Shown here piece by piece: positions 1 through 33,240 of a DNA stretch of 33,240 nt. Origin of the DNA: a virus. Its lineage: Duplodnaviria > Heunggongvirae > Uroviricota > Caudoviricetes. The notes below the pieces were generated by a model. It did no database searches and was not told where the DNA came from. It saw only the letters and a list, made by a program, of their open reading frames with translations. Within the stretch, counting starts at the first letter, position 1. The number at the start of each line of letters is the position of its first letter. The position numbers were made by a program, and so were the translations under genes. Where the stretch lies: IMG/VR virus record IMGVR_UViG_2551306674_000008. The stretch is one strand, 5' to 3'.

Positions 1-318
1 ATGAAAAAGATAGCTGCTATATCATTAATTAGTATTTTTATTGTGTCTGGTTGTGCTGTGCATAATGATGAGACAAGTATCGGTAAATTTGGTCTTGCAT
101 ATAAAAGTAATATTCAGCGTAAACTCGATAACCAATACTACACCGAAGCCGAAGCTTCTTTAGCCAGGGGCAGAATATCTGGTGCAGAAAATATAGTAAA
201 AAATGATGCAGCCCATTTCTGTGTTACTCAGGGCAAAAAAATGCAGATAGTTGACCTGAAGACAGAAGGTGCAGGATTACATGGCGTCGCTCGTCTGACA
301 TTCAAATGTGGAGAGTGA
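1..318 (+). CDS. yegR: small host lipoprotein-like protein (105 aa), left chromosomal flank
   Basis: ATG at 1, 105 aa; N-terminal hydrophobic signal segment ending in a lipobox-like VSGC; recognised from memory as E. coli YegR, which neighbours yegQ and the cryptic P2 remnant in K-12. Confidence 0.6.
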   Translation: MKKIAAISLISIFIVSGCAVHNDETSIGKFGLAYKSNIQRKLDNQYYTEAEASLARGRISGAENIVKNDAAHFCVTQGKKMQIVDLKTEGAGLHGVARLTFKCGE

Positions 319-476
319 GAATATTTTTTGGTAAGCGTCAAACATGCGCGTTCTGGTTGTGCTTAGCCGGAACCTGTGCGAGCACGATGCCGTTACGTGA
401 AAGGCATCGTGCTATGAAGGGAGATTCTATCGATGTGGTCAATGGAAGACGGTGACCAGGGATAGGGCTTATGCAT

Positions 477-503
477 AAAAAATAAGCCCGTGTAAGGGAG
501 ATT
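477..503. repeat. attL core, AAAAAATAAGCCCGTGTAAGGGAGATT
   Basis: Exact 27-bp copy of the sequence at 31708-31734 (28 bp if the preceding T is included); matches the P2 att core as I remember it. Confidence 0.85.
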
Positions 504-582
504 TAGGGTGTCACCAGTAGGGGCTTTCAACGGTACAATGCGGGTTTGAGCGGCATAAATTACCACTGAAAGCCCTTAAACG

Positions 583-1596
583 TTACTCTACTGTGGACAC
601 TGTGTGGACACTCTCGGCCTCAGTACCACCTCTTAGCGGATTAAGAGAAATGGCGTCCTGAAGGTACTCTGGCGCAAAATGAGCGTAAACCATAGTTTGT
701 TCAATCCGCGTGTGACCTAGTATCCGTTGTAGCGTGATAATACTTCCTCCATTAATCATGAAATGAGTGGCAAAGCTGTGCCTTAGTGCATGTGTGGCTT
801 GCCCCATTGGCAAATCCGGTTTTATTGCTTTCATTGTTCGTCTGAAGCGAGGGTAATCAGCATCAGGGAATAAAAAACCTCGTTTGTTATCCGCGATCAT
901 TTTGGCAACAGCCTCTGAGATCGGGACGGTGCGTGGTTTGTTTGTTTTCGTTTTAACAAACGTGACGCGGTTATGGATGATATTTTCTGCTTTCAAACGA
1001 GCTGCTTCTCCCCAACGTGCTCCAGTACTCAGGCAAAGAATCGCAATCTTTTTATTGTCGCCGTCAAGAGCAGCAAGCAGTAAGGCAATTTCTTCCTGCG
1101 TGAGATAGCCTGTGTTTGGTTTTTCCTCCTTAAGCCTTTTTGTCCCTCTGATAGGGTGCTCACCAAAGAATAACTCCGCTTCAATCAGGGCTGTAAACAT
1201 GCCGCTAATACATGTTAAATCACGATTGATACTCGAAGGTTTAATACCCTGACTTCTTCGGGTGGCGCAGTACTGGCTGATAAGCGATTTCGTAATTTGA
1301 AATGCGCATGGGTCATTCGTTATTTTTGTGAAGATTTCAATTTTTCCAAGATTAGATTTCCCATGCTCTTCGTGTTTACCCTTTAAATCCCACCAGATCT
1401 GTGTCAGCTCCGACAGACGTCGCTTGTCTGTTGGTTTTGATAGCCATTCTTTATTGTGGTGGTTGTACAACGTGTATTTCTCGAAAGCGACAGCTTCGCT
1501 TTTCTTATCAAACTTCCTACGGATGCGTTTTCCATTACGTCCAGTAGGGCGGATGTCCACTTCATATCGACCATCATCGAGTTTTTTGATTGCCAT
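583..1596 (-). CDS. int: tyrosine site-specific integrase (P2 Int-like, 337 aa)
   Basis: 337 aa, same length as P2 Int; C-terminal catalytic region with R...HxxR...Y-type residues (ALRHSFATHF, LGHTRIEQTMVYAH); lies immediately inside attL. Confidence 0.9.
   Translation of the reverse strand: MAIKKLDDGRYEVDIRPTGRNGKRIRRKFDKKSEAVAFEKYTLYNHHNKEWLSKPTDKRRLSELTQIWWDLKGKHEEHGKSNLGKIEIFTKITNDPCAFQITKSLISQYCATRRSQGIKPSSINRDLTCISGMFTALIEAELFFGEHPIRGTKRLKEEKPNTGYLTQEEIALLLAALDGDNKKIAILCLSTGARWGEAARLKAENIIHNRVTFVKTKTNKPRTVPISEAVAKMIADNKRGFLFPDADYPRFRRTMKAIKPDLPMGQATHALRHSFATHFMINGGSIITLQRILGHTRIEQTMVYAHFAPEYLQDAISLNPLRGGTEAESVHTVSTVE
592..610. promoter_or_regulatory. Candidate Int arm-type sites in the P' arm: two direct TGTGGACA repeats 11 bp apart
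   Basis: TGTGGACA at about 592-599 and 603-610, inside the 3' end of int; the same motif pair with the same spacing recurs in the opposite arm at 31649-31667. Confidence 0.45.
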
Positions 1597-1711
1597 CAGA
1601 AAACCCTCCGAGTGGTGTGTTTTTTGGCGACTACTAATCGCTTTTTTCGTGGTGGCTGAAATTTAGCCACCAATAGTAGGCACTTGTGATGAATATATTC
1701 ACGATGAATTG

Positions 1712-2011
1712 TTAACCAGTCTTTTGACCGGAGTGGGGCGACGTTGTTTCGTTTTGCCCAAAGTGTGCGAGAGCGGGCGCAATTTGCCCGGACTCAGGAG
1801 CGATCTGATTGGTCATGAACCATAAAGTGTATTTGGTGAATTGTGGGGTCTGCAGGATGTTCATCATGACATCTGTTGGAGGTGTTGAACGACCACTTTC
1901 ATAGTAACTCAGCGTGCCATACGGAACCCCTGTTAAATCAGCAAGTTGTTGTCTGCTCAAATACTCTGATTTTCGCATTAAGACTATCTTCTCGCTTATC
2001 GTGTTTGACAT
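1712..2011 (-). CDS. C: immunity repressor C (99 aa)
   Basis: 99 aa as in P2 C; divergent from cox; HTH-like segment LSRQQLADLTGVPYGTLSYYESG. Confidence 0.85.
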   Translation of the reverse strand: MSNTISEKIVLMRKSEYLSRQQLADLTGVPYGTLSYYESGRSTPPTDVMMNILQTPQFTKYTLWFMTNQIAPESGQIAPALAHFGQNETTSPHSGQKTG

Positions 2012-2125
2012 GGTGTTTAGATCTCAATAGTATTTAGTTTAGATGTAGATTGTTTAGTGCTTGGATGTGTGCACTAAAAGGCATTATAAGGCATTAAACG
2101 CAATTCATGAGGGCTGGAGGACGAC
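2012..2125. promoter_or_regulatory. C/cox divergent promoter-operator region (Pe/Pc switch)
   Basis: Direct repeats GTTTAGAT at about 2015-2022 and 2037-2044 (about 22 bp centre to centre) flanking a -10-like TAGTAT; second direct repeat GGCATTA at about 2080-2086 and 2090-2096; GGAGG RBS at 2114-2118 before cox. Confidence 0.55.
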
Positions 2126-2401
2126 ATGAGCAAGCAAGTAACACTCATGACTGATGCGATTCCTTATCAGGAGTTCGCAAAACTAATAGGAAAATCGACA
2201 GGAGCGGTTCGTCGGATGATCGATAAAGGAAAGCTGCCTGTAATTGATATGACCGATCCACAATCAGCTTCAGGTCGTGCAGGTGAATATTGGGTATACC
2301 TTCCGGCATGGAATAACGGACTAAAACTGGCTTATGAAAGCCGCCCTAAAGAGATTCGTGACGGCTGGTTGATGTGGTTAGGTCTCGGTGAACCACGTTA
2401 A
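2126..2401 (+). CDS. cox: Cox excisionase / repressor of Pc (91 aa)
   Basis: 91 aa as in P2 Cox; position directly after the operator and divergent from C; GGAGG RBS. Confidence 0.85.
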   Translation: MSKQVTLMTDAIPYQEFAKLIGKSTGAVRRMIDKGKLPVIDMTDPQSASGRAGEYWVYLPAWNNGLKLAYESRPKEIRDGWLMWLGLGEPR

Positions 2402-2411
2402 GGAGAACCGT

Positions 2412-2582
2412 ATGAATGAACCTCGTTGTATTGCTCAGTTACTGCGTAACGAAAGCCCCAGGGCGATTGACTTCACCATCACCCACGGTAAGGGGCGTAA
2501 GGGAATCATTATCCGCACCAAAAAACAGAGTCCGTTAAAAAAGGCTCTGACCTTTCTGAAAAGCCGGAGGGTATGGAAATGA
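2412..2582 (+). CDS. small early protein (56 aa), P2 orf78-like
   Basis: ATG at 2412 preceded by AGGAG at 2401-2405; the track ORF 2388-2582 trimmed to this start; position between cox and B. Confidence 0.6.
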   Translation: MNEPRCIAQLLRNESPRAIDFTITHGKGRKGIIIRTKKQSPLKKALTFLKSRRVWK

Positions 2583-3079
2583 CAGTGATGACGCTCAATC
2601 TCGTTGAAAAACAGCCAGCAACTATGCGCCGGATAATTGGTAAGCATCTGGCCGTCCCTCGCTGGCAGGAGACATGCGATTATTATAATCAGATGATGGA
2701 ACGCGAACGGCTAACGGTTTGCTTTCATGCGCAGTTAAAACAGCGTCACGCAACGATGCGTTTTGAAGAAATGAACGACGTCGAACGTGAACGACTGGTT
2801 TGTGCAATTGATGAATTGCGTGGGGCATTCTCAAAACGCCGTCAGGTTGGCGCAAGTGAGTATGCATATATTAGTTTTTTAACAGTCAGTCAGCGCCGTA
2901 CTTTATTTATGCACGCACGACTGACAGAAAAAGAATTTAACCAGCCATACTGGCGAATTAATGAGGAATCATGTTACTGGCGTGATGCTTTATTCCGTGC
3001 ATTACGTGAATTATTCAGTCTGTTTGAGTATGCACCGACAATTCTGACATCGGTAAAACCAGAGCAATATCTGCATTAA
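2579..3079 (+). CDS. B: replication protein B (helicase-loader-like, 166 aa)
   Basis: ATG at 2579 with GGAGG 7 nt upstream gives 166 aa, the P2 gpB length; position after cox/orf78. Confidence 0.8.
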   Translation: MTVMTLNLVEKQPATMRRIIGKHLAVPRWQETCDYYNQMMERERLTVCFHAQLKQRHATMRFEEMNDVERERLVCAIDELRGAFSKRRQVGASEYAYISFLTVSQRRTLFMHARLTEKEFNQPYWRINEESCYWRDALFRALRELFSLFEYAPTILTSVKPEQYLH

Positions 3080-3142
3080 GTAATTAACCAGAGTTTTTAA
3101 CGCACTTAATTGTGCGGGGCTTCTTTTTGCCTGGAGAAAGTC

Positions 3143-3367
3143 ATGCATACAGTTTCTGAAAATCAGTGCGGTAAATACGCATTACTGCTGCAACAGGCCA
3201 GAACCGAAGCACAGGCCGATGCAGCGACGCGCTTTTCTTCTCATCTTGACGCCATGATTCGCCACATCACAAAGGCGGAGTTATCCCGCGTGGAGATAGT
3301 CGAGCTGCTCAGTCAGGAGTCGGAAAAATTTCACAATATCGGATTGTCTCGCGGGGAGGTGCTTTGA
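3143..3367 (+). CDS. small early protein (P2 orf80-like)
   Basis: ATG at 3143 with GGAGA RBS 5 nt upstream; track ORF 3110-3367 starts on a non-ATG codon. Confidence 0.6.
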
Positions 3368-3669
3368 TGTCCTGTTCTCGTTCAGTTGTATTACTGAATA
3401 ACGCCTTAAAAATCACCGTTATGAAAAATGGCGATTTATCTCTTATTCAACTTGGTCTTGATAAAGAAAAACGCGAAATAACTGAGTCTGTTATCGCGAT
3501 TTATCAGAACGAATTAAATCTCCTGTCTGATGTGGTCAATTTACTTGTTAAACGCGCTGTATTTCACAAGCAAATCTCCTCCGTGGATGAACTGACGAAA
3601 TTAACGACAGAAATTGCCAGCTATTGCGCTGATGAATTTAAAAAACTTAACGACAAAAGGAGCTGGTAA
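3367..3669 (+). CDS. small early protein (P2 orf81-like)
   Basis: ATG at 3367 overlapping the upstream stop (TGATG); GGGAGG RBS at about 3354-3359. Confidence 0.6.
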   Translation: MSCSRSVVLLNNALKITVMKNGDLSLIQLGLDKEKREITESVIAIYQNELNLLSDVVNLLVKRAVFHKQISSVDELTKLTTEIASYCADEFKKLNDKRSW

Positions 3670-3893
3670 TGCCGGACAACGTAGATTTTATTCAGGAACA
3701 ACAGGCTGAATTACTGGAGCGTCAGATTAACGCGGCAAGGGTAAAACATTGCGGTGCTTCTGCGCTGGTTTGCGAAGAGTGTAACGCGCCAATACCTGCT
3801 GCCCGTCGTGCGGCTTATCCGTCAGCCACGCATTGTGTTTCCTGCCAGTCAGTCTTTGAAGCAAAAAACAAACATTACCGGAGAACGGCATGA
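3669..3893 (+). CDS. TraR/DksA-type C4 zinc-finger protein (P2 orf82-like, 74 aa)
   Basis: Four-cysteine motif CEECN...CVSCQ in a 74-aa protein; start overlaps the upstream stop. Confidence 0.7.
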   Translation: MPDNVDFIQEQQAELLERQINAARVKHCGASALVCEECNAPIPAARRAAYPSATHCVSCQSVFEAKNKHYRRTA

Positions 3894-4165
3894 GTATTCG
3901 TATTGAAATTGGCGAACGTTATGTCGTTACCAGTGACAGCTTTCAGTTTATTCTCCACGAGAAAAAGAGAGCGGAAAGCGGTAAAAACGCCGGTCAGGAA
4001 TGGCTGGCGGTGGTTGGTTATTATCCGAAATTAAGCCAGCTCGTTTCCGGCCTGATGCATCACGATATTCTGACCGGAAGCGCAAAGTCTTTTGCTGATT
4101 TAAACGCGCAGGTTGAGCAACTCAGCAGGCGTTGTTCAGAGGCTTTTGGCTCATATGGCCGTTAA
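3890..4165 (+). CDS. small early protein (P2 orf83-like, 91 aa)
   Basis: ATG at 3890 with GGAGA RBS; translationally coupled to the upstream ORF (ATGA overlap). Confidence 0.6.
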   Translation: MSIRIEIGERYVVTSDSFQFILHEKKRAESGKNAGQEWLAVVGYYPKLSQLVSGLMHHDILTGSAKSFADLNAQVEQLSRRCSEAFGSYGR

Positions 4166-6425
4166 AGCCTCCGGGCGTTTTGTCCCTCCGTCAGCATTTG
4201 CTGCAGGCACCGGTAAGGCGTTTACCGGTGCTTATGCATGGAACGCGCCACGCGAGGCCGTCGGGCGCGAAAGACCCCTTACACGTGACGAGATGCGTCA
4301 GGTGCAAGGTGTTTTATCCACGATTAACCGCCTGCCTTACTTTTTGCGCTCGCTGTTTACTTCACGCTATGACTACATCCGGCGCAATAAAAGCCCGGTG
4401 CACGGGTTTTATTTCCTCACATCCACTTTTCAGCGTCGTTTATGGCCGCGCATTGAGCGTGTGAATCAGCGCCATGAAATGAACACCGACGCGTCGTTGC
4501 TGTTTCTGGCAGAGCGCGACCAGTATGCGCGCCTGCCGGGGATGAATGACAAGGAGCTGAAAAAGTTTGCCGCCCGTATCTCATCACAGCTTTTCATGAT
4601 GTATGAGGAACTCTGCGATGCCTGGGTGGATGCGCATGGCGAGAAAGAATCGCTGTTTACGGATGAGGCGCAGGCTCACCTCTATGGTCATGTTGCTGGC
4701 GCTGCACGTGCTTTCAATATTTCCCCTCTCTACTGGAAAAAATACCGTAAAGGACAGATGACCACGAGGCAGGCATATTCTGCCATTGCCCGTCTGTTTA
4801 ACGATGAGTGGTGGACTCATCAGCTTAAAGGCCAGCGTATGCGCTGGCATGAGGCGTTACTGATTGCTGTCGGGGAGGTGAATAAAGACCGTTCTCCTTA
4901 TGCCAGTAAACATGCCATTCGTGATGAGCGTGCGCGCCGCCAGGCAAATCTGGAATTTCTTAAATCGTGTGACCTTGAAAACAGGGAAACCGGCGAGCGC
5001 ATCGACCTTATCAGTAAGGTGATGGGCAGTATTTCTAATCCTGAAATTCGCCGGATGGAGCTGATGAACACCATTGCCGGTATTGAGCGTTACGCCGCCT
5101 CAGAGGGTGATGTGGGGATGTTTATCACGCTTACCGCGCCGTCAAAGTATCACCCGACACGTCAGGTTGGAAAAGGCGAAAATAAAACCGTCCAGCTTAA
5201 TCACGGCTGGAATGATGAGGCATTTAATCCAAAGGATGCGCAGCGTTATCTCTGCCGTATCTGGAGCCTGATGCGCACGGCATTCAAGGATAATGATTTA
5301 CAGGTCTACGGTTTGCGAGTCGTCGAGCCACACCACGACGGAACGCCGCACTGGCATATGATGCTTTTTTGTAATCCACGCCAGCGTAACCAGATTATCG
5401 AAATCATGCGTCGCTATGCGCTCAAAGAGGATGGCGACGAAAGAGGAGCCGCGCGAAACCGTTTTCAGGCAAAACACCTTAACCGGGGCGGTGCTGCGGG
5501 ATATATCGCGAAATACATTTCAAAAAATATCGACGGCTATGCACTGGATGGTCAGCTCGATAACGATACCGGCAGACCGCTGAAAGATACTGCGGCGGCT
5601 GTTACCGCATGGGCGTCAACGTGGCGCATCCCGCAATTTAAAACGGTTGGACTGCCGACAATGGGGGCTTACCGTGAACTACGCAAATTGCCTCGCGGCG
5701 TCAGTATTGCGGATGAGTTTGACGAACGCGTCGAGGCTGCTCGCGCTGCCGCAGACAGTGGTGATTTTGCGTTGTATATCAGCGCGCAGGGTGGGGCAAA
5801 TGTCCCGCGCGATTGTCAGACTGTCAGGGTTGCCCGTAGCCCGTCGGATGACGTTAACGAGTATGAGGAAGAAGTCGAGAGAGTGGTCGGCATTTACGCG
5901 CCGCATCTCGGCGCGCGTCATATTCATATCACCAGAACGACGGACTGGCGCATTGTGCCGAAAGTTCCGGTCGTTGAGCCTTTGACTTTAAAAAGCGGCA
6001 TCGCCGCGCCTCGGAGTCCTGTCAATAAGTGTGGAAAACTCACCGGTGGTGATACTTTGTTACCGGCTCCCACACCTTCTGAGCACGCCGCAGCAGTGCT
6101 TAATCTGGTTGATGACGGTGTTATCGAATGGAGTGACCCGGAGGTCGTGAGGGCGCTCAGAGGTGCATTAAAACACGGTCGGAGAACGCCAAGTCGTCAG
6201 CAAAGAAACGGAAGCCCGTTAAAACCTCATGAAATTGCACCATCGGCCAGACTGACCCGGTCGGAAAGAATGCAAATTACCCGTATCCGCGTTGATCTTG
6301 CTCAGAACGGTATCAGGCCGCAGCGATGGGAGCTTGAGGCGCTGGCGCGTGGGGCAACTGTAAATTACGACGGGAGAAGCTTCAGTTATCCTGTTATATG
6401 TGATTGGAGAGCGTATGAATTATGA
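4155..6425 (+). CDS. A: replication initiator A (rolling-circle HUH endonuclease)
   Basis: About 756 aa from ATG 4155 (the track ORF starts at a TTG at 4113, 770 aa; P2 gpA is about 761 aa, so the start is uncertain); HUH-like motif PHWHMMLF; position after the B block. Confidence 0.85.
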   Translation: MAVKASGRFVPPSAFAAGTGKAFTGAYAWNAPREAVGRERPLTRDEMRQVQGVLSTINRLPYFLRSLFTSRYDYIRRNKSPVHGFYFLTSTFQRRLWPRIERVNQRHEMNTDASLLFLAERDQYARLPGMNDKELKKFAARISSQLFMMYEELCDAWVDAHGEKESLFTDEAQAHLYGHVAGAARAFNISPLYWKKYRKGQMTTRQAYSAIARLFNDEWWTHQLKGQRMRWHEALLIAVGEVNKDRSPYASKHAIRDERARRQANLEFLKSCDLENRETGERIDLISKVMGSISNPEIRRMELMNTIAGIERYAASEGDVGMFITLTAPSKYHPTRQVGKGENKTVQLNHGWNDEAFNPKDAQRYLCRIWSLMRTAFKDNDLQVYGLRVVEPHHDGTPHWHMMLFCNPRQRNQIIEIMRRYALKEDGDERGAARNRFQAKHLNRGGAAGYIAKYISKNIDGYALDGQLDNDTGRPLKDTAAAVTAWASTWRIPQFKTVGLPTMGAYRELRKLPRGVSIADEFDERVEAARAAADSGDFALYISAQGGANVPRDCQTVRVARSPSDDVNEYEEEVERVVGIYAPHLGARHIHITRTTDWRIVPKVPVVEPLTLKSGIAAPRSPVNKCGKLTGGDTLLPAPTPSEHAAAVLNLVDDGVIEWSDPEVVRALRGALKHGRRTPSRQQRNGSPLKPHEIAPSARLTRSERMQITRIRVDLAQNGIRPQRWELEALARGATVNYDGRSFSYPVICDWRAYEL

Positions 6426-6480
6426 GATTGTGATAAAAAGTAAATAATTAATATAATGCAATTGCTTGACTGTTTTAAAA

Positions 6481-6511
6481 GGGACAACGTAGTTGTGAAC
6501 TATATTGTCCC
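6481..6511. terminator. hairpin between convergent A and endonuclease genes
   Basis: GGGACAA ... TTGTCCC 7-bp stem with an internally structured loop; U-tract follows on the minus strand (TTTTAAAACA) and an AT-rich run on the plus strand. Confidence 0.4.
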
Positions 6512-6518
6512 GGGAGTA

Positions 6519-7574
6519 TTAATTTTTAAATATGGATTGTATGTATTCTATAGTGCTATCTTTAGCTCTGATGTCTTTTAAAGTGTTATTTATGAAATCT
6601 ATTATTCTGTCATTACTTAATAGTGGCGATAACGCATAACATGTTGTTGTGAATGTCATGACGTCACTAAAGCTTAGTGAAACACCTTTTGTCGCAGCGT
6701 TCTCAATCGCAATAGACTCATCAATATCTAAGTTTGTTGCTCTTGGCCCTTTAAGGAAGATAACTTTTGAAATCCCGGATGCAGATGCTTTTGAAACGGC
6801 GTGATTAACATCTTGATAATTAAATGGTTTGTCTTTCACTTCTATAGAAAGGAAAACTATATCATCATGATATACATCTATGTCCAGTATCTCTTTTGAG
6901 GAGCTACCGGCCTGATTGACGGGATGTGCTTTTATTATCCATCCTCTTTGTTCACCTAATAAGTGTAACGAAATTGCGGCAGCAATCGCGCATGTTTCTC
7001 CATCACAAGGATGAGATATAATATTATAAATAATCTTATGGAAATCAAAATTAATTGAGTTCGGCGTTATAACTCTATTGGTTCGCTGTAGGGTAAAATA
7101 TAATGCAATAACAAGCATTTCATAAGCTAAGATTTGGGTTGTTGCTGCATGTAATATATCAATTGAAAGTTGTTGTAAAACCTTATCATTTCCTCTGCGC
7201 ACAGGGTTATCAGAGGAGTGGAGCATGTAACGAGCTGGTTTATTTAGAAATGGCTCATTTGATGCGCCTAACTTACCCTCTAAAAATGGGCCTTCTACTT
7301 TGCCTACTATTACCGAATGACATAAACTTCTTGCATCATAGGCTCCGTCTACGGGGGCATTAGCTTGTAAAGCCAGAGGGTTTACTCTAGGGTCTGTTGC
7401 TTTAGCAAGTAAACCAGTAATAAGTATATATCTGTATGTAAGGTGGGTGCCTAAAATTACATTTTGAATGGAGACCCATTGATTATTTGTTTTGTAATCA
7501 GTTAATTTTTTTGCATCGTTGATTGCATTTATAATTACATTATAGGCTTGCTCATGATTTACTAATACTTTCAT
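6519..7574 (-). CDS. putative Type II restriction endonuclease (351 aa), unknown specificity
   Basis: AT-rich gene immediately downstream of and overlapping an HTH controller gene, divergent from a C5-methyltransferase; candidate PD-(D/E)xK core in YHDDIVFLSIEVKDK; no family assignment possible by eye. Confidence 0.6.
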   Translation of the reverse strand: MKVLVNHEQAYNVIINAINDAKKLTDYKTNNQWVSIQNVILGTHLTYRYILITGLLAKATDPRVNPLALQANAPVDGAYDARSLCHSVIVGKVEGPFLEGKLGASNEPFLNKPARYMLHSSDNPVRRGNDKVLQQLSIDILHAATTQILAYEMLVIALYFTLQRTNRVITPNSINFDFHKIIYNIISHPCDGETCAIAAAISLHLLGEQRGWIIKAHPVNQAGSSSKEILDIDVYHDDIVFLSIEVKDKPFNYQDVNHAVSKASASGISKVIFLKGPRATNLDIDESIAIENAATKGVSLSFSDVMTFTTTCYALSPLLSNDRIIDFINNTLKDIRAKDSTIEYIQSIFKN

Positions 7575-7866
7575 AGGTGTCCTTTAGTAAGATATCCATT
7601 GGTAGACCTAATCGGCTTGCAACCACCTCTAATAATTCAAATAGTTCTAAAGCATCTAATCGCCTTTCAAAGCTTTCGATTTTAGATATATCTGATTGTG
7701 ATAATCCTAGAAAAATGGCCAATTCTGACTGCGAAAGAGAAGCTTCTTTGCGTAGTTTGGTGAGAAGCTGGACTAGGCACCTGTATCTATGATCATGTAT
7801 AGTTGGTTGTCGTTTTGCCATGTGGTTTAGAAGGTGATTGATTGTGTGTCGATCCTTACCTATCAT
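7552..7866 (-). CDS. XRE-family HTH regulator, probable R-M controller (C) protein
   Basis: HTH segment LSQSELAIFLGLSQSDISKIE; overlaps the start of the downstream endonuclease gene by 23 bp, the classic C-R arrangement; no SD before either candidate start (alternative ATG at 7821), consistent with leaderless C transcripts. Confidence 0.6.
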   Translation of the reverse strand: MIGKDRHTINHLLNHMAKRQPTIHDHRYRCLVQLLTKLRKEASLSQSELAIFLGLSQSDISKIESFERRLDALELFELLEVVASRLGLPMDILLKDTYESISKS

Positions 7867-9035
7867 TGGTTTTATTCCAAAATCGAATAATTGGTGCTAA
7901 AGAAGTGAACAAAATTTCAGCGGTGAGCTTATTTACTGGGGCAGGAGGGATGGATGTCGGTTTCTCTAATGCCGGGTTCCGAACAGTTTGGGCCAATGAT
8001 ATAGATAAGGATGCATGTGATACATTTAAGCTTAATCATGAATCACCTGTTTTTTGTGGTGATATTGATGAGATGCTAAGTGAATTGTCTGGGCTGAAAA
8101 ATATAGGTTGTGTTTTTGGTGGGCCTCCATGCCAAGGATTTTCTGTGGCAGGGAAAATGGACGCTCATGATCCACGTAGTAAGCTGGTTATGTCATTCAT
8201 GCGGGCGGTGGATATAATTCAACCAGAATGCTTTGTTATGGAGAATGTTAAGGCTTTAGCACAGTTGTCCAAATTTGAACCAGTTAGGTGTGAACTGTTT
8301 AAGATGGCTGAAAAGTCAGGCTATCGTTCAGCCTTGCTGGTGCTGAATTCTAAAGATTTTGGCGTTCCTCAGAATAGGGAACGTATGTTTTTTATAGGGT
8401 TTCGTTCCGAAAATGATGTGAAACGAGTTGAGGTGGCGATAAAAAAATACCAATATCTTTCGCCCACAGTTGGTGAGATTATTCGGCCTTTAGGGCGAGC
8501 GGGTAATCCAAACAATTCAAGAGTCTGTAATGCAAGGATTACAAATGCTGCTAAGCCAGTATTACGGAAGTCACCTTACGCGGGAATGATGTTTAACGGG
8601 CAGGGAAGACCAATTAACCCGAATGGGTATGCTTCAACTATAGCTGCTTCTATGGGGGGGAATAGGACACCAATTATTGATGAAGAACACCTTTATGATG
8701 GCTCAACAAGTTATGTTGAGACTTATCATAATCATCTAATGAATGGTGGTGAGCCAAAAGATATGCACGATGTACCTAGTCGTTTACGTCGACTAACGAT
8801 AGATGAGGCTCTTTTGATTCAAACATTCCCGAGTAATTATGTCTTTGTGGGGAAAAATTCGTCAATTTGGCGTCAGATAGGGAATGCTGTGCCTTGTAAA
8901 TTGGCGCAGGCTGTTGCTGCAGGGGTTTTGGATGTCCTTACTGGTAAAACTATTAATGTTCAAAAGAGTCAAACAGAGTTGAGTTTGAATTCGAAAAACG
9001 GATCACATTTTCAAACCGATGGATGCAGAATTTAA
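7842..9035 (+). CDS. DNA (cytosine-5)-methyltransferase
   Basis: Motif I LFTGAGGMDVGF, motif IV GGPPCQGFS, motif VI FVMENV, motif VIII QNRERMFFIGF, motif X GNAVP; TTG start at 7842 with AAGGTG 5 nt upstream (start uncertain; in-frame TTG 7866 and GTG 7905 also possible). Confidence 0.9.
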   Translation: MCVDPYLSLVLFQNRIIGAKEVNKISAVSLFTGAGGMDVGFSNAGFRTVWANDIDKDACDTFKLNHESPVFCGDIDEMLSELSGLKNIGCVFGGPPCQGFSVAGKMDAHDPRSKLVMSFMRAVDIIQPECFVMENVKALAQLSKFEPVRCELFKMAEKSGYRSALLVLNSKDFGVPQNRERMFFIGFRSENDVKRVEVAIKKYQYLSPTVGEIIRPLGRAGNPNNSRVCNARITNAAKPVLRKSPYAGMMFNGQGRPINPNGYASTIAASMGGNRTPIIDEEHLYDGSTSYVETYHNHLMNGGEPKDMHDVPSRLRRLTIDEALLIQTFPSNYVFVGKNSSIWRQIGNAVPCKLAQAVAAGVLDVLTGKTINVQKSQTELSLNSKNGSHFQTDGCRI

Positions 9036-9152
9036 CATTGCTGCATGAGTTTGCATCTTGAAATCATAAGTTGTACTGCTTGGCTTGACCAGAATTGATG
9101 TGGGTAAGAAGTGGTTATGCACCCGCATTAAAACCGCCCCATTAAGCGGGCG

Positions 9153-9171
9153 GGCGAGGCGGGGAAAGCAC
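9153..9171. other. cos site (19-nt cohesive-end sequence GGCGAGGCGGGGAAAGCAC), uncleaved in the prophage
   Basis: Exact match to the P2 cohesive-end sequence as I remember it, in the expected position upstream of the Q/P packaging genes. Confidence 0.7.
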
Positions 9172-9313
9172 TGCGCGCTGGCGGTGGTGCTGATTTTATT
9201 TTTTCGGCGTCTCAGCGCGTCGTGATGGCGTTTAGATTGTGTGCCGGGGCGTCGGTGTGTCTGCGGGCTGTTTTGCGTGGAGGTGAGCGTGTGAGGGCGT
9301 GATGACGGGGTGT

Positions 9314-9335
9314 AAAAAAGCCGCCCGCAGGCGGC
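9314..9335 (-). terminator. rho-independent terminator after Q
   Basis: GCCGCC-CGCA-GGCGGC hairpin followed on the minus strand by a run of six U, immediately downstream of the Q stop at 9341. Confidence 0.7.
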
Positions 9336-9340
9336 GATGT

Positions 9341-10375
9341 TCAGCCGTTGTCAGTGTCCAGTGAGTAGTTTTTAAAGCGGATGACCTCCTGACCGAGCCA
9401 GCCGTTTATCTCGCGGATCCTGTCCTGTAGCGGGATAAGCTCATTGCGGACAAAGACCTTTGCCACTTTCTCAATATCACCCAACGACCCGACGTTCTCC
9501 GGCTTGCCGCCCATCAACTGAAAGGGGATGCGGTGCGCGTCCAGCAGGTCAGCGGCGCTGGCTTTTTTGATATTAAAAAAATCGTCCTTCGTTGCCACTT
9601 CACTGAGCGGGATAATTTTAATGCCGTCGGCTTTCCCCTGCGGGGCATAGAGAAACAGATTTTTAAAGTTGTTGCGGCCTTTCGACTTCACCATGTTTTC
9701 GCGAAGCATTTCGATATCGTTGCGATCCTGCACGGCATCAGTGACGTACATGATGTATCCGGCATGTGCGCCGTTTTCGTAATACTTGCGGCGAAACAGC
9801 GTGGCCGACTCATTCAGCCAGGCAGAATTAAGGGCGCTGAGATATTCCGGCAGGCCGTACAGCTCCTGATTAATATCCGGCTCCAGCAGGTGAAACACGG
9901 AGCCGGGCGTGAAGGCTGTCGGCTCGTTGAAGGACGGCACCCACCAGTAAACATCCTCTTCCACACCACGGCGGGTATATTTTGCCGGTGAGGTTTCCAG
10001 TCTGATGACCTTACCGGTGGTGCTGTATCGCTTTTCCAGAAACGCATTACCGAACACCAGAAAATCCAGCACAAAGCGGCTGAAATCCTGTTGCGAAAGC
10101 CACGGGTGCGGGATAAACGTTGAAGCCAGAATATTGCGTTTGACGTAAATCGGTGAGCTGTGATGCACGGCAGCACGCAGGCTTTTTGCCAGACCGGTAA
10201 AGCTGACCGGTGGCTCATACCATCTGCCGTTACTGATACACTCGACGTAATCCAGAATGTCACGGCGGTCGAGTACCGGCACCGGCTCACCAAAGGTGAA
10301 TGCCTCCATTTTCGGGGCGCTGGCGGTCATTGTTTTTGCCGCAGGTTGCGGTGTTTTCCCTTTTTTCTTGCTCAT
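9341..10375 (-). CDS. Q: portal protein Q (344 aa)
   Basis: 344 aa, same as P2 gpQ; upstream of and translationally coupled to the terminase large subunit. Confidence 0.9.
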   Translation of the reverse strand: MSKKKGKTPQPAAKTMTASAPKMEAFTFGEPVPVLDRRDILDYVECISNGRWYEPPVSFTGLAKSLRAAVHHSSPIYVKRNILASTFIPHPWLSQQDFSRFVLDFLVFGNAFLEKRYSTTGKVIRLETSPAKYTRRGVEEDVYWWVPSFNEPTAFTPGSVFHLLEPDINQELYGLPEYLSALNSAWLNESATLFRRKYYENGAHAGYIMYVTDAVQDRNDIEMLRENMVKSKGRNNFKNLFLYAPQGKADGIKIIPLSEVATKDDFFNIKKASAADLLDAHRIPFQLMGGKPENVGSLGDIEKVAKVFVRNELIPLQDRIREINGWLGQEVIRFKNYSLDTDNG

Positions 10376-12147
10376 CAGTAAAACTCCAGAATGGTGGATG
10401 TCAGCGGGGTGCTGATACCGGCGGTGAGTGGCTCATTTAACAGGGCGTGCATGGTCGCCCAGGCGAGGTCGGCGTGGCTGGCTTCCTCGCTGCGGCTGGC
10501 CTCATAGGTGGCGCTGCGTCCGCTGCTGGTCATGGTCTTGCGGATAGCCATAAACGAGCTGGTGATGTCGGTGGCGCTGACGTCGTATTCCAGACAGCCA
10601 CGGCGGATAACGTCTTTTGCCTTGAGCACCATTGCGGTTTTCATTTCCGGCGTGTAGCGGATATCACGCGCGGCGGGATAGAACGAGCGCACGAGCTGGA
10701 ACACGCCGACACCGAGGCCGGTGGCATCAATTCCGATGTATTCGACGTTGTATTTTCCGGTGAGTTTGCGGATGGATTCAGCCTGGGTGGCAAAGTCCAT
10801 GCCTTTCCACTGGTGACGCTCAAGTATTCTGAATTTGCCACCGGCCACCACCGGCGGTGCCAGTACCACGCATCCGGCGCTGTCGCCACGGTGTGACGGG
10901 TCGTAACCAATCCATACCGGGCGGGAGCCGAACGGATTTGCGGCAAACGGCGCATAGTCTTCCCATTCTTCCAGCGTGTCGACCATGCAGCGTTGCAGCT
11001 CCTCGAACGGGAACACCGACGCCTTGTCGTCAACAAATTCACACATGAACAGGTTTTTAAAATCGTCGGCGCTGTTTTCGCGTTTGAGCTGCTCAATGTC
11101 GAACAGCGTGCAGCCGCCTTTCAGGGCGTCCTCAATGGTGACAATCTGCCGCCACTGGCCGTCCGCACAGAGAAGACCTCCGGCAAGGGCGTTATGACTG
11201 ACGTCGATTTCCACGCGTTCGGCGGCGCTGGCGCGTCCCCGGTTAAACAGTTCACCCGACCAGAACGGGTAGGCGTCGTGCGCCAGCGTGGACGGGGTGG
11301 AGAAATAGGTCGAGCGCAGGTGACTCTGTGAGGCCATACCTGATGCCACCTTACGCAGTACCTGAAAATTCGGGATCCAGAAAATCTCGTCGACGTACAG
11401 GTCGCCGTTATGGCTCTGCGCGGTGTTGGAGTTGGTGCCGAGAAAAATCAGTTTTGCGCCGTTATTGCCCAGGACAATCGGGTCACCGGTCAGGTCAACG
11501 TCAACCAGCCGGGCAAAGGCGATGATGTATTCGCGGAACACATACGCCTGCGTTTTACTGGCTGACAGAAAAATCTGGTTATGGCCGGTTTTCAGGGCGC
11601 GCAGCAGCGCCTCGCGGGAAAAATAAAACGTCGCGCCAATCTGGCGGGATTTCAGGATATCGCGGATGCGGTGCTCAAGCCCGGCGCGATACCAGTGCAA
11701 CTGATATTCGAAAGACTGCTCAAAGAAAATCTGCTCCAGCTTTTCGATGGCCTCGTCACTGAAAAAATTCTTTTTCGGTTTGCGACGCCCGCCTTTGTTG
11801 CGGTTAGCGACGTTCGGATTAAGGTCTGCCTCGTTGCCGGTCTGACTGTAGCGGTTGACCCGTGCCAGTCGTTCAATCTGGCGTCCGAGCAGGTCAATTT
11901 CCTTGAAGTCACCGCCGGTTTTCTGCGGTTTGATGATGAGCTGGGTCAGTCGCGCTTCCAGACTCATTTCGACACGGCTGATGGGGGCAACGCTGTCCCA
12001 GCCGTCGCGCTGTTTCCAGCTCTGCACCGTCGGGCGTTTCATCTGCAACATGGCGGCAATCTGCGGCACGGAAAACCCCTGCCAGTACAGCAGCGCCGCC
12101 TGACGACGCGGGTCGTGTAAAAGAGTGGTGTCTGTGGTGATGGTCAT
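10375..12147 (-). CDS. P: terminase large (ATPase) subunit P (590 aa)
   Basis: ATG at 12147 with GAGG RBS gives 590 aa, the P2 gpP length (track ORF extends to 12177); N-terminus MTITTDTTLL. Confidence 0.9.
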   Translation of the reverse strand: MTITTDTTLLHDPRRQAALLYWQGFSVPQIAAMLQMKRPTVQSWKQRDGWDSVAPISRVEMSLEARLTQLIIKPQKTGGDFKEIDLLGRQIERLARVNRYSQTGNEADLNPNVANRNKGGRRKPKKNFFSDEAIEKLEQIFFEQSFEYQLHWYRAGLEHRIRDILKSRQIGATFYFSREALLRALKTGHNQIFLSASKTQAYVFREYIIAFARLVDVDLTGDPIVLGNNGAKLIFLGTNSNTAQSHNGDLYVDEIFWIPNFQVLRKVASGMASQSHLRSTYFSTPSTLAHDAYPFWSGELFNRGRASAAERVEIDVSHNALAGGLLCADGQWRQIVTIEDALKGGCTLFDIEQLKRENSADDFKNLFMCEFVDDKASVFPFEELQRCMVDTLEEWEDYAPFAANPFGSRPVWIGYDPSHRGDSAGCVVLAPPVVAGGKFRILERHQWKGMDFATQAESIRKLTGKYNVEYIGIDATGLGVGVFQLVRSFYPAARDIRYTPEMKTAMVLKAKDVIRRGCLEYDVSATDITSSFMAIRKTMTSSGRSATYEASRSEEASHADLAWATMHALLNEPLTAGISTPLTSTILEFY

Positions 12148-12320
12148 GAATACCTCGCCGTGATGAATACACGGCAAGGCTACTGAGTCGCGCCCTGCGA
12201 TTCGCTAAGGTGCTGTTGTGTCAGTGATAAGCCATCCGGGACTGATGGCGGAGGATGCGCATCGTCGGGAAACTGATGCCGACATGTGACTCCTCTAATC
12301 ACTATTCAGGACTCCTGACA
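12148..12320. promoter_or_regulatory. divergent late promoter region between P and O
   Basis: Intergenic region between the divergently transcribed P and O starts, where P2 has its Ogr-dependent late promoters; I could not find an exact TGT-N12-ACA dyad by eye. Confidence 0.4.
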
Positions 12321-13175
12321 ATGGCAAAAAAAGTCTCAAAATTCTTTCGTATCGGCGTTGAGGGTGACACCTGTGACGGGCGTGTCATCAGTGCGCAGGA
12401 TATTCAGGAAATGGCCGAAACCTTTGACCCGCGAGTCTATGGTTGCCGCATTAACCTGGAACATCTGCGCGGCATCCTGCCTGACGGTATTTTTAAGCGT
12501 TATGGCGATGTGGCCGAACTGAAGGCCGAAAAGATTGACGATGATTCGGCGCTGAAAGGCAAATGGGCGCTGTTTGCGAAAATCACCCCGACCGATGACC
12601 TTATCGCGATGAACAAGGCCGCGCAGAAGGTCTACACCTCAATGGAAATTCAGCCGAACTTTGCCAACACCGGCAAATGTTATCTGGTGGGGCTGGCCGT
12701 CACCGATGACCCGGCAAGCCTCGGCACGGAATACCTGGAATTCTGCCGCACGGCAAAACACAACCCCCTGAACCGCTTCAAATTAAGCCCTGAAAACCTG
12801 ATTTCAGTGGCAACGCCTGTTGAGCTGGAATTTGAAGACCTGCCTGAAACCGTGTTCACCGCCCTGACCGAAAAGGTGAAATCCATTTTTGGCCGCAAAC
12901 AGGCCAGCGATGACGCCCGTCTGAATGACGTGCATGAAGCGGTGACCGCTGTTGCTGAACATGTGCAGGAAAAACTGAGCGCCACTGAGCAGCGCCTCGC
13001 TGAGATGGAAACCGCTTTTTCCGCACTTAAGCAGGAGGTGACTGACAGAGCGGATGAAACCAGCCAGGCATTCACCCGCCTGAAAAACAGTCTCGACCAC
13101 ACCGAAAGTCTGACCCAGCAGCGCCGCAGCAAGGCCACCGGCGGTGGCGGTGACGCCCTGATGACGAACTGCTGA
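12321..13175 (+). CDS. O: capsid scaffolding protein O (284 aa)
   Basis: ATG at 12321 gives 284 aa, the P2 gpO length; coiled-coil-like C-terminal half; precedes the major capsid gene. Confidence 0.85.
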   Translation: MAKKVSKFFRIGVEGDTCDGRVISAQDIQEMAETFDPRVYGCRINLEHLRGILPDGIFKRYGDVAELKAEKIDDDSALKGKWALFAKITPTDDLIAMNKAAQKVYTSMEIQPNFANTGKCYLVGLAVTDDPASLGTEYLEFCRTAKHNPLNRFKLSPENLISVATPVELEFEDLPETVFTALTEKVKSIFGRKQASDDARLNDVHEAVTAVAEHVQEKLSATEQRLAEMETAFSALKQEVTDRADETSQAFTRLKNSLDHTESLTQQRRSKATGGGGDALMTNC

Positions 13176-13233
13176 CCGGTGTCAGTCAGTCCGGGAAAAC
13201 CTTCACGATTAACCCTTAATTTCAGGAAAAACT

Positions 13234-14307
13234 ATGCGCCAGGAAACCCGCTTTAAATTTAATGCCTACCTGTCCCGTGTTGCCGAACTGAACGGCATCG
13301 ACGCCGGTGATGTGTCGAAAAAATTCACCGTTGAACCGTCGGTCACCCAGACCCTGATGAACACCATGCAGGAGTCCTCTGACTTTCTGACCCGCATCAA
13401 CATTGTGCCGGTCAGCGAAATGAAAGGGGAAAAAATTGGTATTGGTGTCACCGGCTCCATCGCCAGCACCACCGACACCGCCGGTGGCACCGAGCGTCAG
13501 CCGAAGGACTTCTCGAAGCTGGCGTCAAACAAGTACGAATGCGACCAGATTAACTTCGATTTTTATATCCGCTACAAAACGCTGGACCTGTGGGCGCGTT
13601 ATCAGGATTTCCAGCTCCGTATCCGTAACGCCATTATCAAACGCCAGTCCCTTGATTTCATCATGGCCGGTTTTAACGGCGTGACGCGTGCCGAAACCTC
13701 TGACCGCAGCAGCAATCCGATGCTGCAGGATGTGGCGGTCGGCTGGCTGCAGAAATACCGCAATGAAGCCCCGGCGCGCGTGATGAGCAAGGTCACTGAC
13801 GAGGAAGGGCACACCACCTCTGAGGTCATCCGCGTGGGTAAGGGCGGTGATTATGCCAGCCTTGATGCACTGGTGATGGATGCGACCAACAACCTGATTG
13901 AACCGTGGTATCAGGAAGACCCTGACCTTGTGGTGATTGTGGGGCGTCAGCTACTGGCGGACAAGTATTTTCCCATCGTCAACAAGGAGCAGGACAACAG
14001 CGAAATGCTGGCCGCTGACGTCATCATCAGCCAGAAACGCATCGGCAACCTGCCAGCGGTACGCGTCCCGTACTTCCCGGCGGATGCGATGCTCATCACG
14101 AAGCTGGAAAACCTGTCCATCTACTACATGGATGACAGCCATCGCCGCGTGATTGAGGAAAACCCGAAACTCGACCGCGTGGAGAACTACGAGTCAATGA
14201 ACATTGATTACGTGGTGGAGGACTACGCCGCCGGTTGTCTGGTGGAAAAAATTAAGGTCGGTGATTTCTCCACACCGGCTAAAGCGACCGCAGAGCCGGG
14301 AGCGTAA
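13234..14307 (+). CDS. N: major capsid protein N (357 aa)
   Basis: 357 aa as in P2 gpN; position between scaffold and small terminase. Confidence 0.9.
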   Translation: MRQETRFKFNAYLSRVAELNGIDAGDVSKKFTVEPSVTQTLMNTMQESSDFLTRINIVPVSEMKGEKIGIGVTGSIASTTDTAGGTERQPKDFSKLASNKYECDQINFDFYIRYKTLDLWARYQDFQLRIRNAIIKRQSLDFIMAGFNGVTRAETSDRSSNPMLQDVAVGWLQKYRNEAPARVMSKVTDEEGHTTSEVIRVGKGGDYASLDALVMDATNNLIEPWYQEDPDLVVIVGRQLLADKYFPIVNKEQDNSEMLAADVIISQKRIGNLPAVRVPYFPADAMLITKLENLSIYYMDDSHRRVIEENPKLDRVENYESMNIDYVVEDYAAGCLVEKIKVGDFSTPAKATAEPGA

Positions 14308-14310
14308 CCG

Positions 14311-15054
14311 ATGACGAGTCCCGCACAGCGCCACATGATGCGGGTCTCGGCAGCGATGACCGCGCAGAGGGACGCCGCCCCGCTGCGACATGCAACTGTC
14401 TATGAGCAGATGCTGGTTAAGCTCGCCGCAGACCAGCGCACACTGAAAGCAATTTATTCAAAAGAGCTTAAGGCCGCGAAAAAGCGCGAACTGCTGCCGT
14501 TCTGGTTGCCGTGGGTGAACGGTGTGCTGGAGCAGGGCAAAGGTGCACAGGATGACATTCTGATGACGGTCATGCTGTGGCGTCTGGATACCGGCGATAT
14601 TGCCGGTGCGCTGGAGATTGCCCGTTATGCCCTGAAGTACGGTCTGACCATGCCGGGTAAACACCGCCGTACCCCGCCGTACATGTTCACCGAGGAGGTG
14701 GCGCTTGCGGCCATGCGCGCTCACGCTGCCGGTGAATCCGTGGAACCCCGCCTGCTGACGGAGACCCTTGAACTGACCGCCACGGCAGACATGCCTGATG
14801 AAGTGCGCGCAAAGCTGCACAAAATCACCGGTCTGTTTCTGCGTGACGCTGGTGATGCCGCAGGGGCACTGGCGCACCTGCAACGTGCGACACAGCTCGA
14901 CTGTCAGGCAGGCGTCAAAAAAGAGATTGAACGACTGGAGCGGGAGCTGAAACCGAAGCCGGAGCCGCAGCCAAAAGCGGCCACCCGCGCCCCGCGTAAG
15001 ACCCGGAGTGCGACACCGGCAAAACGTGGACGCCCGAAAAAGAAAGCCAGTTAA
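14311..15054 (+). CDS. M: terminase small (endonuclease) subunit M (247 aa)
   Basis: 247 aa as in P2 gpM; basic lysine/arginine-rich C-terminus. Confidence 0.85.
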   Translation: MTSPAQRHMMRVSAAMTAQRDAAPLRHATVYEQMLVKLAADQRTLKAIYSKELKAAKKRELLPFWLPWVNGVLEQGKGAQDDILMTVMLWRLDTGDIAGALEIARYALKYGLTMPGKHRRTPPYMFTEEVALAAMRAHAAGESVEPRLLTETLELTATADMPDEVRAKLHKITGLFLRDAGDAAGALAHLQRATQLDCQAGVKKEIERLERELKPKPEPQPKAATRAPRKTRSATPAKRGRPKKKAS

Positions 15055-15153
15055 CAACCGAATGCGCCCCGCGCCAGGGCGGCACGCCGGTCAGTGAGGG
15101 TGAATCATCTGACACTGCACCGGCGTCCACCGCCCGACTTTTCAGAGGTAGTC

Positions 15154-15663
15154 ATGATGACGCTGATTATTCCGCGAAAGGAGGCTCCCGTGTCCGGTGA
15201 GGGTACGGTGGTCATCCCGCAACCGGCAGGCGACGAGCCGGTGATTAAAAACACGTTCTTTTTTCCCGATATCGACCCGAAGCGCGTCCGGGAACGTATG
15301 CGCCTTGAGCAGACTGTCGCCCCCGCCCGTCTGCGTGAGGCCATCAAGTCAGGCATGGCGGAGACGAATGCGGAGCTGTACGAGTACCGCGAACAGAAAA
15401 TTGCCGCCGGTTTTACGCGTCTGGCGGACGTCCCGGCGGACGACATCGACGGTGAAAGCATCAAAGTTTTTTACTACGAGCGCGCCGTGTGCGCGATGGC
15501 GACCGCATCGCTTTATGAGCGTTATCGCGGCGTGGATGCCAGTGCGAAAGGCGACAAGAAGGCCGACAGCATTGACAGCACCATTGATGAGCTGTGGCGG
15601 GATATGCGCTGGGCGGTGGCGCGCATCCAGGACAAGCCGCGCTGCATCGTGAGTCAAATCTAA
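15154..15663 (+). CDS. L: head completion/stabilisation protein L (169 aa)
   Basis: ATG at 15154 with AGAGG RBS gives 169 aa, the P2 gpL length (track ORF starts at 15094). Confidence 0.85.
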   Translation: MMTLIIPRKEAPVSGEGTVVIPQPAGDEPVIKNTFFFPDIDPKRVRERMRLEQTVAPARLREAIKSGMAETNAELYEYREQKIAAGFTRLADVPADDIDGESIKVFYYERAVCAMATASLYERYRGVDASAKGDKKADSIDSTIDELWRDMRWAVARIQDKPRCIVSQI

Positions 15664-15866
15664 TGAAGGCCTTTGCGCTACAGGGCGACACGCTCGACGC
15701 CATTTGTGTCCGGTATTACGGGCGCACTGAGGGCGTGGTTGAGGCCGTGCTCGCCGCAAATCCGGGACTGGCTGAACTGGGTGCGGTGCTGCCACACGGC
15801 ACCGCCGTCGAACTGCCCGACGTTCAGACCGCGCCCGTGGCTGAAACTGTCAATCTGTGGGAGTAA
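15663..15866 (+). CDS. X: tail protein X (67 aa)
   Basis: ATG overlapping the L stop (TAATG); 67 aa beginning MKAFALQGDTLDAICVRYYG, as in P2 gpX. Confidence 0.8.
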   Translation: MKAFALQGDTLDAICVRYYGRTEGVVEAVLAANPGLAELGAVLPHGTAVELPDVQTAPVAETVNLWE

Positions 15867-15869
15867 CGC

Positions 15870-16151
15870 ATGACAGCAGAAGAAAAAAGCGTCCTGTCGC
15901 TTTTCATGATTGGGGTGCTGATTGTTGTCGGCAAGGTGCTTGCCGGTGGTGAACCCATCACCCCGCGTCTGTTTATCGGGCGCATGTTGCTCGGTGGTTT
16001 TGTCTCGATGGTTGCCGGTGTTGTTCTGGTGCAGTTTCCTGACCTGTCACTGCCTGCGGTGTGCGGCATTGGCTCCATGCTGGGTATCGCCGGTTATCAG
16101 GTGATTGAGATTGCCATTCAGCGCCGCTTTAAGGGCAGGGGGAAACCGTAA
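15870..16151 (+). CDS. Y: holin Y (93 aa)
   Basis: 93 aa with hydrophobic transmembrane segments; first gene of the lysis cassette. Confidence 0.85.
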   Translation: MTAEEKSVLSLFMIGVLIVVGKVLAGGEPITPRLFIGRMLLGGFVSMVAGVVLVQFPDLSLPAVCGIGSMLGIAGYQVIEIAIQRRFKGRGKP

Positions 16152-16648
16152 TGCCGGTAATTAACACGCACCAGAATATCGCCGCCTTTCTCGACATGCT
16201 GGCCGTGTCCGAAGGGACGGCGAATCATCCGCTGACGAAAAACCGGGGCTATGACGTGATAGTCACCGGACTGGACGGGAAGCCGGAAATTTTCACCGAC
16301 TACAGTGACCACCCGTTCGCGCATGGCCGACCGGCGAAGGTGTTTAACCGTCGCGGTGAAAAATCCACGGCCTCCGGTCGCTATCAGCAGCTTTACCTGT
16401 TCTGGCCGCATTACCGCAAACAGCTTGCCCTGCCGGATTTCAGTCCGTTGTCACAGGACAGACTCGCCATTCAGTTGATCCGCGAACGCGGTGCGCTGGA
16501 TGACATCCGGGCGGGACGTATTGAGCGCGCCATTTCACGCTGTCGCAATATCTGGGCGTCCCTGCCGGGTGCCGGTTACGGTCAGCGTGAGCATTCACTG
16601 GAAAAACTGGTCACCGTCTGGCGTACCGCCGGCGGCGTACCGGCTTAA
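16151..16648 (+). CDS. K: endolysin K (165 aa)
   Basis: 165 aa as in P2 gpK; follows the holin gene with an overlapping start. Confidence 0.85.
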   Translation: MPVINTHQNIAAFLDMLAVSEGTANHPLTKNRGYDVIVTGLDGKPEIFTDYSDHPFAHGRPAKVFNRRGEKSTASGRYQQLYLFWPHYRKQLALPDFSPLSQDRLAIQLIRERGALDDIRAGRIERAISRCRNIWASLPGAGYGQREHSLEKLVTVWRTAGGVPA

Positions 16649-16662
16649 ACGGAGTAAACACC

Positions 16663-17088
16663 ATGAAGAAATTATCCCTTTCACTGATGCTGAATGTGTC
16701 GCTGGCGCTGATGCTGGCACTGTCCCTGATTTACCCGCAGAGCGTGGCCGTCAATTTTGTCGCTGCCTGGGCGATTCTGGCGATGGTTATCTGTGTGGTT
16801 GCCGGTGGTGTCGGCGTGTATGCCACTGAGTATGTGCTGGAACGCTACGGGCGGGAGCTGCCGCCGGAATCGCTGGCCGTGAAGATTGTCACGTCGCTGT
16901 TTTTGCAGCCGGTGCCGTGGCGCAGACGGGCGGTGGGTCTGGTGGTGATGGTGGCGACGTTTATCTCGCTGGTCGCCGCCGGGTGGATTTTTACCGCGCT
17001 GATTTATCTTGTGGCGTCGCTATTTTTCCGGTTGATGCATACGGCCTGCCGCCAGCGTCTTGAGGGGCGGAAACCATGTCAAGGCTGA
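16663..17088 (+). CDS. lysA: lysis regulatory membrane protein LysA (141 aa)
   Basis: 141 aa, multiple hydrophobic helices; same length and position as P2 LysA. Confidence 0.8.
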   Translation: MKKLSLSLMLNVSLALMLALSLIYPQSVAVNFVAAWAILAMVICVVAGGVGVYATEYVLERYGRELPPESLAVKIVTSLFLQPVPWRRRAVGLVVMVATFISLVAAGWIFTALIYLVASLFFRLMHTACRQRLEGRKPCQG

Positions 17089-17501
17089 TGACTGTGCTGG
17101 TCGTGTTGTTATCGCTGGCGTTGGCGGGGCTGTTTCTGGTGAAACACAAAAATGCCAGCCTGCGCGCCTCGCTGGACAGGGCGAACAATGTCGCCAGTGG
17201 GCAGCAGACGACCATCACCATGCTGAAAAATCAGCTTCATGTTGCCCTCACCAGGGCAGACAAAAACGAGCTGGCGCAGGTGGCACTGCGTCAGGAACTG
17301 GAGAACGCCGCGAAACGTGAAGCACAGCGCGAGAAAACCATCACGAGGTTACTGAATGAAAACGAGGATTTTCGCCGCTGGTATGGCGCTGACCTGCCTG
17401 ATGCTGTGCGCCGGTTGCACCAGCGTCCGGCCTGCACTGACGCCAGTGATTGTCGCCAACGCCTGCCCGAAAGTGAGCCTTTGCCCGATGCCGGGCAGTG
17501 A
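17076..17501 (+). CDS. lysB: Rz-like inner-membrane spanin LysB (141 aa)
   Basis: N-terminal TM helix followed by a charged coiled-coil region; 141 aa as in P2 LysB. Confidence 0.8.
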   Translation: MSRLMTVLVVLLSLALAGLFLVKHKNASLRASLDRANNVASGQQTTITMLKNQLHVALTRADKNELAQVALRQELENAAKREAQREKTITRLLNENEDFRRWYGADLPDAVRRLHQRPACTDASDCRQRLPESEPLPDAGQ

Positions 17502-17646
17502 CCCGCAGACGAACGGCGATTTAAGTGCCGATATCCGGCAGCTTGAGAACGCGCTGGCACGCTGTGCCAGCCAGGTAAAAATGATTAAACACTGTCAGGA
17601 TGAAAACGATGCTCAAACCCGACAGCCTGCGCAGGGCGCTGACTGA
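17356..17646 (+). CDS. lysC: Rz1-like outer-membrane lipoprotein spanin LysC (96 aa)
   Basis: Embedded in another frame within the 3' end of lysB; signal peptide with lipobox LCAGC; proline-rich; 96 aa as in P2 LysC. Confidence 0.75.
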   Translation: MKTRIFAAGMALTCLMLCAGCTSVRPALTPVIVANACPKVSLCPMPGSDPQTNGDLSADIRQLENALARCASQVKMIKHCQDENDAQTRQPAQGAD

Positions 17647-18076
17647 TGCCGTCACGGTGCTGAAAACTAACCCCGATATGCTGCGGATATTCGTGGATAA
17701 CGGGAGTATTGCCTCCACGCTGGCGACGTCGCTGTCGTTCGAAAAGCGTTACACGCTCAATGTGATTGTGACCGACTTTACCGGTGATTTTGACCTGCTC
17801 ATCGTGCCGGTGCTGGCGTGGCTGCGGGAAAATCAGCCCGACATCATGACCACCGACGAAGGCCAGAAAAAGGGCTTCACGTTTTATGCAGACATCAACA
17901 ATGACAGCAGCTTTGATATCAGCATCAGCCTGATGCTGACCGAGCGCACGCTGGTCAGTGAGGTGGACGGCGCACTGCATGTGAAGAACATCCCGGAGCC
18001 TCCGCCGCCGGAGCCGGTCACCCGCCCGATGGAGCTGTATATCAATGGCGAACTGGTGAGCAAGTGGGATGAATGA
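17609..18076 (+). CDS. R: tail completion protein R (155 aa)
   Basis: ATG at 17609 with AGGA RBS gives 155 aa, the P2 gpR length (track ORF starts at 17600). Confidence 0.85.
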   Translation: MLKPDSLRRALTDAVTVLKTNPDMLRIFVDNGSIASTLATSLSFEKRYTLNVIVTDFTGDFDLLIVPVLAWLRENQPDIMTTDEGQKKGFTFYADINNDSSFDISISLMLTERTLVSEVDGALHVKNIPEPPPPEPVTRPMELYINGELVSKWDE

Positions 18077-18521
18077 GTTTAAGCGTTTTGAAGACCGGCT
18101 GGCGGGACTTATTGAATCGCTGTCACCGTCAGGGCGTCGGCGGCTGAGTGCAGAGCTGGCGAAGCGTCTGCGGCAGAGTCAGCAGCGTCGGGTGATGGCA
18201 CAGAAAGCCCCGGACGGCACACCCTACGCGCCACGCCAGCAGCAGAGCGCCAGAAAAAAGACCGGTCGTGTTAAGCGAAAAATGTTTGCGAAACTTATCA
18301 CCAGTCGTTTTTTGCATATCCGCGCCAGCCCTGAACAGGCATCAATGGAGTTTTACGGCGGGAAGTCACCGAAAATAGCCAGTGTGCATCAGTTCGGTCT
18401 GTCGGAAGAAACCCGGAAAGACGGTAAGAAAATTGATTATCCGGCGCGTCCTCTGCTCGGCTTTACCGGTGAGGATGTGCAGATGATTGAAGAGATTATC
18501 CTGGCTCACCTCGACCGTTAG
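18069..18521 (+). CDS. S: tail completion protein S (150 aa)
   Basis: 150 aa as in P2 gpS; overlaps the R stop. Confidence 0.85.
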   Translation: MNEFKRFEDRLAGLIESLSPSGRRRLSAELAKRLRQSQQRRVMAQKAPDGTPYAPRQQQSARKKTGRVKRKMFAKLITSRFLHIRASPEQASMEFYGGKSPKIASVHQFGLSEETRKDGKKIDYPARPLLGFTGEDVQMIEEIILAHLDR

Positions 18522-18587
18522 TTGTGCCATTCCCGACACCTCATCGTCACATTGCCGCCGGTATGACCCGGCGGCATCCTTCCCGTT

Positions 18588-19223
18588 ATGAACACTCTCG
18601 CAAATATCCAGGAACTCGCGCGCGCACTGCGCAACATGATTCGCACCGGCCTTGTCGTCGAAACCAACCTTAAAGCCGGTCGCTGCCGTGTGCAGACCGG
18701 CGGCATGTGCACCGACTGGCTTCAGTGGCTGACCCATCGTGCCGGGCGTTCGCGCACATGGTGGGCACCTTCCGTGGGGGAGCAGGTGCTGATTCTGGCC
18801 GTGGGCGGTGAACTTGACACGGCGTTTGTTCTGCCGGGGATTTATTCCAGCGATAACCCCGCGCCGTCTGCGTCGGCGGATGCCCTGCATATCCGTTTCC
18901 CTGACGGGGCGGTGATTGAGTATGAACCCGAAACCAGTGCACTCACGGTAAGCGGAATTAAAACGGCCAGCGTGACGGCTTCTGATTCTGTTACTGCCAC
19001 GGTACCGGTGGTCACGGTGAAAGCGTCAACCCGTGTCACCCTGGACACACCGGAAGTGGTCTGCACTAACAAACTGACTACCGGCACGCTGGAAGTACAG
19101 AAGGGCGGGACGATGCGCGGCAACATTGAACACACCGGCGGTGAACTCTCATCAAACGGTAAGGTACTGCATACCCACAAACACCCCGGCGACAGCGGCG
19201 GCACAACCGGGAGTCCTTTATGA
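18588..19223 (+). CDS. V: baseplate central spike protein V (211 aa)
   Basis: 211 aa as in P2 gpV; first gene of the baseplate block. Confidence 0.85.
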   Translation: MNTLANIQELARALRNMIRTGLVVETNLKAGRCRVQTGGMCTDWLQWLTHRAGRSRTWWAPSVGEQVLILAVGGELDTAFVLPGIYSSDNPAPSASADALHIRFPDGAVIEYEPETSALTVSGIKTASVTASDSVTATVPVVTVKASTRVTLDTPEVVCTNKLTTGTLEVQKGGTMRGNIEHTGGELSSNGKVLHTHKHPGDSGGTTGSPL

Positions 19224-19567
19224 CAGCGCGTTATCTCGGAATGAATCGCAGTGATGGCCTGACTGTCACTGACCTTGAGCATATCAGCCAGAGTATCGGC
19301 GATATCCTGCGTACCCCCGTCGGCTCACGGGTGATGCGTCGTGATTACGGCTCGTTGCTGGCGTCAATGATTGACCAGCCGCAGACCCCGGCGCTTGAGT
19401 TGCAGATTAAGGTCGCCTGTTACATGGCGGTGCTGAAATGGGAACCCCGCGTCACCCTGTCATCCGTCACCACTGAGCGCAGTTTTGACGGGCGAATGAC
19501 GGTCACGTTAACCGGCCAGCACAACGACACCGGCCAGCCACTTTCGTTAACCATCCCTGTGAGTTGA
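19220..19567 (+). CDS. W: baseplate wedge protein W (gp25-like, 115 aa)
   Basis: 115 aa as in P2 gpW; ATGA overlap with V. Confidence 0.85.
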   Translation: MTARYLGMNRSDGLTVTDLEHISQSIGDILRTPVGSRVMRRDYGSLLASMIDQPQTPALELQIKVACYMAVLKWEPRVTLSSVTTERSFDGRMTVTLTGQHNDTGQPLSLTIPVS

Positions 19568-19571
19568 AACC

Positions 19572-20480
19572 ATGCCGATTATCGACCTGAACCAGCTACC
19601 CGCACCGGATGTGGTCGTGGAGCTGGACTTTGAAACCATTCTTGCTGAACGCAAGGCGACACTGATTTCCCTTTACCCGGAAGACCAGCAGGAGGCGGTC
19701 GCCCGTACCCTGACGCTGGAATCCGAGCCTATCGTCAAACTGCTGGAGGAAAACGCTTATCGTGAGCTTATCTGGCGTCAGCGTGTGAATGAGGCTGCAC
19801 GGGCGGTGATGCTGGCTTGTGCTGCCGGTAATGACCTTGATGTGATTGGTGCCAATTACAACACCACGCGCCTGACTATCACCCCGGCAGATGATTCGAC
19901 CATTCCGCCGACACCGGCAGTGATGGAATCTGACACCGATTATCGTCTGCGTATTCAGCAGGCTTTTGAGGGCTTAAGCGTCGCCGGGTCAGTGGGAGCC
20001 TATCAGTATCATGGTCGCAGTGCTGACGGGCGTGTCGCGGATATTTCTGTCACCAGTCCGTCTCCTGCCTGTGTCACCATCTCTGTGCTGTCACGTGAAA
20101 ATAACGGCGTCGCATCCGAAGACCTGCTGGCTGTGGTGCGTAACGCCCTTAATGGCGAGGACGTCAGGCCGGTGGCCGACCGCGTGACCGTGCAGTCTGC
20201 CGCCATCGTTGAATACCAGATAAACGCCACGCTTTACCTTTACCCTGGTCCCGAAAGCGAACCCATCCGCGCTGCCGCTGTGAAAAATCTGGAAGCGTAT
20301 ATCACGGCACAGCACCGGCTGGGGCGTGACATCCGTCTGTCTGCCATTTATGCCGCTTTGCATGTGGAAGGTGTGCAGCGTGTCGAACTGGCTGCACCAC
20401 TGGCCGACATCGTGCTCAACAGTACGCAGGCGTCTTTCTGTACCGAATACCGCGTCGTGACCGGAGGCTCGGATGAGTGA
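19572..20480 (+). CDS. J: baseplate protein J (302 aa)
   Basis: 302 aa as in P2 gpJ. Confidence 0.85.
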   Translation: MPIIDLNQLPAPDVVVELDFETILAERKATLISLYPEDQQEAVARTLTLESEPIVKLLEENAYRELIWRQRVNEAARAVMLACAAGNDLDVIGANYNTTRLTITPADDSTIPPTPAVMESDTDYRLRIQQAFEGLSVAGSVGAYQYHGRSADGRVADISVTSPSPACVTISVLSRENNGVASEDLLAVVRNALNGEDVRPVADRVTVQSAAIVEYQINATLYLYPGPESEPIRAAAVKNLEAYITAQHRLGRDIRLSAIYAALHVEGVQRVELAAPLADIVLNSTQASFCTEYRVVTGGSDE

Positions 20481-21003
20481 TTCGCGACTGCTGCCGACCG
20501 GCTCATCACCGCTTGAAGTTGCTGCCGCAAAAGCCTGTGCGGAAATTGAAAAAACGCCGGTCAGGATTCGTGAGCTGTGGAACCCGGACACCTGTCCGGC
20601 AAATCTACTGCCGTGGCTGGCGTGGGCGTTTTCGGTCGACAGGTGGGATGAAAAGTGGCCGGAAGCGACAAAACGCGCCGTTATTCGCGATGCCTATTTC
20701 ATCCACTGTCATAAAGGCACTATAGGTGCAATCCGGCGTGTGGTGGAGCCGCTGGGCTATCTCATCAACGTGACGGAGTGGTGGGAAACCAGTGACCCGC
20801 CAGGCACCTTCCGGCTTGATATTGGCGTACTGGAAAGCGGCATCACAGAGGCAATGTATCAGGAAATGGAACGGCTTATTGCTGATGCCAAACCTGCAAG
20901 CCGTCATCTTATTGGCCTGAACATTACCCGGGATATTCCCGGCTACCTGTTCGCCGGTGGTGTGGCTTACGACGGCGATGTAATTACGGTTTACCCCGGA
21001 TAA
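20473..21003 (+). CDS. I: baseplate protein I (176 aa)
   Basis: 176 aa as in P2 gpI; overlaps the J stop. Confidence 0.85.
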   Translation: MSDSRLLPTGSSPLEVAAAKACAEIEKTPVRIRELWNPDTCPANLLPWLAWAFSVDRWDEKWPEATKRAVIRDAYFIHCHKGTIGAIRRVVEPLGYLINVTEWWETSDPPGTFRLDIGVLESGITEAMYQEMERLIADAKPASRHLIGLNITRDIPGYLFAGGVAYDGDVITVYPG

Positions 21004-21013
21004 GTGAGGAATA

Positions 21014-23092
21014 ATGAGCACAAAATTCAGAACCGTTATCACCACTGCCGGTGCAGCAAAGCTGGCAGCGGCAACCGCACCGGGAGGGCGGAAGGTCAAC
21101 ATTACCACGATGGCCGTCGGGGATGGCGGTGGTAAATTGCCTGTCCCGGATGCCGGACAGACCGGGCTTATCCACGAAGTCTGGCGACATGCGCTGAACA
21201 AAATCAGCCAGGACAAACGAAACAGTAATTATATTATCGCAGAGCTGGTTATTCCGCCGGAGGTGGGCGGTTTCTGGATGCGTGAACTTGGCCTGTACGA
21301 TGATGCGGGAACGCTAATTGCCGTGGCGAACATGGCCGAAAGTTATAAGCCAGCCCTTGCCGAAGGCTCAGGGCGTTCGCAGACCTGCCGCATGGTCATC
21401 ATCGTCAGCAGTGTGGCCTCAGTGGAGCTGACCATTGACACCACAACGGTGATGGCAACGCAGGATTACGTTGATGACAAAATTGCAGAACATGAACAGT
21501 CACGACGTCACCCTGACGCCTCGCTGACCGCCAAAGGTTTTACTCAGTTAAGCAGTGCGACCAACAGCACGTCTGAAACGTTCGCCGCAACACCAAAAGC
21601 GGTAAAGGCCGCGTATGACCTTGCTAACGGGAAATATACCGCACAGGACGCCACCACAGCGCGAAAAGGCCTTGTCCAGCTCAGTAGTGCCACCAACAGC
21701 ACGTCTGAAACGCTCGCCGCAACACCAAAAGCGGTAAAAGCAGCATATGACCTTGCTAACGGGAAATACACTGCACAGGATGCCACCACAGCACGAAAAG
21801 GCCTTGTTCAGCTGAGTAGCGCCATCAACAGCGATTCTGAAACGCTGGCTGCAACACCAAAAGCGGTGAAGTCTGCCTATGACAATGCTGAAAAACGTCT
21901 TCAGAAAGATCAGAACGGTGCGGATATTCCGGGAAAGGATACTTTCACGAAAAATATCGGTGCCTGTCGTGCTTATAGCGGTGCTTTGAGCACTGAAGCC
22001 GGAAACTGGACAACCGCTCAGTTTATTGACTGGCTAGAGTCTCAGGGAGCCTTTAATCATCCCTACTGGATGTGCAAGTGTTCCTGGTCATACGGTAATA
22101 ACAAAATTATTACCGATACTGACTGTGGGACTATTCATCTTGCAGGTTGCGTGATTGAGGTTATGGGCGTTAAAGCTGCAATGACCATTCGTGTGACCAC
22201 TCCGAGTACATCAAGCGGTGGTGGTACCACCAGTGCGCAATTCACGTATATCAATCACGGAGCTGATTATGCGCCGGGCTGGCGACGCGACTACAATACG
22301 AAAAATAAGCAACCGGCTTTTGCATTAGGGAAAACAGGAAATACGGTTGCAAATAATAAAGCGGTAGGATGGAACTGGGATAGTGGTGCTTATTGTGCAC
22401 AGGATGGCGGAGCATCAAAAATGGTGCTGCATTTTTACACGGGTGAGGGAAGTTGTCCGGCAATGCAGTTTCTTGTGGATTATAAAAACAGGGGGATTTT
22501 TTACAGGTCGGCACGTGATGGGTATGGATTTGAGGCTGACTGGTCTGAGTTTTATACAACATCACGAAAGCCAACACCTGCGGATATTCTTGCTCTGGCA
22601 TTATCAGGCGGAAGCATGTCAGGCAGCATAAAATTTATCAATGATGCCTTCCTGATTTGGGAAAGAAACACTGACTGGGCGAAAATTGGATTTAAAAATG
22701 ATTCAGATGCTGATTCTGACTCATACATGTGGTTTGAAACTGGTGATAATGGCAATGAATATTTTAAATGGCGCATCAGGTCTGGCAGCACAACAAAAGA
22801 CCTGATGACGCTTAAGTCTGATGCACTACGGGTTACCGGGCAGGTGATACCATCAAATTTCAGCAATTTTGACTCCCGCTATGTCCGGGATATCCGGCTT
22901 GGTGGTGCCGCCACATACAAACCTGCGAACAATGGCATGACATGGACACATCAGGCACCGTCCGGGTGTGTATATACCGGCATTATTGTTCAGGATACCG
23001 GCTCAAACTCTGCCGATAACATTGGTGGCGTATATTACAGACCGGTTCAGAAATACATTAACGGGACGTGGTACAACGTGGCGCAGGTATAA
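21014..23092 (+). CDS. H: tail fiber protein H (692 aa) with internal tandem repeats and a divergent C-terminal receptor-binding region
   Basis: Conserved P2 H-like N-terminus and extreme C-terminus (PIQKYINGTWYNVAQV-like end); middle and distal part unlike what I recall of P2 H; 23 aa longer than P2 H. Confidence 0.85.
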   Translation: MSTKFRTVITTAGAAKLAAATAPGGRKVNITTMAVGDGGGKLPVPDAGQTGLIHEVWRHALNKISQDKRNSNYIIAELVIPPEVGGFWMRELGLYDDAGTLIAVANMAESYKPALAEGSGRSQTCRMVIIVSSVASVELTIDTTTVMATQDYVDDKIAEHEQSRRHPDASLTAKGFTQLSSATNSTSETFAATPKAVKAAYDLANGKYTAQDATTARKGLVQLSSATNSTSETLAATPKAVKAAYDLANGKYTAQDATTARKGLVQLSSAINSDSETLAATPKAVKSAYDNAEKRLQKDQNGADIPGKDTFTKNIGACRAYSGALSTEAGNWTTAQFIDWLESQGAFNHPYWMCKCSWSYGNNKIITDTDCGTIHLAGCVIEVMGVKAAMTIRVTTPSTSSGGGTTSAQFTYINHGADYAPGWRRDYNTKNKQPAFALGKTGNTVANNKAVGWNWDSGAYCAQDGGASKMVLHFYTGEGSCPAMQFLVDYKNRGIFYRSARDGYGFEADWSEFYTTSRKPTPADILALALSGGSMSGSIKFINDAFLIWERNTDWAKIGFKNDSDADSDSYMWFETGDNGNEYFKWRIRSGSTTKDLMTLKSDALRVTGQVIPSNFSNFDSRYVRDIRLGGAATYKPANNGMTWTHQAPSGCVYTGIIVQDTGSNSADNIGGVYYRPVQKYINGTWYNVAQV
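21536..21890 (+). repeat. about 2.7 tandem copies of a 132-bp (44-aa) repeat inside H
   Basis: Unit LSSATNSTSET(F/L)AATPKAVKAAYDLANGKYTAQDATTARKGLVQ repeated at about 21536, 21668 and 21800; nucleotide identity between copies is very high. Confidence 0.85.
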
Positions 23093-23095
23093 TTT

Positions 23096-23623
23096 ATGCA
23101 GCATTTGATAAATATAACGGCAGGTAATCCAAAAACGGTTGAACAATATCAATTGACAAAGGACTTTGATGTTGTCTGGTTTTTTTCAGAAGATGGTAAG
23201 AACTGGTACGAAGAACAAAAGTATTTTGCTGATGACACGATAAAAATAGCGTACGACAAAGATAATATTATCCGCTATGTGGAAAAGGATGTGACAGCTA
23301 TCAGACCAGATGGATTAAGTGTTGTTGAAGTGCCGGATATTACTGCTAATCGACGGGCGGACATTTCAGGGAACTGGATGTTTAAGGATGGCACAGTGAT
23401 CAAACGAATTTATACGGCAGAGGAATTGCAACAGCAGGCAGAAAACAGGAAAGCCAGACTTCTTGCAGATGCTGAATCCGTGATTTTGCCGCTAGAGCGT
23501 GCTGTCAGGCTGAATATGGCAACAGATGAGGAGCGTAGCCGACTGGAAAGATGGGAGCGCTACAGCGTTCTGGTCAGTCGTGTGGATCCTGCAAATCCTG
23601 AATGGCCGGAAATGCCGCAATAA
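23096..23623 (+). CDS. G: tail fiber assembly chaperone G (175 aa)
   Basis: 175 aa as in P2 gpG; immediately downstream of H. Confidence 0.8.
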
Positions 23624-23862
23624 CTTGTATGAACTCTAGTGGGAGCTTACATATCTATGGCACAGAGTAAAGCCTAATCTGACAGTCCGCTCTGTGCCAG
23701 AAGCGGACATTGCGGCGTTACGGCACGTTAGGTCAGATATTTAAATGCACATGGTCCGCTTGTGGCGGAAGGATACTTACAAGAGTTGGTGAGAGATAGT
23801 AAAATCAATATGAAAATTAAAATTCGGCAATAATTCCTGATATAGTCATCTTAATGAACATA

Positions 23863-23887
23863 AAAACTATCACAATAGGATAGTTTT
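23863..23887. terminator. AT-rich hairpin at the 3' end of the minus-strand cargo operon
   Basis: Perfect 9-bp stem AAAACTATC / GATAGTTTT with a 7-nt loop, just downstream of the stop at 23905; flanked by T-rich sequence on both strands. Confidence 0.3.
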
Positions 23888-23904
23888 TATGTCATACTTG
23901 TTAG

Positions 23905-24600
23905 TTAATCACTTAAGGAATGAAGTGAGGCTCGTTGTGCAGAGGTTAAGCTAAGGAGGATTTTTTCTCGATACTCAGGTGCAAAGGAAAAGAAAACATC
24001 AGGAAAAATTCTTATGATAGTTGATATCATAGTCTTAACCACCTTATCAATCACCTTCGAAATATTATCTATTTTAACCAAGTCTATTTCGGGAAAAACA
24101 TTTAAAGCTTTTATGTGAGCCATTTCTTTTACAGTAGCTGTATGTACGTGACTGCATAACGAAGAGTATTCAGCTTTTAAAGTTTCATGTAGTAGAGGAT
24201 TTTTTTTGAAGACAGGATGTTCCCCAGTTTGTTCAATTACCTTAAACAATGATTTTTCTTCAAGTATTGAAGGATCTAGTAAGCAACCTATTGATTTTAA
24301 AGAATTTTCAATATAACTTCGCATCATTAGATTTGCTGGTTTGTATGCACCATTTATAACCATAAACATAGCTGTACCAAGGTCAGATGAAGCTTCTTGC
24401 AATCGCTCCAATGAGTTGGCGTCTATTTTCTCCTTGGAGAAATGATACAAACAGTAAACAAGGCACATAAAAGAATAATATCTCTTATGTATCATGCTTA
24501 TTTTCCCTCTTGAGTTAATATTCTCGAAAACATTTTTTAATTTATATTCAGAGAAATAAGTAACTAACTCAGTGAAATCGCTGTTTACTTCTCTCGACAT
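23905..24600 (-). CDS. hypothetical protein (231 aa), third gene of the ParA-like operon; function unknown
   Basis: Long ORF in a strongly AT-rich island; 2-bp gap to the upstream gene; no motif recognisable by eye. Confidence 0.65.
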   Translation of the reverse strand: MSREVNSDFTELVTYFSEYKLKNVFENINSRGKISMIHKRYYSFMCLVYCLYHFSKEKIDANSLERLQEASSDLGTAMFMVINGAYKPANLMMRSYIENSLKSIGCLLDPSILEEKSLFKVIEQTGEHPVFKKNPLLHETLKAEYSSLCSHVHTATVKEMAHIKALNVFPEIDLVKIDNISKVIDKVVKTMISTIIRIFPDVFFSFAPEYREKILLSLTSAQRASLHSLSD

Positions 24601-24602
24601 TG

Positions 24603-25109
24603 TTAGTCCTTATTGAATATATCTTTTATAACTTCATTCCAGTCATATATCTCATTTTGAGCGCTAGAAAGGTTCTTCCTCTCTTTTATTCTACTCAAAA
24701 CTTGAGGGTTATTTGACATTGAATTGATAATATTATAAGCCTTACCTAAATCGGATGAGTTTTTCTCGTGAACGTCACACACGATTATGCCGATCATTTC
24801 CTCTCTAGATCTTTTTTCAGGCCTGCTGATTTCGATACCTAACATGCGTGCAAAATCATCTATATCTTTATTTTTTTGGAAGAGATCTTTGTCTAATAAA
24901 ATCCTCGGAAGATACCCAACAAGGAAACCTTTAATATCATTTTTTTTGGACTTTGAATTTCTTTCGTTAACTTCTAAATTATCAGTATAACTATCTTGAA
25001 GTAATTCAATAAAGTTGATTCTTGATAATTTTTTTGAAATAAAGGAAAACTCCTCTAAAAAGTTTAACAGTTGCTTAATTTCTTTTGAGTTATTTTTTTT
25101 GTCAGTCAT
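24603..25109 (-). CDS. hypothetical protein (168 aa), second gene of the ParA-like operon; lysine-rich, function unknown
   Basis: ORF overlapping the upstream ATPase gene by 4 bp (translational coupling); AT-rich; no recognisable motif. Confidence 0.65.
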   Translation of the reverse strand: MTDKKNNSKEIKQLLNFLEEFSFISKKLSRINFIELLQDSYTDNLEVNERNSKSKKNDIKGFLVGYLPRILLDKDLFQKNKDIDDFARMLGIEISRPEKRSREEMIGIIVCDVHEKNSSDLGKAYNIINSMSNNPQVLSRIKERKNLSSAQNEIYDWNEVIKDIFNKD

Positions 25110-25936
25110 AAGTCACCTACTCTAGAGAGAAGTTCGTCAGTAATTTTAGACAGCGAAAACTTCATATCCTCATCCGTTAAATTGTTAATAAATAAGCCTC
25201 TTGTTTGATTTCTTGCCAACTCAGTACGTTTGCTCAAATATGATTTAAAGATCTTATTACGCCAACGTTTTTGATTATTGAAGTAACGAAGACTTTCCTC
25301 ATATAAATTACTATTACCTTCAACCATATTAAAAACTATGCCCGCACATTCAATCTTAAGATCGAAATTTTCTCTCTTCTCATTTATAATGCTATCTAAT
25401 AGATCGATACCAGTGATCGAAAGAGGATCGGGTTTGGCTGGAATGAGGTAATAATCAGATGCAATTAATGCGCTGGACATCCAAACTGATGGGGTTGGTG
25501 GGGTATCAATTATGACATAATCATAGTCATTTTCATGGATTTTAAGAAAGCGTCTAAGCTTGTTTTCTATCCCTTCTCCTGGTTTCATTTCAATTTTATA
25601 TAGCCCAAGGCTTCCGGGAACAATGTGAAAATTATCATTTAATTGAATTGGTGTTATATCGGCTAATTCTTTAGGTGTGTTAACTAAAGGACCAGTCATT
25701 GTAGATAGTCGAATTTTTGAACTATAAAAAATATCACATATGCTATCGCCTCCGCTTTTCATATGTGCAACATATTTGCTTGTATCCATTACACATTGCG
25801 TTGCGTTAAATTGTGGGTCGATATCTATTAATAATATTTTTTGCCCAAGTTTATCTGAAAGATGATTAGCAATATTGGTAGCCAATGTTGACTTACCAAC
25901 GCCACCTTTCATATTGATTAAGCTAATAACTTTCAA
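25106..25936 (-). CDS. ParA/MinD/Soj-family P-loop ATPase (276 aa)
   Basis: Deviant Walker A MKGGVGKST near the N-terminus; LLIDIDPQ and VIIDTPP motifs typical of ParA/Soj; TTG start with AGGAG 8 nt upstream; AT-rich. Confidence 0.85.
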   Translation of the reverse strand: MKVISLINMKGGVGKSTLATNIANHLSDKLGQKILLIDIDPQFNATQCVMDTSKYVAHMKSGGDSICDIFYSSKIRLSTMTGPLVNTPKELADITPIQLNDNFHIVPGSLGLYKIEMKPGEGIENKLRRFLKIHENDYDYVIIDTPPTPSVWMSSALIASDYYLIPAKPDPLSITGIDLLDSIINEKRENFDLKIECAGIVFNMVEGNSNLYEESLRYFNNQKRWRNKIFKSYLSKRTELARNQTRGLFINNLTDEDMKFSLSKITDELLSRVGDL

Positions 25937-26176
25937 TCTTCTTGCTCCTGTTTTGATTAACGCTAAGCTTTTTCATCAGCATTGAAATTTAACATGTGTT
26001 TTACAAACTTATGTCTTATCACTACCTTATCATTTTTTACATACACCATAAATATTTTTAACTAAAAATTTTTGGTTTTCAACCTGAAATCTTTATCTTT
26101 AAAAACAAAACATTACAATATTTTTAGTAAGATGCCTTACCTAATGTAATGTGAATGGCTCAATTTTGATTAACAC
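25937..26176 (-). promoter_or_regulatory. AT-rich promoter/operator region of the ParA-like operon
   Basis: Imperfect direct repeats TTTTGATTAAC(G/A)C-TAAGCT at about 25951-25969 and 26164-26183; nested palindrome CATTACA...GTAAG-ATGC-CTTAC...TGTAATG at about 26111-26151; A5T5 palindrome near 26074. Confidence 0.45.
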
Positions 26177-26443
26177 TTAAGCTATGTTAATAATGGTTTT
26201 GTAAGTGTGATGAGGGTTCCATATGAAGAAGTGATTTCCCGAACAATACAACATGAATATCATCCTCGTAGTCGGTGTTTCTTCACATGAACTCTGTCGC
26301 AAATACGCTATATGAAACGTGGCAAGATGAATGTACCTGAGGTTATCAATCTTAAACCGCTTGAGAGTACGCCCTGATCCTGCCCGTTGATAAACTAACT
26401 GCATTGTTTGTAATGCTTCATCGGTGGTGAGAACAAGTTTCAT
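26177..26443 (-). CDS. hypothetical small protein (88 aa); possibly a remnant or the first gene of the cargo
   Basis: ORF on the same strand upstream of the ParA-like operon; moderately AT-rich; poor SD spacing before the ATG; the 3' end runs into the upstream repeat copy. Confidence 0.25.
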   Translation of the reverse strand: MKLVLTTDEALQTMQLVYQRAGSGRTLKRFKIDNLRYIHLATFHIAYLRQSSCEETPTTRMIFMLYCSGNHFFIWNPHHTYKTIINIA

Positions 26444-26538
26444 ACTTCCGCTTCTCGCTCAAAGCAGACTGTCAGATTTGATAGCGTTTTGGCTATGTAA
26501 GTTGCCAGTTGGGAAATGAGTGAGTACAAATCAGGACA

Positions 26539-26567
26539 GGCGGGCGAATTGCCCGCCTTTTCTTTAT
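26539..26567 (+). terminator. rho-independent terminator upstream of FI
   Basis: GGCGGGC-GAATT-GCCCGCC hairpin followed by TTTTCTTTAT on the plus strand. Confidence 0.6.
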
Positions 26568-26661
26568 CTGTTGTTTCATCCACTGACCAGCCAGGTCAAA
26601 TAGCGTCTCATGCACTGCCCAACAGAAAATAGTTGCACCCATTAACCACGGAGTTAAACGG

Positions 26662-27537
26662 ATGAGTGACTATCATCACGGCGTGCAGGTGCTGGAGATT
26701 AACGACGGCACCCGCGTCATTTCCACTGTATCCACTGCCATTGTCGGCATGGTCTGCACGGCCAGCGATGCGGATGCGGAAACCTTCCCCCTCAATAAAC
26801 CGGTGCTGATTACCAATGTGCAAAGCGCAATTGCAAAGGCCGGTAAAAAAGGCACGCTGGCGGCATCGTTGCAGGCTATCGCCGACCAGTCAAAACCGGT
26901 CACCGTTGTCGTGCGTGTGGAAGACGGCACCGGCGACGACGAGGAAACGAAACTCGCGCAGACCGTTTCCAATATCATCGGCACCACCGACGAAAACGGT
27001 CAGTACACCGGACTGAAAGCCCTGCTGGCGGCGGAGTCGGTAACCGGTGTTAAACCTCGCATTCTCGGTGTGCCGGGACTGGACACCAAAGAGGTGGCTG
27101 TTGCACTGGCATCAGTCTGTCAGAAGCTGCGCGCTTTCGGGTATATCAGCGCATGGGACTGTAAAACCATTTCCGAGGTGAAAGCCTACCGTCAGAATTT
27201 CAGCCAGCGTGAGCTGATGGTCATCTGGCCGGATTTCCTCGCATGGGATACGGTCGCCAGTACCACCGCCACCGCGTATGCCACCGCCCGTGCGCTGGGC
27301 CTGCGCGCTAAAATCGACCAGGAGCAGGGCTGGCATAAAACGCTGTCCAACGTCGGGGTAAACGGTGTTACCGGCATCAGTGCCTCTGTATTCTGGGATT
27401 TGCAGGAGTCCGGCACCGATGCTGACCTGTTGAACGAGTCAGGTGTCACAACGCTGATTCGCCGTGACGGTTTCCGCTTCTGGGGTAACCGTACCTGCTC
27501 TGATGACCCGCTGTTCCTCTTTGAAAACTACATATAA
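26662..27537 (+). pseudogene. FI: tail sheath gene FI, 3'-truncated (291 codons of about 396)
   Basis: N-terminal 290 aa read as a normal P2 sheath up to ...RRDGFRFWGNRTCSDDPLFLFENY, then I and a stop; the downstream sequence continues in another frame as tape-measure protein. Confidence 0.8.
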
Positions 27538-29650
27538 CCGCCTGACGGACTCCGTTAAACGCCAGCAGCGGGAACTGGCCGCTGTGGGAATTAATACCCG
27601 CAATCTTGCACATGATGAGCAGGGACTGAAAAACCGTATCAGTGAAACCACCGCACAGCTTAACCGTCAGCGTGACGCACTGGCGCGTGTCAGTGCACAA
27701 CAGGCAAAACTTAACGCAGTCAAACAGCGTTATCAGGCAGGCAAGGAACTGGCCGGAAATATGGCCTCAGTGGGCGCTGCCGGTGTGGGGATTGCGGCGG
27801 CGGGAACGATGGCCGGAGTTAAGTTGCTGATGCCCGGTTATGAGTTTGCGCAGAAAAACTCAGAATTGCAGGCTGTGCTCGGTGTGGCAAAAGACTCCGC
27901 CGAAATGGCCGCGCTACGCAAGCAGGCGCGCCAGCTCGGCGACAATACCGCAGCCTCGGCAGATGATGCAGCCGGTGCGCAGATTATTATTGCGAAAGCC
28001 GGTGGGGATGTTGATGCCATTCAGGCGGCAACGCCGGTCACGCTGAATATGGCGCTGGCGAACCGTCGCACGATGGAAGAAAACGCCGCCCTGCTGATGG
28101 GGATGAAATCCGCCTTTCAGCTTTCAAACGATAAGGTCGCTCATATCGGGGATGTTCTCTCCATGACGATGAACAAAACCGCCGCCGATTTTGATGGCAT
28201 GAGCGATGCGCTGACCTATGCCGCACCTGTGGCAAAAAATGCCGGTGTCAGCATTGAAGAAACCGCCGCAATGGTCGGGGCACTGCATGATGCAAAAATT
28301 ACCGGTTCAATGGCGGGGACGGGAAGCCGTGCCGTGTTAAGCCGCCTGCAGGCACCGACGGGAAAAGCATGGGATGCACTGAAAGAGCTTGGCGTGAAAA
28401 CCTCAGACAGTAAAGGGAATACCCGACCAGTATTTACCATTCTGAAAGAAATGCAGGCCAGTTTTGAGAAAAACCGGCTCGGTACTGCCCAGCAGGCTGA
28501 ATACATGAAAACTATTTTCGGTGAGGAGGCCAGCTCAGCCGCCGCCGTGCTGATGACTGCCGCCTCAACCGGAAAGCTGGACAAACTGACCGCTGCGTTT
28601 AAAGCCTCAGACGGGAAGACCGCCGAGCTGGTAAATATCATGCAGGACAACCTCGGCGGTGACTTTAAGGAGTTTCAGTCCGCTTATGAGGCGGTGGGGA
28701 CTGACCTGTTTGACCAGCAGGAAGGCGCGCTGCGTAAGCTCACGCAGACGGCCACAAAGTATGTGTTAAAACTCGACGGCTGGATACAGAAAAACAAATC
28801 ACTGGCGTCAACCATCGGCCTCATTGTCGGTGGCGCACTGGCGCTTACTGGCATCATCGGTGCCATTGGTCTTGTAGCCTGGCCGGTTATCACCGGCATT
28901 AATGCCATCATCGCGGCAGCAGGCGCAATGGGGGCAATTTTCACGACGGTTGGCAGTGCTGTTATGACCGCCATCGGGGCGATTAGCTGGCCGGTTGTGG
29001 CTGTGGTGGCCGCTATTGTCGCCGGGGCGTTACTTATCCGTAAATACTGGGAGCCTGTCAGCGCATTCTTTGGCGGTGTGGTTGAAGGGCTGAAAGCGGC
29101 ATTTGCGCCGGTGGGGGAGCTGTTCACGCCACTTAAGCCGGTGTTTGACTGGCTGGGTGAAAAGTTACAGGCCGCGTGGCAGTGGTTTAAAAACCTGATT
29201 GCCCCGGTCAAAGCCACCCAGGACACCCTGAACCGTTGCCGTGACACGGGCGTCATGTTCGGGCAGGCACTGGCTGACGCGCTGATGCTGCCGCTTAATG
29301 CGTTCAACAAACTGCGCAGCGGTATTGACTGGGTACTGGAAAAACTCGGCGTCATCAACAAAGAGTCAGGCACGCTTGACCAGACCGCCGCCAGAACTCG
29401 TGCCGCCACGTATGGCACCGGTGGTTATATTCCGGCGACCAGCTCTTATGCTGGCTATCAGGCTTATCAGCCAGTTACGGCACCGGCTGGCCGCTCTTAT
29501 GTGGACCAGAGTAAAAACGAATATCACATCAGCCTGACGGGCGGTACTGCGCCGGGGACACAGCTCGACCGCCAGTTACAGGATGCGCTCGAAAAATACG
29601 AGCGGGATAAACGTGCGCGCGCCCGTGCCAGCATGATGCATGACGGTTAA
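27533..29650 (+). pseudogene. T: tail tape-measure gene T, 5'-truncated and fused out of frame to FI
   Basis: Long ORF (track 27464-29650) whose first about 23 codons are FI sequence read in another frame; no start codon or RBS at the junction; glycine/alanine-rich hydrophobic tape-measure segments; followed directly by U. Confidence 0.75.
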
Positions 29651-29664
29651 GGAGGTGACGAAAA

Positions 29665-30144
29665 ATGATGCTCGCGTTAGGTATGTTTGTTTTTATGCGC
29701 CAGACGCTGCCACACCAGACCATGCAGCGTGAATCAGATTATCGCTGGCCGTCAAATTCCCGTATCGGTAAACGGGATGCCTTTCAGTTTCTCGGTGTGG
29801 GTGAGGAAAACATCACGCTTGCCGGCGTGCTTTATCCCGAACTGACCGGCGGGAAGCTGACGATGACCACGCTCAGACTGATGGCAGAGGAAGGCCGGGC
29901 GTGGCCGTTGCTGGATGGCACCGGCATGATTTACGGCATGTATGTCATCAGCAGGGTGAGTGAAACAGGGAGTATTTTCTTTGCAGACGGCACACCCCGG
30001 AAAATTGATTTTACGCTGTCGCTCACCCGCGTTGATGAATCACTGGCCGCGCTTTATGGCGATATCGGTAAACAGGCGGAATCGCTCATCGGTAAGGCTG
30101 GCAGTATGGCGACCAGATTCACGGGTATGACGGGGGCGGGATAA
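29665..30144 (+). CDS. U: tail protein U (159 aa)
   Basis: 159 aa as in P2 gpU; GGAGG RBS. Confidence 0.85.
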   Translation: MMLALGMFVFMRQTLPHQTMQRESDYRWPSNSRIGKRDAFQFLGVGEENITLAGVLYPELTGGKLTMTTLRLMAEEGRAWPLLDGTGMIYGMYVISRVSETGSIFFADGTPRKIDFTLSLTRVDESLAALYGDIGKQAESLIGKAGSMATRFTGMTGAG

Positions 30145-31307
30145 TGCTGGATGCGCTGACATTTGATGCAGGCAGTACGCTGACGCCGGATTACATGCTG
30201 ATGCTCGACAGCAGGGATATTACCGGCAATATCAGTGACCGTCTGATGAGCATGACTCTGACGGATAACCGGGGCTTTGAGGCTGACCAGCTTGATATTG
30301 AACTGAACGATGCCGACGGGCAGGTTGGGCTGCCGGTTCGTGGCGCTGTCCTGACGGTGTATATCGGCTGGAAAGGTTTTGCCCTGGTATGCAAAGGGAA
30401 ATTCACCGTTGATGAGGTTGAACACCGGGGCGCGCCGGATGTGGTCACCATCCGCGCCCGGAGTGCAGATTTTCGCGGGACGCTCAATTCCCGCCGTGAA
30501 GGCTCATGGCATGACACCACGCTCGGTGCGATTGTTGAGGCGATAGCCTCCCGTAACAGGCTGGAAGCCAGTGTCGCTCCGTCACTGGCCGGAATTAAAA
30601 TCCCGCACATCGACCAGTCGCAGGAGTCTGATGCGAAATTTCTGACCCGTCTTGCAGAACGTAACGGCGGCGAGGTGTCGGTAAAAATGGGAAAACTGCT
30701 GTTTCTCAAAGCGGGGCAGGGGGTGACGGCCAGTGGTAAAAAAATCCCGCAGATTACCATCACCCGCAGCGACGGCGACCGTCATCATTTTGCGATTGCT
30801 GACCGTGGAGCTTACACCGGCGTAACGGCAAAGTGGTTACACACCAAAGACCCGAAACCACAAAAGCAGAAGGTAAAACTGAAACGCAAAAAGAAAGAAA
30901 AACACCTGCGCGCACTGGAGCACCCGAAAGCAAAACCGGTCACGCAGAAGAAAGCGCCAAAAGTACCGGAAGCGCGCGAAGGTGAATACATGGCCGGTGA
31001 GGCTGACAACGTTTTTGCCCTGACTACGGTATATGCCACGAAAGCGCAGGCCATGCGCGCCGCTCAGGCGAAGTGGGATAAACTGCAACGAGGTGTGGCG
31101 GAGTTCTCCATCAGCCTGGCTACCGGTCGGGCAGATATTTACACGGAAACACCGGTTAAAGTGTCAGGCTTTAAGCGCGTCATAGACGAGCAGGACTGGA
31201 CAATCACTAAGGTGACACATTTTCTGAATAATAGCGGCTTCACGACGTCCTTGGAGCTTGAGGTCAGGCTTTCTGATGTGGAGTACGAAACAGAATATAA
31301 TGAGTGA
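30144..31307 (+). CDS. D: tail protein D (387 aa)
   Basis: 387 aa as in P2 gpD; start overlaps the U stop. Confidence 0.85.
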   Translation: MLDALTFDAGSTLTPDYMLMLDSRDITGNISDRLMSMTLTDNRGFEADQLDIELNDADGQVGLPVRGAVLTVYIGWKGFALVCKGKFTVDEVEHRGAPDVVTIRARSADFRGTLNSRREGSWHDTTLGAIVEAIASRNRLEASVAPSLAGIKIPHIDQSQESDAKFLTRLAERNGGEVSVKMGKLLFLKAGQGVTASGKKIPQITITRSDGDRHHFAIADRGAYTGVTAKWLHTKDPKPQKQKVKLKRKKKEKHLRALEHPKAKPVTQKKAPKVPEAREGEYMAGEADNVFALTTVYATKAQAMRAAQAKWDKLQRGVAEFSISLATGRADIYTETPVKVSGFKRVIDEQDWTITKVTHFLNNSGFTTSLELEVRLSDVEYETEYNE

Positions 31308-31387
31308 TGTTTTTATTTTATCTGTTTGTTTTATAAGGATAAATTAACTAAATGGCACCATCAACAAAACCGGAAGAGGTGCTCGCG

Positions 31388-31606
31388 ATGTTTCATTGTC
31401 CTTTATGCCAGCATGCTGCACATGCGCGTACAAGCCGCTATATCACTGACACGACAAAAGAGCGTTATCACCAGTGTCAGAACGTGAATTGCAGCGCCAC
31501 GTTCATCACTTATGAGTCGGTACAGCGATACATCGTGAAGCCGGGAGAAGTCCACGCCGTAAGACCGCACCCGTTGCCGTCAGGGCAGCAAATTATGTGG
31601 ATGTAA
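31388..31606 (+). CDS. ogr: late gene transcriptional activator Ogr (72 aa, C4 zinc finger)
   Basis: ATG at 31388 with GGAAGAGG RBS; MFHCPLCQHAAHA...CQNVNC zinc-finger; 72 aa as in P2 Ogr (track ORF starts at 31352). Confidence 0.9.
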   Translation: MFHCPLCQHAAHARTSRYITDTTKERYHQCQNVNCSATFITYESVQRYIVKPGEVHAVRPHPLPSGQQIMWM

Positions 31607-31618
31607 TTACATACAGGA

Positions 31619-31643
31619 AGCCCCTCAGTCGAGGGGCTTTTTT
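31619..31643 (+). terminator. rho-independent terminator after ogr
   Basis: AGCCCCTC-AGTC-GAGGGGCT hairpin followed by TTTTTT. Confidence 0.85.
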
Positions 31644-31648
31644 GTCGA

Positions 31649-31667
31649 TGTGGTCAATGTGTGGACG
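31649..31667. promoter_or_regulatory. Candidate Int arm-type sites in the P arm: TGTGGTCA and TGTGGACG, 11 bp apart
   Basis: Same motif and same 11-bp spacing as the pair at 592-610 in the other arm. Confidence 0.45.
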
Positions 31668-31707
31668 TGACCAGAAATAAATCCTTTTATTTCATTGTAT
31701 TACGCGT

Positions 31708-31734
31708 AAAAAATAAGCCCGTGTAAGGGAGATT
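31708..31734. repeat. attR core, AAAAAATAAGCCCGTGTAAGGGAGATT
   Basis: Exact 27-bp copy of 477-503. Confidence 0.85.
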
Positions 31735-31878
31735 ACACAGGCTAAGGAGGTGGTTCCTGGTACAGCTAGCATTTTATGGGTTATGTTTTTCAGCGAAACG
31801 GATGATAACCTTAATAAATGCAGCTGTATGTGATCGGTTTCTAAGAATTTTCCATCCGGGAAAAATAATCGAAATTAA

Positions 31879-33240
31879 TCACTTACCGTGGGGATTACGC
31901 GTGGTTTCCCCGGAGAAATTACGCATCAGCAGCGCGTAATTGAGCTCAAGATCCTGCGGGACCGGGAGCCACACAGTATAACCATCGCCTGGTGCTATCG
32001 GCATAGCTTCGCCTTTGGCGTTTTCCATGTGCTCAAGGGTAAAATTAATGTTGCCTTGCGGCGTCATCAGCTCAAGGCTGTCGCCAACGGAGAATTTATT
32101 TTTCACCGCTACCGCCGCGAGGTCCCCCTTGCGCTCACCGGTAAACTCACCAACAAACTGCTGGCGGTCAGAAACTGAATAACCGTATTCGTAGTTCTGA
32201 TAATCGTCGTGAGTATGACGACGCAGGAAACCTTCGGTATAGCCACGATGCGCCAGACCTTCCAGAGTTTCCAGCAGGCTGGTATCGAACGGTTTTCCCG
32301 CAGCGGCGTCATCGATAGCTTTGCGGTAAACCTGTGCGGTGCGTGCACAATAGTAGAAAGATTTGGTACGACCTTCGATTTTCAGCGAATGCACGCCCAT
32401 TTTGGTCAGGCGTTCTACATGGGCGATGGCGCGCAGATCTTTCGAGTTCATGATGTAAGTGCCGTGCTCATCTTCAAACGCGGTCATATACTCGCCCGGA
32501 CGCTGGGCCTCTTCGATCATAAACACTTTGTCGGTTGGTGCGCCGATACCCAGCGTCGGCTCAACATTTTGCACCGGAATCGGCTCGTACTTGTGTACGA
32601 TGTTGCCAACATCATCTTCTTTCCCTTCCTGGACGTTGTACTCCCAGCGGCAGGCGTTGGTGCAGGTGCCCTGGTTCGGGTCGCGCTTGTTGATATAGCC
32701 AGAGAGCAGGCAGCGACCGGAGTAGGCCATGCACAGCGCGCCGTGAACGAAGATCTCGATCTCCATATCCGGCACCTGATTGCGGATCTCTTCAATCTCT
32801 TCCAGCGACAGCTCGCGAGAGAGGATCACGCGGGTCAGGCCCATTTGCTGCCAGAATTTCACCGTCGCCCAGTTCACGGCGTTAGCCTGCACCGAAAGGT
32901 GGATCGGCATTTCAGGGAAGTGCTCACGCACCAGCATAATCAGCCCTGGATCGGACATAATCAGCGCATCCGGCCCCATTTCCACCACCGGTTTCAGGTC
33001 ACGGATAAAGGTTTTCAGCTTGGCGTTGTGCGGTGCAATGTTGACCACGACATAAAACTTTTTCCCCAGCGCGTGGGCTTCATTGATGCCGAGCTGAAGA
33101 TTTTCGTGGTTGAATTCGTTGTTGCGCACACGCAGGGAATAACGCGGCTGGCCCGCATAAACAGCATCTGCGCCATAAGCGAAAGCGTAACGCATATTTT
33201 TCAGCGTTCCCGCCGGGGAAAGGAGTTCCGGTTTAAACAT
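31879..33240 (-). CDS. yegQ: peptidase U32-family protein (453 aa), right chromosomal flank
   Basis: Full-length ORF ending exactly at the window edge; N-terminus MFKPELLSPAGTLKNMRYAFAYGADAVYAG typical of U32-family proteins; recognised from memory as E. coli YegQ. Confidence 0.8.
   Translation of the reverse strand: MFKPELLSPAGTLKNMRYAFAYGADAVYAGQPRYSLRVRNNEFNHENLQLGINEAHALGKKFYVVVNIAPHNAKLKTFIRDLKPVVEMGPDALIMSDPGLIMLVREHFPEMPIHLSVQANAVNWATVKFWQQMGLTRVILSRELSLEEIEEIRNQVPDMEIEIFVHGALCMAYSGRCLLSGYINKRDPNQGTCTNACRWEYNVQEGKEDDVGNIVHKYEPIPVQNVEPTLGIGAPTDKVFMIEEAQRPGEYMTAFEDEHGTYIMNSKDLRAIAHVERLTKMGVHSLKIEGRTKSFYYCARTAQVYRKAIDDAAAGKPFDTSLLETLEGLAHRGYTEGFLRRHTHDDYQNYEYGYSVSDRQQFVGEFTGERKGDLAAVAVKNKFSVGDSLELMTPQGNINFTLEHMENAKGEAMPIAPGDGYTVWLPVPQDLELNYALLMRNFSGETTRNPHGK

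Follow-up and report, generated by a model that had tools for sequence, protein, structure and literature searches.

An EcoT38I-type restriction-modification cassette in the gpA-gpQ hotspot of a P2-like prophage of Escherichia coli S19-141

Genes and features of the accessory island

The analyzed stretch of 33,240 nucleotides, hereafter referred to as the window (IMG/VR record IMGVR_UViG_2551306674_000008), is identical to sequence of E. coli S19-141 (NZ_CP075640.1; human stool, Zurich). Between the P2 genes A and Q it carries three genes, of which the one encoding the endonuclease (R) and the one encoding the controller (C) are transcribed leftward, while the one encoding the methyltransferase (M) diverges from them (Table 1). 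A previous reading, made from the DNA letters and their open reading frames (the sequence-only reading), had described an AT-rich, C-protein-controlled Type II restriction-modification (R-M) cassette in the gap between A and cos, i.e., at the position of tin and old, composed of a gene for a 351-residue candidate endonuclease, an overlapping upstream HTH controller gene and a divergent C5-methyltransferase gene. This core interpretation is upheld: all three open reading frames lie where they had been placed, and the position of the cassette agrees with the dip in GC content, the location of cos and the breaks in homology.

Table 1. Positions of the cassette genes, of their candidate control elements and of the flanking prophage features in the window.
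Feature	Position	Strand	Evidence
P2 gene A (replication endonuclease), left hotspot border	4155..6425	+	PGAP annotation, identical/near-identical records
Low-GC accessory island (cassette and short spacers), gpA-gpQ hotspot insert	6379..9111		Homology breaks, GC
ecoT38IR, Type IIP restriction endonuclease, SacI family, 351 aa	6519..7574	-	Pfam, PDB identity
ecoT38IC, controller (C) protein, HTH_3, 89 aa	7552..7821	-	Pfam HTH_3, PADLOC, conserved start
Promoter-like site for M, TTGATT-17-TATCAT	7838..7866	+	Consensus scan, 9/12 matches
Putative C-box/operator, 19-bp palindrome TTATTC-GATTTTG-GAATAA between the C and M starts	7872..7890		Inverted repeat, conservation
ecoT38IM, C5-cytosine DNA methyltransferase, 376 aa from GTG 7905	7905..9035	+	PF00145, TIGR00675, Q83VT0
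AAA codon in place of the TAA stop of strain 64 / Q83VT0; M longer by 13 aa	8994..8996	+	Alignment with strain 64
P2 cos cohesive-end sequence GGCGAGGCGGGGAAAGCAC	9153..9171	+	Single exact match, 0 expected
P2 gene Q (portal), right hotspot border	9341..10375	-	PGAP annotation

The GC content is 0.36-0.41 over positions 6501-9000 and 0.49-0.55 on both flanks. Alignment with PhiR44_1, an intact P2-like phage that is free of the cassette, shows DNA homology to the window ending at 6378 and restarting at 9112, thus delimiting an accessory island of approximately the extent given in Table 1. Furthermore, records of the phage collection align with the queried interval only from 9112 onward; none of them contains the cassette, the match being confined to 230 bp next to cos. 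For gene A, position 4113 represents an alternative to the start called by PGAP. The sequence GGCGAGGCGGGGAAAGCAC is what we take, from the P2 literature, to be the cos sequence of P2. The right end of the prophage adjoins the CyaR sRNA gene (31711-31796, 100.7 bits) and trhP/yegQ.

The interval between gpA and gpQ beside cos is a documented defense hotspot of P2-like phages, where reference P2 carries old and tin (Rousset et al. 2022, PMC9122126). In keeping with the definition of the hotspot given in that study, the variable cargo of the window is flanked by the replication gene A and the portal gene Q and adjoins cos.

Gene products and control region

The R protein matches the Pfam profile RE_SacI (PF09566) with an E-value of 1.9e-76 and 258 bits (gathering cut-off 19.3; profile positions 4-276 of 276), and a PADLOC model for Type II restriction endonucleases with 830 bits across 351/351 positions. 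Over its full length it is identical at 349 of 351 residues (99.4%) to chain A of PDB 7e8r, the ‘EcoT38I restriction endonuclease’, from which it differs by I148 in place of T and I288 in place of L. PF09566 is present in all 120 homologs listed; the NCBIfam profile search returned no model for R, and PHROGs holds an exact family, phrog_36794, labelled ‘unknown function’. The family and specificity of the endonuclease had been considered open in the sequence-only reading, a view superseded by the RE_SacI match and by the near identity to a crystallized enzyme. The same data, together with the predicted fold described below, place the 351-residue protein among nucleases and not in a non-nuclease family.

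Residues 235-249 of R (YHDDIVFLSIEVKDK) had been put forward as a PD-(D/E)xK-like motif. Across 28 aligned SacI-family proteins, which have 38-79% identity to the query R, the invariant charged residues around this stretch are D231, D233, E245, K247, D248 and K249, while D237 and D238 vary. The ExK half of the proposed motif is consequently retained, E245 and K247 being invariant, whereas the two named aspartates of ‘HDD’ are rejected as catalytic residues on account of their variability. As judged from conservation, the predicted catalytic motif of R is (L)D-I-D...E-V-K. An AlphaFold2 model built from the same 28-sequence alignment (pLDDT 90.7) places D233 in strand 232-236 and E245 and K247 in strand 239-247, i.e., an acidic residue on one strand and (D/E)-x-K on the next, within a restriction-endonuclease-like alpha/beta core. 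The modelled fold of R is that of the PD-(D/E)XK class, which is consistent with published classifications of SacI and PF09566 (PMC2441816, PMC3424549).

The M reading frame is open from TTG 7842, which yields the 397-residue protein called by PGAP (7842-9035, plus strand). It matches PF00145 (E 1.7e-66) and TIGR00675 (E 5.3e-59), and its translation contains FTGAGG, PPCQ, ENV, QNRER and GNAVP, corresponding to motifs I (FxGxGG), IV (PCQ), VI (ENV), VIII (QxRxR) and X (GNAVP) of C5-methyltransferases, so that the canonical motifs previously ascribed to this protein are readily recognized. When read from GTG 7905, M is identical at 362 of 363 residues to UniProt Q83VT0, a cytosine methyltransferase of 363 residues filed under Peduovirus P2, the one difference being V177 in place of A. 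Beyond the lost stop codon M extends by 13 residues; proteins with and without this tail are both common in the protein cluster, and the 397-residue allele occurs on more than 300 contigs, Salmonella included. In the REBASE-derived Table 3 of PMC6456624, EcoT38I is listed with AUA as R codon 15 and with GGG as both M codon 12 and M codon 15. The same R codon is ATA in the window, and the two GGG codons of M fall into place only when counted from GTG 7905; the fit of these codon positions to the REBASE-derived data argues for GTG 7905, and not TTG 7842, as the M start. Q83VT0 presumably represents M.EcoT38I, given the organism under which it is filed, its number of residues and the codons listed in PMC6456624.

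The C gene overlaps the start of R by 23 nt and encodes an Xre-type HTH protein (Pfam HTH_3, E 1.8e-6; weak match to PADLOC Control_protein, E 2e-4). As expected of a C-controlled R-M system, this small gene lies directly upstream of R on the same strand, an arrangement also seen in the six relatives described below. According to the listing of Sorokin et al. (PMC2632904), C.EcoT38I is among the REBASE C proteins with a predicted conserved upstream motif. An upstream in-frame ATG at 7866 would lengthen C to 104 residues, but this start was rejected, as the additional stretch is variable, contains indels and is interrupted by TAG in one locus (L013). The sequence ATGGCAAAA, in turn, is kept in the seven loci of the M-C intergenic alignment and marks ATG 7821 as the C start.

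The only strongly conserved block of the M-C intergenic alignment is the palindrome at 7872-7890, in which 15 of 20 alignment columns are invariant as against 6 of 81 elsewhere in the region. Its arms change in pairs in three loci (L010, L011 and L012), reading ATATTC...GAATAT in Yersinia and Serratia and ATATGC...GCATAT in Pseudoalteromonas. Such symmetric substitutions would be expected of an operator for a dimeric HTH protein, and this conserved, symmetric element upstream of the C gene is likely to be the C operator, although it is unlike the 35-bp, GTG-centred double box of the C.PvuII type (PMC2632904). The promoter-like site listed in Table 1 is a candidate M promoter on the strength of its consensus match; its -10 block is partly conserved across the relatives, and the transcript predicted from it would start at approximately 7873, a position on the palindrome, 32 nt ahead of GTG 7905. 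The starts of R and M (7574 and 7905) face each other head to head at a distance of 330 nt, with C located in the interval. The 2003 abstract of Kita, Kawakami and Tanaka reportedly gives the same head-to-head arrangement and the same distance of 330 nt for EcoT38I. In that work, C.EcoT38I is also said to act as an activator of R and a repressor of M.

We regard it as highly probable that the cassette is the EcoT38I Type IIP R-M system, and that a P2-like prophage beside cyaR/trhP (yegQ) in E. coli S19-141 carries it as accessory cargo at its gpA-gpQ (tin/old) hotspot. The recognition and cleavage sequence of EcoT38I is, as we take it from REBASE and Kita 2003, G(A/G)GC(C/T)^C (GRGCYC). A different specificity, such as the strict GAGCTC of SacI, might be suspected from the name of the family and from the likelihood that its members, at 40-79% identity, do not all share one specificity, yet it is extremely improbable here, since only two residues of 351 in R and one of 363 in M depart from the reference proteins. 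The title of Kita et al. 2003 (J Bacteriol 185:2296) ties the EcoT38I R-M genes to P2 prophages, and EcoT38I is present in REBASE-derived tables (PMC6456624, PMC2632904). An EcoT38I cassette in a P2 prophage has already been characterized and published, and the present finding is real but ordinary.

Distribution, state of the prophage and recognition-site avoidance

The whole 2.9-kb interval is present in 20 of 5,426 complete E. coli genomes at 98.8-100% identity, and in all 20 its genes are named by PGAP as ‘restriction endonuclease, SacI family’, ‘helix-turn-helix domain-containing protein’ and ‘DNA cytosine methyltransferase’. Furthermore, the exact R protein and its 90% cluster are found on hundreds of contigs, including those of Salmonella enterica. 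Six more distant relatives, in Enterobacter ludwigii, Pseudescherichia, Yersinia aldovae, Serratia fonticola, Pseudoalteromonas xiamenensis and one metagenomic contig, have R proteins with 52-79% identity to that of the window, and the layout of a leftward M opposed to a rightward C and R is kept in 6/6. Because M is paired with an endonuclease in every relative examined, the orphan status that had been named as a potential objection to the R-M reading finds no support.

In Pseudescherichia (L009), a 65%-identical cassette occupies the same cyaR/yegQ site, where only remnants of cos (63 bp) and of gene A (160 bp) are left. It is possible, and suggested here only tentatively, that SacI-family C-R-M cassettes are long-term, co-diversifying passengers of the P2-like prophages of Enterobacterales, occupying more than one prophage site and being able to outlive the prophage; the comparison on which this proposal draws spans E. 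coli, Salmonella, Serratia, Yersinia and Pseudescherichia, with R identities of 57-99%. If it were true, the unit that persists at the cyaR/yegQ attachment site, be it through addiction or through defense, would be the cassette and not the phage.

Comparison with PhiR44_1 reveals a deletion of 1,656 bp at approximately 27532 of the window, in which the 3' end of FI (sheath), the whole of FII (tube) and of E/E', and the initial 329 nt of T (tape measure) have been lost. PGAP flags the sheath gene as a pseudogene and reports an internal stop in the tail-fibre gene H. The prophage is tail-defective through this deletion, the junction of which is found in only one of the 5,426 genomes, that of S19-141; it represents a private lesion or, conceivably, an assembly error. 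The notion that carriers of the cassette are tail-defective in general was rejected on the basis of this count.

Given that the prophage has at least one inactivating lesion, the R-M system might itself be silent or inactive, with its altered M C-terminus and R substitutions marking it as a decaying passenger of a decaying prophage. The loss of the normal M stop codon and the split M gene of FORC_082 are in line with such decay. The three open reading frames are nevertheless intact and R is almost identical to the crystallized enzyme; the frequency of the 397-residue M allele argues that it is tolerated and functional, and an intact R next to a dead M would be lethal, all of which makes inactivity very unlikely.

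Another possibility is that the cassette acts mainly as a selfish addiction module, which by post-segregational killing stabilizes itself and the surrounding prophage DNA, rather than in anti-phage defense. C-controlled Type II R-M systems are classic examples of addictive behavior, as described by Kobayashi and colleagues. The retention of a tail-defective prophage and the persistence of the Pseudescherichia cassette next to mere remnants of cos and gene A would also fit addiction. Since the deletion is private to one strain, however, defectiveness is not a property of the carriers, and many cargoes of the hotspot have been validated as anti-phage systems (PMC9122126). Addiction and defense are, moreover, compatible roles, and we consider it rather unlikely that addiction is the principal one.

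Depletion of the recognition motif in the prophage had been proposed as a check on the cassette. The window contains a single GRGCYC site, as against 27.3 +/- 5.1 expected from shuffles and 15-21 expected under Markov models of order 2-4, and this site (31942) lies within the host gene trhP; GAGCTC likewise occurs once, versus 6.0 expected. In six cassette-free P2-like phage genomes, however, GRGCYC is found 0, 0, 2, 2, 4 and 5 times where 15-21 sites are expected. Pooled over the seven genomes, its observed/expected ratio is 0.13, ranking 14th of 335 palindromic hexamer patterns, and GGCGCC (1 observed, 165 expected), CGGCCG, CAGCTG, CCATGG, CCGCGG and GCCGGC are more depleted. The depletion of GRGCYC is part of a general avoidance of palindromes in the P2 lineage; the predicted scarcity was thus observed, but was rejected as cassette-specific evidence, the cassette-free relatives being equally depleted. 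A striking statistic, i.e., one site where about 27 are expected, can in this manner mislead when the avoidance is common to relatives without the cassette. In addition, the small number of GRGCYC sites in P2-like phages implies that EcoT38I would be a poor weapon against other P2-like phages.

Proposed mode of action and comparison with known systems

The identities of the genes, the family, fold and conserved residues of R, the conservation of the putative operator, and the position and distribution of the cassette are established by the present analysis, and a scheme of its operation can be proposed on that basis. M.EcoT38I would methylate the C5 position of a cytosine in the recognition site on host and prophage DNA, and R.EcoT38I, as a SacI-family PD-(D/E)XK enzyme with D231/D233, E245 and K247 as catalytic-type residues, would cut unmethylated sites on incoming DNA. 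C and R would be expressed from one transcript, and a C dimer would most likely bind the palindrome at 7872-7890, from where it would activate leftward transcription of C and R and occlude the divergent M promoter; such a block of M is suggested by the predicted M start lying on the operator itself. Regulation of this kind would bring about the usual delay on entry into a new cell, with M made first and R later. The inferred parts of the scheme are the binding of C to the operator, the sense in which it regulates, the recognition sequence and the activity of the system in this strain.

The discovery value of the locus is small, as the system, its controller, the crystal structure and the P2 context have been published and the genes are already named by PGAP. 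The cassette is useful as a clean, annotated example of R-M cargo in the P2 hotspot, to which modest additions are made here, i.e., corrected catalytic residues, a phylogenetic footprint at the likely operator and the finding that the scarcity of sites carries no information in this case. For C.EcoT38I, the 19-bp palindrome, with its conservation and its symmetric arm substitutions, adds a minor point to what has been reported, and one that can be put to a direct test.

In terms of known systems, the testable defining features of EcoT38I, of the SacI family, of PD-(D/E)XK enzymes, of C5-methyltransferases, of C-controlled R-M systems and of the P2 hotspot were all found in the window. SacI of Streptomyces achromogenes (GAGCT^C), the namesake of PF09566, shares with R the family, as assigned by the Pfam profile (258 bits), and the PD-(D/E)XK class. 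The SacI site GAGCTC is a subset of GRGCYC; unlike SacI, EcoT38I is reported to accept R and Y at positions 2 and 5. A second counterpart is EcoO109I, an R-M system with C.EcoO109I on a P4-like satellite (Kita et al. 1999, as cited in PMC9122126). Both are C-controlled Type II systems that lie beside cos in a P2/P4-family hotspot of E. coli and have a palindromic C operator, but the enzymes are different, the carrier of EcoO109I is a satellite and not a helper phage, and the operator sequences differ. The operator of C.EcoO109I is CTAAG-N5-CTTAG, compared to TTATTC-N7-GAATAA here.

The old and tin genes of P2 and other cargo of the gpA-gpQ interval (Rousset et al. 2022, PMC9122126) have in common with the cassette the locus, a low GC content and a presumed role in inter-viral competition or defense; old and tin act through abortive infection/exclusion, whereas the cassette represents restriction-modification. 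The closest system is EcoT38I of E. coli TH38 itself (PDB 7e8r/7edb, Q83VT0), with which the window shares the identity of the endonuclease (349/351), the cognate C5-methyltransferase (362/363), a C gene overlapping R, the head-to-head R and M starts 330 nt apart and a place in a P2-type prophage, defective in both cases, with gene A on one side and gene Q/cos on the other. The genes differ in their alleles only (I148 and I288 in R; V177 and, by a change of TAA to AAA, 13 additional residues in M), and the deletion from FI to T is private to S19-141.

Tail genes of the window prophage

Comparison with PhiR44_1, an intact P2-like phage that does not carry the EcoT38I restriction-modification (R-M) cassette, revealed that 1,656 bp are missing from the tail region of the window. 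Relative to PhiR44_1, FII (tube) and E/E' are gone entirely, FI (sheath) has lost its 3' part and T (tape measure) its 5' part, and the window prophage is therefore incapable of tail assembly. When 5,426 complete E. coli genomes were searched, the deletion junction was identified in S19-141 alone, the strain to which the window is identical.

The tail fibre gene H is classified as a pseudogene by PGAP ('internal stop'), despite the presence of an uninterrupted 692-aa ORF in the window. Since homology to the H gene of PhiR44_1 is lost beyond position 21619, H may not be damaged at all and may instead encode a fibre that is variable or has been shortened.

Features of the window, with strand and database assignment where reported
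Feature	Coordinates	Strand	Assignment
Endonuclease R	6519-7574	-	phrog_36794, 831 bits; PHROGs label 'unknown function'
AAA at the M stop position	8994-8996
Gene H (tail fibre)	21014-23092		PGAP pseudogene
Second low-GC island	23700-26446
ORF	23905-24600	-	phrog_12265; PHROGs label 'unknown function'
ORF	24603-25109	-	phrog_12497; PHROGs label 'unknown function'
ORF	25106-25936	-	ParA/AAA_31 ATPase
Region of the tail-gene deletion	26447-29650
Deletion junction	27532
CyaR/RyeE sRNA gene	31711-31796	-	Rfam RF00112, 100.7 bits

A second low-GC island and the prophage boundary

The G-FI (Z/fun) position is occupied by another island of low GC content (about 0.32), which contains three ORFs, all on the minus strand. 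Pfam and PADLOC searches returned no matches for the two ORFs that accompany the ATPase gene. The island was not found in phage records, and is present at at least 99% identity in 133 of the 5,426 E. coli genomes; it may constitute uncharacterised hotspot cargo.

At the right prophage boundary, the CyaR/RyeE sRNA gene lies directly at the prophage edge and is followed by trhP/yegQ, an arrangement that identifies the attachment site used. Separately, window position 4155 corresponds to position 1 of NZ_CP075640.1 and to the start codon of gene A; several complete E. coli assemblies (H1, H5, H11, H19 and many further matches in the genome set) open exactly at the P2 gene A start codon. Presumably, an automated 'fix start' step mistook the prophage replication gene for the chromosomal start gene and rotated these chromosomes accordingly; the shared start point is a curiosity of annotation without biological meaning.

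Palindrome avoidance

GC-rich hexamer palindromes were found to be extremely avoided across the whole window and six P2-like phage genomes without the cassette, the pooled observed versus expected counts for these seven genomes being 1 versus 165 for GGCGCC, 4 versus 110 for CGGCCG, 7 versus 166 for CAGCTG and 14 versus 111 for GRGCYC. Among the seven, this avoidance is independent of the R-M cargo of a given genome.

The EcoT38I cassette and its relatives

The methyltransferase M of the window is 13 residues longer than that of strain 64 and UniProt entry Q83VT0, as AAA occupies the position of their TAA stop codon. Both versions are frequent in public data, the longer one also occurring in Salmonella. 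PHROGs- or NCBIfam-based pipelines would overlook R, a characterised restriction enzyme, because its exact PHROGs family carries no functional label and NCBIfam has no model for it.

Diverged relatives of the cassette occur in other genera. In Pseudescherichia sp. (GCA_032004355.1), a 65% identical M-C-R cassette (locus positions 1211-6395) adjoins yegQ/cyaR homologues and is flanked by a 63-bp cos-region remnant and a 160-bp gene A fragment, with nothing more of P2; judged from these remnants, the P2 prophage that brought the cassette appears to have been lost, while the R-M cassette is still there. In Yersinia aldovae, a 60% identical cassette (locus positions 3317-6349) resides in a P2-like prophage between ogr and att-proximal sequence, a position that differs from the A-Q interval, and this placement indicates that P2-type genomes host the cassette lineage at more than one site.

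Follow-up and report, generated by a model that had tools for sequence, protein, structure and literature searches.

The AT-rich island in the Z/fun slot of the P2-like prophage covered by the window, by which we mean the whole stretch of viral DNA analysed (33,240 nucleotides, IMG/VR record IMGVR_UViG_2551306674_000008), probably belongs, as a divergent member, to the RemAIN family of prophage-borne defence and competition systems. Judged from homology, we assign this reading, in which the cassette would be lysogenic-conversion cargo of a now-defective prophage, a probability of about 0.7. By BLASTP and profile comparison all three proteins of the island share homology and gene order with the triads of the clade that contains RemAIN of Gifsy-1, and the novelty lies in a branch of that family that is deep, widespread and unannotated. 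The first-pass annotation had proposed an undescribed defence system and had named in advance clear homology to a characterised one as the result that would tell against it. Such homology was found (hhalign, BLASTP), and a pairing of ParA with HEPN proteins had been predicted as early as 2013 (PMC3710099). The claim of novelty thus falls, while the same homology to RemAIN-type triads lends support to the defence reading.

The open reading frame listing gives three minus-strand frames of 276, 168 and 231 aa in the island, here called remA-, remI- and remN-like (Table 1); the first two overlap by 4 nt and the last two are 2 nt apart. The operon structure described earlier is supported. Hereby, the GC content of the three genes is 30-35% compared to ~55% in the flanks; along the sequence it amounts to 0.28-0.37 over 23800-26400 and to 0.55-0.58 in the late genes on both sides. 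The cargo sits between G and FI, in opposite orientation to the late genes, and is enclosed by a 32-nt inverted repeat (23676-23707 / 26447-26478) with 88% complementary arms, the right one of which corresponds to a stretch labelled as right inverted repeat in GenBank 'P2 proviral Z-region' records. Escherichia coli S19-141 (RefSeq record NZ_CP075640), which is 100% identical over 23700-26600, carries annotations for the tail-fibre assembly protein (G) left of the island and the tail sheath (FI) right of it, and P2-like phages match the sequence from 26444 onward at 91-96% identity. The placement at Z/fun and the AT-richness claimed for the island at first reading were confirmed, and its status as horizontally acquired cargo of the P2 Z/fun hotspot is supported. 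This locus is a recognised defence hotspot (PMC9519451; 10.1101/2024.10.15.618418).

Table 1. Features of the island and its borders (window coordinates).
Feature	Position	Strand	Remarks
remA-like gene	25106..25936	-	ORF, 276 aa, TTG start after AGGAG
remI-like gene	24603..25109	-	ORF, 168 aa; ATG overlaps ParA stop (ATGA), 4-nt overlap
remN-like gene	23905..24600	-	ORF, 231 aa; start 2 nt past remI-like stop
AT-rich upstream region, presumed home of the cassette's own promoter	25937..26176	-	
Perfect 14-bp hairpin, possible terminator	23858..23892	-	directly 3' of third gene
Left inverted-repeat arm bounding the P2 Z/fun variable region	23676..23707	.	matching features annotated in AJ512680 and related records
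Right inverted-repeat arm bounding the variable region	26447..26478	.	'right inverted repeat' in AJ5126xx records

Upstream of the operon, weak sigma-70-like matches are found at 26190-26163 and 26082-26054, with a frequency not above that in shuffled sequence, and the upstream region (25937..26176) shows no conservation between cassettes. An additional 88-aa open reading frame (26177-26443) also lies within the cargo; as a fourth component it was ruled out because it is missing from every other cassette. Compared with their Enterobacter and Pectobacterium counterparts, the three genes show dN values of 0.06-0.22 at a dS of ~2 or saturation. Purifying selection on all three is strong, and the low dN relative to dS, along with the conservation of all three proteins across phyla, establishes them as real genes.

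The three genes form a fixed unit. In 9/9 neighbourhoods inspected the order is ParA, a ~165-aa and a ~235-aa protein, with overlapping or abutting genes, and among 19 loci from GTDB species genomes, ranging from Enterobacter to Bacteroidota, Bacillota, Planctomycetota, Melainabacteria and Cloacimonadota, the ParA gene is the immediate upstream neighbour in every case (19/19), and a middle gene could be detected at 18 of these loci. Identities to the window proteins co-vary across triads, with ParA ranking above the middle protein and the middle protein above the third. At the P2 Z/fun hotspot the triad occurs in 133 of 5,426 complete E. coli genomes (~2.5%). Further copies reside in a lambdoid prophage between P and RusA/Q, in an integrase island of Pectobacterium together with Mrr and CcdAB, and beside groEL on Bacteroidota chromosomes, and one copy directly follows rep on p11184, a 5.8-kb Plesiomonas plasmid that also carries RelBE; nearly all copies are found in prophages or chromosomes. 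The neighbours of the GTDB triads (integrases, resolvases, transposases, type I RM, DRT UG13, PDC-S69, PDC-S06 and CbtA/CbeA) suggest mobile and defence-like contexts.

RemAIN was reportedly described by Sargen and Helaine in 2024 in Cell Host Microbe. According to PMC13043305 and PMC9879122, RemAIN of Gifsy-1 in S. Typhimurium 14028 comprises the ATPase RemA, the immunity protein RemI and the HEPN tRNA nuclease RemN. The literature presents the Salmonella system as an anti-phage and prophage-competition system, the nuclease of which cuts the tRNA anticodon loop; it is reported to protect against external phages as well and to block the lysis of co-resident prophages. The Gifsy-1 genes STM14_3218-3220 (a ParA-like ATPase gene of 840 bp followed by genes of 309 bp and 663 bp) are constitutively expressed, are needed for the RtcR RNA-repair signal and lower Gifsy titres (PMC9879122). 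In an IMG/VR scan with a profile of the triad ATPase, 209 viral contigs were retrieved; in the best 80 loci of that scan the ParA gene is followed by genes for 110-146-aa and 215-243-aa proteins where the contig is intact, a few being shortened or having a fragmented third gene. In loci L062-L068 the lengths of the three genes are exactly 840, 309 (with a GTG start) and 663 bp, and the flanks are Gifsy-like immunity-region sequence as checked on L062. From gene lengths, gene order, these flanks and the ParA-like ATPase, rather than from sequence identity to STM14_3218-3220, we infer that L062 is RemAIN, its ATPase being the equivalent of STM14_3218.

The window ATPase begins with MKVISLINMKGGVGKST, carries the Walker B motif VIIDTPP, and matches Pfam AAA_31 at 1e-37 and also CbiA, in agreement with its first assignment as a ParA-type ATPase with a deviant Walker A motif. 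It is 38% identical to the ATPase of an E. coli O103 triad and 35% identical over 207 aa to the RemA-like ATPase of L062 (BLASTP, E 1e-35), with which it shares the INMKGGVGK and DPQFNATQ motifs, the latter being part of the clade motif DIDPQFNATQ. Every triad ATPase aligned retains the signature lysine and intact Walker A and B motifs. The nearest phage ParA proteins reach ≤35% identity. In PADLOC-DB v2.0.0, which presumably includes models for the PD-type systems of the P2 locus, the sole match is to the P-loop of the ATPase (residues 4-40, PDC-M28B). Known PADLOC systems, including those of the P2 hotspot, were rejected, no system-specific model being matched.

For the two partner proteins, in which no motif had been recognised at first reading, Pfam, NCBIfam and PADLOC v2 likewise had no match, and both are entries of 'unknown function' in PHROGs; RemN-type proteins do not reach any Pfam model either. 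Profile comparison, in contrast to BLAST, detects the homology of both to the RemAIN-type clade. With hhalign, the family of the middle protein matches the RemI-type profile at 97.4% (E 9.7e-12, 85 columns) and the family of the third protein matches the RemN-type profile at 97.6% (E 3.7e-12, 199 columns). PDB chains compared with the profiles of the two proteins gave noise alone.

The middle protein, called lysine-rich by the first-pass annotation, indeed contains 20 lysines in 168 aa, a mild enrichment at most. Its predicted model is all-helical without any strand, and an extra N-terminal segment of ~50 aa comprises a basic tail, conserved in the family, and a FLEEFS[FW] or FLEELSW helix. 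N-terminal peptides of ParA partners, such as the tails of ParB, ParG, MinE and McdB, stimulate the ATPase, and we infer that the extra basic tail may act in the same way. The protein is best described as a putative immunity or adaptor protein.

These features bear on the possibility that the island is a type Ib-like partition or stability module, in which ParA would move DNA cargo bound by the basic-tailed 168-aa protein, similar to ParG or ParB, with the third protein as an accessory. Small deviant-Walker-A ATPases and partners with a basic N-terminal tail are indeed common to the island and to ParF/ParG of TP228 or delta/omega of pSM19035; the nearest solved relatives of the window ATPase are pSM19035 delta, Soj and ParF, all true partition ATPases, NCBIfam ParA_partition matches at 1e-25, far under the family cut-off, and the position of the Plesiomonas copy next to rep would fit as well. 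Type Ib systems, however, possess an RHH or HTH centromere-binding protein and centromere repeats, whereas no family or structure matched the middle protein as an RHH or HTH fold, and no small protein of this kind is encoded downstream of the ATPase gene. Tandem Repeats Finder (TRF) found no tandem repeats in 23600-26700, upstream direct-repeat families are lacking here and in most other cassettes, neither the window operon nor five further cassettes are adjoined by tandem or iterated repeats, and the upstream and other flanking DNA is not conserved. Moreover, the copies lie nearly all in integrated prophages or chromosomes, the third protein has two matches among 72,556 plasmid records (tblastn), one of them a chromosome-sized record, and the obligatory third gene encodes a predicted HEPN-like protein homologous to the clade containing the presumed RemN. 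Based on the absence of repeats and of an RHH/HTH partner and on the integrated contexts, a partition module, which had been judged a poor fit from the outset, was rejected and appears very improbable.

The third protein is predicted to adopt a HEPN-like fold and is a putative tRNA/RNA nuclease effector. It shares the motifs R-S-x-I-E-[NTH] and Y-x3-C-x3-H with the RemN-type clade. R94, Y145 and H153 are invariant in both branches, and D73 and E98 are invariant or nearly so, a pattern that points to a conserved active site; the invariant Arg and His correspond to R94/H153 in the window protein and R86/H142 in the L062 protein, H153 being placed on another helix than the R94 motif. In the window protein this motif reads RSYIEN (R94 to N99), so that the histidine of the canonical Rx4-6H motif is replaced by Asn, compared to RSMIEH in the Gifsy-type protein, which retains it. 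Throughout the family of the third protein, 63 of 64 sequences carry N or T here and the remaining one carries S. No HEPN Pfam model was matched at threshold, and the weak Pfam matches of the family go to DUF5677. A Foldseek search of the model against PDB structures gave nothing significant; tblastn found no match to the protein in 50,697 isolated phage genomes, and with the third protein of E. coli O103 as query IMG/VR yielded near-identical copies only.

Loss of the canonical His means that the catalytic mechanism could differ or the activity be gone. The branch might thus have lost or changed its nuclease chemistry, with the RemN-like fold serving as a non-catalytic binder of RNA or protein or using another active site, and with sequestration or a target other than the tRNA anticodon as the outcome; the extra N-terminal segment of the middle protein, missing from RemI-type proteins, and the sub-threshold Pfam HEPN scores are in line with this idea. 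Yet the same position is N in 26/40 members of the RemN-type clade, of which 9/40 have the Rx4-6H His, the residues listed above are retained in both branches, and all three genes are under strong purifying selection. We consider such a loss or change unlikely.

The likeness of the cassette to RemAIN comprises three overlapping genes of similar sizes in the same order, a slot for prophage accessory genes, a ParA-like ATPase with DPQFNATQ, and the RSxIE and Yx3Cx3H motifs. Differences are equally evident. The window cassette belongs to a deep separate branch, its middle protein is ~35-65 aa longer, and its host element is a P2-like myovirus carrying it at Z/fun, whereas RemAIN lies in a lambdoid immunity region; the RemAIN clade is held by enterobacterial prophages, while the window branch is spread over many phyla and includes chromosomal islets. 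A tentative, rather doubtful reading of these differences is that the cassette represents a second, deeper RemAIN-like type with a mechanism of its own. Hereby, a non-canonical active site (R94, E98, Y145 and H153, without the Rx4-6H His) would be combined with a tail that stimulates the ATPase, and the ATP- and nucleoid-bound state of the ATPase would be sensed instead of a phage protein; this type would extend over at least eight phyla and be missed by current defence annotation.

Following the main reading, that of a divergent RemAIN-family member, the cassette is most likely an anti-phage system, with roles assigned by homology with RemAIN. The 231-aa protein with its predicted HEPN-like fold would be the effector RNase, most likely cutting tRNA anticodon loops so that translation stops, while the 168-aa protein would inhibit it or confer immunity to it. 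The ParA-like ATPase would act as a switch or sensor that depends on nucleotide and keeps all three proteins together as one unit, presumably expressed in the lysogen, and would release the nuclease upon lytic growth of a competing phage.

A related possibility is that of a toxin-antitoxin or addiction module, which would mainly serve to stabilise the mobile element or to modulate induction of that element, and would give no protection from phages arriving from outside. The dyad of ParA/Soj and HEPN (MAE_18760 family) proteins was predicted as a novel toxin-antitoxin system by Anantharaman et al. (2013, PMC3710099), who proposed that the ATPase controls a HEPN RNase toxin. The window cassette likewise combines a ParA/Soj ATPase with a predicted HEPN-like protein but has three genes, the middle one being obligatory. 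Membership of the third protein in the MAE_18760 HEPN family was rejected, since PF18737 (HEPN_MAE_28990/MAE_18760) was not matched at E≤10 in 17 members scanned, nor at E≤1 in 9 more proteins. Copies of the cassette occur beside other toxin-antitoxin genes and on the small plasmid with its RelBE, the defective prophage keeps the window cassette intact, and deletion of the Gifsy genes in Salmonella raised Gifsy titres 2-4-fold, an effect on resident prophages (PMC9879122). Against this stands the reported activity of RemAIN toward external phages. As toxin-antitoxin behaviour does not preclude abortive infection, an addiction module is more of a narrower reading than an alternative in its own right, and taken alone we regard it as improbable.

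Other described systems resemble the cassette in part. GiPD474 of Gifsy-1 strain 4/74, for which an anti-phage phenotype was shown (PMC12724215), and the AAA_31 + RelA_SpoT cassettes of the P2/P4 hotspots (Rousset 2022) also use a ParA-like (AAA_31) ATPase as cargo of prophage or satellite hotspots; GiPD474, however, is a single gene of ~361 aa, and the latter cassettes have other partners. P2 fun(Z) and the PD-type systems (Vassallo 2022) occupy the same G-FI slot in the same opposite orientation as lysogenic-conversion morons, but their genes are unrelated, with no PADLOC v2 match for the middle or third protein.

In conclusion, an unannotated island present in ~2.5% of complete E. coli genomes hitherto seen as 'ParA family protein + 2 hypotheticals' receives a specific and testable assignment as a RemAIN-like, putatively tRNA-targeting defence system, and the invariant residues provide a set for mutation. 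RemAIN itself appears as one tip of a much larger family, with one branch rich in prophages (209 contigs in IMG/VR) and another reaching from Enterobacterales to Bacteroidota, Bacillota and Planctomycetota. The cassette extends the range of cargo at the second P2 defence hotspot by another type and bears on the question of what the ParA-like ATPase of RemAIN senses.

Between the tail genes G and FI of this P2-like prophage, an ORF listing confirmed the three minus-strand reading frames proposed in the first-pass annotation, which code for an ATPase, a middle protein (B) and a third protein (C). The ATPase starts with MKVISLINMKGGVGKST and has VIIDTPP as Walker B motif. The island is indeed AT-rich, with a GC content of 0.28-0.37 across 23800-26400 compared to 0.55-0.58 in the late genes on either side. 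The region 23700-26600 shares 100% identity with the corresponding segment of a P2-like prophage in E. coli S19-141, where the cargo is flanked by the gene for the tail-fibre assembly protein (G) on the left and that for the tail sheath (FI) on the right. An inverted repeat surrounds the cargo, and matching sequence is labelled right inverted repeat in GenBank 'P2 proviral Z-region' entries. The slot between G and FI has been recognised as a second defence hotspot of P2 (PMC9519451; 10.1101/2024.10.15.618418). Among 5,426 complete E. coli genomes, 133 carry the complete cassette at an identity of at least 99.7%, and about 990 have the flanks without it. The proposed horizontally acquired operon in the P2 Z/fun slot is real. 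The variable cargo also contains an 88-aa ORF of intermediate GC content, immediately internal to the right inverted repeat; it matches no family, is missing from every other cassette and is probably a remnant or spurious.

Features of the cassette and of its host prophage (window positions)
Feature	Position	Strand	Details
ATPase gene	25936..25106	-	276 aa; TTG start; AGGAG ribosome-binding site
B gene	25109..24603	-	168 aa; start overlaps ATPase stop
C gene	24600..23905	-	231 aa; start 2 nt past B stop
Inverted repeat around cargo	23676-23707 / 26447-26478		32 nt
88-aa ORF	26177-26443	-	
Type II restriction-modification module	~6519-9035		
Tail sheath gene FI	26662-27537		
Tape-measure gene T	27464-29650		

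The ATPase is an ordinary-looking ParA/Soj-type protein (Pfam AAA_31 at 1e-37) whose closest solved relatives are delta of pSM19035, Soj and ParF, and it scores far under the curated cut-offs of all NCBIfam partition models. As stated earlier, B and C lack a recognisable motif: both are without a match in Pfam, NCBIfam and PADLOC v2 and hit PHROG families of unknown function only. A partition system was rejected, in agreement with the first-pass annotation. No tandem or iterated repeats occur beside the operon, neither in the window nor in the other cassettes checked, and the DNA flanking the triad is not conserved from cassette to cassette. B is predicted to be all-helical (model pLDDT 75), and its searches turned up nothing similar to RHH- or HTH-type centromere-binding proteins. 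The sole real plasmid copy of the triad resides on a small mobilisable plasmid and has a frameshifted ATPase gene. In this copy (Plesiomonas shigelloides plasmid p11184, AJ249644, 3664-5734; 5.8 kb) the triad follows immediately after rep, the ATPase start overlaps the rep stop and both partner genes are intact; the frameshift splitting the ATPase gene either reflects a sequencing error or has truly inactivated the gene.

Homologues are rare by direct search (18 clusters for C, 12 for B), while profile searches widen the families to 86 proteins for C and 204 representatives for B. All neighbourhoods opened contain the same triad in identical gene order: one lies in a lambdoid prophage (between P and RusA/Q), one on an Enterobacter island and one on a Pectobacterium integrase island that also carries Mrr and two CcdAB pairs; others are found downstream of groEL in Elizabethkingia and a relative, on two metagenomic contigs and on the Plesiomonas plasmid. 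A GTDB scan with one genome per species yielded 19 loci from Enterobacter, Pseudomonas, Denitromonas, Alteromonadaceae, Deltaproteobacteria, Bacteroidota, Bacillota, Planctomycetota, Melainabacteria and Cloacimonadota, with the ATPase directly upstream in all 19 and the middle gene detected in 18. Identity to the window co-varies across triads (ATPase > B > C); dN ranges from 0.06 to 0.22 and dS is saturated. Genes adjoining the cassettes include integrases, resolvases, transposases, type I RM, a DRT reverse transcriptase, PADLOC candidate genes and a CbtA/CbeA pair, a mobile and defence-type neighbourhood that is suggestive. Two of the 19 loci look damaged: in Pseudomonas cerasi ~2.2 kb separate the middle gene from an ATPase fragment upstream, and a Bacteroidetes MAG carries its ATPase and middle genes as fragments.

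ParA/Soj-HEPN gene pairs have been noted before and predicted to form a toxin-antitoxin system (Anantharaman et al. 2013, PMC3710099). In the Salmonella prophage Gifsy-1, Kurasz et al. 2023 (PMC9879122) mapped the three-gene region STM14_3218-3220, made up of a ParA-like ATPase gene (840 bp) and two further genes of 309 and 663 bp; this region is needed to generate the RtcR RNA-repair signal and lowers Gifsy titres. According to PMC13043305, it was named RemAIN by Sargen & Helaine 2024; PMC13043305, PMC12409363, PMC12626290 and PMC12724215 describe an anticodon nuclease with a blocking effect on co-resident prophages as well as incoming phages. The first bridge to this system was a divergent triad (283, 137 and 221 aa) in E. 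coli O103:H2 FWSEC0007 (NZ_CP031908, 4224-6146), located at the margin of a CPS-53-like prophage with an integrase gene on either side and present in 16 E. coli records. The ATPase of this triad shares 38% identity with the window ATPase, and the C profile recognises the third protein of the triad with 79% probability (E 1.7e-5). Scanning IMG/VR with a triad-ATPase profile gave 209 viral contigs, and the best 80 loci show the ATPase, then a 110-146-aa gene, then a 215-243-aa gene wherever the contig is intact, a few being cut short or having a fragmented third gene. [quoted passage not shown] Their ATPases are 58-59% identical to that of the E. coli O103:H2 triad, which is of RemAIN type.

The window ATPase shares 35% identity with its counterpart in this RemAIN-type clade (E 1e-35), and profile alignments to the clade reach 97.4% probability over 85 columns for the B family (E 9.7e-12) and 97.6% over 199 columns for the C family (E 3.7e-12). 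Profile comparison, as proposed for B and C, uncovered RemAIN-type homology for both, and the idea of an undescribed kind of system is not borne out. C has a confident AlphaFold model (pLDDT 84), and sub-threshold matches to DUF5677 were seen in 14 of 17 C-family members, to HEPN or DUF4145 in a few. Across 64-83 sequences E69, S72, G84, Y86, K87, R94, I97, Y145, H153 and P170 are invariant and D73 and E98 nearly so; these residues make up two motifs, R-S-x-I-E-[NT] and Y-x2-L-C-x3-H. RSxIE and Yx3Cx3H, with the same invariant R and H, are common to the C and RemN-type families.

The window branch is nevertheless deep, B and C being tied to RemAIN-type proteins at the profile level only. At its N-terminus B is extended by ~50 aa that comprise a variable, basic tail and, after it, a conserved F[LI]EELxW helix; by analogy to ParA-partner proteins, this extension could stimulate the ATPase. 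The Gifsy-type RemN-like protein shows the canonical Rx4H motif (RSMIEH). At the position of its His, 63 of the 64 C-family members have N or T and the remaining one S, and 26 of 40 members of the RemAIN-type clade have N. As this His is mostly replaced in both branches, R94, E98, Y145 and H153 more likely constitute the conserved putative catalytic set of C. In conclusion, the cassette is best explained as a divergent RemAIN-like system for defence and prophage competition, in which the ATPase would be the switch, B the immunity protein and C a HEPN-type RNase, the mechanism being carried over to the window branch by homology.

The first P2 hotspot of the prophage, between replication endonuclease gpA and portal, holds a type II restriction-modification module (SacI-family endonuclease, small HTH controller protein, cytosine methyltransferase); therefore, both P2 hotspots contain defence cargo. 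The sheath gene FI, flagged incomplete in RefSeq, breaks off at ~27531 and runs into T; P2-like phages align only up to ~27532, where the alignment jumps, and FII, E and E' are missing. The prophage is unable to make tails, although the triad cassette is intact.

Other ParA-like (AAA_31) ATPases recur in P2/P4 hotspot cargo with different partners, for example RelA_SpoT or a single hypothetical protein (Rousset 2022 supplementary tables), and GiPD474, a ParA-like protein encoded by a single gene, confers phage protection on Salmonella (PMC12724215). Together, these cases hint that ParA-type ATPases serve repeatedly as a sensor or switch module in defence systems. What remains of interest in the present family is its size and breadth, the fact that current annotation resources miss it, and the altered HEPN motif and extra domain of the window branch.

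Follow-up and report, generated by a model that had tools for sequence, protein, structure and literature searches.

The DNA analysed here, referred to as the window, is the whole 33,240-nucleotide stretch of the IMG/VR virus record IMGVR_UViG_2551306674_000008. It contains a P2-like prophage (Peduovirus), as shown by the gene order from int to ogr, the high identity to P2-like phages, the att repeats and the cos site, and the sole departure from the P2 gene order in the window is a deleted block between the sheath gene FI and the tape-measure gene T, of which the truncated forms FI' and T' are left. The features are as follows.

477-503, plus strand: attL core AAAAAATAAGCCCGTGTAAGGGAGATT, left prophage end, a direct repeat with 31708-31734
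583-2401: lysogeny module with int (583-1596, minus strand), the C repressor gene (1712-2011, minus strand) and cox (2126-2401, plus strand), all full length
2573-6425, plus strand: replication genes B, orf80-83 and A, intact and without stops by tblastn against the fiAA91-ss proteins
6519-9035: cargo island 1 in the cos-proximal A/Q hotspot, encoding a SacI-family restriction endonuclease, an HTH controller and a C5 cytosine methyltransferase
9117-23623: cos and the late genes Q, P, O, N, M, L, X, Y, K, lysA, lysB, lysC, R, S, V, W, J, I, H and G, full length and without stops
23905-25936, minus strand: cargo island 2 in the G/FI hotspot, encoding a ParA-family ATPase of 276 aa and proteins of 168 aa and 231 aa
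26447-26661, plus strand: conserved stretch upstream of FI, aligned with intact phages from 26447 onwards
26662-27537, plus strand: FI', truncated sheath gene with 290 native codons, an Ile codon and TAA, a PGAP pseudogene in S19-141
27532-27533, plus strand: deletion junction, located by BLAST against fiAA91-ss and ES5
27533-29650, plus strand: T', truncated tape-measure gene with codons 111-815 plus the stop
29665-31606, plus strand: U (29665-30144), D (30144-31307) and ogr (31388-31606), all intact
31708-31734, plus strand: attR core at the right end of the prophage, overlapped by the 3' terminus of the CyaR sRNA gene

Phage homology begins at position 469, and the att core of 27 bp was found at both prophage ends. 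The CyaR/RyeE sRNA gene at 31711-31796 (minus strand, Rfam 100.7 bits) adjoins trhP, and since its 3' end overlaps the attR core, the prophage integrates into the sRNA gene and restores its end. The products of int, C and cox contain the Pfam domains Int_N and Phage_integrase, HTH_3 and Phage_Cox, respectively, and these genes are 99.4-99.5% identical at the nucleotide level to those of the isolated and viable Peduovirus phages P22H1, P22H4 and 9W. The cos and late gene region forms a gap-free alignment of 14,555 bp with fiAA91-ss at 97.2% identity, with cosL/cosR homology at 9117-9171. All genes outside the FI-T block are full length and without stops (B to A, Q to G, U, D and ogr compared with fiAA91-ss), which agrees with the original prediction that int, att, C/cox, replication, cos, head, lysis and both cargo islands are intact. 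The FETUD operon probably has its late promoter in the conserved stretch at 26447-26661.

The window was aligned base by base with phage fiAA91-ss (KF322032.1) and the intact prophage of E. coli ES5, and 1,657 bp are missing at 27532|27533, close to the 1.6 kb that had been estimated from P2 gene lengths; the ancestral state is thereby taken from relatives at 96-97% identity. Positions 26447-27532 match FI up to nucleotide 871, which corresponds to 290 codons plus one nucleotide, and positions 27532-31695 match T starting at the last base of codon 110. The A at 27532 can be assigned to either side, and the microhomology is therefore 1 bp. The 40-mer across the junction is GCTGTTCCTCTTTGAAAACTACATATAACCGCCTGACGGA. 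A motif ACCGC is present on both breakpoint sides, one base out of register, and no repeats beyond the one shared base pair were found at the breakpoints, so that a mechanistic clue is absent. To judge from the junction itself, the event is an illegitimate recombination, which is all that a microhomology of 1 bp tells. Using megablast against 50,697 phage records, 89 P2-like records had one place covering at least 80% of the 3.8-kb query, and among the 25 matches listed the query aligned in two pieces that together spanned about 5.4 kb of the record, which indicates a deletion of about 1.65 kb.

Lost from the prophage are codons 291-396 of FI, the whole of the tube gene FII, the tail chaperone genes E/E+E' and codons 1-110 of T including its native start. 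The intact reference proteins FI, FII and T have 396, 172 and 815 aa, respectively, and the values of about 396 aa for FI and about 815 aa for T on which the estimate was based are thus correct. FI' has 291 aa and ends with LFLFENY followed by Ile and a TAA stop at 27535-27537, one codon past the junction; in the complete genome of E. coli S19-141 (NZ_CP075640.1) PGAP annotates it as an incomplete pseudogene. Intact FI has the sheath C-terminal domain PF17482 at residues 280-382, and according to Pfam this domain is absent from FI'. Relative to FI, T follows in the +1 frame, and next comes U at 29665, which has kept its own strong ribosome-binding site. This end of the sheath gene, the change of frame at about 27533 and the position of U had all been read correctly from the sequence and its ORF list beforehand. 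The description of the event as a fusion of FI to T is right in so far as the deletion joins the two truncated genes. It does not extend to the protein level, since an in-frame FI-T fusion protein is ruled out by the +1 frame of T and the stop of FI' at 27535-27537, and T' is left without its native start.

The longest annotated ORF of T' (PGAP) starts with an ATG at 27503 within FI and spans 27503-29650, coding for 715 aa, of which residues 1-10 (MTRCSSLKTT) are translated out of frame from FI DNA. No Shine-Dalgarno sequence was found before this ATG or before an upstream GTG. In RefSeq, nr and UniRef this chimeric ORF bears the ordinary label "phage tail tape measure protein" (WP_024213332.1, UPI0003EF4CBF). 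The entry WP_024213332.1 is an annotation error, as 110 N-terminal residues are gone and ten out-of-frame residues from sheath DNA have been gained.

The missing parts are not located elsewhere in the window. When the deleted segment as well as the FI C-terminus, FII, E, E' and the T N-terminus were searched against the whole window with permissive blastn and tblastn, only chance hits were obtained (E values of at least 0.16), and the predicted absence of FII and E/E' from the window is thereby borne out. FI, FII, E/E+E' and T are essential to P2 tail assembly. With FII and E/E' gone and FI and T truncated, the prophage is almost certainly unable to make tails, as had been expected from the gene content. 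It is thus a defective prophage, in which at least one gene essential to virion formation is lost or inactivated. The pattern is opposite to that of a tailocin, as the head, packaging and lysis genes are intact and core tail genes are deleted. In the P2 tail, 192 copies of FI surround the FII tube, and the sheath rings are joined by an inter-subunit handshake via residues 374-382 of gpFI (bioRxiv 10.64898/2026.09.14.750843). The proteins E and E+E' of the FETUD operon arise by a programmed -1 frameshift (PMC3091744, citing Christie 2002).

Exact copies of the 715-aa T' are present on 38 contigs (78 index blocks), and those of the 291-aa FI' on 42 contigs (48 index blocks). At all loci shown the neighbours are identical, namely G, the ParA cassette, FI', T', U, D, ogr, trhP, parDE, yegP and baeSR, and the 60 nt across the junction do not differ between the loci examined, among them the eight distinct and independent assemblies with which the window was compared. 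The carriers include S19-141 from human stool in Zurich, which has a complete genome, and strain 646 from an Indian calf, which was assembled from Illumina data and scaffolded with Ragout (PMC5814501). Among 5,426 complete RefSeq E. coli genomes only that of S19-141 spans the junction, whereas 1,647 hold the two halves apart. Between carriers the chromosomal flank differs by 0-2 SNPs per about 8 kb, and no transfer into other chromosomal backgrounds is apparent among the carriers examined. The carriers are members of one clonal E. coli lineage, in which one event has been inherited. The window differs from S19-141 at five positions in 25.9 kb (8738, 18356, 19318, 21209 and 31091), of which 21209 is CAG in the window and TAG in S19-141, where PGAP reports it as an "internal stop" in the tail-fibre gene H. 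A Logan contig of DRR589133 is 100% identical to the window over the shared 16.6 kb, and the window therefore comes from a sister isolate. A literature search retrieved no paper on S19-141 or CP075640, and for CP023200 only a genome announcement and incidental uses.

The variation within the lineage was analysed over 22 kb in the eight distinct assemblies compared with the window, after removal of artefacts. About 16 point variants were found, a number in which FI' and T' are under-sampled since the carriers were found by exact identity of these two proteins; one member that was found via FI' has a Y-to-D change in T'. Two of the variants are nonsense mutations, and both affect tail genes: S19-141 has Q66* in H, and GCA_043556435.1 has Q87* in the tail completion gene R. 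The latter (locus L007) corresponds to window position 17864 and hits tail assembly a second time, independently of the deletion. With only two nonsense mutations among about 16 variants, the numbers are consistent with a relaxed constraint on tail genes as well as with neutrality, and they are no proof of the former. That nonsense mutations appeared in tail genes later than the deletion suggests that the decay is continuing. The gene H has three tandem 132-nt repeats in the window (21533-21928), and a fourth in-frame repeat is present in GCA_012120295.1 and GCA_043556435.1, leading to an H of 736 aa vs. 692 aa. Two apparent differences in this gene were rejected: about 35 "SNPs" at 21548-21877 in L006 and L007 are an alignment artefact of the 132-nt repeat expansion, and a "split H" in strain 646 (L008), which might have been taken for a third tail knockout, is an 11-N scaffold gap in the repeat. 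At window position 31350, in the D-ogr interval, four lineage members (L006, L007, L008 and L022) have one inserted base, an A. The gene ogr is called with 84 or 72 aa in different assemblies, and this call does not track the indel at 31350.

Besides the phage genes, the prophage contains two cargo islands. The first one is a type II restriction-modification (RM) island with the Pfam families RE_SacI (2.7e-76), HTH_3 and DNA_methylase (1.7e-66), located in the A/Q hotspot for cargo that was described for P2 (PMC9122126). The region 6519-9035 has no megablast match in the 50,697 phage records. The 168-aa and 231-aa proteins of the second island belong to no Pfam family, and PADLOC does not recognise the three-gene ParA cassette. 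In the index, 3,963 blocks contain the exact ParA protein. The cassette also occurs at positions 9252-11283 of locus L010 and in L011-L019; it is found at 99.4% nucleotide identity next to type I RM and DarTG in CP4-like islands, and moreover in the accessory region of a lambdoid prophage. No intact sister prophage carrying both islands was found, as no other complete genome covers cargo island 2 plus FI, and the 27 contigs with the exact ParA protein that were obtained from the 24 index blocks with the longest contigs all belong to other element types. By its genomic contexts the ParA cassette is a candidate defence or stabilisation module, and as it is common to three kinds of mobile element in defence contexts, it is the more promising lead.

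Very probably, a single spontaneous illegitimate deletion in the ancestor of one clonal lineage grounded the P2-like prophage at cyaR/trhP, which has been inherited vertically since then. Recombination with 1 bp of microhomology would have cut 1,657 bp out of the tail operon FI-FII-E-T-U-D. The sheath would thereby have lost its C-terminal domain together with the handshake strand, and the tube, both forms of the chaperone and the start of the tape measure would have been lost as well. The prophage would still be maintained, and replication, the making and filling of heads and cell lysis are probably possible. Since P2-type lysogens are stable and not SOS-inducible, the defective prophage would persist vertically, and the type II RM cargo may also penalise loss of the element. 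As every other gene is full length, the deletion can be assumed to be recent.

The possibility that the junction is an assembly artefact can practically be dismissed, because it is identical in Illumina drafts, in Logan assemblies and in a complete genome from different laboratories. The same holds for a different tail-gene arrangement with complete FI and T, the case that was named in the original prediction as speaking against a deletion: it is contradicted by FI', which is without a conserved Pfam domain (PF17482), and by T', whose 110 missing residues align in each of the 89 phage records covering at least 80% of the 3.8-kb query. The original prediction went on to suggest a domesticated element kept for its cargo, in which the host would retain an immobilised prophage for RM and ParA and the tail deletion would be favoured or tolerated for this reason. 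The cargo points in this direction to some extent, as both islands are intact without any nonsense mutation or knockout in the members examined and occupy the two published P2 defence hotspots (PMC13586616, PMC9122126), the ParA cassette is also part of defence islands in which type I RM and DarTG are its neighbours, and a conservation of defence genes in defective P2 elements is on record (PMC13586616). However, replication, lysis and excision are kept, so that the deletion does not disarm the prophage or make it any safer for the host, and intact P2-like prophages hold cargo equally well. Two of the four cargo variants are nonsynonymous, and the ParA cassette has no known defence assignment and sits in other mobile elements without such a deletion. 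Vertical retention across diverged lineages under purifying selection would be typical for a domesticated element, whereas the deletion is confined to a single near-clonal lineage (one of the 5,426 genomes), in which there has been no time for a signature of selection and the variants are too few for dN/dS. It is therefore unlikely that the prophage is kept for its cargo.

Far less likely still, though possible in principle, is spread with the aid of a helper, which the original prediction also raised and in which own DNA-filled heads would be completed with tails by the FI, FII, E and T of a co-infecting or co-resident P2-like phage. The window does contain intact att, int, cox, ori/A, cos, terminase, portal and capsid genes as well as those for head completion (L) and tail completion (R and S), and complementation of P2 tail mutants in trans is classical genetics. 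However, the carriers share their chromosomal flanks, which gives no signal of horizontal transfer, and at the megablast level S19-141 has a single FI/T place, so that no second close P2-like prophage is resident there as a helper. Moreover, the element is not streamlined like a tail-stealing satellite, since X, R, S, V, W, J, I, H, G, U and D are present and it is found in one chromosomal background only, and the stops arising in R and H would also block rescue by any helper that does not provide these proteins in trans. It is accordingly hardly credible that the tail-less prophage is an incipient helper-dependent element which excises, replicates, fills capsids and moves both defence cargo islands on the tails of superinfecting P2-like phages; if this were true, a P2 genome would here be starting to adopt the life of a capsid-forming, tail-stealing satellite. 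The recent deletion with vertical inheritance, on the other hand, is an ordinary early step in prophage decay, and its significance beyond annotation is little. It is a cleanly mapped and datable case in which the decay of a P2-type prophage begins with one inactivating step and is followed by later nonsense hits in other tail genes, and the lineage could thus serve as a small natural time series for the erosion rate of grounded prophages.

The closest known systems are the intact Peduovirus relatives. P2, fiAA91-ss, P22H1, P24E6b, R18C and the ES5 prophage share with the window the gene order between int and ogr, the att core and cos; at the nucleotide level, the intact P2-like relatives are 96-99% identical to it in the late genes and the lysogeny module. 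They hold the full FI/FII/E/E+E'/T block, whereas the window has 1,657 bp less, and the hotspot cargo differs as well. Satellites of the cf-PICI type are small, helper-induced and without tail genes, and have their own packaging and capsid genes. The window is similar to them in having its own packaging and capsid genes and no way to complete a tail; in contrast to them, it is a full-size P2 genome that has kept its other tail genes and does not spread horizontally. The P2 remnant ogrK-yegZ of E. coli K-12, beside cyaR/yegQ, has only ogr and a fragment of D left. It lies at the same chromosomal site, with ogr beside cyaR and trhP/yegQ, and can be regarded as a late stage of the same path of decay, whereas in the window about 30 kb of the prophage are still present. 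According to a survey from 2026, 98% of P2-like prophages contain at least one pseudogene, and no core gene is always lost, with the primase being the core gene that is most often pseudogenised (PMC13586616). The general idea that defective P2 prophages keep defence cargo is thus already in print (PMC13586616). Like the window, the defective prophages described there have mobility or morphogenesis inactivated and their hotspot cargo intact; compared with them, the window has a single lesion, a clean tail-operon deletion, which represents a very early stage of decay.
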